Below are positions 1-64,000 of a stretch of DNA of 64,000 bases, piece after piece (position 1 is the stretch's first letter; each line of letters opens with the position of its first letter). Position numbers and translations under genes: made by a program. The notes below the pieces were generated by a model. That model was not told the origin of the DNA. It did no database searches and saw only the letters and a list, made by a program, of their open reading frames with translations. This stretch comes from Candidatus Poriferisocius sp. (lineage in GTDB: Bacteria; Actinomycetota; Acidimicrobiia; Acidimicrobiales; Bin134): assembly GCF_965208355.1 (NCBI RefSeq), contig NZ_CBDBOM010000003.1:1217394-1281393 (forward strand), read 5' to 3'.

Positions 1-121
1 CGCCGCCTCCACCGGTGATCCCCGGCGTGTCAGCAGAATCAGACGAACAGGCCGCGGCCAGCGGGGCCAGGGATACGACCGTCGCAACCAGGACAAGTGC
101 GGTTTTTCGGATCTTCAGCAT
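1..121 (-). CDS. lipoprotein, N-terminal ~40 codons only (gene runs off the left edge)
   Basis: A minus-strand ATG at 121-119 is followed by MLKIRKTALVLVATVVSLAPLAAACSSDS. This has a basic n-region, a hydrophobic core and a LAAAC lipobox. It is absent from the ORF track because no stop lies in the window. Confidence 0.5.
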   Translation of the reverse strand, partial: MLKIRKTALVLVATVVSLAPLAAACSSDSADTPGITGGGG

Positions 122-191
122 GCAACTAAGACGGTCTGATCCGACAGGTTGGTTCCCAGCAATTCGAAAAAAGTTTTTCGATGGGATCAAT

Positions 192-785
192 CTAGGCCAG
201 CGACGGCATCCAGGCGGGGCGGGTGGCCTCGAAGGCGTCGATGGCGTCGGTGTGGGCCAAGGTGAGGCCGATGTCGTCGAGGCCCTCCAACAGGCGGTGC
301 TGAACGGCGCCGTCGAGGGGGAAGTCGGCGCTCACACCGACGGCCGGGGCTGACACGGTGAGCTGTTCGACGTCGACAGTAATCTCAGTCGAGGGGTCGT
401 CGGCCACTGCGTCGAGCAGCGTGCGGGCCACGTCTTCGCTCACCTGTACGGGAACCAGGCCGTTCTTGGTGGAGTTGTTGCGGAAGATGTCGCCGAATCG
501 GGGGGAGATGACCGCCTCGAAGCCGTACTGCTGGATGGCCCACACCGCGTGCTCCCGGGAGGAGCCGGTGCCGAAGTTGGGCCCGGCCACCAGGATGCGG
601 GCATTGGCGAAGCGGGAATCGTTGAGGACGAACTCGGGATCCTCGCGCCACTCCGAGAACAGTCCTTGCTCGAAGCCGGTGCGCTCAACTCGCTTGAGCC
701 AGTCGCTGGGGATGATCTGGTCGGTGTCCACGTCGCTTCGGTCCAGCGGCAGCGCGGTGGCGGTGATCGTTCGCACCGGCCTCAT
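192..785 (-). CDS. leuD: 3-isopropylmalate dehydratase small subunit
   Basis: From the internal ATG at 785 the product is [33 protein letters not shown]...[13 protein letters not shown], a typical LeuD swivel domain. There is an ATGA stop-start overlap with leuC at 782-785. The ORF-track start at 914 lies inside leuC and is not used. Confidence 0.93.
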
Positions 786-2182
786 GACAGATCCCCTGGG
801 GTGGCGAAGGTGCCGGCCACGGCGGTGGCGGCGGCCACTGCGGGCGACACCAGATGGGTGCGTCCGCCCTTGCCCTGGCGACCCTCGAAGTTGCGGTTGG
901 AAGTGCTGGCACACCGCTCACCGGGGGCCAGCTTGTCGGGGTTCATGGCCAAACACATGGAGCAACCCGGCTCCCGCCAGTCGAACCCGGCGGCTTTGAA
1001 CACCTCGTGGAGGCCCTCGGCCTCGGCTTGGGCCTTGACTGCGCCCGAGCCGGGAACCACGAAGGTGCGCACGCCGGAACGCACCCGGCGGCCCTCTACC
1101 ACCGAGGCGGCGATGCGCAGGTCTTCGATGCGGCTGTTGGTGCACGAGCCGATGAACACGGTGTCCACCGGGATCTCCTTCAGCGGAGTACCGGGGGCCA
1201 AGTCCATGTAGTCGAGCGCCCGGGCGGCTGCATCCCGCCCGCTGGCCTCGGCGAAGCTGTCGGGGTGGGGCACGGTCCCGTCGATGGGGGCGACTTGGCC
1301 AGGGTTGGTTCCCCACGACACATGGGGCACCAGCTCCGATCCGTTTATCACCACTTCCTTGTCGAAAGCGGCGTCATCGTCGGTTGCCAGGCTGCGCCAG
1401 TCGTCCACCGCGGCCTCCCACGCCGTTCCCTTCGGAGCGCCTGGTCGACCCTGAAGGTATTCGAAGGTGGTGTCGTCTGGAGCGATCAACCCGGCCCGGG
1501 CGCCGGCTTCAATGGACATGTTGCACACCGTCATGCGTCCCTCCATCGACAACGAGCGGATGACCGAGCCCCGGTATTCGATCACCGAGCCGATGCCCCC
1601 GCCGGTGCCGATGCGCCCGATGATGGCCAAGATCACGTCCTTTGCCGTGCAAGTTACGGGCAGCGTGCCGTCCACGGTCACCGACATCGTGCCGGGCCGC
1701 TGCTGGGGGAGGGTTTGGGTGGCCAGCACGTGCTCCACCTCGCTGGTGCCGATGCCGAAGGCCAGCGCCCCGAACGCCCCGTGGGTGGAGGTGTGGCTGT
1801 CGCCGCACACGATGGTCATGCCCGGCTGGGTGAGGCCCATCTCCGGGCCGATCACATGCACGATCCCCTGGCCGGGGCTTCCCATCGGATACAGGGTGAT
1901 GCCGAATTCCTCGCAGTTGGTCCGCAGCGTCTCCACCTGCTGGCGGGAGATGGGATCGGCGATGGGCCAAGCGATGTTGTCGGTGGGGACGTTGTGATCC
2001 TCGGTGGCCACCGTGAGGTCGGGTCGGCGCACGTTCCGGCCGTTCATCCGGAGGCCGTCGAAGGCCTGCGGGGAGGTCACCTCGTGGATGAGGTGCAGGT
2101 CGATGAACAGCAGGTCGGGCTCGCCGTCCGCTTGGTGAACGACGTGTCGGTCCCAGACCTTTTCGCTGAGGGTTCGGCCCAT
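782..2182 (-). CDS. leuC: 3-isopropylmalate dehydratase large subunit
   Basis: 466 aa, aconitase family. Cluster-ligand motifs [23 protein letters not shown] and [11 protein letters not shown] are present, and the gene is coupled to leuD. Confidence 0.95.
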
Positions 2183-2223
2183 GTGCGCTCCGGTTTCTTG
2201 CGTTGTAGGCGGTAGATCTGAGG

Positions 2224-3177
2224 CTATCGGCTGGTCTCAGAAGACGATGGATCGGGGGCAATAGTGCTCCCAGTTTCTGAGCTGGCCGGCACCCCCACAG
2301 AGTCCAGCGCCTTGCTCAGGCAGTCCCAAAAGCTGTCGAAGTCGGTGACCACCGACGCGTGGCCCCCCCGGTAGGAGAAGACGCTGATGTCGGACACGGC
2401 GTCGCCCAGCTCTTGTTGGAGATAGTCGGGCACCACGTTGTCGCCCAGGGTGCGGATTTGGGCGATGGGCATGGGCAGCTCGATGATCCAGTCCGAGGAG
2501 TCGAAGTTGAACAGCTCGGTGCCGGCATCGAGCATCGCTTGAGGGTCGCCTTTGAGCACCTCGGTCTGGGCCCATCGGCCGATGTTGGTGCCGATCACGT
2601 TGAACACGGTCTGCTCCCAGCCCCAGTAGCGCAGCTTCACGGGAGCCAGGCGAGAAGCGGCGGCCACCACCGGAAGAAGCGAGAAGCGGATGGCCCTCAG
2701 TCCCCGGCCCCGGAAGCTGGTGGAGGTGGCGCCCAGAACCAGGCCGGTGACCCGGTCGGGCGCAGATCGAGCAGCCAGTTGCGCGATGGCACCGCCCATG
2801 GAGTAGCCCACGCACACGAAGCGGTCGATGTCCAGGGCGTCGGCCACGGCCAAAACGTCGGAGGCGCAGTCGTCGAACCTGAAACGCCGGGTGGGGAGGC
2901 CATCGCCGTGGCCCCGGTGGTCGAAAGCCACTACGGAGGCCCGCTGTGAAATGGGTTGGAAGGCCGGGTACCAGTTCAGGTCAGCGGTCACCGTCCAGCC
3001 GTGCAGCAGCATGACGGTGGGCGAGCCCGGGGGTCCCTCGGATTGTCGAACGAACACTTGCCCCCGTCCGGGCAGGTCGATTGACTCGCCCCGCGGCAAG
3101 CTGGGGCCGATGGGCGCTCCGCTACTGCTCAAGGGACACGATTTGAACGGACAGAGTCCCGCCGGCGGGGCTCTCAA
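2224..3177 (-). CDS. alpha/beta-fold hydrolase
   Basis: Contains the MLLHGWTV oxyanion region, the GYSMGG nucleophile elbow and a C-terminal GGHAS His region. The start is uncertain. ATG 3177 would overlap greA by 56 nt, and an in-frame TTG at 3099 is an alternative. Confidence 0.7.
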
Positions 3178-3595
3178 AGGACACGGTGTCGCCGACGTCA
3201 GCCCCGATAATGGCCGCTCCCATCGGAGAGGCCGGGGAGATCACGTCGAGTCCGTCGTGGCGCTCTTCGATCGATCCCACTAGATAGGTCTCGACGTCAT
3301 CGGGGTCGCCGTCGAGGGCCACGGTGACCACCGATCCCACCGTGACCGTGGTCCCGTCTCCGGCCTCAACAATTCGACAGTTCCTCAGCATGGCGCCGAT
3401 CTGGGCGATGCGGGTCTCCATCTTGCCCTGCTCGTCTTTGGCCGCGTGGTAGTCGCCGTTCTCGCTCAGGTCTCCCAGCTCGCGGGCCGCTTCGATCTTT
3501 CGGGCGATTTCAACCCGTCCGACCGTGGTGAGCTGTTCGAATTCAGCGCTCAGACGGTCGTGGGCCGTCTGAGACAGCTCATGGGTTTCTGGCAT
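3122..3595 (-). CDS. greA: transcription elongation factor GreA
   Basis: From ATG 3595 the product is MPETHELSQTAHDRLSAEFEQL...GDLSENGDYHAAKDEQ, 157 aa, typical GreA length and signature. The longer ORF-track start at 3778 is Arg/Pro-rich junk. Confidence 0.9.
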   Translation of the reverse strand: MPETHELSQTAHDRLSAEFEQLTTVGRVEIARKIEAARELGDLSENGDYHAAKDEQGKMETRIAQIGAMLRNCRIVEAGDGTTVTVGSVVTVALDGDPDDVETYLVGSIEERHDGLDVISPASPMGAAIIGADVGDTVSFESPAGGTLSVQIVSLEQ

Positions 3596-3651
3596 AGCGG
3601 ACAAGTTTAGTGTTCGCCTTGGGGGGCGCTGTATTCGTATTCTGATGGGCC

Positions 3652-4632
3652 ATGGCCCACGTGATCGGAGTACTAGGCGGCGACGGCATCGGGCCCGAGG
3701 TTGTAACCGAGGGCCTGAAGGTGCTGGACGCGGCCGGCGTGGAGCTGGACACGGTGCCCTACGACCTCGGAGGAGCACGCTACCTGCGGGACGGCATCGT
3801 GCTGACCGACGAGATCATGGACGAGTGGAGGGGGTTGGACGCCCTGTATGTGGGCGCGGTGGGCACTCCCGACGTGCCCCCCGGCGTGATCGAGCGGGGG
3901 CTGCTGCTGCGGATGCGCTTCGAACTCGACCTCTACGTGAACCGCCGCCCTTTCCGAGCCCCCGACGGCTCCTTCGAGTTCGAGGTGATCAGGGAGAACA
4001 CCGAGGGCACCTACGCCGGCGAGGGCGGGTTCCTGCGCCGCAATACCCCCATGGAGGTGGCCACGCAGGGGTCGGTGAACACCCGGTTCGGCGTTGAGCG
4101 CTGCGTCCGCTACGCCTTCGAGCTGGCCCGCAGCCGTCCAGGGCGCCACCTCACCCTGGTGCATAAGACCAACGTCTTGACCTTCGCCGGCGACTTGTGG
4201 GAGCGGGCGTTCAACGAGGTGGCCGAGGAATATCCCGACGTGGCCACCGCCTACAACCACGTGGACGCGGCCTGCATCTACTTCGTGGAAGACCCCAAGA
4301 GCTATGACGTCATCGTGACCGACAACCTGTTCGGCGACATCCTCACCGACTTGGGCGGCGCCGTCTCCGGGGGCATCGGGCTGGCCGCCTCGGCCAATCT
4401 GAACCCCGATCGCACCGGGCCGTCGATGTTTGAGCCGGTCCACGGCTCAGCACCCGATATTGTGGGGACCGGCCGGGCCAACCCCACCGCCGCGATTTTG
4501 TCGGCCGCAATGATGGTTGAATTCCTCGGCGAGGTCGATGCCGCCAACCGGATTCGGGCCGCCTGCGCCGACCCCACAACTCAATACGGGACCACCACCG
4601 AAATCGGCGACTCCATTGCGGAGAGGATGTGA
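3652..4632 (+). CDS. leuB: 3-isopropylmalate dehydrogenase
   Basis: 326 aa with N-terminal GVLGGDGIGPEV and the DNLFGDILTDLGG motif of the isocitrate/isopropylmalate dehydrogenase family. It sits in a leu/ilv gene context. Confidence 0.88.
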   Translation: MAHVIGVLGGDGIGPEVVTEGLKVLDAAGVELDTVPYDLGGARYLRDGIVLTDEIMDEWRGLDALYVGAVGTPDVPPGVIERGLLLRMRFELDLYVNRRPFRAPDGSFEFEVIRENTEGTYAGEGGFLRRNTPMEVATQGSVNTRFGVERCVRYAFELARSRPGRHLTLVHKTNVLTFAGDLWERAFNEVAEEYPDVATAYNHVDAACIYFVEDPKSYDVIVTDNLFGDILTDLGGAVSGGIGLAASANLNPDRTGPSMFEPVHGSAPDIVGTGRANPTAAILSAAMMVEFLGEVDAANRIRAACADPTTQYGTTTEIGDSIAERM

Positions 4633-4677
4633 GCCCCGAATGATCGAGGCGATGCCCGCAGAAAGGAACTGAGCACG

Positions 4678-5598
4678 ATGCCAATCGAGACCACGGAGAA
4701 GGTGTGGATGGACGGCGAGCTGGTGGACTGGGCGGACGCCACCGTGCACGTGCTCACCCACACGCTTCACTACGGCAACGGCGTTTTCGAGGGCATCAGG
4801 GCCTATGAGACCGATGAGGGCCCGGCAGTGTTCCGCCTCACCCCTCACATTCGCCGGCTGTTCGCCAGTGCCAAGATCCTCCAGATCGACATTCCATTTA
4901 CGGTGGATGAGCTGGTGGCGGCCACCAAGGAGACCGTGCGGGTCAACAATTTGAAGAGCGGCTACATCCGTCCTCTGGCCTATCTGGGCTACGGCGAGAT
5001 GGGGCTGAACCCGCTGCCGTGCAAGGTGAACGTGGCCATCGCGGTGTGGCCGTGGGGCACATATCTGGGTGATGAGGGGATTCGCAACGGGGTGCGCCTC
5101 ATGGTCAGCTCCTGGCAGCGCCACGACCCCAACTCCATGCCCACCGCGGCCAAGGGCTGTGGGCACTACATCAACAGCCAGCTGGCCAAGGTGCAGGCGG
5201 TGAAGGCTGGCTACGACGAGGCTGTCCTGTTGTCGCCCCAAGGCTATGTGAGCGAGTGCACCGGGGAGAACCTGTTCGTGGTGCGCGACGGCACCATCGT
5301 CACCCCGCCCACCTCGGTGGGGGCGTTGGAGGGCATCACCCAGGACGCCATCCGCACCATGGCCTCCGACCTGGGTATCCCCTATGTGGCCGACAACCTG
5401 CTGCGCAGCGATCTGTATTTGGCCGACGAGGCTTTCTTGTCGGGCACCGCGGCCGAGGTGGTTCCCATCCGGTCGGTGGACGACCGCGAGATCGGCGACC
5501 CCGGTCCGATCACCCGCAAGATCCAAGAGGTGTTCCAGGACGCGGTGAGGGGCCGACAAGCCCAGTATCGGCACTGGAACGAGCATGTCGACCGCTGA
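4678..5598 (+). CDS. ilvE: branched-chain amino acid aminotransferase
   Basis: 306 aa, class IV aminotransferase. Recognised regions are HYGNGVFEGIRAY, YIRPLAYLG and ECTGENLFVV. Confidence 0.9.
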   Translation: MPIETTEKVWMDGELVDWADATVHVLTHTLHYGNGVFEGIRAYETDEGPAVFRLTPHIRRLFASAKILQIDIPFTVDELVAATKETVRVNNLKSGYIRPLAYLGYGEMGLNPLPCKVNVAIAVWPWGTYLGDEGIRNGVRLMVSSWQRHDPNSMPTAAKGCGHYINSQLAKVQAVKAGYDEAVLLSPQGYVSECTGENLFVVRDGTIVTPPTSVGALEGITQDAIRTMASDLGIPYVADNLLRSDLYLADEAFLSGTAAEVVPIRSVDDREIGDPGPITRKIQEVFQDAVRGRQAQYRHWNEHVDR

Positions 5599-7228
5599 GG
5601 CGACCGGACCCCGGCCTCTGCCCGCCTTCGTAGAGATCTACGACACCACCCTTCGCGACGGGAGCCAGCTCGAGGGGATCTCCCTCACCGTGGAAGACAA
5701 GCTCCGCATCGCCCGCCAACTCGACTATCTCGGCGTCCACTACATCGAGGGCGGTTGGCCCGGCTCCAACCCCAAAGACGACGAGTTCTTCGCCCGGGCC
5801 CGTGACGAGCTGAACCTGGAGACCAGCACACTGGTGTCCTTCGGCTCCACCCGCAAGGTGAAGGGACGCACCGACGAGGATCTCACGCTGGCCAACTTGG
5901 CGGCGTCGGGCACCCAGGTGGCCTGCATCGTGGGCAAGTGCTGGGACTACCACGTGCTCGAGGCCCTGCGCACCTCCCTCGACGAAGGGGTGGCCATGGT
6001 GGCCGAATCGGTGCGGTTCCTGAAGGACAGTGGAATGCAGGTGTTCTTCGACGCCGAGCACTTCTTCGACGGCTATCACCACAACCGGGAATACAGCCTG
6101 GCGGTGCTGGAAGCGGCCGCGGTGGCCGGAGCCGACCGCCTGGTGCTGTGCGACACCAACGGGGGCACGCTGCCCGCCCGGGTGGAGGACACAGTGGGCG
6201 CAGTAGTCGACTACCTTGACATCCCGGTGGGGGTCCACCTCCACAACGACACCGGTTGCGGCGTGGCCAACGCCCTGGCCGGGGTGCGGGCCGGGGCCAC
6301 TCAGGTGCAGGGCACTATCAACGGCTACGGCGAGCGCACCGGCAACTGCAACCTGGTGCCCATCATCGCCAACCTCAGCCTGAAAATGGGAGTGGAGACC
6401 GTTCCCCCCGACAGGCTCGGTCGGCTCACCGCGGTGTCGCACCACGTGGCCGAGCTGGTGAATTTCCCGCCCGACCCCCAGCAGGCCTATGTGGGGTCTT
6501 CGGCCTTCGCCCACAAGGCCGGCCTGCACACCAGTGCCATCGCCCGCCGACCCGACGCCTATGAGCACGTCGACCCGGCCGCGGTGGGCAACGGAACCCG
6601 TTTCGTGGTGTCGGAGATGGCCGGGCGCTCAACGGTGGAGCTCAAGTGCGAGGAGCTGGGCCTCGAAATCGACGGCAAGGCCGTGGGCGAGATCGTGGAC
6701 ACCCTCAAGAAGCTGGAGCACGCCGGGTACCACTTCGAGGTGGCCGACGCCTCTCTGGAACTGCTGATGCGGGGGGCATCGGGATGGAAGCAGCCGTACT
6801 TTGAACTGGAGTCGTTCAAGGTGGCGACCGAGCACCGGTCGGGCACGGGGGCCCGGGCCTGGAACGAGGTGGCGGTGGACATGGAGACCGAGGCCACCGT
6901 GAAGCTCCACGTGGAGGGCGAGCGCATTGTGGCCACCGGGGAGGGCAACGGCCCGGTCAACGCGTTGCACGCCGCATTGATGATGGCCCTGGGCGATCGC
7001 TATCCGGCGTTCCGTTCGATCTCGCTTATCGACTACAAGGTGCGGGTGCTCGACACCGCGGCGGGGACCGCGGCGGTCACCCGGGTGATCATCGACTCCA
7101 CCAACGGCGACCGGGTTTGGACCACCATTGGGGTGTCCACCAACATCGTGGAGGCCAGCTGGCAGGCCCTGGTGGACAGCCTGGTGTTCGGACTCTTGCA
7201 CAGCGAGGATGACAATGGCCGCACCTGA
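5585..7228 (+). CDS. cimA: citramalate synthase / LeuA-family 2-alkylmalate synthase
   Basis: 547 aa with YDTTLRDGSQ, IEGGWPGSNPKD and HLHNDTG, plus a C-terminal LeuA-dimer type regulatory domain. The N-terminal pattern fits the CimA-type subfamily better than LeuA. Confidence 0.8.
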   Translation: MSTAEATGPRPLPAFVEIYDTTLRDGSQLEGISLTVEDKLRIARQLDYLGVHYIEGGWPGSNPKDDEFFARARDELNLETSTLVSFGSTRKVKGRTDEDLTLANLAASGTQVACIVGKCWDYHVLEALRTSLDEGVAMVAESVRFLKDSGMQVFFDAEHFFDGYHHNREYSLAVLEAAAVAGADRLVLCDTNGGTLPARVEDTVGAVVDYLDIPVGVHLHNDTGCGVANALAGVRAGATQVQGTINGYGERTGNCNLVPIIANLSLKMGVETVPPDRLGRLTAVSHHVAELVNFPPDPQQAYVGSSAFAHKAGLHTSAIARRPDAYEHVDPAAVGNGTRFVVSEMAGRSTVELKCEELGLEIDGKAVGEIVDTLKKLEHAGYHFEVADASLELLMRGASGWKQPYFELESFKVATEHRSGTGARAWNEVAVDMETEATVKLHVEGERIVATGEGNGPVNALHAALMMALGDRYPAFRSISLIDYKVRVLDTAAGTAAVTRVIIDSTNGDRVWTTIGVSTNIVEASWQALVDSLVFGLLHSEDDNGRT

Positions 7229-7748
7229 CTACGTCCCCAACAAGACCGCAGCGGCTGATCGGCACTATGTGTCGCCGCCCCGGCGCCCCCAGCCGTGGTT
7301 GGCCGATCGGCCCGCCGAGCTGATCGATGGCCAGCCGATGGGTGCAGGCCTGGGTGTGCCCGGTCCCGACCAGGGGTACGCTCTGCGGCTGGCTCGTCGA
7401 TTCGAAGGCGACTTGCTGCTGGCCCCCGGCGAGCACGTCGACGATGCGGCCGCCGGCTGTGTGGGCGTTGCTTTGAAGCGGGCGGCCTTGTTCGGGCGGG
7501 CGCCGGTGTCAGCTGATCTGGAGGTTGCCTTCCGGGTGTTCGGCTACCTGCCCCCTGCCCCCGAAGAGGCACTGGTGGCGTGGCGCAAGGAGCTGTTCGC
7601 CGGCGTCAGCCATCCCCACCACTACGCCGAGGCCCGGCAATTGGTCGACCTGGTTTCCGAAGCGGCTCTGCGGATGACGCCCAGCGAGGTGGAGGCCGCC
7701 TGTCTCAACAACAGAGATGAGTTGCTCGCGGTCAGCATCAGCCGGTGA
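7209..7748 (+). CDS. hypothetical protein
   Basis: In-frame ATG at 7209 (MTMAAPDYVPNK...) overlaps the cimA end by 20 nt. The stop forms a GTGA overlap with the gltX start. Coding-like composition; no motif recognised. Confidence 0.55.
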   Translation: MTMAAPDYVPNKTAAADRHYVSPPRRPQPWLADRPAELIDGQPMGAGLGVPGPDQGYALRLARRFEGDLLLAPGEHVDDAAAGCVGVALKRAALFGRAPVSADLEVAFRVFGYLPPAPEEALVAWRKELFAGVSHPHHYAEARQLVDLVSEAALRMTPSEVEAACLNNRDELLAVSISR

Positions 7749-9097
7749 GTCCGGCTGACTTGCCGAGGGTTCGGTTCGCCCCGTCGCCCACCGGATATCT
7801 CCACGTCGGCTCGGCTCGGACTGCTCTGTTCAACTGGCTGTACGCCCGCTCTGTCGGCGGGACCATGGTGTTGCGGATAGAGGACACCGATGAGAGCCGC
7901 AATCGCCCCGAGCTAACCGACGCCATCTTCGAGTATCTGGAGTGGCTGGGCATCGACTTCGACGAGGGGCCGTTCTACCAATCGGAGCGTCGGGACCGTC
8001 ACCGGGAGGTGGTGCAGCAACTGCTGGACAACGGCCAGGCCTATCTGTGCGACGCCGACGACAACGAACTGGCCGGCACCGAGATGGCCGACGGCCGGGC
8101 GGTGCGGTTCAGAACCCCAGAGGGCACCACGGTGATCGACGACGTGGTTCGGGGCGAGGTGGCCGTGGACCACGCCCAGCTGGGGGATTTCGTGATCTGG
8201 CGCTCCGACGGGTCGCCCACGTTTGTGCTGGCCAACTCGGTGGACGACGCCGACATGGCCATCACCCACGCCATCCGGGGCGAAGACCTGCTGTCGAGCA
8301 CGCCGCGGGCCGTGCTGGTGGCCGAGGCGCTGGGGGCGACCCCGCCGATCTACGCCCATCTGCCCCTGCTGGTGAACGAGCAGCGCAAAAAGCTGTCCAA
8401 GCGCCGCGACGACGTGTCGCTGGAGAGCTACCGCCAGCGGGGCTTTTTGGCCCCGGCTATGGCCAACTACCTGGCCCTATTGGGCTGGGGGCCGCGTGAC
8501 GGGGTGGAGATCCGACCCATGGCTGAGATCATCGGGCAATTCCGGCTGGAGGACGTGAACAAGGCGCCGGCGTTCTTCGACATCGCCAAGCTGGAGCACT
8601 TCAATGGGGTGTACATCCGGGAGCTCGGGGCCGAGGAATTGCTGGAAGCGCTGGCCCCCTATCTGGTATCCGACCAAGCGCCCTGGCCCCCCGAGCATTA
8701 CCGCCCCGACGTGGTAGCTGCCATGGTTCCGCTGGTGCAGGAGAAGCTGCGCACGCTGTCGGACATCGAGCGCCAAGTGGACTGGCTGTTCTGTCCCGAG
8801 GTGTCCATGGACGAGGCGTCGTGGGACAAGGCAGTGGTGAGGGGCAAGGCTGCCGCCGAAATCCTCGACGGCACCATCGCTGCATTGGCCGACTGCCCCT
8901 GGGACCCCGACACCGTCAAAGACTCCGTGTTCGCGGTAGGGGAGGCCCTTGGCGTCAACCGCTCCAAGTCGCAGGCCCCTGTCCGAGTAGCCGTCACCGG
9001 CCGCTCAATAGGTCCCCCGCTCTTCGAGCCCATGGTGCATTACCTCACCCGCGAAGAAGTCCTCCGCCGCCTCCGCAATGCCCGCTCCCGTCTCTAA
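7745..9097 (+). CDS. gltX: glutamate--tRNA ligase
   Basis: 450 aa, GTG start. HIGH-type region PSPTGYLHVGSART and KMSKS-type KLSKR are present. Confidence 0.95.
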   Translation: MSPADLPRVRFAPSPTGYLHVGSARTALFNWLYARSVGGTMVLRIEDTDESRNRPELTDAIFEYLEWLGIDFDEGPFYQSERRDRHREVVQQLLDNGQAYLCDADDNELAGTEMADGRAVRFRTPEGTTVIDDVVRGEVAVDHAQLGDFVIWRSDGSPTFVLANSVDDADMAITHAIRGEDLLSSTPRAVLVAEALGATPPIYAHLPLLVNEQRKKLSKRRDDVSLESYRQRGFLAPAMANYLALLGWGPRDGVEIRPMAEIIGQFRLEDVNKAPAFFDIAKLEHFNGVYIRELGAEELLEALAPYLVSDQAPWPPEHYRPDVVAAMVPLVQEKLRTLSDIERQVDWLFCPEVSMDEASWDKAVVRGKAAAEILDGTIAALADCPWDPDTVKDSVFAVGEALGVNRSKSQAPVRVAVTGRSIGPPLFEPMVHYLTREEVLRRLRNARSRL

Positions 9098-9156
9098 ATG
9101 AAATAGCTCGCCATCCCCCCGAACAGGTTGGGGAGGCCTGGGTAGCAGACGGGGCT

Positions 9157-10152
9157 TCAGTCAGAGCCGGCTTCGATCGTTCCGGTGATTGAACCTGATC
9201 CGGTGCCAGGCAGGTTGCGGCCTGAGCAGGCTTCGAGGGCAGTAGTCAGAGCGGCTTTCTCGTCTTGGTCTACTGAGAGGGAGTAGGCGGCTTTGACAAG
9301 CACCATCCTCTGAGCCAGGAAGCACCGCCCGTCAACGGTGGTCTCTGTGCCTTCGCACACGCCGCTACCGATCCGTCCTGACCATTCGGCCATGTCACGC
9401 GCGCCCTTAGATCGGTTGACGCAATCGCGTGTCGCTATCAGGTTCTCGGCATCGTTCCCGAACGCCATGCGCCGTGCGGTGTCCCACGCCCAAGCTCCGG
9501 ACTCGAATGCCTCCTGGGCGGCCACGATGTGATCCACGTCACAGGTAGACGGATCGAACGAGATGCCCGTATAAGGGTCGGTGCCCGCGTTGTCGCACAG
9601 GTAGCGCCGATCGTGCTCAAATTCGGCGCGCACATAGCCTGACCCCTCGTACTCGGGTTCAACGGTCAACCCGTTGAGAACGCCGATAGCAGCTGATTCA
9701 GCCGGCGGGGCAATTGACGAGGTGCCTTCTGTTACCTCTGTTGACGGAGTGTCGTCTGTCTGTTGGGAGCACCCACCGGGCACGAGCTGGGTGTCGACGT
9801 CGAATTGGCATCGATAGACGTTCAACAGGGCCTCTTGGCTCTGGATGAGCGTGTCGCGCACGTCGATGTCTTGCTGGGTGGGGTTCGGGGGAGCAGGACC
9901 GGGGGAGACCTGATAGGGCCCCGGGCAGCCGCCAGGAACCACGTCGGTGTCCACTCCGAACAGGCACCGGTAGGTGTTCAGGAGGTTCTCCTGGTTGGCG
10001 ATCAGCTGGTCCCGAACCTCCACGTCGGCCACCGATTGGGCCGAGGCCGCGGGCGCAACGAGAGCCGAGGGCAGAAGGAGCATCGCAACCAGCGCTGCGA
10101 TGGCCGCCAATCTGCGAGTGAATCGAGAGCGGTACACATTGGGGGAAGCCAT
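9157..10152 (-). CDS. secreted protein: signal peptide, 2x Cys-pair module, C-terminal DUF1524/HNH-like nuclease domain
   Basis: Signal peptide ...LVAPAASAQS. Two copies of RDxLIxxQExLLNxYRCxFxVDxxxVPGGC. The C-terminus DVDHIVAAQEAFESGAW...NLIATRDCVNRSKGARDMAEW fits the His-Me finger pattern of DUF1524 (GmrSD C-terminal type). Confidence 0.7.
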   Translation of the reverse strand: MASPNVYRSRFTRRLAAIAALVAMLLLPSALVAPAASAQSVADVEVRDQLIANQENLLNTYRCLFGVDTDVVPGGCPGPYQVSPGPAPPNPTQQDIDVRDTLIQSQEALLNVYRCQFDVDTQLVPGGCSQQTDDTPSTEVTEGTSSIAPPAESAAIGVLNGLTVEPEYEGSGYVRAEFEHDRRYLCDNAGTDPYTGISFDPSTCDVDHIVAAQEAFESGAWAWDTARRMAFGNDAENLIATRDCVNRSKGARDMAEWSGRIGSGVCEGTETTVDGRCFLAQRMVLVKAAYSLSVDQDEKAALTTALEACSGRNLPGTGSGSITGTIEAGSD

Positions 10153-10243
10153 AGGCTTCCAATGATAATAAGCATGATGATTTAGAATTCACCCTGAATA
10201 ACGCATGGCGATTTGCGCTCGTCCGGTACACTGGACGCTGCTT

Positions 10244-10318
10244 TCGGGAGTGGTGTAATTGGCAACACACCGGGTTCTGGTCCCGATATTGGGGGTTCGA
10301 GTCCTCCCTCCCGAGCCA
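10244..10318 (+). tRNA. tRNA-Gln (anticodon CTG), CCA encoded
   Basis: The cloverleaf was folded by hand. Acceptor stem is TCGGGAG/CTCCCGA and D arm is GTGT-AATTGGCA-ACAC. Anticodon stem is CCGGG/CCCGA with loop TTCTGGT. T arm is GGGGG-TTCGAGT-CCTCC, with discriminator G and then CCA. Confidence 0.85.
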
Positions 10319-10345
10319 ACCGAGTGTGATTGAAGTCGTAGATCC

Positions 10346-11485
10346 TCAGATACTCCAGATTTGGAGCAGGTCGGGGGCGGTGAACCAGTGGCGGGTGCGT
10401 CCGGGGCTGGAGGATGGGACGTCGATGGGCGACAGGATGCCGCGGGAGGCGAGCGCAGATAGGGCGGTGCGGGCGCTGCGCTCGCTGGTGCCCAGTAGAT
10501 CGGCGACGTCGCCAGCACTCAACAGCGGCTGGGCGGGAAGATGGGGGAGTAGGGCTAGCGCCGAGTGGTCGGCTCGCAGATCGCTGACTGCCTCTTCCCA
10601 TTGAGTCAACAGCGCGCTGGTTTGATCGATGATCTGTTGGGCGGTGGCAGCGGCCCTTTCAGTGTTTTCGGCGAACCACGTGACCCACGGTTCGAGGTCC
10701 CCCTGCTCGAAGAGGCGAAGGCCGGATAAGTAGCCGCCGGGGTCGCGGGCGATGGCCATGCTGATGGGGGCGGTGGATCGGGAGGTCACTCCTTGTCGCC
10801 GCAGGGTTCGGCTGACCAACGCACGACCGAGGCGGCCGTTGCCATCGCCATAGGGGTGGATGGCCTCGAATTGGGCGTGGATCACCGCCGCGTGGGAGAC
10901 CGGGTCGATGTCTTCGGGGTCGGTGTTGGCGAAGGCGATCAGGTCGTCAACCAGCCGAGATATATCCGCGTGCGGCGGGGGAACGTAGGCCGCGTCGAGC
11001 GGCGAACTGCCTCCCACCCACCCCACTGCGGGGCGGAACACTCCGATCATGTCGGGGGGAAGACTCCCATGCTGCATGAGCTGTCGATGCCATCGGTGCA
11101 GCGCGTCGACGGTCAGCGGCTCGTGAGCGGTTTCCAAAGCCCAGTCGATCACGATGAGATTGCCAGCCACCCAGCCAGCGGTGCCGCCTGCGCCGGTTCG
11201 CTCCGCAATCAGGACCGACTCAATGGGCTCGCGCAGTCCCTCGATTCCCGAGGATGCCACCCCCTCATTGCGCAGAAGGAGCCTGGCCATGGCCTCCCAA
11301 CGGTCGGGCAGCCGGGCGTCGGCGAGCCGCAAAGCAGCACATGCCCGCTCGCAAGCCCGCGCCGCAGAGGCAGACAGCTCCGCGGGGCGCTCTCGAAGAA
11401 GGGCCGGGACCCACGCCTGGACCGGTCGGCCATTCCAGTCGACCTCAACCGAATATCCCGAATAGTCTTCCGAATCCGGCTCCAT
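10346..11485 (-). CDS. Fic family protein (AMPylase-type) with C-terminal winged-helix region
   Basis: 379 aa. Fic motif HPYGDGNGRLGR is intact. An N-terminal SSGIEG fits the (S/T)xxxE(G/N) inhibitory helix of class II Fic proteins. Confidence 0.85.
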   Translation of the reverse strand: MEPDSEDYSGYSVEVDWNGRPVQAWVPALLRERPAELSASAARACERACAALRLADARLPDRWEAMARLLLRNEGVASSGIEGLREPIESVLIAERTGAGGTAGWVAGNLIVIDWALETAHEPLTVDALHRWHRQLMQHGSLPPDMIGVFRPAVGWVGGSSPLDAAYVPPPHADISRLVDDLIAFANTDPEDIDPVSHAAVIHAQFEAIHPYGDGNGRLGRALVSRTLRRQGVTSRSTAPISMAIARDPGGYLSGLRLFEQGDLEPWVTWFAENTERAAATAQQIIDQTSALLTQWEEAVSDLRADHSALALLPHLPAQPLLSAGDVADLLGTSERSARTALSALASRGILSPIDVPSSSPGRTRHWFTAPDLLQIWSI

Positions 11486-11537
11486 TTCGGAAGACTACCA
11501 TCTAGTCTTCCGAATCCAGCTCCATTTCGGAAGACTA
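11463..11537. promoter_or_regulatory. two tandem copies (period 40 bp) of a 35-bp palindromic element spanning the fic start codon
   Basis: The sequence TAGTCTTCCGAA-N11-TTCGGAAGACTA occurs at 11463-11497 and again at 11503-11537, with one mismatch. It lies between the divergent fic and RCC1-like genes. Confidence 0.6.
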
Positions 11538-11636
11538 TTGACCTATTATTCTGAAACTAGTGGCGGCGCGGGAGTCAGATACCGAAGCGGACTCAGCGTG
11601 CCACAACTACCGCAGGCCTTTACACTCGGCGCTCAC

Positions 11637-13997
11637 ATGTTGGTCCTGGCAAGAATCCGTGTTCGAACCGGCCTCGCGCTCGCAGTGGTGCCAGCCGTGC
11701 TTGCGGTGTCGGTGTTGGTGGCAGAGTCTGGGGTGTTGGCTCAGTCGGCGGCCGATGTGGAGACGCGAGATCGATTGATCGCCGATCAGGAGAACCTTTT
11801 GAACACCTATCGGTGCCGGTTCAGTGTGGACGTGCAAGCGGTTCCGGGCGGTTGTCCAGAGCCAGATGTTGTGTCGCCAGGGGTAGCACCCCAGAGCCCG
11901 TCGCAGCATGACATCGACGTGCGTGACGGGCTGATCCAGAACCAAGAGGCGCTGTTGAATACCTATCGGTGTCGGTTCAACATCGACACCGAGGTGGTCC
12001 CTGGCGGCTGTGGCGAGTCGACAGTTGACCACGCTGCCTCTGGCATCGAGGCTAGATGGCTTCGTGATCCGACTTGCCGCAACGTCTATCGCTGGTGGAA
12101 CGGTGAGCAATGGACAGACAAGGTGGCGAACGACGGGATTGCGAGCACTGATCCTCTCCGAAACGACGACAATTTGTTGCCTCCCAGGACGACTAGCGAT
12201 GAGCGAGACTGCATCGGGCCGGACTGGCTGCCAGACCCCACCTGCAGAAACACGTATCGGTGGTGGGACGGCCAGCAGTGGACTGACAGGGTGTGGAACG
12301 ACGGGGCTAGGGGCACTGACCCGCTTCAAAGCGGAGAGAACCCGTCGCCGCCTGTCATGGGCGAGACACCTGACTGCACCGATGACCAGACCAGCGAATC
12401 CGAATCGATAACTCCCTCTACCGACCCTCTAGCCAAGGCACCAGCAGAAGTAGGCATCTCGGCCGGCGCTACCAATTCGTGCGCGTTACGGGCCAATGGG
12501 AAGGCGGTTTGCTGGGGTGGCAACGATGTCGGTCAGATAGATGCCCCTGAGGGTACTTTCATTGCCATTTCCACCAAATACAGACTCTCGTGTGGGCTGC
12601 GCGAAGACGGCACCGTGGAGTGTTGGGGCGACAATACCTACGGACAGCTGGAAGTTCCGACGGGCAGCTACAGCACAATCTCCGCAGGCTATAGCCACGC
12701 TTGCGGGCTGCGAATGGACGGATCAGCCATTTGCTGGGGCCGCAACAACCACGGTCAGCTGGACGCCCCCAAAGGAGCATTCATCGCATTGTCAGTTGGC
12801 AGTATCCACGCTTGCGGGCTGCGAATCGACGGATCAGCTATTTGCTGGGGCAGTAACAAATTTGGCAAGTTGGACGCCCCCAAAGGAGCATTCACTGCTG
12901 TATCTGCCGGATGGACGTATTCGTGTGGGCTGCGCGATGACGGCACCGCCGTATGCTGGGGGAGCAATAGCGATGGTCAGCTCGACGTGCCGGAAGGCCA
13001 TTACAACAGCCTCTCATCCGGCGGCAACCACGCTTGCGGATTGCGGGAAGACGGCACCGCCGTATGCTGGGGCCGCAACAGAGATGGCCAGGCCGACCCT
13101 CCCAAGGGAACATATGCCGGAGTTTCGGCTGGCACTGTTCATTCTTGCGCCAAAACCGCCGATGGCGGAATCACGTGCTGGGGCGGGAACGGATTCGGCC
13201 AAGCCGACACCCCCGGCGCCAAATACACGGCGGTTTACGCAGGTTCTCAACACTCATGTGGATTGAGAGACGACGGTGCTCTCATTTGCTTTGGATTCGA
13301 TTTTGCTGGCGAAACCAAGCCTCCCAGTGGCAGCTTCAAAGCCGTCTCGGCTGGCAGCCAGTACACCTGCGGTTTGCGTACCAATGGAACTGCCGTGTGT
13401 TGGGGTAGCGAAGTCTCAGGCCGAACCCGTGCTCGCGGTGGGACCTTTACGGCGATCTCTGCCGGAAGTGTCCACGTATGCGGATTGAGGGCCAGTGGGA
13501 CTGTGGTTTGCTGGGGTGGGAACAGATCCGGCCAAGCCGACGCGCCTGCGGGCCTTTATTCCGCGATTTCCGCTGGCGGGGCACACTCTTGTGCATTGAG
13601 GGCCAGTGGGACTGTGGTTTGCTGGGGCGAAAACAATTTTGGCCAGCTCGACGTGCCCGAAGGAGCCTATACGGCGATCGCTGCTGGCTCTTCTCATACA
13701 TGCGGGTTGAGGATGGATGGGACCATCACCTGCTGGGGCAAAGACGGGGACGATGCCATTGCCTCTGGATCACCTGAAGGTATATTCACCGACGTTTCGG
13801 CCAGATGGTCCCATGCATGCGGGTTGAGGACGGATGGGACCATCACCTGTTGGGGCGAAGACGGACATGGAGAGATTGTCACTAGAACACCTAGGGGAAC
13901 CTTTGCGGCGATCTCTGCCGGGGGTATGCACGTATGCGGGTTGAAGGCGGATGGGACCATCACCTGCTGGGGTATTCCGAGCTACCAGACAAGATAG
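11637..13997 (+). CDS. secreted RCC1-like beta-propeller repeat protein (14 blades) with N-terminal Cys-pair modules and two DUF2510-like WW motifs
   Basis: ATG 11637 gives the signal peptide MLVLARIRVRTGLALAVVPAVLAVSVLVAESGVLAQS. This is followed by 2x the RDxLI..YRC..VPGGC module and 2x WLxDPTCRNxYRWWxGxQWTD. Fourteen units of the SAGxxHxCGLRxDGTxxCWGxNxxGQxDxP type follow. The ORF-track TTG start at 11538 is rejected. Confidence 0.8.
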   Translation: MLVLARIRVRTGLALAVVPAVLAVSVLVAESGVLAQSAADVETRDRLIADQENLLNTYRCRFSVDVQAVPGGCPEPDVVSPGVAPQSPSQHDIDVRDGLIQNQEALLNTYRCRFNIDTEVVPGGCGESTVDHAASGIEARWLRDPTCRNVYRWWNGEQWTDKVANDGIASTDPLRNDDNLLPPRTTSDERDCIGPDWLPDPTCRNTYRWWDGQQWTDRVWNDGARGTDPLQSGENPSPPVMGETPDCTDDQTSESESITPSTDPLAKAPAEVGISAGATNSCALRANGKAVCWGGNDVGQIDAPEGTFIAISTKYRLSCGLREDGTVECWGDNTYGQLEVPTGSYSTISAGYSHACGLRMDGSAICWGRNNHGQLDAPKGAFIALSVGSIHACGLRIDGSAICWGSNKFGKLDAPKGAFTAVSAGWTYSCGLRDDGTAVCWGSNSDGQLDVPEGHYNSLSSGGNHACGLREDGTAVCWGRNRDGQADPPKGTYAGVSAGTVHSCAKTADGGITCWGGNGFGQADTPGAKYTAVYAGSQHSCGLRDDGALICFGFDFAGETKPPSGSFKAVSAGSQYTCGLRTNGTAVCWGSEVSGRTRARGGTFTAISAGSVHVCGLRASGTVVCWGGNRSGQADAPAGLYSAISAGGAHSCALRASGTVVCWGENNFGQLDVPEGAYTAIAAGSSHTCGLRMDGTITCWGKDGDDAIASGSPEGIFTDVSARWSHACGLRTDGTITCWGEDGHGEIVTRTPRGTFAAISAGGMHVCGLKADGTITCWGIPSYQTR

Positions 13998-14110
13998 ATG
14001 GCAAGAACGAATTCTCGGGATAGATGAACCCCAGTGGAATCAAGTCAATGGCCGGATGGGAAAAGAGCCATGCGGTGAGATTCTCATCTGTTCTGAAGGC
14101 TCAGTAACCT

Positions 14111-14482
14111 CTGCGCATCCTGATCTCGTTTGACATCGACGGCACGCTGGAGTGCGGTGATCCGCCGGGGCCGATACTGCTGGAAGCGATGCGGCAGGCC
14201 AAGGCCAGGGGCTTTGTGATCGGCAGCGGCTCCGATCGGGTGCGCTCCGACCAGCAGCGACTGTGGGATATCCACGGGATCGACGTGGACTTCGTGGGCG
14301 GCAAGCACCATTTGGACGAGGTGCGGAACCAGTTCGAGGCCAGCCGCTACATTCACATCGGCGACACCGACGTCGACCGGTACTACGCCGAGGCGGCTGG
14401 ATTTGAGTTCCTGCACGTGGAGGAACTGGAAGGCGTCTCCAACGCGCTGGCCGGATCAGATTTCTTCGACTGGCTGGGTTAG
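14111..14482 (+). CDS. small HAD-superfamily hydrolase (start codon unresolved)
   Basis: The frame reads LRILISFDIDGTLECGD... (HAD motif I DxDGT) and later HIGDTDVD (motif IV-like). The first ATG at 14189 is downstream of motif I. Only CTG 14111/14120 or ATC 14117 lie between the in-frame stop (14105-14107) and the motif. Confidence 0.55.
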   Translation: MRILISFDIDGTLECGDPPGPILLEAMRQAKARGFVIGSGSDRVRSDQQRLWDIHGIDVDFVGGKHHLDEVRNQFEASRYIHIGDTDVDRYYAEAAGFEFLHVEELEGVSNALAGSDFFDWLG

Positions 14483-15615
14483 CCCCGCAGTTTGCGCAAC
14501 TCAGCTAGCGCTTGTTCGAGAGCGCTGGCCGCGGCGTCCACGTCTGCATCCGTAGTCGACCACCCCACCGACAGGCGCAGCGAGTGGTGGGCATCCACCC
14601 CCATGGCTTCGAGCACCGGCGACGGCTCCAGCGACTCCGAGGCGCACGAGCTGCCGGAGTGGGCGGCCACCCCGGCCCGGTCCAATGCGATCAGCACGGC
14701 TTGGGGCTCCACGTCGTCGATGCCCAGGCACACCAGATGGGGGAGGCACTCGGTGGGGTGGCCATAGAGCTCGACACCCTCAATGCTCTGAGCCAGGTCG
14801 CGCAGCTTGTCGGTGTGGAATTGGGCTCGGCTGGCCTCCTGCTCCAAGCCGCCGTCCTCGAGCACAGCGCATGCCGCGGCAAAGCCGGCGATGGCCGCGC
14901 CGTTCTCCAGACCGGCCCGGCGAGCCCGTTCCTGGTCGCCGCCCTCCAAGAGAGGCACTAGGCGCAGGCCGCGGCGCACCAGCAAGGCACCGATGCCCGG
15001 CGGTCCCCCAAACTTGTGGGCGCTGATGGACATCAAATCGGCGCCGGTCTCGGCAAAATCGATCGGAACCTGGCCCGCGGCCGCGGCGGCATCTATATGG
15101 ATGAGCACTTCCGGCGATCGCTCACGGCAAGCCGCCACCATCTCGGCCACCGGCTGCGCCGTGCCCACCTCGTGGTTGGCCCACTGGCAGTGGACGGCGG
15201 CGGTGTCGGGCCCGATGGCCGCGGCCATCTCGGCGGGGTCCACCCTCCCGGTGCTGTCCACTCCCACCACAGTGGCCTGGTAGTCGTTCGCTTCCAGCCG
15301 CTCAACCGACAGCCGCACCGCCGAATGCTCTACCGCGCTGAGCACCTGATGGGTTCCCCGGTACGACGATCCCCGCACCGCGGCGGCGATCGACTCGGTA
15401 GCACCGCTAGTGAACACCACCTCCCGCGAGCGGGCGCCGAAGCAATCGGCCACCTGCTGGCGGGCCTGCTCGATCTCATAGCGGGCGGTGAGCGCCTCGG
15501 CGTGCATACGGGAGGGGTCGCCGTGGCCGGCGGCCCACCACTGGTTCATGGCCGACAGCGCCTCGGGTCGGAGGGGAGAGGTGGACGCGTGGTCGAGATA
15601 GTGGCGTCGGGTCAC
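14479..15615 (-). CDS. cysteine desulfurase (class V aminotransferase, NifS/IscS-like)
   Basis: 378 aa, GTG start. PLP-lysine region SISAHKFGGPPGIG and catalytic-Cys region HSGSSCAS are present. Confidence 0.88.
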   Translation of the reverse strand: MTRRHYLDHASTSPLRPEALSAMNQWWAAGHGDPSRMHAEALTARYEIEQARQQVADCFGARSREVVFTSGATESIAAAVRGSSYRGTHQVLSAVEHSAVRLSVERLEANDYQATVVGVDSTGRVDPAEMAAAIGPDTAAVHCQWANHEVGTAQPVAEMVAACRERSPEVLIHIDAAAAAGQVPIDFAETGADLMSISAHKFGGPPGIGALLVRRGLRLVPLLEGGDQERARRAGLENGAAIAGFAAACAVLEDGGLEQEASRAQFHTDKLRDLAQSIEGVELYGHPTECLPHLVCLGIDDVEPQAVLIALDRAGVAAHSGSSCASESLEPSPVLEAMGVDAHHSLRLSVGWSTTDADVDAAASALEQALAELRKLRG

Positions 15616-15688
15616 GGCACTTGAGGGGTCATAGCGCGGGGTTGGTCACGGCACAGGGATTTCTGAGTCGATGCCGTAATCTACCGGC

Positions 15689-16531
15689 ATGGCTCCCGCA
15701 GGCGACACCCCCGCCCCGCCGCGCCGGACCATTCCCTTCACCGAGCCGACGTCAACCACCCGGGTGTTGCTGATCGCCTCGGGCAAGGGCGGTGTGGGCA
15801 AGTCGTCGGTCACGGTCAATCTGGGGGTGGCATTGGCCGCCGCCGGGCATCGCACCGCGGTGGTGGATGCCGACGTTTGGGGCTTCTCGGTGCCCCGGAT
15901 GCTGGGCATCAACCAAGAACCGCAAATGGTGGGCGAGATGATCGTGCCCCCCGAGGCACACGGCGTGCGGTGCATCTCCATGGGTTTCTTCGCCGAGGAA
16001 GATCAGGCGGTGATCTGGCGGGGGCCCATGCTCCACAAAGCACTGGAGCAGTTCCTCACCGACGTGGCCTGGGACGACCCCGACTATCTCCTGGTGGACC
16101 TGCCGCCGGGCACCGGCGACATCTCCATCTCGTTGGCCCAGTTCCTGCCCCGCTCCGAGGTCTATGTGGTTACCACCCCCCAGCCCGCCGCCCAGCGAGT
16201 GGCTCAGCGGGCCGCGTTCATGGCCGAGAAGGTGAACCTCACCGTGCGAGGGGTGATCGAGAACATGAGCTGGTTCACCGGAGACGACGGCAAGCGGTAC
16301 GAGCTGTTCGGCGCCGGGGGAGGCCAAGAACTGGCCGACCGGCTCGAAGTGCCGCTGATCGGGCGGGTGCCGCTGATTCCCGCCCTACGGGAGGGTGCCG
16401 ACAGCGGCCGGCCGATTGCCGCCGAGGCCCCGGACTCCGAAGCCGGCCAGGCCTTTGCCGCCATGGCCGCCCATCTGGTGGACAACCCGCCGCCCCGGCG
16501 CATCTACAGCCCAGAGCTGAAGATCAACTAG
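15689..16531 (+). CDS. Mrp/ApbC-type Fe-S cluster carrier ATPase
   Basis: 280 aa with the deviant Walker A ASGKGGVGKSS and a MinD/Mrp-family body. It lacks the N-terminal DUF59 extension seen in many actinobacterial Mrp proteins. Confidence 0.85.
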   Translation: MAPAGDTPAPPRRTIPFTEPTSTTRVLLIASGKGGVGKSSVTVNLGVALAAAGHRTAVVDADVWGFSVPRMLGINQEPQMVGEMIVPPEAHGVRCISMGFFAEEDQAVIWRGPMLHKALEQFLTDVAWDDPDYLLVDLPPGTGDISISLAQFLPRSEVYVVTTPQPAAQRVAQRAAFMAEKVNLTVRGVIENMSWFTGDDGKRYELFGAGGGQELADRLEVPLIGRVPLIPALREGADSGRPIAAEAPDSEAGQAFAAMAAHLVDNPPPRRIYSPELKIN

Positions 16532-16554
16532 GTCAAATTCAAGGAGAGCAGTCA

Positions 16555-16785
16555 ATGCATGTTCGAATCGGCGTCATCCGCAGCCAAAAGGAGATCGAGG
16601 TGGAATTGGACCCCGACTCCGAGATGGAGACGGTGAAGAAAGCCATCACCGCGGGCCTGGCGTCGGGCGAGATGCTGTGGCTCACCGACCACCGGGGCCG
16701 CGAGGTGGGCGTCCCGGCCGCCAGCGTGGCTTACGTGGAACTCGACCCTTCAGCCTCCGGTCGATCCATCGGCTTCGGGAGCTAG
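16555..16785 (+). CDS. DUF3107-family small protein
   Basis: 76 aa, MHVRIGVIRSQKEIEVELDP...LWLTDHRGREVGVPAASVAYVEL, preceded by AAGGAG. It matches my recollection of the conserved actinobacterial DUF3107 protein. Confidence 0.7.
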   Translation: MHVRIGVIRSQKEIEVELDPDSEMETVKKAITAGLASGEMLWLTDHRGREVGVPAASVAYVELDPSASGRSIGFGS

Positions 16786-16811
16786 TCGATTCCCAGCCAT
16801 AAACTTGGCTG

Positions 16812-18317
16812 ATGGCGAGCCTGGAGGAATTGGCCCCCGGTCTAGCCAAGTCGCGCCTGAACCACCTCCAGCGGCTCATGCGGACGTGGGCGCCGCTGGC
16901 TGACATCTCCTTTGCCGATTTGCTGTTGTATGTGCCCGCCAGCCAGTCCACCGCCAGCCCGGCGAGCTCCAGTCCGGCGAGCTACGCCATAGCAGGGCAG
17001 ATCCGGCCCACCACAGCCCGCTCCATCCATCGCAACAACTTGGTGGGAGCGGTGTTCACCCCCGAGCAGCGTCCGCTGGTGGACGTGGCCTATCGGGAGG
17101 GGCGGATAACCGACGGCGGGCGGATCGCCCACACCGACCAGCCCCGCATCCGCACGCTGACTGTGCCGGTGAACTGCCACGGCGAGGTGGTGGCGGTGAT
17201 GGCCCGGGAGTTCGATCCCGACACCCAGCGAAACCCCGGTGAGCTGGAGATGAGCTACTTCAAGCTGTTTAGGCGGCTGGCGACCATGATCGCCGAGGGG
17301 GAGTACCCGTTCCCGGTGGACGACATCGAGACCGAGGAGTCTCCCCGGGTGGGCGACGGGCTGATGCTGCTCGATGCCTCAGGCCGGGTTCAGCTCATTT
17401 CGCCCAACGCCGCCTCGGCGCTGCATCGCATTGGCCTCCACAGCGATGTGGAGGGCCGCCGGCTGGTGGACATCGGCCTGGAGCAGCGGGCCATCCGGGC
17501 CGCGTTCGCCTCGCGCCTGCCCCAGACAGAGGAGATTCAGCACGGAGATCGGGGCACTGTGGTGCTGCGCTGTTTGCCGCTGATCGGGCGGGGAGAGGTC
17601 ACCGGCGCATTGGTGCTGATGCGCGACATCTCTGAGCTGCGCCGCCGGGACCGGCTGTTGATGTCCAAAGACGCCACCATCGCCGAGATCCACCACCGGG
17701 TGAAGAACAACCTCCAGACGGTGTCGTCGCTATTGCGCCTGCAGGGGCGCCGGGCCGTCGCCGCCGAGGCCCGCGATGCCATCGAGGAGTCGGTGAGGCG
17801 CATCCGGGCGATCGCCATCGTCCATGAGATTCTGTCGCGCGACGCCAGCAGCGACGTTCCGTTTGTGGAGATCGTGCGGTCGCTGGTGCGCATGGTGGAG
17901 GAGGGGCTGACCGGCCCGGACCGGCCGGTTGAGTTCAAGGTGAGCGGCGATGCCGGAGAGCTGGCGGCCGACGTGGCCACGCCGCTGGCGGTGGTGCTGA
18001 ACGAGTGCTTGCAGAACGTGATGGACCACGCCTACCCCGAGCCCCCTGGCGGGCAGGTGCGCATCGAGTTGGACAACGACGGCGATCAGGTGAAGGTGCG
18101 GGTGACTGACGACGGTGTCGGGCTGCCGCCCGGCTTCGACGTGGACAGCGCCGATGGATTGGGTATCGCCATCGTGAGAAATCTGGTGAGCGCCGACCTA
18201 CGGGGCAGCATCACTATGAGCAACGGCGAGGGGGATCAGCCGCGTCGCGGCACTGTTGTAGAAGTGGCCATTCCCCTGTTAGGGGTCGCTCCCCGCCAGA
18301 GCGCTAAGCCAAGATGA
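16812..18317 (+). CDS. pdtaS: PdtaS-like soluble sensor histidine kinase (GAF/PAS + HisKA_2 + HATPase)
   Basis: 501 aa. H-box EIHHRVKNNLQTVSSLLRLQ and ATPase region NECLQNVMDHAY...DDGVGLP are present. It is convergent with a whiB gene, as in the Mycobacterium pdtaS-whiB1 arrangement. Confidence 0.8.
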   Translation: MASLEELAPGLAKSRLNHLQRLMRTWAPLADISFADLLLYVPASQSTASPASSSPASYAIAGQIRPTTARSIHRNNLVGAVFTPEQRPLVDVAYREGRITDGGRIAHTDQPRIRTLTVPVNCHGEVVAVMAREFDPDTQRNPGELEMSYFKLFRRLATMIAEGEYPFPVDDIETEESPRVGDGLMLLDASGRVQLISPNAASALHRIGLHSDVEGRRLVDIGLEQRAIRAAFASRLPQTEEIQHGDRGTVVLRCLPLIGRGEVTGALVLMRDISELRRRDRLLMSKDATIAEIHHRVKNNLQTVSSLLRLQGRRAVAAEARDAIEESVRRIRAIAIVHEILSRDASSDVPFVEIVRSLVRMVEEGLTGPDRPVEFKVSGDAGELAADVATPLAVVLNECLQNVMDHAYPEPPGGQVRIELDNDGDQVKVRVTDDGVGLPPGFDVDSADGLGIAIVRNLVSADLRGSITMSNGEGDQPRRGTVVEVAIPLLGVAPRQSAKPR

Positions 18318-18609
18318 TGGCTGCCTCGCGCTGCTCGGCCACCCAGCGGCGACGGAGCAAGCGGCGCTCATCCTCAGAGGTGCCGCCCCAGATACCCGAG
18401 TCCTGGTTGGTGGCCAAGGCGAACTCCAGGCAGTCGCTTTGGGCGTCGCAGGCCTGGCACACCACCTTGGCCGACTCGATCTGCTCAAGGGCCAATCCCG
18501 TGCTTCCCACCGGGAAGAACAGGTCGGGATCGGTATCACGGCAGGCCGCTTGGCACCGCCAATCGTCCGCACCGTTTTCGAATTTCTCCAGCAAGGTCTT
18601 CGTAATCAC
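18304..18609 (-). CDS. whiB: WhiB-family redox-sensing transcription factor
   Basis: Four Cys in WRCQAACRDTDPDLFFP...AKVVCQACDAQSDCLEFAL, then GIWGGTSEDERR, the classic WhiB layout. GTG start; the exact start is uncertain. Confidence 0.88.
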   Translation of the reverse strand: MITKTLLEKFENGADDWRCQAACRDTDPDLFFPVGSTGLALEQIESAKVVCQACDAQSDCLEFALATNQDSGIWGGTSEDERRLLRRRWVAEQREAAIILA

Positions 18610-18709
18610 GCGGGCACAAGGATAGGGGTGGTCTACTGATGTGGCAAGAGGGGCTTATGGTGAACATGTTTATTTCTGATAATCGTGTTGTGATTGTGGG
18701 GGGTTTCTC

Positions 18710-19423
18710 ATGCGGGTGATCGCCCATCGGGGAGCTTCGCAGGCCGAGCGGGAGAACACGCTGGAGGCGTTTCGAGTCGCGGTCGCGCTCAACGCCGACG
18801 GGGTGGAGCTGGACGTGAGGCGCACGGCCAACGACGTTTTGGTGGTACACCACGACGCCCATCTGGCCGACGGTCGAGCAATCATCGATCTGCATGACGA
18901 CGAGCTGCCCGACTGGGTGCCGACGCTGGCCGAGGTGATGGATGTGTGTTTGGACCCGGCCTCAGAGCGGGAGTTCGTGATCAACATCGAGATCAAGAGC
19001 GCGCCCAATGATCCCGACTACGACGCCGAGCACCAAGTGTCGGCCGCAGTGGCCGGTCTGGTGATGGGGTGGGGGATTGGCGAGCACCGCGGAGAGGTGA
19101 TCGTCTCGTCATTCGACATTGAGGCCCTCAATCGGATCAGGGCCATCGATCCCGGCATTCCCACCGCCTACCTGACCTTCGAGGTGCTGGCTCCCGAATT
19201 GCTGGTGAACCGGGTGGTAGCCGCCGGCCACAGCGCCATCCACCCCTACTTCGCCTCCACCAGCAAGGCCCTCATAGACGCCGCCCACGCTGCCGGCCTC
19301 GAAGTCAACGTGTGGACCGTCAACGAGCCCGACCAGATCGCCCAACTGGCCGCTATAGGCGCCGACGCCGTCATCACCGACGTCCCCGACATAGCCCGCG
19401 CGGCAATAAATGAAAAAGACTGA
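18710..19423 (+). CDS. glycerophosphodiester phosphodiesterase
   Basis: 237 aa with IAHRGASQAERENTLEAF, GVELDVRRT and NIEIK, typical GDPD-family motifs. Confidence 0.85.
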   Translation: MRVIAHRGASQAERENTLEAFRVAVALNADGVELDVRRTANDVLVVHHDAHLADGRAIIDLHDDELPDWVPTLAEVMDVCLDPASEREFVINIEIKSAPNDPDYDAEHQVSAAVAGLVMGWGIGEHRGEVIVSSFDIEALNRIRAIDPGIPTAYLTFEVLAPELLVNRVVAAGHSAIHPYFASTSKALIDAAHAAGLEVNVWTVNEPDQIAQLAAIGADAVITDVPDIARAAINEKD

Positions 19424-19438
19424 AATCTATCTAAAGAC

Positions 19439-19533
19439 GGTAAGGTGACCGGAGGGTGGGCTTGGCCCACCCGATTCGGTCCTTCAACTGAAAACTCGGC
19501 ACCGAACCGGGATGAGGCCGAGTCCACCTTACC
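19439..19533. other. candidate structured RNA or complex bidirectional terminator (closed three-way fold)
   Basis: A 9-bp closing helix pairs GGTAAGGTG (19439-19447) with CACCTTACC (19525-19533). It encloses hairpin 19448-19480 (13 bp in two segments, including GGGTGGGC/GCCCACCC) and hairpin CTCGGC/GCCGAG (19495-19522). Confidence 0.25.
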
Positions 19534-19580
19534 CCTTCTGCACAGTTCTCTCCAGGGTTGGATGCTCTGTTGAGTTTCAG

Positions 19581-20552
19581 TCAACCCAACGGCAGGGCCA
19601 GGGCGAGGGCGTTGGCGGCGTGGTGGAACTCGAGGCGGGTGGTTTCGCCGATGTAGTCGCCGTCGAGTTGGTAGGGGAAGGGGGCGTCGCTGGCCACCAC
19701 GACGCTGGTCACGCCAGTGCGAGAGTGGACGTGGCGGTGGGCGGTGACCGGGGGGCCGTAGCCCAGGGCGCCGGCCGCTACCCGCAGGAGCCGGTTGGCT
19801 CGCAGTGACCGCAGCGTGACCATCGACAAGGGCACATCCAAGGTGGTGTCGGGTATGACGTCGAAGGGGCGGGACCCCAGGTAGGTGTAGGGGTTGGTGT
19901 TCAGGCAGATGGCGAACTGGCCGGTCACCGCCTCGCCGTCTGAGTGGTAGACGGTAAACCGGGGACGCGACCGGTCGTAGTGGCGCAGCCAGGTGTCCAC
20001 CGCGGCAAAGGCGAACAGCGCGTGGTTGGCGTATCGCTTCAGACCGGCCCTGCGCTCCACTTGCTGAACCACGGCCGCGTCGTACCCCACGCCGGCGTGG
20101 AATAGGAAATACCGCCCGTTCACCTGCCCCAGCCCTACCCGTTTGATGTGGCCGGCGGCCAGCGTCTCCAACAGCATGGCGGCCGCCTCCACCGGGTCGT
20201 CGGGCAGCCCGATGGTGCGGGCGAAAACGTTGGTCGATCCCCCCGGAAGCGGGGCAAGGGCCACATCCGACCCGGCCAGTCCGTTGATGGCCTCGTTCAG
20301 AGTCCCGTCGCCCCCCAGAACCGCCACCGCATCGCAGCCGTCGGCCACCGCTCCGTGGGCCAGGCGCGAGGCGTGGCCCCGGCGATGGGTGATGGCCAAC
20401 GTCACGTCGTGGTCGGCGGCCAGCGCCTTCTCGATGACCACCTGGGTCCGGGCGGTGACCGACGAAGCGTGGGGGTTGACCAAAAGCAGGACTTTCAGAC
20501 CTTCTACGCTACCGCTTCTAGCCAGAAGTCCATAAAGCATCATTGGCGGCAA
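19581..20552 (-). CDS. diacylglycerol/lipid kinase family protein
   Basis: 323 aa with LLLVNPHASS and GGDGTLNEAINGL, the DAGK catalytic-domain signature. Confidence 0.82.
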   Translation of the reverse strand: MPPMMLYGLLARSGSVEGLKVLLLVNPHASSVTARTQVVIEKALAADHDVTLAITHRRGHASRLAHGAVADGCDAVAVLGGDGTLNEAINGLAGSDVALAPLPGGSTNVFARTIGLPDDPVEAAAMLLETLAAGHIKRVGLGQVNGRYFLFHAGVGYDAAVVQQVERRAGLKRYANHALFAFAAVDTWLRHYDRSRPRFTVYHSDGEAVTGQFAICLNTNPYTYLGSRPFDVIPDTTLDVPLSMVTLRSLRANRLLRVAAGALGYGPPVTAHRHVHSRTGVTSVVVASDAPFPYQLDGDYIGETTRLEFHHAANALALALPLG

Positions 20553-20617
20553 ATTGCTCCATTCTCCGCCCTCGTTTGGTTTTGCACCGTTTGGGGCGAG
20601 TGGGAGACTTGCACGCT

Positions 20618-21397
20618 ATGGACATTGTCGTCTGCGTGAAACAAATCCCCGATCCGGCCGATCCCGGGGAGCTCGACCCGGAGACCAAGACCCTCAAGCG
20701 GGATATGAAGCTCATCATGGACGAGTCGGACTCTTACGGGGTGGAGATGGCCCTCCAGCTGCGCGATGCCGCTGGTGAGGGCGAGGTGACTCTGGTGTCG
20801 ATGGCCCCCAACGAAGAGGTGAACGGTCTGCGCTCCGCGCTGGCCATGGGAGCCGACAAGGCCATCCTGGTCAGCGACGAGGCTTTGGCCGGAACCGATG
20901 CCCTGGGCACCGCCCGGGTCCTAGCCGCGGCCATCGGCCGGGCTCAGGCCGATCTGATCCTGGCCGCCACCGAGTCGTCCGACGGCTATACCGGCACTGT
21001 TCCCGAGCAGGTGGCCGAGCTGCTGGGCCTGCCATCGGTGACCTTCGCCAAGGAGATCCAAGCCGACGGCGGCGAGGTGGTGGTGAAGCGCCAGACCGAG
21101 GACGGCTACGACGAGGTGCGGTGTCCTCTGCCTGCGGTGGTGTCGGTAACCGCCGGGGTGGTGGAGCCCCGGTACCCGTCGTTCAAGGGCATCATGGCGG
21201 CCAAGTCCAAGCCGATGGATCAGGTGGGTGTGGCCGACTTGGGCATCAGCGCTGACCAGGTGGGCTGGGCCGGCGGCGGCCAGGAGATCACCGACGTCAG
21301 CCCCGCACCCGAGCGGGAAGCCGGCGAGATCGTCACTGACGAGGGCGACGCCCACGAGGCCATCATCGCCCTGCTCGAAGAGCTTCGGATCGTCTAG
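20618..21397 (+). CDS. etfB: electron transfer flavoprotein beta subunit
   Basis: From ATG 20618 the product is MDIVVCVKQIPDPADPGELD..., a typical EtfB N-terminus. It is followed by etfA. Confidence 0.92.
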   Translation: MDIVVCVKQIPDPADPGELDPETKTLKRDMKLIMDESDSYGVEMALQLRDAAGEGEVTLVSMAPNEEVNGLRSALAMGADKAILVSDEALAGTDALGTARVLAAAIGRAQADLILAATESSDGYTGTVPEQVAELLGLPSVTFAKEIQADGGEVVVKRQTEDGYDEVRCPLPAVVSVTAGVVEPRYPSFKGIMAAKSKPMDQVGVADLGISADQVGWAGGGQEITDVSPAPEREAGEIVTDEGDAHEAIIALLEELRIV

Positions 21398-21420
21398 GAG
21401 CAAGGACGCTAGGAGACAGC

Positions 21421-22383
21421 ATGGGAACCATTTGGGTTTATGCAGAGGCCTCGGGCGGCAAGGTCGCCTCGATCAGCCTGGAGTTGTTGACCAGAGCCCG
21501 CCAGCTTGCCGACACCGTGGAAGCGGTTGTGGGCGGCGATGGCGAGCAGGTGGCCGCAGAGCTCGGTGCCCACGGGGCGACCACGGTTCACGCCACCGGC
21601 GACCTGGGCGAGGGTCTGGCCGGCCCGGCCGTGGCCTCGGCCATTGCTTCTGCCATCGAGGCCGGTGCCGCACCAGACGCGGTGTTGTTCGGCACCACCT
21701 ACGATGGTCGGGACGTGGCCGGTCGGCTCTCAGTAAAGCTGAACGCCCCGGTCATCACCAACATCGTCGAGCTGGAGCAGGCCGACAGCGCTCTGGTCGG
21801 AACCGAGCCGGTCTTCGGCGGCACCGTCAACGTGAGCACCCGATTCAACGGATCGGGCGTCGGCCTGTTCTTGGTCCGCCCCAAGTCGTTCGCCGCGGAG
21901 GAGTCCGGCGGTGGACCGGCGGCGGTGTCAGCTCTGCCGGTGCCGGAGTTGGGCGCCACCGGGGCGGCCCGAGTGGTGGACCGTTTCGCCGAAGAGTCCT
22001 CAGGGCCCAAGCTGGACGAGGCCGGCGTGGTGGTCTCGGGCGGCCGGGGTCTGGGCGAGGCTGATAAGTACTCCATGATCGAGGACCTGGCCAACCTCCT
22101 GGGCGGGGCGGCGGGCGCGTCGCGCGCCATTGTGGACGCCGGCTGGGTTCCCTACTCCCATCAGGTGGGACAGACCGGCAAAGTGGTCAAGCCCGACGTG
22201 TACGTGGCCTGCGGCATCTCCGGGGCCACCCAGCATATGGTGGGCATGAAGGGCTCCAAGAACATCATCGCCATCAACAAGGATGCCGAGGCGCCCATCT
22301 TTGGGATCGCCGACCTCGGCGTGGTCGGCGATGTTCACAAGGTGCTGCCCAAACTGATCGAAGCCCTGCAAGCTCGGGGCTGA
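21421..22383 (+). CDS. etfA: electron transfer flavoprotein alpha subunit
   Basis: 320 aa. The C-terminal FAD-binding region is [39 protein letters not shown]. Confidence 0.92.
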
Positions 22384-22432
22384 GCTGGACTCGGCGACGT
22401 TGCGGCGCCCCGGCCCTGCGCCTTATGCGTCG

Positions 22433-23188
22433 TTAAACCAAGGGCCAGGGATGGCGGCGGCCGCTGGGGTCGACCGGGAATCGGCCCTCGTCGGCCAGGG
22501 CGTTGGCTCGCGTTTGCAGAGCATCTTGTTCGAACAAGGTAAGCAGGTCGCGCACTTCGGGTGGCAGGCCTTCGTCCAACAGGCGGGCCACGTCTTCGGC
22601 TAAGTCGTCGGGCAGCGGCTCCCCGGCCCATTCCCAGATCACCGTGCGCAATTTGAACTCGCAATGGAACGACAGCCCGTTGTCGATGCCGTAGAGCCGC
22701 CCGTCGTGGCCGAGCAGGATGTGGCCGCCCTTGCGGTCGGTGCTGTTGATGATGAAGTCGAACGCACACAGCCGTTGGAACCACCGATGGTGGGCGGGTT
22801 CCTCCCGCAGGGTGAAGTAGTGCTCGTCGTAGTCGGTGGGCACATAGAGCTGCACCGAGCCCTCGCCTAGCGGCCCGTCTCTGAGCACAGTGGGCGGTAT
22901 CAGATCCCACCCCAGGGCACGGGACAGCTCGAAGGCGGCGGTCTCCCGCTTGTGGAGCCCGGCGGGGAAGTCCCACAGGGGCCGCTCACCCTGCACCGGC
23001 TTGTACACCCCTTGGACGATGGGGGATTCAGGGGTGTGGACATCCACCAGGAACGTCATGTTGGAGCTCCAGGGCATCCGACCGAGCACGTCCAGCTCAC
23101 CGGCGGTGAGGATTTCAAAGGCGTCAGCGTCGTCGAGCGCGGGCCGATCACGAAACGGCGACTCCGCATTCGACTGGGACTGGCTCAT
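22433..23188 (-). CDS. SCO1664-family protein (PI3/4-kinase-like fold, function unknown)
   Basis: From ATG 23188 the product is MSQSQSNAESPF...WSSNMTFLV...INSTDRKGGHILL...GIDNGLSF. There is a TGATG overlap with the upstream DUF3090 gene. The ORF-track start at 23437 is rejected. Confidence 0.7.
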   Translation of the reverse strand: MSQSQSNAESPFRDRPALDDADAFEILTAGELDVLGRMPWSSNMTFLVDVHTPESPIVQGVYKPVQGERPLWDFPAGLHKRETAAFELSRALGWDLIPPTVLRDGPLGEGSVQLYVPTDYDEHYFTLREEPAHHRWFQRLCAFDFIINSTDRKGGHILLGHDGRLYGIDNGLSFHCEFKLRTVIWEWAGEPLPDDLAEDVARLLDEGLPPEVRDLLTLFEQDALQTRANALADEGRFPVDPSGRRHPWPLV

Positions 23189-23682
23189 CAGTTGGAGCAG
23201 GGGCACCAAGTGCCGTCGTCGTTGAGCGGAGCGCCGCAGTACCGGCATGGGGGACGGCCCGCGGCCACCACCTGTCGGGCCCGGGCGACAAAGCCGGCCA
23301 CCTGGCTTTGAGTGATCCGGAACCGAGCGGTGGCCAGATCGTCGTCTTCTTCTTCCTGGGTGGGCATCTCCGTTGCCATTATGAGCATTCGGTCGGCGTC
23401 GGCGTCGTAGCCGATCCCTATGTTGCCCACCGTCCACTCGGATTCCAGAGGCTCTATCAGGCCGATGTCGGCCTCCGGCACGATGGCATCTGGGTCGTCG
23501 CTGATCTCCCTGAGGGCCCCATCCAGATACTCCGCCAGCGCGGCCACCTGCTGTTTTTCCAGCTTGAGCGACACCAGCGTGCCGGTGATGCCCGCTTGGA
23601 GATAGAACACCCGTTGGCCGGGAGGCCCGATGGTGCCCACCGTGAAATGCTCAAGATCGTTCAGGTCGAAAGAAGCGCTCAT
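23188..23682 (-). CDS. DUF3090-family protein
   Basis: 164 aa, MSASFDLNDLEHFTVGTIGPPGQRVFYLQA..., with a C-terminal CRYCGAPLNDDGTWCPC zinc-ribbon-like end. It sits between the phosphomutase-like and SCO1664-like genes, as recalled for this actinobacterial trio. Confidence 0.7.
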   Translation of the reverse strand: MSASFDLNDLEHFTVGTIGPPGQRVFYLQAGITGTLVSLKLEKQQVAALAEYLDGALREISDDPDAIVPEADIGLIEPLESEWTVGNIGIGYDADADRMLIMATEMPTQEEEDDDLATARFRITQSQVAGFVARARQVVAAGRPPCRYCGAPLNDDGTWCPCSN

Positions 23683-23726
23683 GACGGCTCAAGGTCGTTC
23701 AGGTCGAAAGAAGCGCTCATGACGGC
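23649..23726. repeat. 38-bp tandem duplication (2 copies, 1 mismatch) covering the phosphomutase stop / DUF3090 start junction
   Basis: The 40-nt string gctcaag[a/g]tcgttcaggtcgaaagaagcgctcatgacggc occurs at 23649-23688 and again at 23687-23726. Confidence 0.95.
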
Positions 23727-24361
23727 ACGAGGGCCTTCAACTCAGATGTGCTGTTGACGGCCAGCACCAGCGGGCCATCGTCGCTGTAGAGGATGGCGGT
23801 GATCGAGCAGGGCGAGACAACGATCCGCTGGAACATGTCCAGGTGGGCGCCCGAGGCGTGGGAGACCGCCGCCTTGATGGTGTCGGCATGCGACACCGCC
23901 ACCACCGTTGTGCCGGGGTGGCGGGCCACCAGGGATTGCACGGCGCCGTTCATCCGGGTCTGCATCTCGGCGAACGACTCTCCCCCCGGGAAGCGGAAAC
24001 TGCTGGGGCTGCGCTGCACCTGGCGCCAGTCGCGGCGGCGGCGCAGGTCGCTGAGTCGCCGACCGGTCCACCGGCCGAAGTCGCACTCGTTGAGGCTGTC
24101 GAGCACCCGAACTCGCCGTCCCACCGCCCGGGCAATAGGCGCGGCGGTCTCCCGGGCCCGCTCCATGGGCGAGGCGTACACCGCCGCGATTCGTTTGGGG
24201 CCCAGGGCGGCGATGCGGGCCGCAGCTTGTTCCGCCTGTTCTCGGCCCCGGTCGCTGAGGTGCAGGCCGGGCGCCCGTCCGGGCAGCACCGCGCCGGTAG
24301 TGGGGGTTTGGCCATGGCGCACGAACAACACCAAGGTGGGTTTGCGGGATTTAGCGGCCAT
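23717..24361 (-). CDS. histidine phosphatase family protein (MSMEG_4193-type putative phosphomutase)
   Basis: 214 aa with the RHGQT catalytic motif (LFVRHGQTPTT) and a distal SHADTIKA His region. Confidence 0.8.
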   Translation of the reverse strand: MAAKSRKPTLVLFVRHGQTPTTGAVLPGRAPGLHLSDRGREQAEQAAARIAALGPKRIAAVYASPMERARETAAPIARAVGRRVRVLDSLNECDFGRWTGRRLSDLRRRRDWRQVQRSPSSFRFPGGESFAEMQTRMNGAVQSLVARHPGTTVVAVSHADTIKAAVSHASGAHLDMFQRIVVSPCSITAILYSDDGPLVLAVNSTSELKALVPS

Positions 24362-24418
24362 TTGCTCTATGGAATCTGCCTCTGGGTGTCGCTGCCTCTG
24401 AACAATTCTTGACAGCCA

Positions 24419-25117
24419 TTGTCTTCTATCTTGGCGGTAGTGGGCTCAACAGACACATTTGACGAACTTTCCGCCGATGTTATCGCCTGTCGCGCCTGCC
24501 CCCGGCTGGTGGCTTGGCGCGAGGAGGTGGCTGCGGTGAAGCGGGCCGCCTATCGGGACTGGACCTATTGGGGCCGGCCGGTGCCGGGATTCGGCGACCC
24601 CGACGCTCGTATCGTGGTGGTGGGTCTGGCGCCGGCGGCCCACGGCGCCAACCGCACCGGGCGAATGTTCACCGGCGACCGGTCGGGGGACTTCTTGTAT
24701 GCCTCGCTGCATCGGATGGGGCTGGCCAACCAGCCCGACGCCACCGACCGTGACGACGGGCTGGTGCTGAGCGACGTGTACATCACCGCCCCGGTACGCT
24801 GCGCGCCGCCCCAGAACAAGCCCACCCCCGCTGAGCGGGACGCTTGTCGCCCCTTCCTGGTGAGGGAGCTGGAGCTGTTGAGTCGGGCCCGGGTGTTTGT
24901 GGCCTTGGGGGCCATCGGCTACGGGGCGGTGGCCGCAGAGTTGGGGATGCGGCCCCGGCCCAAGTTTGCCCACGGCTTGGAGGCGCCCGCTCCCGGTGGG
25001 CCAACAGTGGTGTGTTCGTATCACGTGAGCCAGCAGAACACCTTTACCGGCCGGCTCACCGAGGACATGCTCGACGGGGTGTTCGCCCGGGCCATTGCGC
25101 TGGCCGACACGGTGTAG
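24419..25117 (+). CDS. uracil-DNA glycosylase, family 5 (UdgB-like)
   Basis: Contains the CRACPRLV Fe-S region and motif A GLAPAAHGANRTGRMFTGD. Ala replaces the catalytic polar residue, as in family 5. TTG start; the exact start is uncertain. Confidence 0.78.
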   Translation: MSSILAVVGSTDTFDELSADVIACRACPRLVAWREEVAAVKRAAYRDWTYWGRPVPGFGDPDARIVVVGLAPAAHGANRTGRMFTGDRSGDFLYASLHRMGLANQPDATDRDDGLVLSDVYITAPVRCAPPQNKPTPAERDACRPFLVRELELLSRARVFVALGAIGYGAVAAELGMRPRPKFAHGLEAPAPGGPTVVCSYHVSQQNTFTGRLTEDMLDGVFARAIALADTV

Positions 25118-25125
25118 CCCCGGGA

Positions 25126-25569
25126 ATGGTTCGCGACTTCGACGGATCGGGCGATACCGTTGGGCCCGTGACGAAGACCCGTTTGCTGGCGATTGTGGCT
25201 GCGCTGATTCTGGTAGCAGCCGCCTGCGGCAGCTCCGGCGCGCCCACTTCTTGGGACGACAATGCCGAGGACTATTGCCCGAGCGGAGGTGAACCCTGTG
25301 AGTCCGATGTTGAGCCCAACGTGGGCCAGCCCGAGCGGAACTTCCGCGATGGATGCAGGGAAGCCGGCAAAGACGACCTGGACCAGCAGGTTCAAGCGAA
25401 TTTGGACGATGTGTGCAAGTGCGGCTTCGACCGGATCAGGGACAGCTTGACCTTCGAGCAGTTCAAAGAGCTTGACGACGATCTGCGCAGCAACATCAAT
25501 GCCGACTTGACCGAAGAGGTGAGCCAGATCATGCGCCAGTGCATCTTGGAGGAATCGGGGCTGGGCTAG
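25126..25569 (+). CDS. Cys-rich lipoprotein, function unknown
   Basis: TKTRLLAIVAALILVAAACGSSG carries an LVAAAC lipobox, and seven further Cys follow. The start is either ATG 25126 or GTG 25168. Confidence 0.6.
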   Translation: MVRDFDGSGDTVGPVTKTRLLAIVAALILVAAACGSSGAPTSWDDNAEDYCPSGGEPCESDVEPNVGQPERNFRDGCREAGKDDLDQQVQANLDDVCKCGFDRIRDSLTFEQFKELDDDLRSNINADLTEEVSQIMRQCILEESGLG

Positions 25570-25611
25570 CAGCCCGCTGAGGGCAGATGCCCCCTCAGAC
25601 TCCTACCCGGC

Positions 25612-26802
25612 TCAGACCCCTACTCGGACCGCGCTCTCGGCCCACTCGGGCCAGCGCTGGCGGCTCTTGGCGGCCAGCTTGTGCATCAGGGCCACCGCGC
25701 CCGGGTCGTCGTCGCCGGGGCGGGCCTGGATCACCCCGTCGTCCAGCATGGCATTGATAACGGCTCGCCCCAGTTCGGTGCGGACCACGGTGAGGGTCCA
25801 GTCGGAGAGATCTCCGATGCCCCCGGTTGAGATGTCGGCGTGCTCGGCAGCGAAATCAGGGCAGAGGTTGCAGCCCTCCCGGGTCCAGGCGTGGCACTCC
25901 TTGAGGTTGATCTCGTGGTAGTCGCCGTTCTTCATCCACACCTGGAACACGCCCTTGATGTTCATCTTGGCGATCTGGTCGGTGGGCAAGCCGTACTTGA
26001 CCCAGAACAGCTCCTCGAACATGGAGTCGTCGAAGCTCTTTGAGCACAGCAGCCCGATGTTCAACTTGATGGGACGGCCCACCTTGCCCACCTTGCGGTT
26101 CCACATCACCGGTCCGATGGAGGTCTGACAGCTCATGCCCACCAGGGCCAGGTTCTCCAGCCCTCGCTCCTTGGCCTCCCGGTAGGCCAGGGGGTTGGCC
26201 GAATACGTGTAGCGGCTGCCCGCGCCCCGCAGCACCTCTTCCCGGTTGACGGCCAGGCCCGGCACTGCCTTCCAGCCGTCGGTGTCGCCGCCCTCCAAAA
26301 ATGAGGTGAGGGCGCCGTCGATGACGTCGTTCTCCAGGCACCAGATCAAGATGGCCGACACCAGCCCGCCGTCTTGGCCCACCTCGTACACGTAGTCGTC
26401 GCTGGCTCGCACCAGCAGGATGTCGCTGTAGATGCCGGAGACCTCTTCCTCGGTGCGGATGCGCCCAAACAGGTGCTCGTCGGCCTCGGCCTCCCAGGTG
26501 CGGAACCGGGGACAGGCCCGAGTGCAGGAAGTACACCCCTTCTGGCCGTGGATGCAGTCAGACAGGCCCAGCTCCTCCTCCAGGTGGAAGGGCTTGTACT
26601 GGCCAGGCTCGTGCTTGTAGCCGATCACATCATGAGGGCAGGCGATCACGCAGCCCGCGCACCCCGTGCACAGCCCGGTGTCGATGACCTCCTCGTAGAG
26701 TTCCTTCCACTGGTGCTTCCAGCGAACCTTGGCCTCAGCCACCCTGAAACTTTGCCACGCCCAGCATGTGATTTGGTCATTCAAAACGCATTTGCCCAGC
26801 AA
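25612..26802 (-). CDS. coenzyme F420 hydrogenase/dehydrogenase beta-subunit family protein (FrhB/FdhB-like)
   Basis: Contains the ferredoxin motif CTGCAGCVIACP and a second Cys cluster CIHGQKGCTSCTRACP, followed by an FrhB_FdhB-like body. An in-frame GTG at 26742 is a plausible true start. Confidence 0.72.
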   Translation of the reverse strand: MLGKCVLNDQITCWAWQSFRVAEAKVRWKHQWKELYEEVIDTGLCTGCAGCVIACPHDVIGYKHEPGQYKPFHLEEELGLSDCIHGQKGCTSCTRACPRFRTWEAEADEHLFGRIRTEEEVSGIYSDILLVRASDDYVYEVGQDGGLVSAILIWCLENDVIDGALTSFLEGGDTDGWKAVPGLAVNREEVLRGAGSRYTYSANPLAYREAKERGLENLALVGMSCQTSIGPVMWNRKVGKVGRPIKLNIGLLCSKSFDDSMFEELFWVKYGLPTDQIAKMNIKGVFQVWMKNGDYHEINLKECHAWTREGCNLCPDFAAEHADISTGGIGDLSDWTLTVVRTELGRAVINAMLDDGVIQARPGDDDPGAVALMHKLAAKSRQRWPEWAESAVRVGV

Positions 26803-26950
26803 GGCGCCATGGAGGAGGGGCCGGGAGGCAATGGCCGGAAAAGCCGGTAGGATGGCCGTTAAGGAGGCCCAAACCGCAGGCCAGCGCCAGATTGAGCGCC
26901 AGACTGCGCTTCGGACTGCGAGATAGCGAGATAGACGGGAGGAACAACAG

Positions 26951-27505
26951 ATGGGCGACTGGTGGGACGGCCTGACCGGCGACCTACAGGTCTTCTATCT
27001 GATCGGCGTTATTGCCGGCGTCTTCCTCATTCTCCAGCTCCTGTTGTTGGGCTTCGGCGTCGGCTCCGACCTCGACATCGATCTTGACGATGAGGGCGCG
27101 GGAACGGGGTTCCTGTCCCTGCGCAGCCTGACGGCGTTTTTCTTCGCCTTCGGCTGGACCGGCGTTTTGATGAAGGAAGCAGACAGCTCGACCGCGGTCT
27201 CGGTGATCGTGGCCATTGCGGTGGGGCTGGCGGTGTTCTTCGCCGTAGCCTTCATGTGGCGCAAGTTCTCCCAAATGGAGGAGAGCGGCTCAATCGACTA
27301 CCAGAGCGCGGTGGGCGTCATCGGCACCGTATACCTGCCGATTCCGGCCAACCGCTCCATGCCCGGCAAGGTTGAAATACTCATCCAGGGGCGGCTCCGA
27401 GTGATCGACGCCTACACCAACTCGGACGGCGACCTCCCGGCTCAGACCCGCGTCACCGTGGTTTCTGTGGTGGACCAGTCCACCGTCCTCGTCAAACCCC
27501 TGTAA
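26951..27505 (+). CDS. NfeD/YqiJ-like membrane protein
   Basis: 184 aa with an N-terminal multi-TM region and a C-terminal OB-like segment GKVEILIQGRLRVIDAYT. It lies directly upstream of a flotillin gene, the classic nfeD-SPFH pairing. Confidence 0.75.
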   Translation: MGDWWDGLTGDLQVFYLIGVIAGVFLILQLLLLGFGVGSDLDIDLDDEGAGTGFLSLRSLTAFFFAFGWTGVLMKEADSSTAVSVIVAIAVGLAVFFAVAFMWRKFSQMEESGSIDYQSAVGVIGTVYLPIPANRSMPGKVEILIQGRLRVIDAYTNSDGDLPAQTRVTVVSVVDQSTVLVKPL

Positions 27506-27534
27506 CTCATCTGATTTAGACCCGAAAGGACCTT

Positions 27535-28959
27535 TTGATGGCTGCTATAGCCCTTGTTGCTGGCCTGATTGTCATTCTTCTCATCGCGCTGCTGTGGATA
27601 TCTTCCCGCTACAAGCGCTGCCCCTCCGACCGCGTGCTGGTGATCTACGGCCGGGTGGGAGGACAGGGCCAGTCGGCCCGGTGCCTCCACGGAGGCGGTG
27701 CCCTGGTGTGGCCCGTCATCCAGGGGTATGCCTTCTTGGACCTCACCCCGCTGCCGATCGAGATCAAACTCCAAGGCGCCCTGTCGCAGCAGAACATCCG
27801 GGTCAACACGCCGGCCACGTTCACGGTGGGAATCTCCACCGAGCCCGGCGTGATGCAGAACGCCGCCGAGCGGCTGTTGGGGCTGAGCCTGGAAGAGATC
27901 GAGAACCTGGCCCGAGACATCATCTTCGGCCAGATGCGGGTGGTCATCGCCACCATGCCCATCGAGGAGATCAACGCCGACCGGGAGAAGTTGATCACCA
28001 ACATCACCGAGTCGCTGGAGATCGAACTGCGCAAGGTGGGTTTGCGGCTCATCAACGTCAACATCCAGGACGTAACCGACGAGTCGGGCTACATCGACGC
28101 CCTAGGACGCGAGGCCGCCGCCCGGGCCATCAACGAGGCCAAGATCAAAGTGGCCGAACAGGAGCGCGACGGCGATATCGGCGCGGCCGAGGCCCAGCGC
28201 GAGCGGCGCATCAGGGTGGCTGAGGCAAACGCCACCGCCACCGAGGGCGAGAACGAATCGCAGGTGGTGATCGCCAACTCCGACAGCACACGCCGCCAGC
28301 AGGAGGCCGAAGCCGAGCGGGCCGCGGTCACCGCCGAGCGGGTCACGCAGGCCCGTGCGGCCGAAGAGTCGTTTGCCGCTGAAGGGCAGGCCGAGCAGGC
28401 CCGTGCTTCCCGTGACAAGGCCTCGCAGGAAGCCGACATCGTGGTGCCCGCCGAGGTGGAGCGCGAGCGGGTCCGCACGCTGGCTGAGGCCGAGGCCGAC
28501 CGCATCAGGCTGGTGAAGGGAGGCGAGGCCGACGGTCAGCGCTTGCTCATGGAAGCCGAGGCACTGGGCTTGCTGGCCCTGCTCACCCGCCGGGCCGAGG
28601 GTCTCGGTGCGCTGGTGAACAACGCCGGTGGCAATCCTCAGCTGGCTGCCCTGCTGCTGGTTGCCGAACAGATGCCCAACCTGGTGGCCGAGCAAGTGAA
28701 GGCCATCTCCAATCTGAAGATCGACCAGGTCACGGTGTGGGACTCCGGCGGCAGCGACGGCAGGACTGGCAACAGCACCGCCAACTTCCTATCCGGCCTG
28801 GCCAGCTCCCTGCCGCCGATCCACGACCTGGCCGCCCAGGTCGGCATCAAGCTGCCCGCCTACCTAGGTGAGCTCGACGATGAGTCCGCCCTCGAGCGAC
28901 TGCGTGAAATCGCCGACCAACTCGACCAGCCCAGCACCGAGGACTCACCGGGCGAGTAG
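27535..28959 (+). CDS. flotillin / SPFH-domain protein (YqiK-like)
   Basis: 474 aa with an N-terminal TM, an SPFH body and a long Ala/Glu-rich coiled-coil region (AEAQRERRIRVAEANA...). Confidence 0.85.
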   Translation: MMAAIALVAGLIVILLIALLWISSRYKRCPSDRVLVIYGRVGGQGQSARCLHGGGALVWPVIQGYAFLDLTPLPIEIKLQGALSQQNIRVNTPATFTVGISTEPGVMQNAAERLLGLSLEEIENLARDIIFGQMRVVIATMPIEEINADREKLITNITESLEIELRKVGLRLINVNIQDVTDESGYIDALGREAAARAINEAKIKVAEQERDGDIGAAEAQRERRIRVAEANATATEGENESQVVIANSDSTRRQQEAEAERAAVTAERVTQARAAEESFAAEGQAEQARASRDKASQEADIVVPAEVERERVRTLAEAEADRIRLVKGGEADGQRLLMEAEALGLLALLTRRAEGLGALVNNAGGNPQLAALLLVAEQMPNLVAEQVKAISNLKIDQVTVWDSGGSDGRTGNSTANFLSGLASSLPPIHDLAAQVGIKLPAYLGELDDESALERLREIADQLDQPSTEDSPGE

Positions 28960-28971
28960 ACCAAGCTAACT

Positions 28972-28986
28972 CTGGCGCCCACGGCA
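28972..28986. repeat. 15-nt direct repeat of the tRNA-Arg 3-prime end (att-like)
   Basis: The string ctggcgcccacggca is identical to 35698-35712. It begins 13 nt after the flotillin stop codon. Confidence 0.8.
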
Positions 28987-29093
28987 CCGGGCAGCCCTCC
29001 GCAGCCGCCCGGTTCAGTGAAGGGAATCCAATGCACTCAGCCGGGTCGCTGGAACTTTGTTGGCTGTCTGAATAGCCCTTAGCCTGCCGACCT

Positions 29094-31115
29094 ATGCCCG
29101 CCCCATACAGCCTGTTCAATCAGCGTCTTCCAATGGGCGTGGTTGCTGTGCTCGCAGTCGTGGTGGGCTTGTTGGTGTCGCATCTCGGCGTTGTTGGGGC
29201 TAGCGCGCAACCTGAACCCGAGTCCCAGCCCACTCCCCAAGATATTCAACACCGCGACCAGCTAATCGCCAACCAGGAGAACCTGCTGAACACTTACCGG
29301 TGCATGTTCGGGGTTGATGTCGACGCGGTCCCGGGGCAGTGCCCGAACCCCATGGTCGTCTCCCCCGGAGCCACGCCAGTAAGCCCCACCCAACAAGACC
29401 TGGCGGTGCGCGACCGGCTCATCGCCGATCAAGAAGATCTGCTCAACGTCTACCGCTGCCGTTTCGACGTCGACACCCAACTCGTACCCGGCGGCTGCAC
29501 TGACCAACCCGACCCCCAACCAACCGGCCAACCAGCAGCCGGATTTATCGCCATCTCAGCTGGCGGCGACCATTCGTGCGGAATCAGAATCGACCAAACC
29601 GCCGTCTGCTGGGGCCACAACGGTCTCGGGCAGGCGGACGCGCCCGCAGGCGCGTTCACTGCCATCTCCGCCGGCGGCGGCCATTCGTGCGGGATCAGGG
29701 CCGACCAAACCGCCGTCTGCTGGGGCCACAACAGTCACGGGCAGGCGGACGCGCCCGCAGGCGCGTTCACCGCCATCTCCGCCGGCAGCGGCCATTCGTG
29801 TGGGATCAGGGCCGACCGCACCGCCGTCTGCTGGGGCAATGGCAACTCCGGGCAGGCGGACGCGCCCGCAGGCGCGTTCACTGCCATCTCAGCTGGCGGC
29901 GGCCATTCGTGCGGGATCAGGGCCGACCGCACCGCCGTCTGCTGGGGCCACAACGGTCACGGGCAGGCGGACGCGCCCGCAGGCGCGTTCACCGCCATCA
30001 CAGCTGGCGGCGGCCATTCGTGCGGAATCAGAACCGACAGCGCCGCAGAATGCTGGGGCCACAACGATGACCTTGACTATGGGCAGGCGGACGCGCCCGC
30101 AGGCGCGTTCACCGCCATCTCCGCCGGTAGCGTCCACTCGTGCGGGATCAGAGCCGACAACACCGCAGAATGCTGGGGCTCCAACGCTCTCTGGCAGGCG
30201 GACGCGCCCGCAGGCGCGTTCACCGCCATCTCCGCCGCCACCGGCCATTCGTGTGGGATCAGAGCCGACCGCACCGCCGTCTGCTGGGGCCACAACGGCT
30301 TCGGGGAGGCCGATGCGCCCGCAGGCGCGTTCACTGCCATCTCCGCCGGCGGCGTCCATTCGTGCGGAATCAGAACCGACAACACCGCAGAATGCTGGGG
30401 GGACCGTTACAAACTCGATCGCTCCGAGGTAGACGCGCCCGCAGGCGCGTTCACCGCCATCTCCGCCGGCGGCAAACATGCCTGCGGGATCCGGGTCGAC
30501 AACACCGCAGAATGCTGGAGCTACAACTTTCACGGGCAGGCGGACGCGCCCGCAGGCGCGTTCACCGCCATCTCCGCCGGCGGCCATTCGTGCGGGATCA
30601 GAGCCGACAACACCGCAGAATGCTGGGGCTCCAACGCTGTCGGGCAGGCGGACGCGCCCGCAGGCGCGTTCACCGCCATCTCCGCCGCCACCGGCCATTC
30701 GTGTGGGATCAGAGCCGACAACACCGCCGTCTGCTGGGGCCACAACTTTCACGGGCAGGCGGACGCGCCCGCAGGCGCGTTCACTGCCATCTCCGCCGGC
30801 GGCAACCATGCCTGCGGGATCAGGGCCGACCGCACCGCCGTCTGCTGGGGCCACAACAGTCACGGGCAGGCGGACGCGCCCGCAGGCGCGTTCACCGCCA
30901 TCTCCGCCGGCGGCGGCCATTCGTGCGGGATCAGGGCCGACCGCACCGCCGTCTGCTGGGGCAATGGCAACTCCGGGCAGGCGGACGCGCCCGCAGGCGC
31001 GTTCACTGCCATCTCAGCTGGCGGCGGCCATTCGTGTGGGATCAGGGCCGACCGCACCGCCGTCTGCTGGAACTGGACGACGAACCTTCCGGCAGGCGTT
31101 TCCTGGGTGTTTTGA
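29094..31115 (+). CDS. secreted RCC1-like beta-propeller repeat protein (14 near-identical blades) with N-terminal Cys-pair modules
   Basis: Signal peptide MGVVAVLAVVVGLLVSHLGVVGASAQP. This is followed by 2x the RDxLI..YRC..VPGxC module and a Pro/Gln linker. Fourteen units GQADAPAGAFTAISAGGGHSCGIRADRTAVCWGHNxH follow. Confidence 0.82.
   Translation: MPAPYSLFNQRLPMGVVAVLAVVVGLLVSHLGVVGASAQPEPESQPTPQDIQHRDQLIANQENLLNTYRCMFGVDVDAVPGQCPNPMVVSPGATPVSPTQQDLAVRDRLIADQEDLLNVYRCRFDVDTQLVPGGCTDQPDPQPTGQPAAGFIAISAGGDHSCGIRIDQTAVCWGHNGLGQADAPAGAFTAISAGGGHSCGIRADQTAVCWGHNSHGQADAPAGAFTAISAGSGHSCGIRADRTAVCWGNGNSGQADAPAGAFTAISAGGGHSCGIRADRTAVCWGHNGHGQADAPAGAFTAITAGGGHSCGIRTDSAAECWGHNDDLDYGQADAPAGAFTAISAGSVHSCGIRADNTAECWGSNALWQADAPAGAFTAISAATGHSCGIRADRTAVCWGHNGFGEADAPAGAFTAISAGGVHSCGIRTDNTAECWGDRYKLDRSEVDAPAGAFTAISAGGKHACGIRVDNTAECWSYNFHGQADAPAGAFTAISAGGHSCGIRADNTAECWGSNAVGQADAPAGAFTAISAATGHSCGIRADNTAVCWGHNFHGQADAPAGAFTAISAGGNHACGIRADRTAVCWGHNSHGQADAPAGAFTAISAGGGHSCGIRADRTAVCWGNGNSGQADAPAGAFTAISAGGGHSCGIRADRTAVCWNWTTNLPAGVSWVF
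29530..31075 (+). repeat. in-frame tandem array of ~111-bp units (108-123 bp) inside the RCC1-like gene
   Basis: The motif caggcggacgcgcccgcaggcgcgttcac recurs at 29631, 29742, 29853, 29964, 30084 and onward. Blades 1-3 are nearly identical to blades 11-13, and blades 5-6 to blades 9-10. Confidence 0.9.
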
Positions 31116-31344
31116 GCCCAGAAGCGTCGGCGGGGATGAGGCCCCGAGAGCGAGTCGAGAATTTGGAGCGCACGCGGATTGAACCTCGCCGGGCATTGCG
31201 CAGGCTCTCAAGATCCCTGGGTTTGGTGGAGTGGCGATGTTGGAGTCACGCTGCCATTTCCGACGCTCACATGAGAAGGCCATTGTGGGGTTGACCTGGG
31301 AAGTTCGGGGGGAATGTGTCACTGGGGCCGGTATAATTTCATCC

Positions 31345-32583
31345 ATGGAAGTTGCGTTGAACCCCGGTGCAAAGCCTGGAACGAACGGCGCTGGTGCGGG
31401 TTTTGGTTTCCCGGATTTCTCTGAGGCAGGCGCTTCGGAGTTGTTGGGGTTGATGGGCGAGGCTGATCTGTTTCGCCGCCGGGCCGAGGGCTATCTGGTC
31501 GGCCTTGTGGTCCGCTACGGCGAGTTGGAGGGCCCGGGCGCGGCGGCGACGGTGTGCCATCAGCTCGGTATCAGCGCCTACCGGGCCCGCCGGCTGGCCA
31601 AGACGGCCCAGGGTGTCGCGGTCATGCCCCAGTTACTGGACGCCGTGCAAGACGGGCGCATCTCCGCCGACCATGCCGGGCTGGTGGCCGAGTCGCACAA
31701 GCGGGCGCCGATGAGCAAACAAGACCAACAAGAGCTGTTGGCGCTGGGTGGCTGGCAGGGCCACGACAATTTCAAGAAGACAGTCGCTGCCCGCGAAGAC
31801 CAGCGCCGCGCCGACGACGGGATGGGACGCACCGAGCGCCAGCGGGCTCGCCGCAGCGCCAAGGTGTTCGACGGGGCCGGTGGCATGGTTGTGCTGCACG
31901 CCGAGTTGGACCAGGAATCCGGAGAGCGGGTCAAGATCGCCCTTGGCGCCATGAGCACCAAGATGCTCGGCAACGACATCGCCTTCGACCCCATCCGCAC
32001 CTTCGAGCAGCGCAACGCCGACGCGCTGGTCGCGCTCATCACCCAACAACCCGCCGACTCCCCAAGCACAGCAGCGGCGGGCGGGCCCGGCTGCGGGATC
32101 CGACCGCAAAAGACGGTGCTGGTGATCTCCGCCGACTACGACGCCATCAACGGCCAGCTCCAAAACGCCGGGCTGATCGACGGGACGCCCATCGAGCTCG
32201 ACGAAATCCGCCGCCTCGCCTGCGACGCGCACATCGTGCCGATGATCTTCGCAGCCGACGGACAGCCCCTCTATATCGGCAGAGCCCAAAGAGCTGTCAC
32301 TAAGGCCCAAAAGCTGGCCCTGTACCGCAGAGACCGCGGCTGCGTCGGCTGCGGCATCAGACCCCAGGCCTGCGACGCCCACCACATCCAACCCTGGGAT
32401 CACAACGGGCCCACCGACATCACCAACCTCGTGCTGCTGTGCCCTCGCTGCCACACCAAAGTCCACAAACTCGGCCACACCGTCGAACACGACATCGAAA
32501 CAGGCCGATACCGCCTCCAACCCCCACCCCGACCCAGCCCCAAAACCCACCCGCCACCCGCTGAACAACTAAGAGCCGCCTAA
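31345..32583 (+). CDS. DUF222-type HNH endonuclease (REP13E12-like)
   Basis: The C-terminal motif is CVGCGIRPQACDAHHIQPWDHNGPTDITNLVLLCPRCHTKVH, with a DUF222-like N-terminal body. ATG 31345 lies 7 nt after a TATAAT (31332-31337), so the transcript may be leaderless. The ORF-track start at 31231 is less likely. Confidence 0.8.
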   Translation: MEVALNPGAKPGTNGAGAGFGFPDFSEAGASELLGLMGEADLFRRRAEGYLVGLVVRYGELEGPGAAATVCHQLGISAYRARRLAKTAQGVAVMPQLLDAVQDGRISADHAGLVAESHKRAPMSKQDQQELLALGGWQGHDNFKKTVAAREDQRRADDGMGRTERQRARRSAKVFDGAGGMVVLHAELDQESGERVKIALGAMSTKMLGNDIAFDPIRTFEQRNADALVALITQQPADSPSTAAAGGPGCGIRPQKTVLVISADYDAINGQLQNAGLIDGTPIELDEIRRLACDAHIVPMIFAADGQPLYIGRAQRAVTKAQKLALYRRDRGCVGCGIRPQACDAHHIQPWDHNGPTDITNLVLLCPRCHTKVHKLGHTVEHDIETGRYRLQPPPRPSPKTHPPPAEQLRAA

Positions 32584-32621
32584 TCACCCGCCCCGACACG
32601 GCCACGATTGATTGCAGCTGA

Positions 32622-32773
32622 GGACCAACGAATTCGCGATCCAGCCCCGCCAATTTCCTCTCTGGCCTGGCCATCTCTCTGACACCCATCCACGACCTTG
32701 TCGCCCAAGTGGGGGTCAAGTTGCCCGCCTACTTCGGCGAGGCGCCCGACTCAGTGGCGGACCTTCACGTCTA
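32622..32773 (+). pseudogene. 3-prime remnant of a flotillin paralogue
   Basis: The frame reads ...ANFLSGLAISLTPIHDLVAQVGVKLPAYFGE...; flotillin residues encoded at 28779-28872 read ANFLSGLASSLPPIHDLAAQVGIKLPAYLGE. A ~93-nt DNA alignment is roughly 75-80% identical by eye. An in-frame stop lies at 32619-32621 and there is no upstream body. Confidence 0.75.
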
Positions 32774-32820
32774 GCCAAGACGCAAAGGCCCTCCGATAGG
32801 GGCGTGATACCGTCGCTTGC

Positions 32821-33291
32821 GTGGGGTCTCCTTTGAACAGACGCATGGCTGTCGTCATGTGCTGGTTAGCGGGGCTGTCCGCCCTGCTTGCTGCCATCGG
32901 AGCACTTCTGCCCTGGGCGACTGTTGAGGGTCCCATATCCGACTTCTTCGTTGAGGACTCCGACACGCCGGAGACCACAGTGCTGGTCGGCGCGGCGGTT
33001 GGCGCTGTGTCTGCGGCCGCGTTCGCGCAGTGGAGAAAGAGGATGATCGCCGCGCTGGGCCTGCTGGCTGGGCTGGTGATCACTTTGGTCGGCGCGATCA
33101 ATCTCGCCGAGGGCGGGGTTGACGCCCCGGACTTCATGGACACATCGCCGGAGCCGGGGCTCTATATGGTCGTGGTCGGCGGTGCCGTCTTGGCCGTTTC
33201 CTCGGGGTATCTCACCATCAAGAGGCAATCGAGTAAGCCGGTAGGCGAAGGCGGCGAACACTTGATCGGCGGCGAAGGCTCAGACGGCTAG
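32821..33291 (+). CDS. hypothetical membrane protein (about 4 TM segments)
   Basis: 156 aa with hydrophobic stretches WLAGLSALLAAIGALL, VLVGAAVGAVSAAAF, AALGLLAGLVITLVGAI and MVVVGGAVLAVSSGYL. The start is GTG 32821 or ATG 32845. Confidence 0.5.
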   Translation: MGSPLNRRMAVVMCWLAGLSALLAAIGALLPWATVEGPISDFFVEDSDTPETTVLVGAAVGAVSAAAFAQWRKRMIAALGLLAGLVITLVGAINLAEGGVDAPDFMDTSPEPGLYMVVVGGAVLAVSSGYLTIKRQSSKPVGEGGEHLIGGEGSDG

Positions 33292-33337
33292 CTCTGCGGC
33301 TGATTCGGACTCGCTGGGAGTCCGGAGTCGGGCTGTC

Positions 33338-34372
33338 TCAACTGCATTCAGGCAAGTACTCGTGCCACTCTTGGGTGCGGTCGTCGGCTGTTGGCGGAGG
33401 CGGGGGCACCTCAAGGTCGGCGTTGGGTTCATAGGCGACCCGAGTTGCCAAGATCATTTCGGCGGATCCAAATATCTCCATTGCTTCTTGGCGTTCTTGT
33501 TCGCTGAATTCGGCGCTGAAGCTCTCGGACTCGGCAAGGCCGGCAAAGATGCCCGAGTAGTCTTCCGTGGTCCACAGAACGCTCAGCAGACCCTGCCGGT
33601 CAAGCTCGATCACCACCTCAGCGGTGTTGGTCTCAAAGACCCGGATAAAGAGCTCGGTCAGCTCATCGAGATCTTCTGGGGAGGAAGCCATCTCCAGAGA
33701 GGCGGCTTCGCAACGAGCCTCATTTTCAACGTTGCCGCCCAATGCCTCGATGAGCTTCGCCGACGTGGTTGTGCCGACAAAGGTGGGGGGATCATCAGAC
33801 GTCTGCTCAATCGTGATCAACGCCGCGGGAAGGCTCACCGCCATCTCGCTCAAATCGGGACTTGAAGAACCCGCAACTGCATGCATGAGTTCAGAGCCTT
33901 CTGCCTCAAGGGAGGCCAGGTCGACGAAGAACACCCCCGGCTCCATGTACCCCATATCGGCATCAGGTTCTGCGTCGGCCAGCGGCTGAAGGGCCGTGGT
34001 GTCCATCACGATCCGATCTTGGTCGAGCCACATCTCAAATTCGAGATCGTCCCATTCACCTAGCGGGAATCCGAACACCGACTCAAGCAACGTCGATAGA
34101 TCGATCCTGCAGTATTCCCTATCGGAGCTCACCTCACACACAAATGCGGGACTCCCCTCGTCGAGTCCAGAGGAAAGCTCGACTCCCGCAATCTTCAACT
34201 GCAGACCGACTGATAAAGACTCCCTATAACTGGACGCCTCCGCGGTATCAGCCAGCGCCGCGCTCAGCAACCCGATTGTGGTCACGCTGGTGTCGTCGGT
34301 GCCCCTACCGCATCCCGCGGCGAGCAGCCCAACGGCAATCACCCCGGCCAGCGTCCTCCGAATCCAAATCAT
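33338..34372 (-). CDS. acidic lipoprotein, function unknown
   Basis: 344 aa, MIWIRRTLAGVIAVGLLAAGCG with an LAAGC lipobox. The gene has lower GC (single-line counts ~52%). Confidence 0.6.
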   Translation of the reverse strand: MIWIRRTLAGVIAVGLLAAGCGRGTDDTSVTTIGLLSAALADTAEASSYRESLSVGLQLKIAGVELSSGLDEGSPAFVCEVSSDREYCRIDLSTLLESVFGFPLGEWDDLEFEMWLDQDRIVMDTTALQPLADAEPDADMGYMEPGVFFVDLASLEAEGSELMHAVAGSSSPDLSEMAVSLPAALITIEQTSDDPPTFVGTTTSAKLIEALGGNVENEARCEAASLEMASSPEDLDELTELFIRVFETNTAEVVIELDRQGLLSVLWTTEDYSGIFAGLAESESFSAEFSEQERQEAMEIFGSAEMILATRVAYEPNADLEVPPPPPTADDRTQEWHEYLPECS

Positions 34373-34398
34373 CTACGCAGACGCTACTACCGCCTAAA

Positions 34399-34411
34399 GC
34401 GCCCACGGCAG
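34399..34411. repeat. 13-nt copy of the tRNA-Arg 3-prime end; left target-site duplication of the IS element
   Basis: The string gcgcccacggcag is identical to 35701-35713. Confidence 0.8.
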
Positions 34412-35700
34412 TGTGTTGGTTCAGGACATAGGAACCTTATGTCGCGAGACATAGGAACATCGCGGCGGCGGTCCAGGGTGGGGGATGTCGAGGGCCCGCT
34501 TGGTGATCACCGCTGTCGTTGTCGAGGGGCGCACGCACGCCGATGTCGCCGCCCAGTACGGCCTTTCGAGGTCATGGGTCACCCGTTTGGTCGCCCGGTA
34601 CCGCGCCGAGGGGCCTGCCGCGTTCGAGGCCCGGTCCCGGCGCCCCAACACCACACCGACAGCGATTTCGCCCGAGGTTGTGGAGCTGGTCGTGAACCTG
34701 CGCTCAGAGCTCGCCGCACAAGGGCTCGACGCCGGGCCGCACACCATCTGCTGGCACCTCGCCCAGCGCCACCAGATCACCGTGTCGCCGGCCACGGTCC
34801 GGCGCCGCCTCGTCGAGCTCGGCCTCGTCGAGGCCAACCCCAAAAAGCGGCCCCGATCGTCCTACACACGCTTCGAAGCCGATCTGCCCAACGAGTGCTG
34901 GCAGTCCGACTTCTGCCGCTGGGCGCTCGCCGACGGCTCGACTGTCGAGGTCATCACCTGGCTCGACGACTGCTCCCGCTACGCCCTGTCGGTCACCGCC
35001 CACCGGCGCATCACCGGCCCCATCGCGGCGGCCACATTCGACCACACGTGCGCTGACCACGGCATTCCCGCCTCCACGCTCACCGACAACGCCATGGTCT
35101 ACACCACCCGCCTCTCCGGCGGGAAAGGCGGCCGCAACGCCCTGGAGTCCCGCCTCGCGGCCCTCGGCGTCGCCCAGAAGAACTCCAAGCCCAACTGCCC
35201 CACCACCTGCGGCAAAGTCGAGCGATTCCAGCAAACCCTCAAGAAATGGCTCAAAGCCCGAACCCCGCCCCACAGCCTCGACCAGCTCCAAACCCAGATC
35301 GACGAATTCACCCGCACCTACAACCACCACCGCCCCCACCGATCCCTCGGACGCTCAACCCCAGCCGCCGCCTACACCCGACTCCCCAAAGCCACACCCC
35401 ACCAAAACAGCGACAGAACCCACTACCGCGTCCGACGCGACCGCATCGACAAATCCGGCACCGTCACCATCCGCCACAACGGCAAACTCCACCACATCGG
35501 CATCGGCCGAGCCCACAAACACACCCCCGTCATCCTCCTAGTCGACGGCACCCACACCAGAGTCATCGACCACACCACCGGCGAACTCCTACGACAACCC
35601 CACCTCGACCCCACACGCGACCACCAACCCCGCCACAAGAACTGACAAACACCCCGCCGCGCAGGTTCACAAGGTTCCTATGTCTCGCGACATCACACTG
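34409..35700 (+). mobile_element. IS481-family insertion sequence (~1.29 kb)
   Basis: The termini are CAGTGTG...CACACTG. The right-end 27-nt inverted repeat is cagtgtgatgtcgcgagacataggaac (reverse complement of 35674-35700). The left copy matches it but is interrupted by a 23-nt internal duplication at 34416-34438. A single DDE transposase ORF is present, and gcgcccacgg flanks both ends. Confidence 0.8.
34485..35645 (+). CDS. IS481-family transposase (HTH + DDE integrase core)
   Basis: 386 aa with an N-terminal HTH (HADVAAQYGLSRSWVTRLVARYR) and an rve-like core (WQSDFCRW...TDNAMVYT...KPNCPTTCGKVERF). Confidence 0.88.
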   Translation: MSRARLVITAVVVEGRTHADVAAQYGLSRSWVTRLVARYRAEGPAAFEARSRRPNTTPTAISPEVVELVVNLRSELAAQGLDAGPHTICWHLAQRHQITVSPATVRRRLVELGLVEANPKKRPRSSYTRFEADLPNECWQSDFCRWALADGSTVEVITWLDDCSRYALSVTAHRRITGPIAAATFDHTCADHGIPASTLTDNAMVYTTRLSGGKGGRNALESRLAALGVAQKNSKPNCPTTCGKVERFQQTLKKWLKARTPPHSLDQLQTQIDEFTRTYNHHRPHRSLGRSTPAAAYTRLPKATPHQNSDRTHYRVRRDRIDKSGTVTIRHNGKLHHIGIGRAHKHTPVILLVDGTHTRVIDHTTGELLRQPHLDPTRDHQPRHKN

Positions 35701-35774
35701 GCGCCCACGGCAGGATTCGAACCTGCGACCCCTTGCTCCGGAGGCAAGTGCTCTATCCCCTGAGCTACGTGGGC
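35699..35774 (-). tRNA. tRNA-Arg (anticodon CCG)
   Basis: The reverse complement is GCCCACGTAGCTCAGGGGATAGAGCACTTGCCTCCGGAGCAAGGGGTCGCAGGTTCGAATCCTGCCGTGGGCGCCA. It folds as a standard cloverleaf. The terminal CA of the CCA is contributed by the abutting IS end. Confidence 0.9.
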
Positions 35775-35824
35775 AGTAACTGGGTGAGTATAGCTAGCGG
35801 GTGGCCTCTACCATTGTTGAGTTC

Positions 35825-37447
35825 ATGGCCGACATCCGCACCTCCCTCTCTGATGCGCTACGCGCCGCGCTCGTGGCCACCGGCATCGACCTACCTGGCG
35901 ACTTTCAGGTCGGGTTGGAGCGACCGGCGCGGCGTGAGCACGGCGATTGGTCGTCCAACGCCGCGCTGGCCATCGCCAAGGGCGTCGGGCGCAATCCCCG
36001 GGAGCTGGCGGGGGAGCTAGCCGCTTGGCTGGAGGAGAACCGGCCTGAGCACGTGGCCGAGGTGAGCGTGGCTGGCCCCGGATTCGTCAATTTCAAGCTG
36101 GCGCCGAGTTGGCTGCACAGCGTCGTGCTCGATGCGGTGGCGCTCGGCACCGAGAGCTACGGGCGTAAGAACCTGGGCCAGGGTCGCGCCGTGATCGTGG
36201 AGTTTGTCAGCGCCAACCCCACCGGACCGGTTCACGCCGGCCACGGCCGGGGAGCGGCCTATGGCGACGCGGTGGCCCGGCTGCTGGAGTGGTGCGGTTA
36301 CGCGGTGCAACGGGAGTTCTACATCAACGATCGGGGCACGCAGATGGATCTGTACGGTGCCTCGCTAGCTGCCGTCCGGGCCGACGAACCTGTGCCCGAG
36401 GACGGCTACAACGGCCAGTACATCGCCGAATGGGCTTCGGAGATGCCTGCCGATGCCGATACCCGCCTGTGGGGGAGGGAGCGGGCGCTGGCCGATCAGC
36501 GGGAGGTTTTGGGTGAGATGGCGGTGGCGTTCGACACGTGGTCGAGCGAGCAGGCGCTGGTGGACTCGGGGGTCATCGACACCGCGCTGGCCGCCCTTGA
36601 CGCCGCCGGGGCTTCATACGAGGCCGAGGGGGCTCTGTGGCTGCGCTCCAGCGACCACGGCGACGACAAAGACCGGGTGTTGATCAAGTCCGATGGCGAG
36701 TACACCTATCTGCTGCCCGACATCGCCTATCACCGCGACAAACTTGATCGGGTCGGCTCTGATGGCCTGCTCATCAACGTGTGGGGGGCCGACCACCACG
36801 GGTATGTGGCCCGCATGAAGGCGGCCATGGCCGCGCTGGGCTGCGATCCCGCCAGTTTGGAGGTGGTGGTGACCCAGCTGGTGCGCCTGGAGTGCGACGG
36901 GGAGGAAGTGCGGCTGTCCAAGCGCACCGGCGACATCATCGAGCTGCGCGAGGTGATCGATGAGGTGGGGGCCGACGCCGCCCGGTTCACCTATCTCCTC
37001 CAGTCGATGGACACCGCGCCGACCTTCGATCTGGCCAAGGCGGCCGCCCAGGTGATGGAGAATCCGGTGTTCTACGTGCAGATGGCCCACGCCCGGGTGT
37101 GCTCTATCGCGGCCCGGGCCCAAGCCGACGGGGTGGAGCGGCTGAGCGTCGACCAGGTGGATCTGGGCGTGCTGGTCCACGAACGGGAGCTGGAGATGAT
37201 GCGCCAGCTCTCCACGCTGGGCGAAGTGATCGCCGCCGCGGCCGAAGAGCGGGCCCCGCATCGGGTCACCGCGTGGCTGCGGGACTTCGCCGCTGCGGTT
37301 CACAGCTTCTACCACGACTGCTACGTGGTGGGCACCGGCATCGCCCCCGAGCTGACCCAAGCTCGCCTCGTGCTGATTGACGCCGCCCGGGTGGGACTGG
37401 CCGTCGGCCTCGGCACCCTGGGCGTTAGCGCACCGGAGTCGATGTAG
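35825..37447 (+). CDS. argS: arginine--tRNA ligase
   Basis: From ATG 35825 (MADIRTSLSDALRAAL), with the HIGH-type region SANPTGPVHAGHGRG and a class I DALR anticodon-binding C-terminus. An in-frame GTG at 35801 is an alternative start. Confidence 0.93.
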   Translation: MADIRTSLSDALRAALVATGIDLPGDFQVGLERPARREHGDWSSNAALAIAKGVGRNPRELAGELAAWLEENRPEHVAEVSVAGPGFVNFKLAPSWLHSVVLDAVALGTESYGRKNLGQGRAVIVEFVSANPTGPVHAGHGRGAAYGDAVARLLEWCGYAVQREFYINDRGTQMDLYGASLAAVRADEPVPEDGYNGQYIAEWASEMPADADTRLWGRERALADQREVLGEMAVAFDTWSSEQALVDSGVIDTALAALDAAGASYEAEGALWLRSSDHGDDKDRVLIKSDGEYTYLLPDIAYHRDKLDRVGSDGLLINVWGADHHGYVARMKAAMAALGCDPASLEVVVTQLVRLECDGEEVRLSKRTGDIIELREVIDEVGADAARFTYLLQSMDTAPTFDLAKAAAQVMENPVFYVQMAHARVCSIAARAQADGVERLSVDQVDLGVLVHERELEMMRQLSTLGEVIAAAAEERAPHRVTAWLRDFAAAVHSFYHDCYVVGTGIAPELTQARLVLIDAARVGLAVGLGTLGVSAPESM

Positions 37448-37456
37448 GGAGTAGTT

Positions 37457-38725
37457 GTGTCAGCCTTGCCCCCGTACCTTCTGCCCGACAACGCCTCGGT
37501 GGGCGACGACGGGCGTTTGTCTATCGCCGGGTGCGATGCGCTCGAGTTGGCCGGGGAATTCGGCACGCCGCTGTTCGTCTACGACGAAGACCACATGCGG
37601 GAGCGGTGCCGCCAAGCCCGGGCGGCTTTCGGCGGATCGGTGGCGTATGCCTCCAAGGCGTTCCTGTGCTTGGCCATGGCTCGCCTGGTTCACGAGGAGG
37701 GGCTCGATCTGGACGTGGCCACCGGGGGAGAGCTGCGTGTGGCCCAGGCCGCGGGCTTGCCCGGTGATCGGCTGGTGATGCACGGCAACAACAAGTCGGC
37801 CGCCGAGCTGGCTGCTGCGGTCGAGGCCGGGGTGGGTCGCATTGTGGTGGACTCGTTTGACGAGCTCGACCGGCTCGACGAACTCCATGCCTCCACCGGG
37901 GCCCGCCCCCAGGTGCTGTTGCGGATCACTCCGGGGGTGGAGGCTCACACCCACGAGTACGTGACCACCGGGGTGGACGACACCAAGTTCGGATTCACCG
38001 CGTCCACCGGATTAGCCGACGCCGCCATTCGCCGAGCCCGGGAGGCCGACTCGGTGGAGCTTTTGGGATTGCACGCCCACATTGGCAGCCAGGTTTTCGA
38101 GCTGCGCTCCTTCCAACGGGCGGTGGAAGTGATTGCTGGCTTCGCCCATCCCTACGGGCTGCCGGAGCTGTCGCTGGGCGGCGGTTTGGGCGTGGCCTAC
38201 GTGGAAGGGGAGTCGGCCCCCACCATTGCCGAGTGGGCGGCGGCCATTGGCGAGGCCTGTGCGTCGGCCGGCTTCACGGCTCCAGTGAGCGTGGAGCCGG
38301 GCCGATCCTTGGTGGCCGCGGCGGCAATCACCCTCTATGAGGTGGGAACCATCAAAGAGCTACCCGGCATTCGCACCTACGTTTCGGTTGACGGAGGGAT
38401 GAGCGACAATCCCCGTCCGGTGCTCTACGACAGCGGCTACGAGACGTTTCTTCCCCGGGCCACCGGCCGCGACCGCGACAAGACGGTGCGAGTGGTGGGC
38501 AAGCACTGCGAGTCGGGCGACCTGTTGGTGCGTGACGGCCGAGTGCCCGGTGACATCGCGGTGGGCGACATCCTGGCCACCCCGGTGACCGGTGCCTATG
38601 GCCACTCCATGGGCTCCAACTACAACAAGGTTCTCCGCCCCGCCGTGGTGTTCGCCCGCAACGGCGATGCCCGCCTAGTCGTCCGCCGCGAGACATACGA
38701 AGACCTCCTCCGCAACGACGTCTAG
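37457..38725 (+). CDS. lysA: diaminopimelate decarboxylase
   Basis: 422 aa, GTG start. The PLP-Lys region AYASKAF, HIGSQ and CESGD motifs are present. Confidence 0.93.
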   Translation: MSALPPYLLPDNASVGDDGRLSIAGCDALELAGEFGTPLFVYDEDHMRERCRQARAAFGGSVAYASKAFLCLAMARLVHEEGLDLDVATGGELRVAQAAGLPGDRLVMHGNNKSAAELAAAVEAGVGRIVVDSFDELDRLDELHASTGARPQVLLRITPGVEAHTHEYVTTGVDDTKFGFTASTGLADAAIRRAREADSVELLGLHAHIGSQVFELRSFQRAVEVIAGFAHPYGLPELSLGGGLGVAYVEGESAPTIAEWAAAIGEACASAGFTAPVSVEPGRSLVAAAAITLYEVGTIKELPGIRTYVSVDGGMSDNPRPVLYDSGYETFLPRATGRDRDKTVRVVGKHCESGDLLVRDGRVPGDIAVGDILATPVTGAYGHSMGSNYNKVLRPAVVFARNGDARLVVRRETYEDLLRNDV

Positions 38726-41700
38726 CGCTCTTCTCCGGCGGATACATCGGCGATCTGGATGATGGAGGGTTGGCCGTTTTGGATGAGGTAGCCGCGTCCG
38801 GGGAGTGATGGGAGTGCGGGGCGAGTGGGGAGTTGGATGGTGAACAGGTCGCCGTCAAGAGGAGTGGGTTGGAGGAGGACGCCGGTGCGGGAAAAGCGGA
38901 TCTCGGCTGTCCAGTGGCCGTAGGCGGTGCGGAGGCGGTCGGCTCGGCCGGCGGCCACGATGTGCAGGCCGGGGCCGCTTTCGGTGGCCAGTGCCTTCAA
39001 GTCGCCGTCAGGGTCGTCCACCGTCTCGGCGCCGTCGATCAGCACGAGGGTCGGGGGATCGGCTGTTGCTGCCGCGGAGAGGAGTTCATCGACGTTACTG
39101 GCCGCTACATGGATGTCGGGGCAGTCGGCTAGCGGTGTCCCCGGTTGGGCCAATGCGGCAATCCGCCCTCCCGCGCGGGCTGCGGCTGCGGCCAGCAACA
39201 CCAGTGCCGAAGACCGTCCTGACCGGGGTGGCCCCAGGATGAGAGCGTGCTCGCCGGCGTAGAGGGTGAGGCCGACGGGGGCCAGGGTGTCGTCGCTCAA
39301 CCCCAGGGGCAGATACCAAGGGGAACCGCTCAAGCGGGCCTTGTCCAGCCGGGCGGAGTCGACTGATGCGGGCAAGCTCTCCACCGGCGGTGGGCCACCG
39401 GATTGGGGGCAAGTCGCAGCGATAACGGCAATTGCAGCAACCAGTCCGCCGACGGGAATCGCCACTTGGATCTCAAGGCCCGACGGGACGGCGAACCCCC
39501 GACCCGGAGGCAGGGTGGCCGGGTCGTCCACGGACACACCCCACTGGCGATACAGGGCAGGGTCGCCCAGGCGGAAGACGAAAGTCTGAGGGGTGGCGGC
39601 CTGGATGGCCCGGCTCGCCTTGGACAGTTGGTCGACGGCTGCGGCCAAGAACACTCCGACAGCCGGGCCTTCGGCCCACACCCGCTCCAACGTGGCCAGC
39701 AGGGCGTGGTCGGCCACGGTGTCCAAGCTCTTGGTAAGGCCGCCCCAGTTGTCGATCAAGCCCAGTACCAGCGGGAGCGACGGCTGCTCCCCGCCTGCCT
39801 CCGATCTGCTTCGGCCCAGCCGCCGGTCGAGGTCGTCTTCCAGCCGGCGGATGAGCCGCCGGATGCGGTCGCGTTCGTCGGGGCCCACCACCGCCCCGCA
39901 GTGGGGTAGGGCTTCCAAAGGGGCCAGTTGCCCTGTACCGGAATCTATGGCGTAGAGGTGGCACTCGCTGGGCTGGTAGCGAGTAGCCAGGGAAACGGAC
40001 AGCGATTCCAGCGCGGTGGTGGTGCCGCTGCCGGGATTGCCCGCGAAGAGGACATTGCCCTGGTCAGGATCCCAAGTGGCAGGGTATTGACACTGCCGAT
40101 TGGGGTCGTCGGCCAAGGCGAAAGCCACGCCGGTGCTGACAGCCGGCATGTCCAGTGCCAACTCGTTGAGCGAGACCACCGATGGCAGGGGATCGGGCCA
40201 GGGCCGACGAGGCGGGACGCCTTTCCAGCTTTCCCAGGCCAAGTTCGCTGCTGCGGCCAGCCGGGCCAGATCGCTGGGGGCTTCATCATCAGAGACGGGC
40301 GCGGGCGGGAGCGAGGGAATGCCGTCGGGGGCCGGGATGACCCGTGGGCCCCGCTGGGCGGCGGTGACCCCGGTCACCAGGGCGCATTGGAACTCCACCA
40401 ACTCGCCGGGTCCGAAGCGGGCGAAGGCGCGACCGGGTTGGTGTCGGCCGATGGCGGCGGCTTCGGGGCTGTCGAGCACGTCGACCGAGTCGGCGGCATC
40501 TAGCACTCGAAGGGCGATCCGCAGCGCAGTGTTGGTGCGGATGTTGGCGCTGACCGCCCCGGCGGGGCGCTGGGTGGCCAGCACGAGGTGCATGCCCAGG
40601 CTGCGTCCCCGCTGGGCCACGTTTACCAGCGAGTCCATGAATCCGGGCAGCTCCGCGGCCAGGGCGGCAAACTCGTCGATGATCACCACCAGCCGGGGCA
40701 GTGGCGGCCAGGGCTGACCTGTCTCCGTCTTGGCCCGGGACCGATAGTGGGCCAAGTCGGTGGCTCCCCGATCCCGGAGCACTTGTTCTCGGTGGCGGAG
40801 TTCGGCCTCCAGACACCGCAGAGCCCGCTCGGCCAAGCGGTCGTCAAGATCAGTCACCAGCCCGACTACGTGAGGCAAAGAGGCGCATTGGTCGAAGGCG
40901 CTGCCGCCCTTGTAGTCCACCAGGACGAAGTTCACCTGTTCTGGCGAGTAGGTGGCGGCCAAAGAGGCCACCATCGTTCGCAAGAGCTCGCTTTTGCCCG
41001 ACCCGGTGGTTCCGCCGATAAGGGCGTGGGGCCCGTCGGCGGCCAGGTCGGCCAGCACGGGACCGTGTCCATCGGCGCCGATGGGGGCGGCCAGGCTGTC
41101 GGCGAGGCAATTGGCCTGCCAGCGATCGGCAACCGCCTCAGCCAGGGCTGTCGATGCTGGCTCCTCTTCGCGGCCAACAATTTCGAGCATTTCCAGGAGC
41201 GATGTGTTGTCGGGGATGGCGGAGTCGGCGCCGAACTGCTCGGGATCTTCGAAGCGGGCCAGCTTCTGAGCCGTATCGCGGGCCAGCCTCAAGCTCATTC
41301 CGGAGGCCAGCACCGAGGGGTGAACATGGGCAGCCTGAGTCACATCGACCACACCGGAGGAATCGCGGGCCACGATGACGACCGTGGCAGTAGCGGGGAG
41401 TTGGTCCACGCTGGGAGCCAGAACGATGGCTGAGACCGGCCCGGCGGATTTCTGAAACAGGGGACGCATCGGAGCGCCTCGTCCGGTGGCCAGGTTCTCC
41501 CCGTCAGCGATCACCAGCAGTTGCGGCCAATGGGCGTGGCCTTGATGGTTCCAGGCTTCGGCAAGCTCGGATGCCATCTCTGCGGCGGCCGAGCGGCTGT
41601 TGGCGATCAGCCGGGCGCTGCCGATGGCGGGGTGGGCGGTATGGGGGAGCCAGGCGGTCCAAGACCAAACGGGGAAGGTCACCTCGTCGGCGGCCACTAG

Positions 41701-42912
41701 GACCGCGAGGTCGGCGGGACCATGCCCGGCGGCTGCCTGGAGGAGCAGCCCCCGGGCCATGGCGGTGGTGGCTGACCGAGGTCCCACCAAGCCGAGCAAA
41801 CGGCCGGGTCCCAGGTCCGCGGCGATGGGTACGTCGGGCAGCGGACCGAGCTCATTGAGCGCAGCAGCAGCACCATCGGCGATGTGCGCTCCATCGGCTG
41901 CCAACTCGGGATCGAAAGTCCGGGGACCATGAGCGATAACCAGCGACATGAAGTCTTCGTCGGCCGGCCTGCGCTCCCATAGCCGCACGCTGGGCAGGCA
42001 GACCCTCCTGACCGCTTCGGCGAGATGGGAATGCAACTCGCGAAGACGGGTGATCTCCGCCGAATGAGCCGCTTGGGCCGCAGCTTGGAATTCGACCAAC
42101 GAGGCTTGAGCTCTTCGCTGGGAGCGTCCGTGCTCAGAGCGGTCCCGGCGACGGCCATCAACCCAACTCGCTCCCATCATCACCGGACTGAGCAGGGCGA
42201 ACAGTGCCATATAGGGGCTGTAGAGCGCAGCCATCAGCAAACCGACCAACAGTGGGCTGGCTAGGGCCGCCCAGCCGAACACCGCCCTCCGGGGCGATCT
42301 GGTCGGCTCGCTTGATGGCGTTGCCAGGGGGTCGGGCTGTTGGGGGAGTGGCGTTCGGGGAGGACGGTTGAAGGCAATGCGGCCTGAGGCGGTGCGCCCC
42401 AAGACGACAGCTAGTCGATTCGGCCGATCGTCGGGTGACTCGGACACTTGGACCAGGGCATTGCCCAGCCGGAACGGCTTGGACACCTCTTCTGTTGTCG
42501 GCGGGTCTTCTCCCCGCCGAACAAAAACCTGTTGGTCTTGTCGCTCGACCCGGACATGTTGGGGACGCAGTCCGATACCCGACAGGGTCACGTCGGCTTC
42601 GGGGGACCGCCCAACAGACACGCCCTCCGGGGCCATGGGGAATCTCTCACCCGAGCACAACCCGCCGATAACCTCCAGCGTCCACCCCGGCTGGTCGGGC
42701 TCTCGACCGGGGAGCACTCCCACTCGGGCGCCGTCCACTATCTCTGTTTCGTCAAGGCGGCTGTCGGCGGAAAACCATTGGTCGCCGACCCACAGGCCAG
42801 AACATGGCTCATGCAACCCCAAGGACTCGGCCAATTCACCGACAGTGGCTATCGGCGGACCAGAGACCAATACCTCTTGGTTGCCCTCTGGTCCCTCGAA
42901 GAGCAGGCGCAC
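38722..42912 (-). CDS. EssC/EccC-like type VII secretion FtsK/SpoIIIE ATPase with N-terminal FHA domain
   Basis: 1396 aa. The N-terminal soluble region contains an FHA-like segment (VSVGRSPEADVTLSGIGLRPQHVRVERQ). Two TM segments follow (FGWAALASPLLVGLLMAAL.., LFALLSPVMMGASWV). Three P-loop domains follow (GGTTGSGKSELL, GNPGSGTTTAL, GPPRSGRSSAL). Confidence 0.85.
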   Translation of the reverse strand: MRLLFEGPEGNQEVLVSGPPIATVGELAESLGLHEPCSGLWVGDQWFSADSRLDETEIVDGARVGVLPGREPDQPGWTLEVIGGLCSGERFPMAPEGVSVGRSPEADVTLSGIGLRPQHVRVERQDQQVFVRRGEDPPTTEEVSKPFRLGNALVQVSESPDDRPNRLAVVLGRTASGRIAFNRPPRTPLPQQPDPLATPSSEPTRSPRRAVFGWAALASPLLVGLLMAALYSPYMALFALLSPVMMGASWVDGRRRDRSEHGRSQRRAQASLVEFQAAAQAAHSAEITRLRELHSHLAEAVRRVCLPSVRLWERRPADEDFMSLVIAHGPRTFDPELAADGAHIADGAAAALNELGPLPDVPIAADLGPGRLLGLVGPRSATTAMARGLLLQAAAGHGPADLAVLVAADEVTFPVWSWTAWLPHTAHPAIGSARLIANSRSAAAEMASELAEAWNHQGHAHWPQLLVIADGENLATGRGAPMRPLFQKSAGPVSAIVLAPSVDQLPATATVVIVARDSSGVVDVTQAAHVHPSVLASGMSLRLARDTAQKLARFEDPEQFGADSAIPDNTSLLEMLEIVGREEEPASTALAEAVADRWQANCLADSLAAPIGADGHGPVLADLAADGPHALIGGTTGSGKSELLRTMVASLAATYSPEQVNFVLVDYKGGSAFDQCASLPHVVGLVTDLDDRLAERALRCLEAELRHREQVLRDRGATDLAHYRSRAKTETGQPWPPLPRLVVIIDEFAALAAELPGFMDSLVNVAQRGRSLGMHLVLATQRPAGAVSANIRTNTALRIALRVLDAADSVDVLDSPEAAAIGRHQPGRAFARFGPGELVEFQCALVTGVTAAQRGPRVIPAPDGIPSLPPAPVSDDEAPSDLARLAAAANLAWESWKGVPPRRPWPDPLPSVVSLNELALDMPAVSTGVAFALADDPNRQCQYPATWDPDQGNVLFAGNPGSGTTTALESLSVSLATRYQPSECHLYAIDSGTGQLAPLEALPHCGAVVGPDERDRIRRLIRRLEDDLDRRLGRSRSEAGGEQPSLPLVLGLIDNWGGLTKSLDTVADHALLATLERVWAEGPAVGVFLAAAVDQLSKASRAIQAATPQTFVFRLGDPALYRQWGVSVDDPATLPPGRGFAVPSGLEIQVAIPVGGLVAAIAVIAATCPQSGGPPPVESLPASVDSARLDKARLSGSPWYLPLGLSDDTLAPVGLTLYAGEHALILGPPRSGRSSALVLLAAAAARAGGRIAALAQPGTPLADCPDIHVAASNVDELLSAAATADPPTLVLIDGAETVDDPDGDLKALATESGPGLHIVAAGRADRLRTAYGHWTAEIRFSRTGVLLQPTPLDGDLFTIQLPTRPALPSLPGRGYLIQNGQPSIIQIADVSAGEER

Positions 42913-42969
42913 GGGTGGAGCGATGCGGGGTCAGCCAGGGCAGCCCCGGATTGTCGACGGGCCGGTCCG

Positions 42970-43239
42970 TCAGATCGAGTCGAGGGCCGTGATGGTGTTT
43001 TGGCGTTCGAGGCTCACCGCGGTGGACAGTTCGACGAGCGCCTCCTGCAACTGTCCGAGGGAGGGAGACCACTGCTCATGCCACGCGCCCCGGAACCGCT
43101 CGGAGCGACTACCCGTCCAGGTGGTGCCCTCCAGGGTGGCGGTCAAGCGGGTGCGGAGATCTTCCACTTGGCCGGCGAAAGCGGTGAATTGCTGCTGGAG
43201 GTGGTCCATTTCCTCTGTGTTCATGGTCAAAACAGACAC
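42970..43239 (-). CDS. WXG100-family (ESAT-6-like) protein
   Basis: 89 aa with a predicted helix-turn-helix and a central W-T-G (LEGTTWTGSRSERFRGAWHEQW). This parallels the EsxA-type W-x-G...F....W..W pattern. It lies immediately upstream of the EssC-like gene. Confidence 0.8.
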   Translation of the reverse strand: MSVLTMNTEEMDHLQQQFTAFAGQVEDLRTRLTATLEGTTWTGSRSERFRGAWHEQWSPSLGQLQEALVELSTAVSLERQNTITALDSI

Positions 43240-43332
43240 GCTGGGGCCTTTCTGTCGGCTGATCCCTCGGACGGATCAGTTCCGGGCCCTTGTTAGTCGG
43301 TATTTATTGAAATATCAAGAGATATATGGAGA

Positions 43333-44676
43333 CTACTGAAAGCCACCGTTGGCGGTGTGCTCGTCGAAGGCGGCCTTGACCCAAGAGAGGTCATCTGCGG
43401 CGACCCGCCTGCGGATCAGGTCGGCGTCGATTCCGTAGACCCGGGCGGCATTCAGCCCGAGGATCTTCTCTTTGATGTGGTCGGTGAGTTCCGGATAGCC
43501 GTGACGTTGCCGTAACTCCTCGGGTATCTGAAAGGCCCGGAAGGCGTCGATGAGGGGTTGGGGCGATCCGTACCAAATCGAGTCGCTGCCCCACAGCACA
43601 TTGTCCTCGCCAACCGCGTTGAGCAGTTTGCCGATCACGTGGGCCGCCTCCCGAGGCCGACGCGACAGCACATACCAGGTGCTCCCCAACTCGGCGTAGA
43701 CGTTGGCGCCGGGCCCTATTCCGGCTTCGTGCAGGCTCTTGATCAAGCGGTCGGTGCCGGCGGGTGTCTGCTCGTCGTAGGGGCCTTCTTCAGAGTCTCC
43801 GATCGGTGTCTCATAACCCGAGTGGTAGACGAGGAAATCAATGTCGGGGAAGCTGGCTGCGGCCGGGCCGATGTCGGCCGGCGACCCGGCCCGAGCCAGG
43901 GCGCTCAGCCCCTTGTGGGCACAAACAATGCCCACCCCCAGTTCCCGGCTCCTTTCCAGGAACGGCAGTCCGCACTCTTCGTCGTCGAGGCGCCATCCCG
44001 GCTGATCCCCCCACCCGGCAATGGTGTAGACCTTCCATCCCGCTGGCTTGCTATGCGCCATCAGCGATTCCATCTGATCCAACTCGCCCGGTGCATTGGG
44101 ATGGACGATGGAGTGGTTGATCAGCCGACCGGTGCCCGCCAATCGATCGATCAGCTCGCGGGTGGCGGCGATTTCGGGATTGGTGAGGATGCTGTGGCGG
44201 TCGTCGCCGGGCGTGCAGGTGAGCACCGCGACAGCGGTCTCGCTCTCCAGAAAGACGTGACGCAAGTAGTTGCCCAGATCGAGATGGATGGCCGGATCGA
44301 GCCCTTGCCAGCGATCGGGGACCACGTCGCGAATGAACCCCATGATTCCCTCGACGCCGGGGGCCTCGGCCCGATGGCGGGCGACGTAGTGCGTCTGGAC
44401 ATCGATCACCAGCTCGCTGCCCCCGAACACCGCTTCGGCCGCTTCCGGATCGGTCTCGGCTTGCGGGTCGATCTTGTAGTAGCCCCCGCCCCAGGCCTCG
44501 TCGATGGCCCTCAGCGCCGTGGCCGTGCCCCTTCGGCTGGCTGAGAAGTCGTGCTGCTCCCAGAGTGTGTCTCCAGCAGCCTCGGCCCGCTCCACTGCTC
44601 GTCCCACGGCCCAGAGATCGCGCCTGGACCAAGCCAGGGGCCAGTACTCGTCGTTGCTTCGACGCTGCAAGAGCAC
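43333..44676 (-). CDS. amidohydrolase-2 family (TIM-barrel metal-dependent hydrolase) protein
   Basis: 447 aa, GTG start. The pattern VIDVQTHY...HSIVHPN...VCAHKG...LVYHSGY...WGSDS is consistent with PF04909-type hydrolases. Confidence 0.65.
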   Translation of the reverse strand: MLLQRRSNDEYWPLAWSRRDLWAVGRAVERAEAAGDTLWEQHDFSASRRGTATALRAIDEAWGGGYYKIDPQAETDPEAAEAVFGGSELVIDVQTHYVARHRAEAPGVEGIMGFIRDVVPDRWQGLDPAIHLDLGNYLRHVFLESETAVAVLTCTPGDDRHSILTNPEIAATRELIDRLAGTGRLINHSIVHPNAPGELDQMESLMAHSKPAGWKVYTIAGWGDQPGWRLDDEECGLPFLERSRELGVGIVCAHKGLSALARAGSPADIGPAAASFPDIDFLVYHSGYETPIGDSEEGPYDEQTPAGTDRLIKSLHEAGIGPGANVYAELGSTWYVLSRRPREAAHVIGKLLNAVGEDNVLWGSDSIWYGSPQPLIDAFRAFQIPEELRQRHGYPELTDHIKEKILGLNAARVYGIDADLIRRRVAADDLSWVKAAFDEHTANGGFQ

Positions 44677-44708
44677 CGGGATCGGCAGGAATCGGACAGG
44701 CGGGATAG

Positions 44709-45071
44709 CTATTGAAAATAGCTCACTTGCAGCTCGAGTTCGCGGGCTTCCTCCCGCAAGGCGGCCTCAGCGGCCATCTCAACCCGAGCGGCGTCGGCAT
44801 ACAGCTCATCGGCTCGGGCCAGGAGTCGGCGGGCCACCTGCTCGATCTCGTAGCGCAACCGGAGCAGGTGGCTGTGCTGCTGACGAAGACGGAGGCGGCT
44901 GGCGTCGGCAACGGCCGAGAGCCAAACGTCCGGCCCGTGTCGGGCCACTGGGCCATCGAGCACATGGTCGAGTCCCCGCCAGACCCTGTCGACGTCGGCC
45001 CGGACCTGCTCGCAGGCGATCGCCTGGCGTCGCAGATCATCGGCCAGGGAAAACAACTCGTAGGAAGACAT
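44709..45071 (-). CDS. small all-helical hypothetical protein
   Basis: 120 aa, Arg/Ala/Glu-rich with heptad-like helices. A W-R-G occurs at residues 31-33. It is the first gene of the minus-strand block that ends with the EssC-like gene. Confidence 0.45.
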   Translation of the reverse strand: MSSYELFSLADDLRRQAIACEQVRADVDRVWRGLDHVLDGPVARHGPDVWLSAVADASRLRLRQQHSHLLRLRYEIEQVARRLLARADELYADAARVEMAAEAALREEARELELQVSYFQ

Positions 45072-45213
45072 GTGTCATCTAAAATACATTGTTTAGATTG
45101 AAAAGCAATGAAGACTCTTCGGTCGGGGAAATCTGGTTAGATTGACCAGATCCACCCGGTACGGTGGAGAAGGTGAGCGACCCTTCCAAGACGCGAATCG
45201 GCGTGGTGAAGCG

Positions 45214-46527
45214 ATGAACGATTCTCCTCGCAAACGAATCGGCGTAGGCGTTCTGGGCTGTGGAAACGTCGGCTCGGCGTTTGTCGGACTGCTTGAGGAG
45301 CAGCGGTCGGCGATCGCGGAACGCACCGGAATGGAATTGGACGTGGTGCGGGTGGCAGTGCGAAGTACGTCGCGCGACCGCGACGTGGTCTTGGCCGATG
45401 GGGTGCTGACCACCGACGCCGCCTCCGTGGTGAACGACCCCGAAGTGGACGTGGTGGTGGAGCTGATCGGAGGCATCGAGCCCGCCCGTGAGCTGCTGGC
45501 CGCCGCGCTGAAGCTGGGCAAGCCGGTGGTCACCGGAAACAAGGAGCTGCTGGCCAACTATGGCGCCGAGCTATATGCCGCCGCTGACGCCGCCGGAGTG
45601 GATCTGCTGTTCGAGGCCGCCGTCGGCGGTGGGATTCCCCTGATTCGCCCCCTCCGGGAGTCTTTGGCCGCAGAGCCATTGCGGCGGGTGATGGGCATTG
45701 TCAACGGCACCACCAACTACATCTTGAGCCAGATGACCGAGCACGGCACCAGCTATCACGACGCCCTGGCCGACGCGCAGTCACTGGGATTCGCCGAGCG
45801 CGACCCCACTGCCGACGTGGAGGGGTTCGACGCCGCGGCCAAAGCATCCATCATCGCCACAGTGGCCTTCGGGGCCCGGGTGCTGGCCGGCAGCGTGTAC
45901 CGGGAGGGCATCTCCGGCATCAGCTCCGCCGATATCGCCCACGCCCACCGGCTGGGTTATGTGGTCAAGCTGCTGGCCATTGCCGAGCAGGTTGGCCAGG
46001 TCGAGGGCAAGCCCGAGCTAGCCGTGCGGGTTCATCCGGCGATGGTGCCGGTCGGCCATCCGCTGGCCTCGGTGCGCGATTCGTTCAACGCGGTCTTCGT
46101 GGAGGGCGACGCAGTGGGAGAGCTGATGCTCTACGGACGAGGTGCTGGCGGCCGTCCAACGGCCAGCGCCGTGCTGGGCGACCTCATCGACGCGGCCGGC
46201 AACCGGTGCCGAGGCACTTGGACCCCGATCGGTGATTTGGGCGAGGCGGTTGTCTGCTCAATCGATGACCTGGAGTCGGAGTACTACATCATCATGGAGG
46301 TGCTCGACCGGCCGGGCGTGCTGGCCGCAGTGGCCGGGGTATTCGGACGCCACGGGGTGAGCATCCGCTCCATGGAGCAGGAGGGCTTGGGCGACCAGGC
46401 TCGACTGGTGTTCATCACCCACGAGGCCACCGAGCGAGATGTGCAGGCCACATTGGGCGACCTTCGAGAGCTGGACTCTGTGCGGGGAATGCCCGCGCTG
46501 TTGCGGGTGGTCAGCCAGGGCTCATGA
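45214..46527 (+). CDS. hom: homoserine dehydrogenase
   Basis: From ATG 45214 the product is MNDSPRKRIGVGVLGCGNVGSAF (Rossmann motif). The catalytic domain and a C-terminal ACT domain follow. There is an ATGA overlap with thrC. Confidence 0.92.
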   Translation: MNDSPRKRIGVGVLGCGNVGSAFVGLLEEQRSAIAERTGMELDVVRVAVRSTSRDRDVVLADGVLTTDAASVVNDPEVDVVVELIGGIEPARELLAAALKLGKPVVTGNKELLANYGAELYAAADAAGVDLLFEAAVGGGIPLIRPLRESLAAEPLRRVMGIVNGTTNYILSQMTEHGTSYHDALADAQSLGFAERDPTADVEGFDAAAKASIIATVAFGARVLAGSVYREGISGISSADIAHAHRLGYVVKLLAIAEQVGQVEGKPELAVRVHPAMVPVGHPLASVRDSFNAVFVEGDAVGELMLYGRGAGGRPTASAVLGDLIDAAGNRCRGTWTPIGDLGEAVVCSIDDLESEYYIIMEVLDRPGVLAAVAGVFGRHGVSIRSMEQEGLGDQARLVFITHEATERDVQATLGDLRELDSVRGMPALLRVVSQGS

Positions 46528-47924
46528 AGTACATCAGCACTCGGGGCCGTGCCCCGGTTCTGGATTTCGGCGATGTGCTGTTGGCTGGCCTGGCGGCTGA
46601 CGGAGGGCTGTATGTGCCCGACCGCTGGCCGGAGCTCTCTGTAGAGGCGCTGAGCGGCCATCCCGGCCGAGGCGACTACGCCGACTTGGCCGCCGAGGTG
46701 ATGTGGCCGTTTGTGGACGGCGCCTACACCCGAGACCGATTCGACGAGCTGGTGAGAGATGCCTACGCAGGGTTCGACCATCCCGATGTGGTGCCGATGG
46801 TGGAGTTGGGCGACGGACTGTGGCTCATGGAGCTGTTCCACGGCCCGACGCTGGCCTTCAAGGACATCGCCCTACAGCTAGTGGGGCGCCTGTTTGACGA
46901 AGAGCTGTCTCGGCGGAGCGAACGGGTGACCATCGTGGGGGCCACATCGGGTGATACGGGAGCGGCGGCCATCGAGGCAGTGCGCGACCGGGAGAACATC
47001 CAAATCGTGATCCTGCACCCCCATGGGCGGGTCTCAGAGATGCAGCGGCGGCAGATGACCACCGTCGACAGCGCCAACGTCCACAACGTGGCCATCGAGG
47101 GTACGTTCGACGACTGCCAAGACCTGGTTAAGGCCATGTTCGGCGACGCCGAATTCCGGGCCAAACAGCGGCTTTCGGCCGTCAACTCCATCAACTGGGC
47201 CCGGGTAATGGCTCAAACCGTGTATTACGTGGCCGCCGCCACCCGATATGGCCTGGAGCGGGTGTCGTTCTCGGTGCCCACCGGCAACTTCGGAAATGTG
47301 CTGGCCGGCCATGTCGCCCGCCAGATGGGCCTGCCGGTGGACCGCTTCATCGTGGCCAGCAACCGCAACGACATCTTGACGCAGTTCTTCACCACCGGCT
47401 CGATGGCCATTTCCGAAGTGCACCCCACGATGTCGCCCAGCATGGACATCCAGGTGTCGTCCAACCTTGAGCGGCTGCTGTTCGAGCTGCTGGATCGGGA
47501 CGGGATTCGCACTGCCAAACTGCTAGAGGACTTCCGGGCCACCGGTGAGATGAGGATCGATCCCCGCATCTCCGTGGAGTTGAATCAGAACTGGTCGGGA
47601 GTACGGGTGGACGAGGATGAGACCACCGCCGCCATCGCCGAGCTTTTTCGGGACACCGGCATGATCGTCGATCCCCACACTGCGGTGGGTCTGGCCGCCG
47701 CCCGTCACACCCGACGCGACGCCGACGGGGCCATGGTGGTGATGGCCACCGCCCACCCGGCCAAATTCGGTGATGCAGTGGAGGCCGCCATCGGTTCGCC
47801 CGCACCGCTGCCTCCCGCGCTGGCTGAGTTGGCCGACCGCACCGAGCGATGCGAACGCCTTCCCAACGACTTGAGGGCGGTGAAGGCCCATGTCGCCCAG
47901 TGTTCGGCACGAGCTTTCGGATAG
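46524..47924 (+). CDS. thrC: threonine synthase
   Basis: 466 aa with the PLP-Lys region GPTLAFKDIALQ and TSGDTGAAA. Confidence 0.93.
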   Translation: MKYISTRGRAPVLDFGDVLLAGLAADGGLYVPDRWPELSVEALSGHPGRGDYADLAAEVMWPFVDGAYTRDRFDELVRDAYAGFDHPDVVPMVELGDGLWLMELFHGPTLAFKDIALQLVGRLFDEELSRRSERVTIVGATSGDTGAAAIEAVRDRENIQIVILHPHGRVSEMQRRQMTTVDSANVHNVAIEGTFDDCQDLVKAMFGDAEFRAKQRLSAVNSINWARVMAQTVYYVAAATRYGLERVSFSVPTGNFGNVLAGHVARQMGLPVDRFIVASNRNDILTQFFTTGSMAISEVHPTMSPSMDIQVSSNLERLLFELLDRDGIRTAKLLEDFRATGEMRIDPRISVELNQNWSGVRVDEDETTAAIAELFRDTGMIVDPHTAVGLAAARHTRRDADGAMVVMATAHPAKFGDAVEAAIGSPAPLPPALAELADRTERCERLPNDLRAVKAHVAQCSARAFG

Positions 47925-48025
47925 CGGCTGACCACAATTGATCTGGCAGAATCGAGCATCGTGAAGTTCGTGGTGTGTGTAGCCAGCCTGCGGTGCTGTC
48001 GAACAGAGCAAGAGAGTCGTTCATC

Positions 48026-49174
48026 GTGAAATACGTGGTGTGCATACCCGACGGGTGCTCGGATCTGCCGGTACCTGAGCTTGACGGGGCCACCCCATTG
48101 GAAGCGGCTCGCACTCCGGTGCTCGACGCCCTGGCTGCCCGGGGACAGGTGGGATTGGCCCAGGTCATCCCTCCGGGAATGCCGCCGGGTAGCGACGTGG
48201 GCAACATGTCCATCTTCGGGTACGACCCCACCCGCTACCACACGGGGCGCTCGCCCATTGAAGCTGCCGCACTAGGCCTCACCCTCACCCCCGACCAGGT
48301 GGCCTACCGCTGCAATCTGGTAACGGTGACCGAAGACGGCATCATGGCCGACTTCTCCGGAGGCCACCCCGACTCTGCTCGGGCCGCCGAGGTCATAGCC
48401 GCACTGGACGCGGAATTGGGGGGCGAGGTCAGCTTTCATGCCGGGGTTCAGTACCGCCACACGATGATTGCTCCGGCCGAGTGGGCCGACGCGATCTGCA
48501 CTCCGCCCCACGAGCTCTCCGATCTGCCGGTGGTGGGACCCCAGGGCCCAGCCGGGCCCAAGCTCGCCTCTTTGGAGGAGGCTTCCCGGTCGGTGGTGCC
48601 CAGATTCGGATTGAAGGCCAACCGGATTTGGCTGTGGGGTCAGGGATTCCAGCCGGAGATGCCCTCCTTCCGGGAGATGCACGGCGTGGAAGCTGGGATG
48701 GTCAGCGCAGTCGACTTGGTGCGAGGGATCGGGGCGCTCACCGGCATGACGGTGGCCAATGTGCCGGGAGCCACCGCCTGGTACGACACCAATTACGAGG
48801 GGAAGCGAGATGCAGCTCTGGCCGGTTTGGCCGATGGCGCAGACCTGTATGCAATCCACGTGGAGGCCAGTGACGAGGCCGGGCATGAGGGCAATGTGGC
48901 CGAGAAGGTCAGATGCCTGGAGAACTGGGACCGTCGCATCCTGGCCGGTTTGATTGACGGCTTGGATCAATTGGGCCCTTGGCGGCTGCTGCTGCTGCCC
49001 GACCACGCCACACCGCTCACCACCAGGAGCCACATCGATGATCCAGTTCCCTATCTGATTGTCGACTCAGAGGTCGACGGCCCCGGCGGCGTCTACACCG
49101 AACAGGGGGCGGCCTCAGCTGAGGTGGTACCCGGCCATCACCTGATGGGGAGGCTCCTGGCCCGGGCCAGCTAG
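48026..49174 (+). CDS. archaeal-type cofactor-independent phosphoglycerate mutase (ApgM) family protein; candidate non-orthologous homoserine kinase
   Basis: From GTG 48026 the product is VKYVVCIPDGCSDLP..., with the metal-site motif HVEASDEAGHEGN of the alkaline-phosphatase superfamily. It occupies the thrB slot after hom-thrC. Confidence 0.7.
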   Translation: MKYVVCIPDGCSDLPVPELDGATPLEAARTPVLDALAARGQVGLAQVIPPGMPPGSDVGNMSIFGYDPTRYHTGRSPIEAAALGLTLTPDQVAYRCNLVTVTEDGIMADFSGGHPDSARAAEVIAALDAELGGEVSFHAGVQYRHTMIAPAEWADAICTPPHELSDLPVVGPQGPAGPKLASLEEASRSVVPRFGLKANRIWLWGQGFQPEMPSFREMHGVEAGMVSAVDLVRGIGALTGMTVANVPGATAWYDTNYEGKRDAALAGLADGADLYAIHVEASDEAGHEGNVAEKVRCLENWDRRILAGLIDGLDQLGPWRLLLLPDHATPLTTRSHIDDPVPYLIVDSEVDGPGGVYTEQGAASAEVVPGHHLMGRLLARAS

Positions 49175-49451
49175 GCCAAAAAAAGCCTGGAATGTTGCCA
49201 CTGGTGGGCGATTACGGTATTCTTTCGGGCGTTGGAACTGCGGTGTTTCTAGCGGTTCTACGGGAAGCCTTCTGACCACTCGGTCGATTTCGACATTCCT
49301 TTTGTCAGCGTCCCGGTGGTTAATGGCTGCCTAATTCATGCCTTCTGCACTCGCGGATGGCGTGCCGAACAACACGAAGTGCACTCACAAAGCTGTGGCA
49401 CTTCAAGGGAGTAACAAATGCCCTCCAGTTGTGGCGTATCAAGGGAGAAAT

Positions 49452-51200
49452 GTGAGCGTAGAGACCACTGAGCTGTCTCGGTCGAAACTTCAGCGCAAAG
49501 ACCGGGCGCAGCTTCAGATAATTGCAAGGGCCATGGGCGGACGCCCAGAGCCCAAAGCCCGAAAAGCAGACATCGTGGACATGATCCTCGAGCTCGCCGG
49601 CGTCGACGGCGACGGCCAAGCTGCAGCCGATTCCGCTGGCAATGGGGCCGCCCCCGCTCAGGCGGAGTCCATCGAGGAATCCAAAGAAGAGCAGGGCGAA
49701 GAGCCCGTTTCTGAGGGCGAGTCGCCCGACACCCAGCAGGACGAGGCTCAGCAGGACGACGCTCCCGAGGCGCGGCAAGACGCACCGGCCGAAGAAGCCG
49801 GAGAGGAAGAGAAGACGGACCGCAGCCGCTCCGATAAAGACCGCGATAATCGCGGTGACGACGACCGTCCCCGCCAGGACCGCGATCGCCAAGACCGCTC
49901 CCGCCAAGAGGGGGATCGCCAGGATCGCTCCCGTCAGGATCGGGATCGCCAAGACCGTCCCCGCCAACAGGATGACCAGCCCGAGATCGGCAACCGTCGC
50001 CGGCGGCGTCGGGGCCGCAATGACCGGGATCGGCCCGAGGAACCCTGGGAGGGCGATCCCATCGCCATCTCAGGCCACTTGGACCTGAGAGACGACGGCT
50101 ATGGATTCCTGCGGATAAAGGGCTTTCAGCCCAGCAAGGAAGATGCCTACGTATCGGTCAAGCAAGTCCGCCAGTTCGGGTTGCGCAAGGGAGACTTTCT
50201 GGCCGGAGGCTGCCGCCCGGCCACCAGAAACGAGAAGAACCCCGCCCTTCTGCACATCGACAGCGTTAACGGGGTGGCCCCCGAGTCGGTCAAGCAGCGG
50301 CCCAAGTTCGAGGATCTGACTCCTCTATTCCCCGACGAGCAACTCCGACTGGAGCGCGACGACGATCCGGCCAACATGACCTGCCGCATCATCGACCTCT
50401 TGTCGCCCATCGGCAAGGGTCAACGCGGTCTGATCGTGTCACCACCCAAAGCGGGCAAGACCACGATCATGAAGGAGATCGCCCGATCCATCGAGCTGAA
50501 CAACCCCGAAGTGCATCTCCTGGTGCTACTAGTGGACGAGCGCCCTGAAGAGGTCACCGACATGCGGCGCTGGCTGCTGCGGGGTGAGGTGGCGGCATCC
50601 ACCTTCGACCGCCCGGCCGAAGAGCACACCCACGTGGCCGAGATGACCATCGAGCGGGCCAAGCGCATGGTGGAGCGGGGCGAAGACGTTGTGATCGTCC
50701 TCGACGGCATCACCCGCCTGTCCAGGGCCTACAACTTGGCCGCACCGGCCACCGGGCGAATTATGTCCGGCGGCATCGACACCGGTGCGTTGTATCCCCC
50801 CAAGAAGTTCTTCGGCGCGGCCCGCAACGTGGAGGAGGGCGGCTCGCTCACCATCCTGGCCACCGCGCTGGTGGAGACCGGATCCCGGATGGACGAGGTC
50901 ATCTTCGAGGAGTTCAAGGGCACCGGCAATATGGAGCTGCGCCTGGACCGGCACATCGCCGAGCGGCGCATCTACCCGGCCATCAACGTGGACGCCTCCT
51001 CCACCCGTCACGAGGAGCTGCTCTTCGAGCGCCGTCAGCTCCAGCAGGTCTGGAAGCTGCGCCGGGTGCTCAACGGCCTCTCCAGCGACGGCAACGGGGG
51101 CGGGGCAGCCGGCTTGGAGTTGCTGATGGATCGACTGCGCACTTTCCCCAACAACGCCGCATTCCTAGAGGAAGTGGCGAAAGGCCCCGCTGGGGTGTGA
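49452..51200 (+). CDS. rho: transcription termination factor Rho (with Arg/Asp/Gln-rich N-terminal insertion)
   Basis: GTG 49452 follows AAGGGAG. The Rho_N region is [20 protein letters not shown] low-complexity [10 protein letters not shown] insert is followed by a cold-shock-like RNA-binding domain and Walker [10 protein letters not shown]. Confidence 0.92.
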
Positions 51201-51213
51201 GGCTAGGAGCGAC

Positions 51214-51480
51214 ATGAAGCCCGAAATCCATCCCGAGTACCGCTTGGTGGTGTTTCAGGACACCTCCGCGGGCACGTCCTTTCTCACCCGGTCCACCATT
51301 GAGACCTCCGAGTCGGTGGTGTGGGAGGACGGCAACGAGTACCCCCTGGCCAAGGTGGGGATCTCCAGCGCCAGCCACCCATTCTTCACCGGCCAGATGA
51401 CCATCGTGGACACGGCCGGCCGGGTGGAGCGCTTTGAGCGCCGCTACGGGCATCGCAAGCGGTCGTCCAAAGAGAGCTGA
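51214..51480 (+). CDS. rpmE: 50S ribosomal protein L31, type B (no CxxC zinc motif)
   Basis: 88 aa, [18 protein letters not shown]...[10 protein letters not shown]. Confidence 0.9.
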
Positions 51481-51540
51481 CCCGGCCCAACCTCGCATTC
51501 TGTTCCCGTCGGCAACTCGGCCCCCGGGTAGTTTGGAAGC

Positions 51541-52608
51541 ATGGAGGAGAACGCCGCCTACGAAGAGATTGAGGCGGAGTTCGTCGCGCTTGAGGGACAG
51601 CTAGCCGATCCGGAGTTGCTGGCCGATCGTGATACATATGCCGCCACAGCCCGTCGCTACAAGGAATTGGAGGCCAAGGCTGTCCGAATCCGGGAACTGC
51701 GGGGCCATCGAGAGGACATAGAGACCGCCACCGAGATGCTGGTTGACGCCGACGCGGCTGAGCAGAGCCTGCTGGAGGCCGAGATCGAAGCTGCTTCCGC
51801 GGCGGCCGAGGGGTTGGAAGCCGAGCTGGTCGAATTGATGGTTCCCCGGGATCCCAACGACGGCAAGAACGTGATCGTGGAGATCAAAGGGGCCGAAGGG
51901 GGCGAGGAGGCCAACTTGTTCGCTCGCGACCTCTTCGACATGTACTCGGCCTTCGCAGGCCAGCAGCGCTGGAAACTGGAGATGATGAACGCCCAGAACT
52001 CCGACATGGGGGGCTACACCGACGTGGTGTTCATGCTGCGGGGCGATGACGTGTGGCGCAAGATGAAGTACGAGGGCGGTCCCCACCGGGTTCAGCGGGT
52101 GCCGGTGACCGAGTCTCAGGGCCGGGTACACACCTCGTCCGCCACCGTGTCGGTGCTGCCCGAGGCCGAGGAGGTGGAGGTGCACATCGAGGAGAAGGAC
52201 CTCCAGGTGGACGTGTACCGGTCGTCGGGTCCGGGCGGCCAGTCGGTGAACACCACCGACTCGGCGGTGCGCATCACCCACAAGCCCACCGGGATGGTGG
52301 TCTCGATGCAGGACGAGAAAAGCCAGCTCCAGAACCGCAACAAGGCCATGGCCGTTCTCAGGGCCCGGCTGTTGCAAGCCGAACAGCAGCGCCGACAAGA
52401 CGAGCTCTCCGAACAGCGCAGGGGCCAGGTGGGCGGCGGCGGTCGCTCGGAGAAGATCCGGACCTACAACTTCAAGGAGAACCGGGTCTCCGACCACCGC
52501 ATCGGACTGACCCTCTACAAGCTCGATCGCATCTTGGCCGGGGCCTTGGACGAGGTGGTGGACGCCCTGGCCGAGGCTGAGCGCCACGAACACACCGCCG
52601 GATCGTGA
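51541..52608 (+). CDS. prfA: peptide chain release factor 1
   Basis: 355 aa with the GGQ motif SSGPGGQSVNTTDSAV and a PVT-type tripeptide region RVPVTESQGRVHTS. Confidence 0.95.
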   Translation: MEENAAYEEIEAEFVALEGQLADPELLADRDTYAATARRYKELEAKAVRIRELRGHREDIETATEMLVDADAAEQSLLEAEIEAASAAAEGLEAELVELMVPRDPNDGKNVIVEIKGAEGGEEANLFARDLFDMYSAFAGQQRWKLEMMNAQNSDMGGYTDVVFMLRGDDVWRKMKYEGGPHRVQRVPVTESQGRVHTSSATVSVLPEAEEVEVHIEEKDLQVDVYRSSGPGGQSVNTTDSAVRITHKPTGMVVSMQDEKSQLQNRNKAMAVLRARLLQAEQQRRQDELSEQRRGQVGGGGRSEKIRTYNFKENRVSDHRIGLTLYKLDRILAGALDEVVDALAEAERHEHTAGS

Positions 52609-53483
52609 GCTTGGCGGCCCAGACAGTGACCTGGGGCGATGTGGCGATGGACGCCGCTCGCCGACTGGGCGATGCGGGGGTGGCCGACGCGGAGGTGCAG
52701 GCCCGCCGCCTGGTGGAGCAGGCTTCGGGATTTGAGGGCGGGGAGTACTACGTAGGGCTGACCCGGGGGGCCTCCCAGCGGCAATTGGCCCATTTGGACT
52801 CCATGCTGGGCCGTCGCCTGGCTGGTGAGCCGTTGCAGTATGTGCTGGGGCGATGGGGCTTCCGGGGCTTGGACTTGATGGTTAGCCCCGCGGTGCTCAT
52901 CCCCCGTCCCGAGACAGAGACCCTCGCCGGGTTGGCGGTTGCCGAGTTGTCCCGCCGCCACCCGCCGGGCGGCCTAGTGGTGGACCTGGGCACCGGCAGC
53001 GGGGCAGTGGGGCTGGCGGTGGCGGCCGAGTGCGACACAGCCCGGGTGGTGCTCACCGACTCATCAGCCGAGGCACTGGCGGTGGCCCGGGCCAACCTGG
53101 CCGGACTGGGCCGGGCCGCGGTGCGGGTGTCGGCTTCCCAGGGGTCGTGGTATGAAGCCCTGCCCGAGTCGATGGTGGGGACGGTTGACGTGGTTGTGAG
53201 CAATCCTCCGTACGTGCGCGACGACGAGACGCTGCCCCCCGACGTGGCTGACTGGGAGCCGGCGATGGCACTGAGGGGCGGGGCCGACGGGTTGGACGGT
53301 GCCCGTCGCATCTTGGCCGATGCCCGGGGCTGGCTGAGGCCTGAGGGCTCGGTGCTGCTGGAGCTATCGCCCGACCAGATGGAGGCTGCCGCAGCAATGG
53401 CCCAAGCCGGCGGGCTGGTCGTCGAAGCCGTACACCCCGACCTGGCCGGTCGCGAGCGGGTGCTGCACTGCCGGAGGGCTTAG
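52605..53483 (+). CDS. prmC: release factor glutamine methyltransferase
   Basis: 292 aa with the SAM motif VVDLGTGSGAVGL and catalytic VSNPPYV. It overlaps the prfA stop. Confidence 0.9.
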   Translation: MSLAAQTVTWGDVAMDAARRLGDAGVADAEVQARRLVEQASGFEGGEYYVGLTRGASQRQLAHLDSMLGRRLAGEPLQYVLGRWGFRGLDLMVSPAVLIPRPETETLAGLAVAELSRRHPPGGLVVDLGTGSGAVGLAVAAECDTARVVLTDSSAEALAVARANLAGLGRAAVRVSASQGSWYEALPESMVGTVDVVVSNPPYVRDDETLPPDVADWEPAMALRGGADGLDGARRILADARGWLRPEGSVLLELSPDQMEAAAAMAQAGGLVVEAVHPDLAGRERVLHCRRA

Positions 53484-53488
53484 TAGGC

Positions 53489-54022
53489 ATGGGCGACGCA
53501 GCCGGACTGGTGGAGATGGCTGTCGCCGAGTTGCGGGCGGGCCGAGCGGTGATCATTCCCACCGACACGGTGTACGGGCTGGCCGCCTTGCCCGAGAACG
53601 TGGACCTGCTGTTCGAGCTCAAGCAGCGCCCTCCGGACAAGGCGGTGGCCATCCTGGTGGCCCATCCCGCCGATGCCGAACAGCTCTTCGACCCGCTGCC
53701 CGCCACTCGGCGGCTCATGGAGGCCTGCTGGCCGGGAGCGCTAACCATCGTCCAAGACGGCCATGGCGTGCGCTGTCCCGACCACCCGCTGGTGCAGACC
53801 CTGGCTGCCGCGGTTGGACCGATCGCCACCACCAGCGCCAATCTGAGCGGCCAGCCCACCCCCCACACCGCGGCGGAAGCTGCCGACGCCTTTCCAGCCG
53901 TGCAGCTGGTAATCGACGGCGGCCGACTCCAAGCTCCCGCGTCCACGGTTGTGGAGGTGACCGAAGACGGGCTCAACATCCTTCGCCAAGGGGCCGTTGA
54001 CGTGGAGGGGATCGTGGGATGA
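53489..54022 (+). CDS. tsaC: L-threonylcarbamoyladenylate synthase (YrdC-domain only, TsaC/Sua5 family)
   Basis: 177 aa with IIPTDTVYGLAA and TTSANLSGQP motifs. It occupies the position equivalent to Mycobacterium Rv1301. Confidence 0.85.
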   Translation: MGDAAGLVEMAVAELRAGRAVIIPTDTVYGLAALPENVDLLFELKQRPPDKAVAILVAHPADAEQLFDPLPATRRLMEACWPGALTIVQDGHGVRCPDHPLVQTLAAAVGPIATTSANLSGQPTPHTAAEAADAFPAVQLVIDGGRLQAPASTVVEVTEDGLNILRQGAVDVEGIVG

Positions 54023-55029
54023 GCCGTCCCGAAAGCCCTGCCTCGCGAGGCCGCAAGACCAACTTGGCCCTGCTGATCACGTTGAATTTGGCCTTGATCA
54101 CCGGTGGTGCCTCCTTCTTGCTCGGGAGTTCCTCCACGGCGTGGCTGGTGACCTTGCACGGTGTGCTTGGATTTGTGGTGCTAGTTCTGGCCCGCCCCAA
54201 GTCGCCGGTGGTGCAGCGGGGCCTCAGCCGTCGCCGACCCAATCGCTTTGCGTCGATTGCGCTGGCCACCGTTGTCACCGGCGCGCTGATCACCGGGGTG
54301 ATCCACACTCTCGACGTCTGGGGGCCGTTCGGGGTGTGGTCGCCCATTGGCCTGCATGTCATATTCGCCCTTGCGGCAGTGCCCTTGGCGATTCTGCATG
54401 TGGTGACCCGCCCCCAGCGGATCCGCCCCATAGACCTCTCCCGACGCACGTGGCTTCAGGCCCTGGGAGTGGTCGGGATCGCGTTTGGGTTCCGCACCGT
54501 TTTCGATAGATGGGCTTCATCGGATCGGCGCTTCACCGGCTCCCACGAGGTGGGGTCGGGAGACCCCCGGCAGATGCCGGTGGTGCAGTGGTTCAACGAT
54601 TCGCCCCCAAGAATCAATCCCGACGACTGGGTGCTGCGCCTGCGGGGATCGGTGGAGCGCGACGTGGACTATCAGGAGCTTGCTGCCCACACCACCACCA
54701 AGGAGGCAACGCTGGACTGCACCAACGGGTGGTTCAGCACGCAGCGCTGGACCGGAGTCCTGCTGTCCGAGCTTCTCGGTCCCGGCATCACTGGGCGCAG
54801 CCTGGAGGTGCGCTCGGCCACCGGCTACACCCGCCGCTTTCCACTCGGCGATGCCGACAAGATGATGTTGGCCCATGAATTGGGCGGGAAACCGCTGTCG
54901 CGGGGCCACGGTGCTCCCGCTCGCTTGGTGGCCCCCGGGCGGCGGGGGCTGTGGTGGGTGAAGTGGGTGGTTGAGATCAGAACCAGCGACCGGCCTTGGT
55001 GGCTGCAATCGCCGATTTCGTTCACATAG
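54019..55029 (+). CDS. membrane-anchored molybdopterin-dependent oxidoreductase (sulfite-oxidase/YedY fold)
   Basis: The N-terminal ~5 TM region is followed by LDCTNGW...ELGGKPLSRGHGAPARLVAPGRRGLWWVKWV, typical of the Moco-binding oxidoreductase domain. Confidence 0.7.
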   Translation: MSRPESPASRGRKTNLALLITLNLALITGGASFLLGSSSTAWLVTLHGVLGFVVLVLARPKSPVVQRGLSRRRPNRFASIALATVVTGALITGVIHTLDVWGPFGVWSPIGLHVIFALAAVPLAILHVVTRPQRIRPIDLSRRTWLQALGVVGIAFGFRTVFDRWASSDRRFTGSHEVGSGDPRQMPVVQWFNDSPPRINPDDWVLRLRGSVERDVDYQELAAHTTTKEATLDCTNGWFSTQRWTGVLLSELLGPGITGRSLEVRSATGYTRRFPLGDADKMMLAHELGGKPLSRGHGAPARLVAPGRRGLWWVKWVVEIRTSDRPWWLQSPISFT

Positions 55030-55089
55030 AAGGACAAGATCGCCGTAAAGAGTCATCAATCAGGACGCAGGCTGGGTAGATTGACCCCT

Positions 55090-55545
55090 ATGGCGCGAAT
55101 CGCCGCCGGGGCCGACCACGCTGGGGTGCAGTTGAAGGACGTGCTGGTGTCCCATTTGCGGGAGTTGGGCCACGACGTCGTTGATTGCGGCACCCATGGT
55201 CTCGACCGGGTGGACTATCCCGACTACGGCGAGGCGGTGGCCCGCAAGGTAACTGCTGGCGAGGCCGAGTTGGGTCTGTGCGTGTGCGGCACCGGCATTG
55301 GGATCGCCATGGCGGCCAACAAGGTGCCTGGTGTGCGTGCGGCCACCGTGCACGATGTGACCTCAGCCCGGCTGACCCGAGAGCACAATGATGCCAACGT
55401 GATCTGCTTGGGCGAGCGGCTGGTTGGTACCGAGTTGGCCAAGGAAGCCTTGGAGGCATTTCTCGAGGCAACCTTCGAGGAGGGCCGCCACGTTGCTCGG
55501 GTGGCCAAGATCGACGCCCTATTGCCCAATCAGGATGCCCAATGA
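55090..55545 (+). CDS. rpiB: ribose-5-phosphate isomerase B
   Basis: MARIAAGADHAGVQLKD plus the GLCVCGTGIGIAMAANK catalytic Cys region. The ORF-track TTG at 55081 is an alternative start. Confidence 0.9.
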   Translation: MARIAAGADHAGVQLKDVLVSHLRELGHDVVDCGTHGLDRVDYPDYGEAVARKVTAGEAELGLCVCGTGIGIAMAANKVPGVRAATVHDVTSARLTREHNDANVICLGERLVGTELAKEALEAFLEATFEEGRHVARVAKIDALLPNQDAQ

Positions 55546-55573
55546 GAATGCCCGATGAAAAGGTAGCGCCTTG

Positions 55574-56821
55574 ATGTGGCCGGATAGCAGTAAAGACCCG
55601 GTGTTCGACATGGTCCGCCGGGAGGTGGAGCGCCAGAACACCACCGTGCAGCTCATTGCCTCGGAGAACTTCGCCTCGCCCGCGGTGTTGAGCGCCACCG
55701 GATCGGTGCTCACCAACAAGTACAGCGAGGGGTACCCCGGTCGCCGCTACTACGGCGGCAACATGGTGATCGACGAGGTGGAGTCCATCGCCCGGGAGCG
55801 GGCCACCGCCCTGTTCGGGGCCGATCACGCCAATGTGCAGCCCCACTCGGGAGCCAACGCCAACGTGGGCGCCTACCTGGCCGTGTTGGAGCCGGGAGAC
55901 ACTGTTCTGGGCATGAGCCTGGACCATGGTGGCCACCTCACCCACGGCTCACCGGTGAACATCAGCGGGCGTACCTACCGATTCGTGGCCTATGGGGTGA
56001 CCCCCAGCGATGAGCGAATCGACTACGACCAGATACGGGATCTGGCCCTCGAGCACCAGCCCAAGCTCATCGTGGCCGGCGCCACCGCCTATCCCCGCAT
56101 CATCGATCCGGCGCCGTTCCGGGCCATCGCCGACGAGGTGGGCGCCCTGTTCATGTTCGACGCCGCCCACATTGCCGGGCTGATCGCCGGAGGCATGCAC
56201 CCCAACCCGGTGCCTCACTCCGACATCGTCACCTTCACCACCCACAAGACGCTAAGAGGCCCCCGGGGCGGGGCCATCTTGTGTACCGAGGATCTCGCCC
56301 CGGCGATAGACAAGGCTATGTTCCCCGGCCTTCAGGGCGGTCCTCTGGAGCACGTGATCGCGGCCAAGGCGGTGGCCTTCGGCGAAGCCGCCACCCCGGA
56401 GTTCGCCGACTATGCCGCTCGAATCGTGGAGAACAGCGGCGCGTTGGCCAAGGGTCTGGCCGAGGAGGGGTTCCGCATGGTGTCGGGCGGCAGCGACAAC
56501 CACCTGCTGCTGGTGGATCTGCGGACCTTTGACGACGACCTGACCGGCAAGGTGGCCCAGGAGGTGCTCGACCGGGCGGGAATCACCCTCAATAAGAACA
56601 CCGTGCCCGATGACCCTCGTTCCCCCTTCGTGGCCAGCGGGGTGCGGATCGGCACCCCGGCTACCACCACCCAGGGAATGGGACCGGCGGAGATGGGTCT
56701 AATCGCGGGCATGATCGGCCGCACTCTGCGCCAGCGAGACGACGAAGCTGTGGTGGCCGACGTCCGATCTGAGGTTGCCGACCTCTGTGGTCGGTTCACC
56801 CCGTATTCGCTGGCTGGCTAG
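55574..56821 (+). CDS. glyA: serine hydroxymethyltransferase
   Basis: PLP-Lys region [17 protein letters not shown] 55574 follows an in-frame TTG at 55571. Confidence 0.95.
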
Positions 56822-56848
56822 GCGTGGAAGAGGGCGCCTCGAAACGCC

Positions 56849-57955
56849 ATGGCCCCCGGTGTTGACAGCTACCTTGTCGTCTTTGCCGTAGCGGCGGGGG
56901 TCACGCTGGTGGCCACCCCGGTGCTGCGTCGTCTCAGCGAGCGATGGGGCCTGATGGTGGAGCCCGATGCCCGGCGAGTCCACGAGCGCTCCACCGCGGT
57001 GCTGGGCGGCGTGGCCATGTTCATCGGGTTTCTGTCGGCCATGGGAGTGGCCTGGCTGCTAGGCGACTTCGACGTGGTGTTTGCCACCGCATCAGAGCCG
57101 GTGGGAATAGTGATCGCTGCACTGGTGATGATCGTGTTCGGCACCTACGACGACGTGAAGGAGATGTCGGCGCCGGCCAAAGTGGCCTCCATGGTGCTGG
57201 CGGGCAGCATCTTGTCGTTCGCCGGGGTGACCGTGCTGAATCTGCGGCTGCCGGTGCTGGATGCGCTGATCTTGTCTCAAGATCTGGCCTTTGTGGTCAC
57301 GGTGCTGTGGCTGGTGGCCATCGCCAACGCCATCAACCTGATCGACGGGTTGGACGGCCTGGCCGCGGGCATCGTGGCCATCGCCGGGCTCACGTTCTTC
57401 GTGTACTCCATCAAGCTCACCGATGAAGAGGTGCTGTTGCCCAACAACATCGGGCCGCTGATCGCCATCGTCGCCGCCGGGGTGGCGGTGGGATTTCTGC
57501 CCCAGAACTTCCACCGGGCCCGCATCTTCATGGGCGACGGCGGGGCGCTGTTTCTGGGCACGCTGCTGGCCGCCTCCACCGTGTCGGTCGGCGGTCGCAG
57601 CAGCGAGCCGTTCGCGGGGCAGACCTATTTCCTGTTCGCCCCCATGCTCATTCCGCTCATCATCTTGGCGGTGCCGGTGGTGGACGTTCTGTGGGCCGTG
57701 CTGCGACGGACCCGGGCCCGCACCAGCATCACTACCCCCGACAAGGAGCACCTGCACCACCGGCTGATGAGCCTGGGCCACGGCCACCGCCGCAGCGTGC
57801 TAATCCTCTGGCTGTTCACCGCCTTGATGTCCACCCTGGTGCTTTACCCCACCTACACCGGGGAGGGCGAGGCCATCATGGTCCCGGCTGCCGCAGTGCT
57901 GGTGTTGATGCTCTACACCGTCTTCCACCCCATTTTGCGCCGTCGCACCACCTGA
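56849..57955 (+). CDS. wecA: UDP-GlcNAc:undecaprenyl-phosphate GlcNAc-1-phosphate transferase (WecA/Rfe, MraY-like family)
   Basis: 368 aa, polytopic, with the NAINLIDGLDGLA motif. The position equals rfe upstream of the atp operon in Mycobacterium. Confidence 0.85.
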   Translation: MAPGVDSYLVVFAVAAGVTLVATPVLRRLSERWGLMVEPDARRVHERSTAVLGGVAMFIGFLSAMGVAWLLGDFDVVFATASEPVGIVIAALVMIVFGTYDDVKEMSAPAKVASMVLAGSILSFAGVTVLNLRLPVLDALILSQDLAFVVTVLWLVAIANAINLIDGLDGLAAGIVAIAGLTFFVYSIKLTDEEVLLPNNIGPLIAIVAAGVAVGFLPQNFHRARIFMGDGGALFLGTLLAASTVSVGGRSSEPFAGQTYFLFAPMLIPLIILAVPVVDVLWAVLRRTRARTSITTPDKEHLHHRLMSLGHGHRRSVLILWLFTALMSTLVLYPTYTGEGEAIMVPAAAVLVLMLYTVFHPILRRRTT

Positions 57956-58053
57956 ACTCCTTCACTGGCAGCCAGTCTGATGATTTGGCCCCGTAGCCTG
58001 GTACGCGAAACCATTTCGGCGAGGCCAATCCGCTTGCCATAGGGGCCCAATTC

Positions 58054-58344
58054 GTGCCAACTGCAATGACGCAGAATCGCCAGCTATACAACCGCCAGAG
58101 CGCAGGAGACGCCCTCTCCATCGCCTTCGAGTTGGTGGCCACCCCGGCGCTGTTTGCCTTCTTCGGATGGCTCATCGACGGAGCTGTGGGCACCAGGCCG
58201 GTCTTCACACTGGTCTTGTGCTTGTTGACTGCGGTTTACGCAGGATGGAAGGCCGTCAAGGCCTATAGCGACCGCATGGACGCCTACGACCGGAAACTGC
58301 CCAGTCGGCGGGTTGATAATGAGCTGGAGGCCTCCGATGGCTGA
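58054..58344 (+). CDS. AtpZ/AtpI-like small membrane protein
   Basis: 96 aa with two TM segments (LSIAFELVATPALFAFFGWLI, VFTLVLCLLTAVYAGW). It sits directly upstream of the atp operon. Confidence 0.6.
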   Translation: MPTAMTQNRQLYNRQSAGDALSIAFELVATPALFAFFGWLIDGAVGTRPVFTLVLCLLTAVYAGWKAVKAYSDRMDAYDRKLPSRRVDNELEASDG

Positions 58345-58774
58345 GCGGCCGGTGGCGACCGGCGAGGAGGCTCCCGAGAAGGCTGTGGCTCTTGACATCA
58401 TCCGCCGAGGGATGATCGGCGGGCCGGTGCTGGTCGGGATTTGCGCCGGTGTATGGGGGTTCGACGGATTGTGGTCCAGCGGCTACGCCCTCGGGCTGAT
58501 CCTGATCAACTTCTGGCTGGCGGCCTCGCTCATCACCTGGTCGATGCGGATTTCGCCCACCATGCTGATGGCCGGAGTGATGGGTGGGTACTTCATTCGC
58601 CTGGGCATTATCACCGGTGCCTACTTCCTGGTGAGAAATACCGGCTGGTTTGAGGCGCTGCCGTTTGTCATCACGCTGGTCTTGGCCCATATTGTTCTGC
58701 TGGTTTGGGAGACCCGATATGTCTCCATGTCCCTCGCTTATCCCGGCTTGAAGCCGCAAGGAGCTGCTCAGTGA
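58337..58774 (+). CDS. atpI: ATP synthase protein I
   Basis: From ATG 58337 (MAERPVATGEE...), four TM segments. The stop forms a GTGA overlap with the atpB start. Confidence 0.6.
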   Translation: MAERPVATGEEAPEKAVALDIIRRGMIGGPVLVGICAGVWGFDGLWSSGYALGLILINFWLAASLITWSMRISPTMLMAGVMGGYFIRLGIITGAYFLVRNTGWFEALPFVITLVLAHIVLLVWETRYVSMSLAYPGLKPQGAAQ

Positions 58775-59538
58775 ACGTGTTTGCCCTGGACTTTCCGCCG
58801 GTCACGCAGCTGTTCGATTGGCCTGACTTCTTGTTTGCCGGCAACGACTGGATAGCTCTCAACAAAACCGGATTGATCTATTTGGTCACTCTGGTTCTTA
58901 CTGCCGTGCTGTTCTGGACGGCGGCCCGACGCCGCTCGCTGGTGCCTACCGGGACGCAAACGGTGGTCGAGGCGGGGATCGAATTCATTGAAAACAACAT
59001 TGTCATGCAGACCATCGGCCCCGACGGCCGCCGGTTCTTACCTTTCTTGACCACGATCTTCTTCTTTGTGCTTTTCAGCAACATCTTCGAGGTCGTCCCG
59101 TTCATCCAGTTCCCGGCCAACTCCCGAATGGCAATCCCGTTACTGCTTGCTCTTGTGGTGTGGGGCGTCTACCACGTGGTGGGCATCCGAGCTCAGGGTT
59201 TCATTCAGTACTTCAAAAGCGCGCTGTTCCCACCCGGTGTGCCCACGTTCCTCTATGTCCTGGTAGTGCCGATCGAGTTACTCCAGATCATCCTGATCCG
59301 GCCGCTATCGCTGGCCATCCGGCTTTGGGCCAACATGGTGGCCGGCCATCTCCTGCTGGTGACCTTTGCCGTGCTATCGGCCGCACTGTGGGGAACCCTC
59401 TACGTACCCGCGGTACTGCCATTTGCAATGCTGATCTTGCTTACCGCGTTCGAGATCTTCGTGTCGGCCCTCCAAGCCTTCATCTTCACCATTCTCACCG
59501 CCGTGTACATCGGCGGATCCCTACACCCCGAGCACTAG
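58771..59538 (+). CDS. atpB: F0F1 ATP synthase subunit a
   Basis: GTG 58771. The conserved Arg region is LSLAIRLWANMVAGH. Confidence 0.9.
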   Translation: MNVFALDFPPVTQLFDWPDFLFAGNDWIALNKTGLIYLVTLVLTAVLFWTAARRRSLVPTGTQTVVEAGIEFIENNIVMQTIGPDGRRFLPFLTTIFFFVLFSNIFEVVPFIQFPANSRMAIPLLLALVVWGVYHVVGIRAQGFIQYFKSALFPPGVPTFLYVLVVPIELLQIILIRPLSLAIRLWANMVAGHLLLVTFAVLSAALWGTLYVPAVLPFAMLILLTAFEIFVSALQAFIFTILTAVYIGGSLHPEH

Positions 59539-60569
<1,031 letters not shown>

Positions 60570-60576
60570 GTTCACC

Positions 60577-61101
60577 ATGGCCGAGCGATCTGCCAGCTAC
60601 GCCGATGCCGTGGCCGCAGTGGCCCGGGCCGAGGGGAACCTCGATCTGGTGTCCGACGAGCTCTTCCGAGTCGCTCGGGCACTGGAGGGTTCCGACGAAC
60701 TCCGGATGACGCTGTCTGATCGTCAGATCCCCGCCGCTCGCCGCCAGCAGATCGTGGAAGATCTGCTGGGCGGCCATGCATCGGATACCACTACCGCCAT
60801 GGTTTCCATGATCGTGGCTGCGGGGCGGTCGTCTGATCTGGCTGGCATAGCCCAGGAGGCGGTGGAGCTCAACGCCCGCGACCGAGGCCGTTCAGTGGCC
60901 GAGGTGCGGTCTGCGGTGGCGCTGACCGATGACCAGGCCGAGAGGCTGGCTGCCGCGCTGAGCGCGGCTACCGGCCATCGGGTGGACATCAAGGTGATCG
61001 TCGATCCCAGCGTCATGGGCGGCGTGGTGGCCACCATCGGCGACGAGGTGATCGACGGGTCGGTACGCCACCGCCTGAGCCAGCTTCGGGACACCTTCTA
61101 G
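60577..61101 (+). CDS. atpH: F0F1 ATP synthase subunit delta
   Basis: From ATG 60577 (MAERSASYADAVAAV...), 174 aa, with the OSCP-family end GGVVATIGDEVIDGSVRHRL. Confidence 0.88.
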   Translation: MAERSASYADAVAAVARAEGNLDLVSDELFRVARALEGSDELRMTLSDRQIPAARRQQIVEDLLGGHASDTTTAMVSMIVAAGRSSDLAGIAQEAVELNARDRGRSVAEVRSAVALTDDQAERLAAALSAATGHRVDIKVIVDPSVMGGVVATIGDEVIDGSVRHRLSQLRDTF

Positions 61102-61146
61102 TCCCGTGGCAACAGAATCGAAGAGAGTTTCATACCGAGGAGAGCA

Positions 61147-62772
61147 ATGGCAGAGCTGACCATCGACACCGGTTCCATCGCCGAGGCCATCCGCCGCAAC
61201 CTGGAGGGCTTCCAGCCTGAGGTTGAGCTGGCCCAGGTGGGTCGGATCACCGAGGTGGGCGACGGTATCGCCCGTATCTCTGGGCTGCCCGGAGCGGCGG
61301 TGAACGAGATGCTGGAGTTTGAGAATGGGACCATCGGATTGGCCCTGAACCTCGACGAGGATTCCATCGGCGCCGTGGTACTCGGCGAGGTGGATGAGAT
61401 CGAAGAGGGCCAGGCGGTCCGCTCAACCGGCGACATCCTGTCGGTTCCGGTGGGAGACGCCCTATTGGGCCGGGTGGTGAACGCCCTCGGCGAGCCGGTG
61501 GACGGCAAAGGGCCCATCGTCGGCGCCGACACCCGCCGCATGGAGGTGCAGGCCCCCGGCATCACCGGCCGCAAACCGGTACACGAGCCCATCCAGACCG
61601 GCATTAAGGCCATCGACTCGCTCATCCCCATTGGCCGGGGCCAGCGAGAGCTGATCATCGGCGACCGCAAGACCGGCAAGACCACCGTGGCCATGGACAC
61701 GATTCTCAATCAGAAGGGCCAGGGGGTGAAGTGCATCTATGTGGCCATCGGCCAAAAGGCCTCCACCGTGGCCCAAGCGGTGGCCACGCTGGCCGAGCGG
61801 GGGGCCATGGAGTACACGGTGGTGGTGGTAGCCCCCGCCTCCGACCCGGCTCCGTTCAAGTACTTGGCCCCCTACGCCGGCTGCGCCATGGGCCAGCACT
61901 GGATGGACAACGGCGGTCACGCCCTGGCGGTGTACGACGACTTGTCGAAGCAGGCCGAGGCTTATCGCCAGATGGCGTTGCTACTGCGCCGCCCGCCCGG
62001 ACGGGAGGCCTATCCCGGCGACGTTTTCTACCTGCACAGCCGGCTGCTGGAGCGGGCCGCCAAGCTGAGCGATGATCGGGGAGCGGGATCACTTACCGCG
62101 CTGCCCATCATCGAGACCAAGGCTGGCGACGTGTCGGCCTACATCCCCACCAATGTGATCTCCATCACCGACGGGCAGATCTTCTTGCAGGACGACCTGT
62201 TCAAGTCGGGGGTGCGGCCCGCGGTGGATGTGGGCATCTCGGTATCCCGAGTGGGTTCTGCCGCCCAGATCAAAGCCATGAAGACTGCGGTGGGCACGCT
62301 CAAGGCCGATCTCCAGCAGTTCCGCGAGCTGGAGGCCTTCGCCGCATTCGGCTCTGATCTCGACGCGGTGTCCCAAGCTCAACTTGACCGGGGTTATCGC
62401 CTTACCGAGCTGCTCAAGCAGGGCATCCAGACGCCCATGCCAGTGGAAGAGCAGGTGGTGTCGCTGTACGCCGGCACCCGGGGCTACCTGGACACCATCC
62501 CTGTCGAAGACGTGGCTCGCTTCGAGTCGGAGCTCTTGGAGTGGGTCCGGACCCGCAATGCAAACCTGATGTCGGCGGTGGTCGAGACCGGTGCGGTGGA
62601 CGAGGACGGGTTAGAGGCCGCAGTGTCGGCCTTTGCCGCCCAGTTCGAGTCGTCGGCTGAACCCGAGGGCGACGAGCCCGACGCTGAGGCCCAGGCCGCA
62701 GCCGAGGCCGGGGTGGTCGATGCCGACCACACCCTGCCCGAGACCGACATTCAGCGGCCCGAAGAAGGCTGA
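61147..62772 (+). CDS. atpA: F0F1 ATP synthase subunit alpha
   Basis: 541 aa with Walker [10 protein letters not shown] and an acidic C-terminal tail. Confidence 0.96.
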
Positions 62773-62775
62773 TCT

Positions 62776-63711
62776 ATGCCGGGTGGTCAAGAGCGCGCGC
62801 TGCGCAGACGCATTTCGTCGGTGCAGTCGACCAAGAAGATCACCCGCGCCATGGAGCTCATCGCCGCCACCCGGGTGGTGAAGGCCCAACAGCGGGCCCA
62901 CGCCGCCCGGCCCTACTCCACCAAGCTAACCAGCGTCATCGAGGACGTTGCCGCCGGAGGGGCCGAGGCCTCCCACCCGCTGCTGGAGCGCCGGGAGCCG
63001 GTGCGCCGGGTGGGCTTTGTGGTCATCACCTCTGACCGGGGTCTGGCCGGGCCGTACAACAGCTCGGTGATCAAGGCTGCCGAACGGGAGCTGATGGACG
63101 CCCAGACCAGGGGGCGGGACTATTCGCTCATGCTCATCGGCAAGAAGGGCCAGGACTACTTCCAGTTCCGCAACTACCGGATCGACGAGGCCTTCACCGG
63201 CATGAGCGACACCCCCACCTACGACGACGCCCGCCAAGTGGCCGAGATCGTGGCCGACCGGTTCGAATCAGGCCACATCGACGAGGTGATCCTGGCCTAC
63301 ATGGAGTTCTTCACCATCGGTACCCAGCGGGTTGCGGTGCGCCGCTTTTTGCCGCTGGAGAGCATCGACGTGATCGCCGCGGCCGGAACGGGCGAACTGC
63401 GAGCCGCCTTCGAGTTCGAGCCCTCTCCCGAGGGGGTGCTGGAGTCGCTGTTGCCCCGCTATGTGGAGTCGAGGCTGTTCTCGGCGCTGTTGGATGCGGC
63501 CGCCTCTGAGCACGCCAACCGCCAGCGGGCCATGAAAGCGGCCACCGACAACGCCGAGGAGCTAATCACCAAGCTCACCCGGGCCATGAACCGGGCCCGA
63601 CAAGACGCCATCACCACCGAGATCATGGAGATCGTCGGCGGTGCCGAAGCCCTAAAGGACGAGGACGATGACGGTGAAATCGCCGACCTCCTCGCCACCG
63701 CCAACCAGTAG
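62776..63711 (+). CDS. atpG: F0F1 ATP synthase subunit gamma
   Basis: 311 aa with N-terminal RRRISSVQSTKKITRAMELIAATR and C-terminal ITTEIMEIVGGAEAL. Confidence 0.95.
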   Translation: MPGGQERALRRRISSVQSTKKITRAMELIAATRVVKAQQRAHAARPYSTKLTSVIEDVAAGGAEASHPLLERREPVRRVGFVVITSDRGLAGPYNSSVIKAAERELMDAQTRGRDYSLMLIGKKGQDYFQFRNYRIDEAFTGMSDTPTYDDARQVAEIVADRFESGHIDEVILAYMEFFTIGTQRVAVRRFLPLESIDVIAAAGTGELRAAFEFEPSPEGVLESLLPRYVESRLFSALLDAAASEHANRQRAMKAATDNAEELITKLTRAMNRARQDAITTEIMEIVGGAEALKDEDDDGEIADLLATANQ

Positions 63712-63725
63712 GAGAAGAAGTTCAG

Positions 63726-64000
63726 ATGTCGGAGAACCTCAAAGACGGGCGAGTCGTGGGAATCGCCGGCCCGGTGATCGACGCCGAGTTCCCCCCGGAT
63801 GCCCTGCCGGAGATCAACACCGCCCTCGAGTTCGACGTAAACGTCGACGGCGAGATCATCACCGTGAAGGCCGAGGTGGCCCAGCAGATCGGCGATGGTC
63901 GAGTGAGAGCCATTGCCCTGAAGCCCACCGACGGCCTCACCCGGGGCACGGTGGTGCGCAACACCGGCCAGGGCATGACCGTGCCGGTGGGCGACGTGAC
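63726..64000 (+). CDS. atpD: F0F1 ATP synthase subunit beta (5-prime part; runs off the right edge)
   Basis: ATG 63726 gives MSENLKDGRVVGIAGPVIDAEFPPDALPEINTAL...VAQQIGDGRVRAIALKPTDGLTRG, the beta-barrel N-domain. There is no stop before the window end. Confidence 0.9.
   Translation, partial: MSENLKDGRVVGIAGPVIDAEFPPDALPEINTALEFDVNVDGEIITVKAEVAQQIGDGRVRAIALKPTDGLTRGTVVRNTGQGMTVPVGDV

Follow-up and report, generated by a model that had tools for sequence, protein, structure and literature searches.

Gene content and setting of the locus

In Candidatus Poriferisocius sp., a sponge-associated actinobacterium known only from MAGs, a WXG100 gene and an FtsK/SpoIIIE-type ATPase gene lie on the minus strand between lysA and hom, set among housekeeping genes. 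In the Mycobacterium-type order (argS-lysA-hom-thrC), lysA lies next to hom. What, then, is a set of genes reminiscent of type VII secretion systems (T7SSs) doing at this position, which of its genes belong together, and could they export protein? We analyzed the locus within a 64-kb stretch of DNA (the window). The four open reading frames have the same coordinates as in a preliminary description of this DNA, and the flanking genes were assigned using Pfam:

35801-37447, plus strand, argS
37457-38725, plus strand, lysA
38722-42912, minus strand, ATPase gene (1396 aa)
38722-38725, CTAG in which the convergent lysA and ATPase stop codons overlap
42970-43239, minus strand, WXG100 gene (89 aa)
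43333-44676, minus strand, amidohydrolase gene (447 aa)
44709-45071, minus strand, p120 gene (120 aa)
45142-46527, plus strand, hom
46524-47924, plus strand, thrC

The surroundings form a core housekeeping region (argS-lysA ... hom-thrC-rho-prfA-atp). The overlap of the lysA and ATPase stop codons, as previously described, can be read directly off the sequence, and it is also present in L001, L002, and L007 (L numbers denote the loci compared). The host-like GC content of the block (0.665 versus 0.654 for the window) and an AT-rich stretch at 43288-43325 (GC content, 0.289) were likewise confirmed. Neither mobility genes nor repeats were found flanking the block. As the preliminary description had also reported, no members of the EccB/D/E, MycP, EssA/B, or EsaA families were found in the block or in the rest of the 64-kb window, as judged by Pfam or annotated orthologous loci for 55 called genes of this stretch. 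The sole membrane segment encoded in the block is a transmembrane (TM) hairpin in the ATPase, the maximum KD19 being ≤1.05 in each of the three other proteins.

Architecture and affinity of the ATPase

The ATPase domains are ordered Ubl (ubiquitin-like), FHA, linker, two TM helices, stalk/DUF, D1, D2, and D3, with the following features:

42715..42912, minus strand, putative ubiquitin-like beta-grasp, residues 1-66 (AF2, profile matches)
42439..42684, minus strand, single degenerate FHA domain, residues 77-158 (AF2 and Foldseek, alignment)
42130..42291, minus strand, TM helical hairpin, residues 208-261 (hydropathy; AF2 helices 208-230 and 233-261)
40990..41013, minus strand, D1 Walker A GTTGSGKS, residue 634 (canonical; invariant family-wide)
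40018..40041, minus strand, D2 P-loop GNPGSGTT, residue 958 (Walker Lys to Thr)
39211..39234, minus strand, D3 P-loop GPPRSGRS, residue 1227 (Walker Lys to Arg)

Pfam FtsK_SpoIIIE matched the protein in two stretches (E = 3.8e-57), and together with hydropathy, the AF2 model, and the motifs, this upholds the earlier reading of an FtsK/SpoIIIE ATPase with two TM segments and three P-loop domains. The external loop of the hairpin is nearly absent. Judging by its motif, D1 is likely the catalytic site. The Lys-to-Thr state of D2 is kept across the family. D3 of EccC docks substrates, and by analogy D3 is likely the substrate-docking domain here.

The stalk/DUF region aligns with EccC3/EccC5 residues 45-401 and 72-709, which sets the ATPase apart from FtsK DNA pumps. 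Its NCBIfam scores were 453 bits for EssC, 369 for EccCa, and 287 for EccCb, each under the respective cutoff, and against the PDB it scored 300 bits with Thermomonospora curvata EccC (4nh0), 207 with EccC5, and 184 with Bacillus subtilis YukB. Of the two, actinobacterial EccC rather than Bacillus YukB is thus the better-scoring match to the motor. Orthologues with 50 to 90% identity occur in Acidimicrobiia MAGs. In a neighbor-joining (NJ) tree, the ATPases of the loci that have the three-gene core next to hom (listed below) form one clade (bootstrap, 81), and the window ATPase nests within the actinobacterial family.

For residues 1-66, AF2 predicted the order strand, strand, helix, strand, strand, strand (pLDDT, 81 to 92), in a model of moderate overall confidence (pTM, 0.40). 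The N terminus of one homologue matched Pfam SAMP2 (32.6 bits, above the gathering score) and that of another matched YukD (E = 0.006), while the N-terminal profile matched SAMP2 (E = 0.004), ubiquitin designs, the EccD1 Ubl (4kv2; E = 0.18), and Snm4 in the PDB. This moderate-confidence model and these weak profile matches suggest a cis-fused Ubl that may be YukD/EsaB-like in role. A Ubl hidden Markov model (HMM) found the N termini of most of 40 other actinobacterial ATPases tested, and the N-terminal Ubl-FHA module is common to ∼1,276 50%-identity clusters (E ≤ 1e-30). The Ubl-FHA-TM-ATPase architecture is widespread in Actinomycetota, usually together with a Ser/Thr kinase.

The FHA domain noted previously is supported as a fold but falls below threshold by sequence (Yop-YscD_cpl, 24.5 bits; cutoff, 33.2). 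The top 50 Foldseek matches to its AF2 model were all FHA or FHA-like (MDC1, GarA, OdhI, and YscD), with E values of ∼1e-5 and TMt of 0.6 to 0.75. The further claim that this FHA domain resembles firmicute EssC rather than actinobacterial EccC did not hold: a single degenerate FHA domain follows the Ubl in place of tandem FHA domains, the motor scores favor EccC, and Ubl-FHA is common in Actinomycetota.

Residues G101-R102 are retained, the Ser of SxxH is replaced by Arg, and the NG loop is deleted. Across the compared loci, a Ser/Thr kinase gene accompanies 13 of 17 ATPases with intact GR/SxxH/NG motifs and 1 of 22 with degenerate ones (P = 3.5e-6 by Fisher's test), in agreement with Table S1 of Garrett et al. 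2024 (PMC11217815). The window locus combines an absent kinase with decayed phosphothreonine-binding motifs. The lysA-hom slot of a Microthrixaceae MAG (L040) instead holds an intact FHA domain and a Pkinase gene (82.9 bits).

The WXG100 and p120 genes

The 89-aa protein passed the HMM check as a WXG100 protein (PF06013, 34.2 bits; gathering score, 27.3), with the motif W41-T-G43, so that the previously described pairing of a type VII-family ATPase with a bona fide WXG100 gene stands. Its identity is 87 to 93% in lineages where that of the ATPase is 50 to 73%, its substitutions fall mostly at the third codon position (e.g., 15/6/48), and its conservation equals or exceeds that of the flanking housekeeping enzymes. 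Three upstream elements were found for this gene and for p120:

43290..43318, minus strand, promoter-like element TTGATA (43318-43313)-N17-TAACAA (43295-43290), upstream of the WXG100 and ATPase genes
43247..43279, minus strand, 5′ leader of the WXG100 gene, with palindrome CTGATC-N9-GATCAG (43279-43259), a candidate operator or RNA hairpin, and ribosome-binding site GAAAGG (43252-43247)
45081..45108, minus strand, AT-rich promoter-like box (TTGCTT-N16-TATTTT) with its end 9 nt upstream of the p120 ATG

A strict sigma-70 scan did not call the first element. The hexamers of TTGATA-N17-TA(A/T)CAA and their exact 17-nt spacing are nevertheless kept in L001, L007, L015, and L018 as in the window, even though the spacer diverges among the compared loci. 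This phylogenetic footprint supports the internal promoter that had been proposed upstream of the WXG100 gene. The ribosome-binding site is invariant. The box before p120 lies in the divergent region common to p120 and hom and is partly kept in L001, L007, L015, L017, and L018; its distance from the ATG would imply a near-leaderless mRNA.

The 120-aa protein is helical, as described, but it appears to be more than that, namely, a WXG100-like hairpin belonging to the conserved core. AF2 placed helices at residues 3-39 and 53-119 (pLDDT, 92.8), W50 in the loop is invariant, and a C-terminal Tyr-Phe tail is conserved. The top 27 Foldseek matches in the PDB were all EsxA/EsxB-type WXG100 proteins, although weak (E = 0.06 to 0.3); the likeness is structural only, and helical hairpins match easily. 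No match was found in Pfam or NCBIfam. Compared with eight orthologues, p120 carries 169/153/441 substitutions at codon positions 1/2/3 of the minus-strand frame, a skew that indicates a real gene, and a noncircular HMM recovered the L010 orthologue (E = 1.5e-7). p120 is the likely EsxB-like partner.

Conservation and position of the module

The module adjoins hom in all of the Acidimicrobiales relatives that were sampled (MAG loci of Ca. Poriferisocius and relatives), and it usually lies in the gap between lysA and hom. It holds the same position in L001-L007 and L015-L019, and also in a distant Acidimicrobiia MAG (L010/L011) whose ATPase is 43% identical. The three-gene core of p120, WXG100, and ATPase genes lies next to hom in L001-L008, L012, and L015-L019, and it does so in L010 as well, there with a different middle gene. 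Purifying selection acts on each of the three core genes. The constant position in all sampled relatives and in the distant MAG indicates that the module is old and vertically inherited, and the comparison of lysA-hom junctions thereby overturns the earlier description of it as inserted. The ATPase of the kinase-bearing L040 locus falls outside the clade of these core loci in the NJ tree, so that a common origin of the slot across families is not established by this locus.

Comparison with known type VII systems

Surveys by Pallen in 2002 and Sutcliffe in 2011 reportedly identified a WXG100 protein and an FtsK/SpoIIIE ATPase as the sole universal parts of these systems, with some phyla having just these. 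To our knowledge, those surveys describe neither the Ubl-FHA fusion nor p120, the fixed lysA-hom location, or the pattern of kinase loss.

T7SSd (TsdA/C/D/H/I; PMC11217815) resembles the module in occurring in Actinomycetota, in having an FHA-bearing EccC/EssC-type ATPase beside a single WXG100 gene, and in lacking a free ubiquitin-like protein; the wider family of the window ATPase is also kinase linked, with intact phosphothreonine motifs. However, TsdC has two FHA domains and an N terminus that does not match the Ubl profile, whereas the module ATPase has a Ubl and one FHA domain. Neither the locus nor the rest of the window has the TsdD kinase, TsdH, or TsdI, the module's FHA domain has lost its phosphothreonine motifs, and a second WXG100-like gene, p120, is present.

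With T7SSb (Ess/Yuk of Bacillota: EssC/YukB, EsaB/YukD, EssB/YukC, EsaA, EssA, and EsxA), the module shares an N-terminal FHA domain on the ATPase (without phosphothreonine binding, as predicted for the module from its motifs), a ubiquitin-like part that contacts FHA and DUF (a contact proposed for the module), and a WXG100 gene adjoining the ATPase gene. It differs in that its Ubl is cis-fused rather than a separate protein, it has one FHA domain rather than two, it lacks the EssB pseudokinase, EsaA, and EssA, and its motor scores nearer EccC than YukB.

T7SSa/ESX (EccB, EccC, EccD, EccE, MycP, and EsxA/EsxB) gives the best sequence match to the stalk, DUF, and ATPase domains (4nh0 and 7np7), and the pair of small hairpin proteins is reminiscent of EsxA/EsxB. 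In both systems a Ubl comes fused to another component, which is EccD in ESX and the ATPase in the module. Unlike ESX, the module has no EccB, EccD, EccE, or mycosin, and its ATPase scores under the EccCa and EccCb NCBIfam cutoffs, while EccC has neither FHA nor Ubl.

Alternative interpretations

On balance, we consider it rather probable that the block is a reduced, type VII-like export module that an Acidimicrobiales clade has inherited vertically, with p120, WXG100, and the Ubl-FHA-ATPase as its core. Against this, D2 and D3 lack the Walker lysine, and the ATPase lies below every curated NCBIfam EssC/EccC cutoff. Furthermore, WXG100 is more conserved than is usual for a secreted effector, which could mean that it acts inside the cell, and we know of no T7SS that works with an ATPase as its sole membrane protein.

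It is conceivable, though we hold this only tentatively, that the three genes encode just the cytoplasmic and motor portion of a complete T7SS whose pore scaffold, (pseudo)kinase, and cell-wall-spanning protein are encoded elsewhere. Every characterized subtype has extra membrane components (PMC11217815), the actinobacterial loci L043 and L045 have a kinase and large signal-peptide/TM proteins adjoining the ATPase, and LysM and TcpC-like single-pass proteins lie beside a related ATPase in other Acidimicrobiia loci. Yet core components cluster with the ATPase in the described subtypes, whereas at least 10 independent loci across the clade have housekeeping neighbors only, and no other T7SS membrane parts were found in the 64-kb window. 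The decay of the FHA phosphothreonine site fits a real loss of the kinase partner, and the Ubl is already present in cis.

The ATPase and two hairpins might instead export no protein and serve a housekeeping function, either intracellular or at the membrane, e.g., in envelope or division control, as has been suggested for Esx proteins in Streptomyces development. The core housekeeping setting, the long vertical inheritance, the higher identity of WXG100 than of the ATPase (unlike a fast-evolving effector), and the lack of an obvious cargo gene in most lineages agree with such a role. We nevertheless consider it unlikely, as the TM hairpin, stalk/DUF, and three FtsK-type domains constitute a secretion-motor architecture, and WXG100 proteins are the defining substrates of T7SS-type motors. 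Strong conservation is also found in core EsxA components, which are required for secretion itself (PMC11217815).

The amidohydrolase is an Amidohydrolase-2 family TIM-barrel metal hydrolase (Pfam Amidohydro_2, 66 bits). The preliminary description treated the four genes as one unit, but this gene is missing from L008, L012, and L017-L019, occurs in one subclade only, and belongs to a large family beyond the module, with >4,000 homologues and members in Gammaproteobacteria and Myxococcota. It is a later, unrelated passenger inserted between the p120 and WXG100 genes. That it is instead cargo or an effector of the module seems quite doubtful. It is flanked by p120 and WXG100, it is 84 to 96% conserved inside its subclade, and its slot is filled elsewhere by lineage-specific proteins with helical N termini, including large unknowns in L010 (687 aa) and L040 (632 aa). 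However, its full length, including the N terminus, is shared with proteins of diderm Halioglobus/Myxococcota MAGs (54 to 56% identity), which indicates that no domain for T7SS targeting has been added to it; LXG, WXG, and YxxxD/E-type features are also absent, and the WXG100 promoter is located downstream of it.

Finally, a recently acquired island with a firmicute-type EssC inserted between lysA and hom, as the Mycobacterium-type gene order and the opposite strand of the block might suggest, is highly improbable given that the block keeps its place in all sampled relatives, even where the ATPase is only 43% identical, and given a GC content equal to that of the host, flanks free of mobility genes and repeats, and a motor nearer EccC within the actinobacterial family.

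Proposed mechanism

In the reduced export module that we favor, WXG100 and p120 would pair as a helical-bundle dimer and dock via a C-terminal tail onto the C-terminal ATPase domain. The ATPase would assemble as a hexamer in the membrane, and D1, the sole canonical P-loop domain, would drive export through a channel of 12 TM helices. YukD of B. subtilis binds YukB at its FHA and DUF domains, and a hexamer model that was computed in part builds the central channel from the TM segments of YukB (PMC12637312); these observations lend plausibility both to a Ubl fused in cis and to a channel lined by the ATPase. Like free YukD in Bacillus, the Ubl would brace the FHA domain against the DUF.

In the ancestral actinobacterial form, a Ser/Thr kinase would have gated the system via the FHA domain. 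The Poriferisocius lineage appears to have lost both the kinase and the phosphothreonine-binding residues, so that its system is probably constitutive or transcriptionally controlled from its own conserved promoter.

Locus and genomic surroundings

The DNA derives from a sponge-associated member of the Acidimicrobiales; the records nearest to it are those of MAGs (GCA_0098xxxxx) and of Ca. Poriferisocius, in the family Ca. Hopanoidivoransaceae. ORF calling recovered four minus-strand ORFs at exactly the positions of the preliminary description. Pfam searches bore out the flanking genes argS, lysA, hom, and thrC and identified, among the four products, an ATPase of the FtsK/SpoIIIE family, a WXG100 protein whose score exceeds the threshold, and an enzyme of the Amidohydro_2 family. 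Between hom and lysA, the block consists of the following genes.

44709-45071, minus strand: p120, a protein of 120 aa
43333-44676, minus strand: amidohydrolase
42970-43239, minus strand: WXG100 protein of 89 aa
next to lysA, minus strand: T7SS-family ATPase of 1,396 aa

The stop codons of the ATPase gene and lysA overlap in a CTAG, as first reported, and the GC content of the block is indeed host-like (0.665 versus 0.654), with a value of 0.289 in the AT-rich stretch upstream of the WXG100 gene. The reported lack of other T7SS components was likewise confirmed, as no known component was found by Pfam or from annotated orthologous loci among the 55 genes called in the window. The T7SSa (ESX) components EccB, EccD, EccE, and mycosin were missing from the block, the 64-kb window, and the orthologous loci. 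Genes for a separate EsaB/YukD, the EssB pseudokinase, EsaA, and EssA were not found in the 64-kb window, and neither the locus nor the 64-kb window contains a Ser/Thr kinase gene.

The surroundings are a conserved actinobacterial housekeeping run (rho, rpmE, prfA, prmC, glyA, and the atp operon). In the Mycobacterium-type order, thrC is followed by thrB; here it is followed by a Metalloenzyme/PhosphMutase-type gene (47975-49174; type read from orthologous loci), which probably encodes the alternative homoserine kinase of other bacteria. A mobile-looking insert of about 6 kb (29700-35774) lies between a Band_7 gene (27535-28959) and tRNA-Arg(CCG) (35699-35774, minus strand); it carries an IS-type transposase (rve/HTH, 34485-35645), an HNH/DUF222 protein (31231-32583), and several ORFs without a family, and it is missing from two close relatives (L001/L002), in which Band_7 directly adjoins argS. 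Farther upstream, tRNA-Gln(CTG) (10244-10318) sits between a GmrSD_C restriction-type gene (9157-10152) and a Fic/DOC gene (10346-11485) that is followed by about 2.7 kb without a confident ORF. This region (9157-14189) may be a small tRNA-linked defense or toxin islet.

Conservation of the module

To place the module, we compared homologous loci in other genomes (numbered with an L). Six near-identical MAGs (L001 to L006) have it between lysA and hom, as do Ca. Poriferisocius genomes (L007 and L015 to L019) whose ATPases are 61 to 73% identical. The lysA-hom position is also kept in a distant Acidimicrobiia MAG (L010/L011) with an ATPase of only 43% identity, and at L008 and L012/13 (ATPase identity, 50 to 54%) the module stands beside hom-thrC, the other flank being rearranged. 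Since the module keeps its lysA-hom (or hom-side) position in all these relatives, the view that the block was inserted between the two genes fails; the same position across the sampled lineage is what the preliminary description itself had set against that view.

A neighbor-joining tree of the motor region groups the window with its Poriferisocius relatives and with L008, L012, and L010 in a single clade (bootstrap, 81). The tree contains neither firmicute EssC nor classical EccC sequences, and its root is arbitrary, as the intended "EccC" outgroup (Mycobacterium sp. GA-2829) turned out, from HMMs of the ubiquitin-like (Ubl) and FHA domains, to belong to the family described below. On the same HMM results, the 80 GTDB loci are no longer taken to represent various EccC types. 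The ATPase of a Microthrixaceae MAG (L040) falls outside the clade; in this MAG, the lysA-hom slot contains genes for a small helical protein, a WXG100 protein, a Ser/Thr kinase, and an FHA-ATPase. The kinase gene (Pkinase, 82.9 bits; 13599-15386 of that locus) is flanked by lysA and the gene of the FHA-ATPase, whose FHA motifs are intact. The slot appears to be less reduced in this MAG. A contig labeled as a Gammaproteobacteria MAG (L022) has this actinobacterial ATPase (40% identical) with a WXG100 gene and is probably misbinned.

The block had been described as containing four genes. All four are present, but the conserved unit comprises three, with the amidohydrolase confined to the subclade of the window (the window, L001 to L007, L015, and L016). 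Among the compared loci it is absent from L008, L012, and L017 to L019, and its slot is taken by an unrelated 687-aa protein in L010 and by a 632-aa protein on the other strand in L040. The enzyme has more than 4,000 homologues, of which the taxon-named ones (Halioglobus and Myxococcota MAGs) are 54 to 56% identical over the full length; it therefore carries no added secretion domain, and from its sequence and distribution it is best read as a passenger gene. The large proteins beside related ATPases (687 aa in L010, 632 aa in L040, and 553 aa in L009) had no detectable similarity to each other or to the amidohydrolase. This comparison revealed no conserved accessory component that had been overlooked.

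Across the same comparisons, identity was 87 to 93% for the WXG100 protein, 50 to 73% for the ATPase, 55 to 85% for p120, and 75 to 95% for hom. In conservation, the WXG100 protein thus equals or exceeds the housekeeping enzymes on its flanks, an uncommon pattern for a secreted T7SS protein. Taken together, the module is real, old, vertically inherited, reduced, and type VII-like.

The WXG100 protein and p120

The WXG100 assignment was sustained: the 89-aa protein scores 34.2 bits against PF06013 (threshold, 27.3) and carries W41-T-G43 in its central turn. Against NCBIfam TIGR03930, it scores 39.1, under the cutoff of 44.85.

p120 has no family match in Pfam or NCBIfam. It is a real gene: in comparison with eight orthologues, the first, second, and third codon positions of its frame have 169, 153, and 441 substitutions, respectively. 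Its AF2 model, built on a shallower alignment (A3), is a confident helical hairpin (pLDDT, 92.8; helices 3 to 39 and 53 to 119), with an invariant W50 in a connecting loop that reads W50-L-S and therefore has no W-x-G. In a Foldseek search of the PDB, the top 27 matches were all WXG100 proteins of the EsxA/EsxB type, with E values that are weak (0.06 to 0.3), as a simple hairpin would lead one to expect. We call p120 WXG100-like and not a family member, as only its fold resembles WXG100. Its conserved C-terminal tail (hydrophobic-x3-hydrophobic-x-Tyr-Phe) recalls the LxxxMxF signal of EsxB, which binds D3, the third P-loop domain of EccC. We propose p120 as a putative EsxB-like partner of the true WXG100 protein. 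When the p120 HMM was built without L010 and L040, it found the L010 orthologue (E = 1.5e-7), and L040, L031, and L038 were not significant. As only L010 stays significant with this noncircular HMM, we claim no p120 homologues outside the clade.

Putative regulatory elements

An internal promoter had been proposed upstream of the WXG100 gene, and cross-species footprinting supports a promoter-like element, TTGATA-N17-TA(A/T)CAA. Its hexamers and exact spacing are kept in the window, L001, L007, L015, and L018, with a diverging spacer sequence, and it occurs both downstream of the amidohydrolase gene and downstream of p120. The call rests on footprinting because a strict sigma-70 consensus scan of the block found no promoter and missed the element. 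Downstream of it, the WXG100 leader contains a palindrome, CTGATC-N9-GATCAG (43259-43279), followed by an invariant GAAAGG. The palindrome is conserved in sequence without covariation and is a candidate operator or RNA hairpin. A second AT-rich box stops 9 nt before the p120 start codon.

Architecture of the ATPase

From AF2, Foldseek, and profile matches, the ATPase domain order is a probable Ubl, FHA, two transmembrane (TM) helices, DUF, and three P-loop domains (D1, D2, and D3). The AF2 model of residues 1 to 262 shows a beta-grasp (1 to 66), a beta-sandwich (77 to 158), a disordered linker, and a TM hairpin (208 to 261). The two N-terminal TM helices were found by both hydropathy and AF2, and the stalk/DUF follows them: residues 212 to 555 align to the N-terminal region of EccC3 and 235 to 843 to EccC5 in the PDB comparison, and residues 212 to 848 match the TM, stalk/DUF, and D1 regions of these proteins. 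The preliminary description had likened the FHA-bearing ATPase to firmicute EssC and not to actinobacterial EccC. The PDB scores speak against this, ranking T. curvata EccC (300 bits) and EccC5 (207 bits) above Bacillus subtilis YukB (184 bits).

The three tandem FtsK/SpoIIIE domains have their P-loops at residues 634, 958, and 1227. Pfam FtsK_SpoIIIE matches as two stretches, and NCBIfam EccCa and EccCb cover residues 227 to 848 and 898 to 1244, respectively. Walker A is canonical only in D1; the lysine is missing in D2 (GSGTT), a state conserved across the family, and in D3 (RSGRS). All curated equivalog cutoffs were missed (EssC TIGR03928, 453 versus 778 bits; EccC TIGR03924/5, 369 versus 509 and 287 versus 347 bits), and judged by these profiles the ATPase is a divergent branch outside both equivalogs. 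Its strongest hydrophobic segment (KD19, 2.3) lies between D2 and D3 at residues ∼1145 to 1168 (39409-39480). A third TM segment here was rejected, and the segment is read as a buried helix because a GLxAAV motif is kept in all relatives. A role as a DNA pump of the FtsK or TraB kind was rejected because the protein has three ATPase domains and a stalk/DUF region of EccC type and because its gene is linked to WXG100.

The beta-grasp runs strand, strand, helix, strand, strand, strand (pLDDT, 81 to 92). The N-termini of homologues match SAMP2 above the GA threshold and YukD at an E value of 0.006, and the family profile gave weak matches in the PDB to SAMP2 (E = 0.004), ubiquitin designs, the EccD1 Ubl (E = 0.18), and the ubiquitin-like domain of Snm4. 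Reading residues 1 to 66 as a second FHA domain was rejected on the beta-grasp topology and these profile matches. Residues 77 to 158 adopt the FHA fold, an 11-strand beta-sandwich, with the top 50 Foldseek matches all FHA or FHA-like (E, ∼1e-5), and orthologues at 40 to 45% identity match PF00498 directly. The protein thus has a single FHA domain with a probable Ubl in front and not the tandem FHA of T7SSb. The phosphothreonine-binding residues (Arg, Ser, and Asn) are not all retained: GR is kept, SxxH has become RxxH through replacement of Ser by Arg, and the Asn-bearing NG loop is deleted.

A wider Ubl-FHA family and its kinase

The Ubl and FHA HMMs were run against 40 other actinobacterial ATPases and match most of them at the N-terminus, including those of Streptomyces, Actinoplanes, Micrococcales, Mycobacterium sp. 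GA-2829, Solirubrobacteraceae, and Egibacteraceae (FHA only). With a profile that covers the entire N-terminal module, 1,276 representatives of 50%-identity clusters were found (E ≤ 1e-30). Most of the best 150 of these align from residue 1; about half are ∼1,400 aa long, and the others are shorter, mostly fragments.

The ATPase of relatives usually adjoins a Ser/Thr kinase (L009, L014, L043, L045, and others). Across 39 scorable loci, a kinase gene accompanies 13 of the 17 with intact GR/SxxH/NG motifs versus 1 of the 22 with degenerate ones (P = 3.5e-6 by Fisher's test), and the window ATPase combines degenerate motifs with no kinase nearby. The same correlation between FHA motifs and kinase has been reported across T7SS subtypes (Garrett et al., Table S1; PMC11217815). 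Another type of T7SS-like locus in Acidimicrobiia (L028, 5677-15144; also L031 and L033) encodes a related ATPase alongside WXG100 and a protein of 123 aa; LysM and TcpC-like single-pass proteins are encoded divergently, and an Abhydrolase_8 protein lies downstream.

Comparison with known type VII systems

The published scheme (T7SSa-j; PMC11217815) includes one other FHA-bearing type from Actinomycetota, T7SSd. This type consists of a TsdC that carries two FHA domains, together with TsdH, TsdI, and a kinase, and no other subtype lacks a ubiquitin-like protein. The window module lacks the intact GR/SxxH/NG FHA, the TsdD kinase, TsdH, and TsdI of that type. The TsdC N-terminus (PMC11217815, Fig. 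S2) does not match our Ubl profile, and its second FHA matches our FHA profile. T7SSb differs from the Ubl-FHA family in its tandem FHA, free YukD, EssB, EsaA, and EssA, and ESX differs in having EccB/D/E and MycP and no FHA. From these differences, the family is distinct from all three, and its architecture of Ubl plus a single FHA is outside the current T7SSa-j classification, yet widespread in the phylum.

Cryo-electron microscopy of the B. subtilis system shows that the FHA and DUF domains of YukB clamp YukD between them, which gives a direct rationale for a cis-fused Ubl. The same paper (PMC12637312) presents a hexamer model, computed in part, whose central channel is formed by the YukB TM segments. 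By analogy, it is plausible that the ATPase hexamer alone could serve as a channel. The actinobacterial YukD-like domain was described as always fused to a 12-TM protein, EccD (Iyer et al. 2006). Our literature search, in which subscription journals were thinly covered, found no description of a fusion of Ubl to the ATPase (Ubl-FHA-EccC) or of type VII secretion in Acidimicrobiia or sponges, which is weak evidence of novelty. What sets the module apart is that it has lost the kinase, that its phosphothreonine site has decayed, that it has p120 as a second, WXG100-like candidate partner, that its place among housekeeping genes is fixed, and that the locus encodes no other membrane component.

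Implications of a reduced system

How type VII systems move folded helical dimers through the membrane is debated, both as to which component is the channel and as to what the accessory proteins add. Here, the sole membrane protein at the locus is an ATPase with Ubl and FHA modules fused. We offer as a speculative reading, and one that we consider rather unlikely, that the ATPase would be the whole machine, a hexamer of one polypeptide that with its own Ubl brace and FHA scaffold acts as motor and channel and exports a WXG100/p120 dimer with no other membrane component. If true, no natural type VII secretion system would be simpler, and this one would have persisted for a long time in Acidimicrobiales, in sponges and elsewhere, after arising by loss from an actinobacterial ancestor that was gated by a kinase.

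A naturally reduced system offers a compact test case for an ATPase-lined channel, for a ubiquitin-like protein as the structural brace of FHA and DUF, and for the decay of FHA after kinase loss. The fusion suggests a possible way in which an FHA-bearing actinobacterial ATPase works without a free ubiquitin-like protein, although no fused Ubl was seen in the TsdC of T7SSd itself. Beyond this lineage, there is a large actinobacterial family of Ubl-FHA ATPases, with ∼1,300 clusters at 50% identity, that the published scheme does not include. For sponge symbiosis, the module points to a conserved pair of small proteins, predicted to be secreted, in a dominant symbiont lineage.
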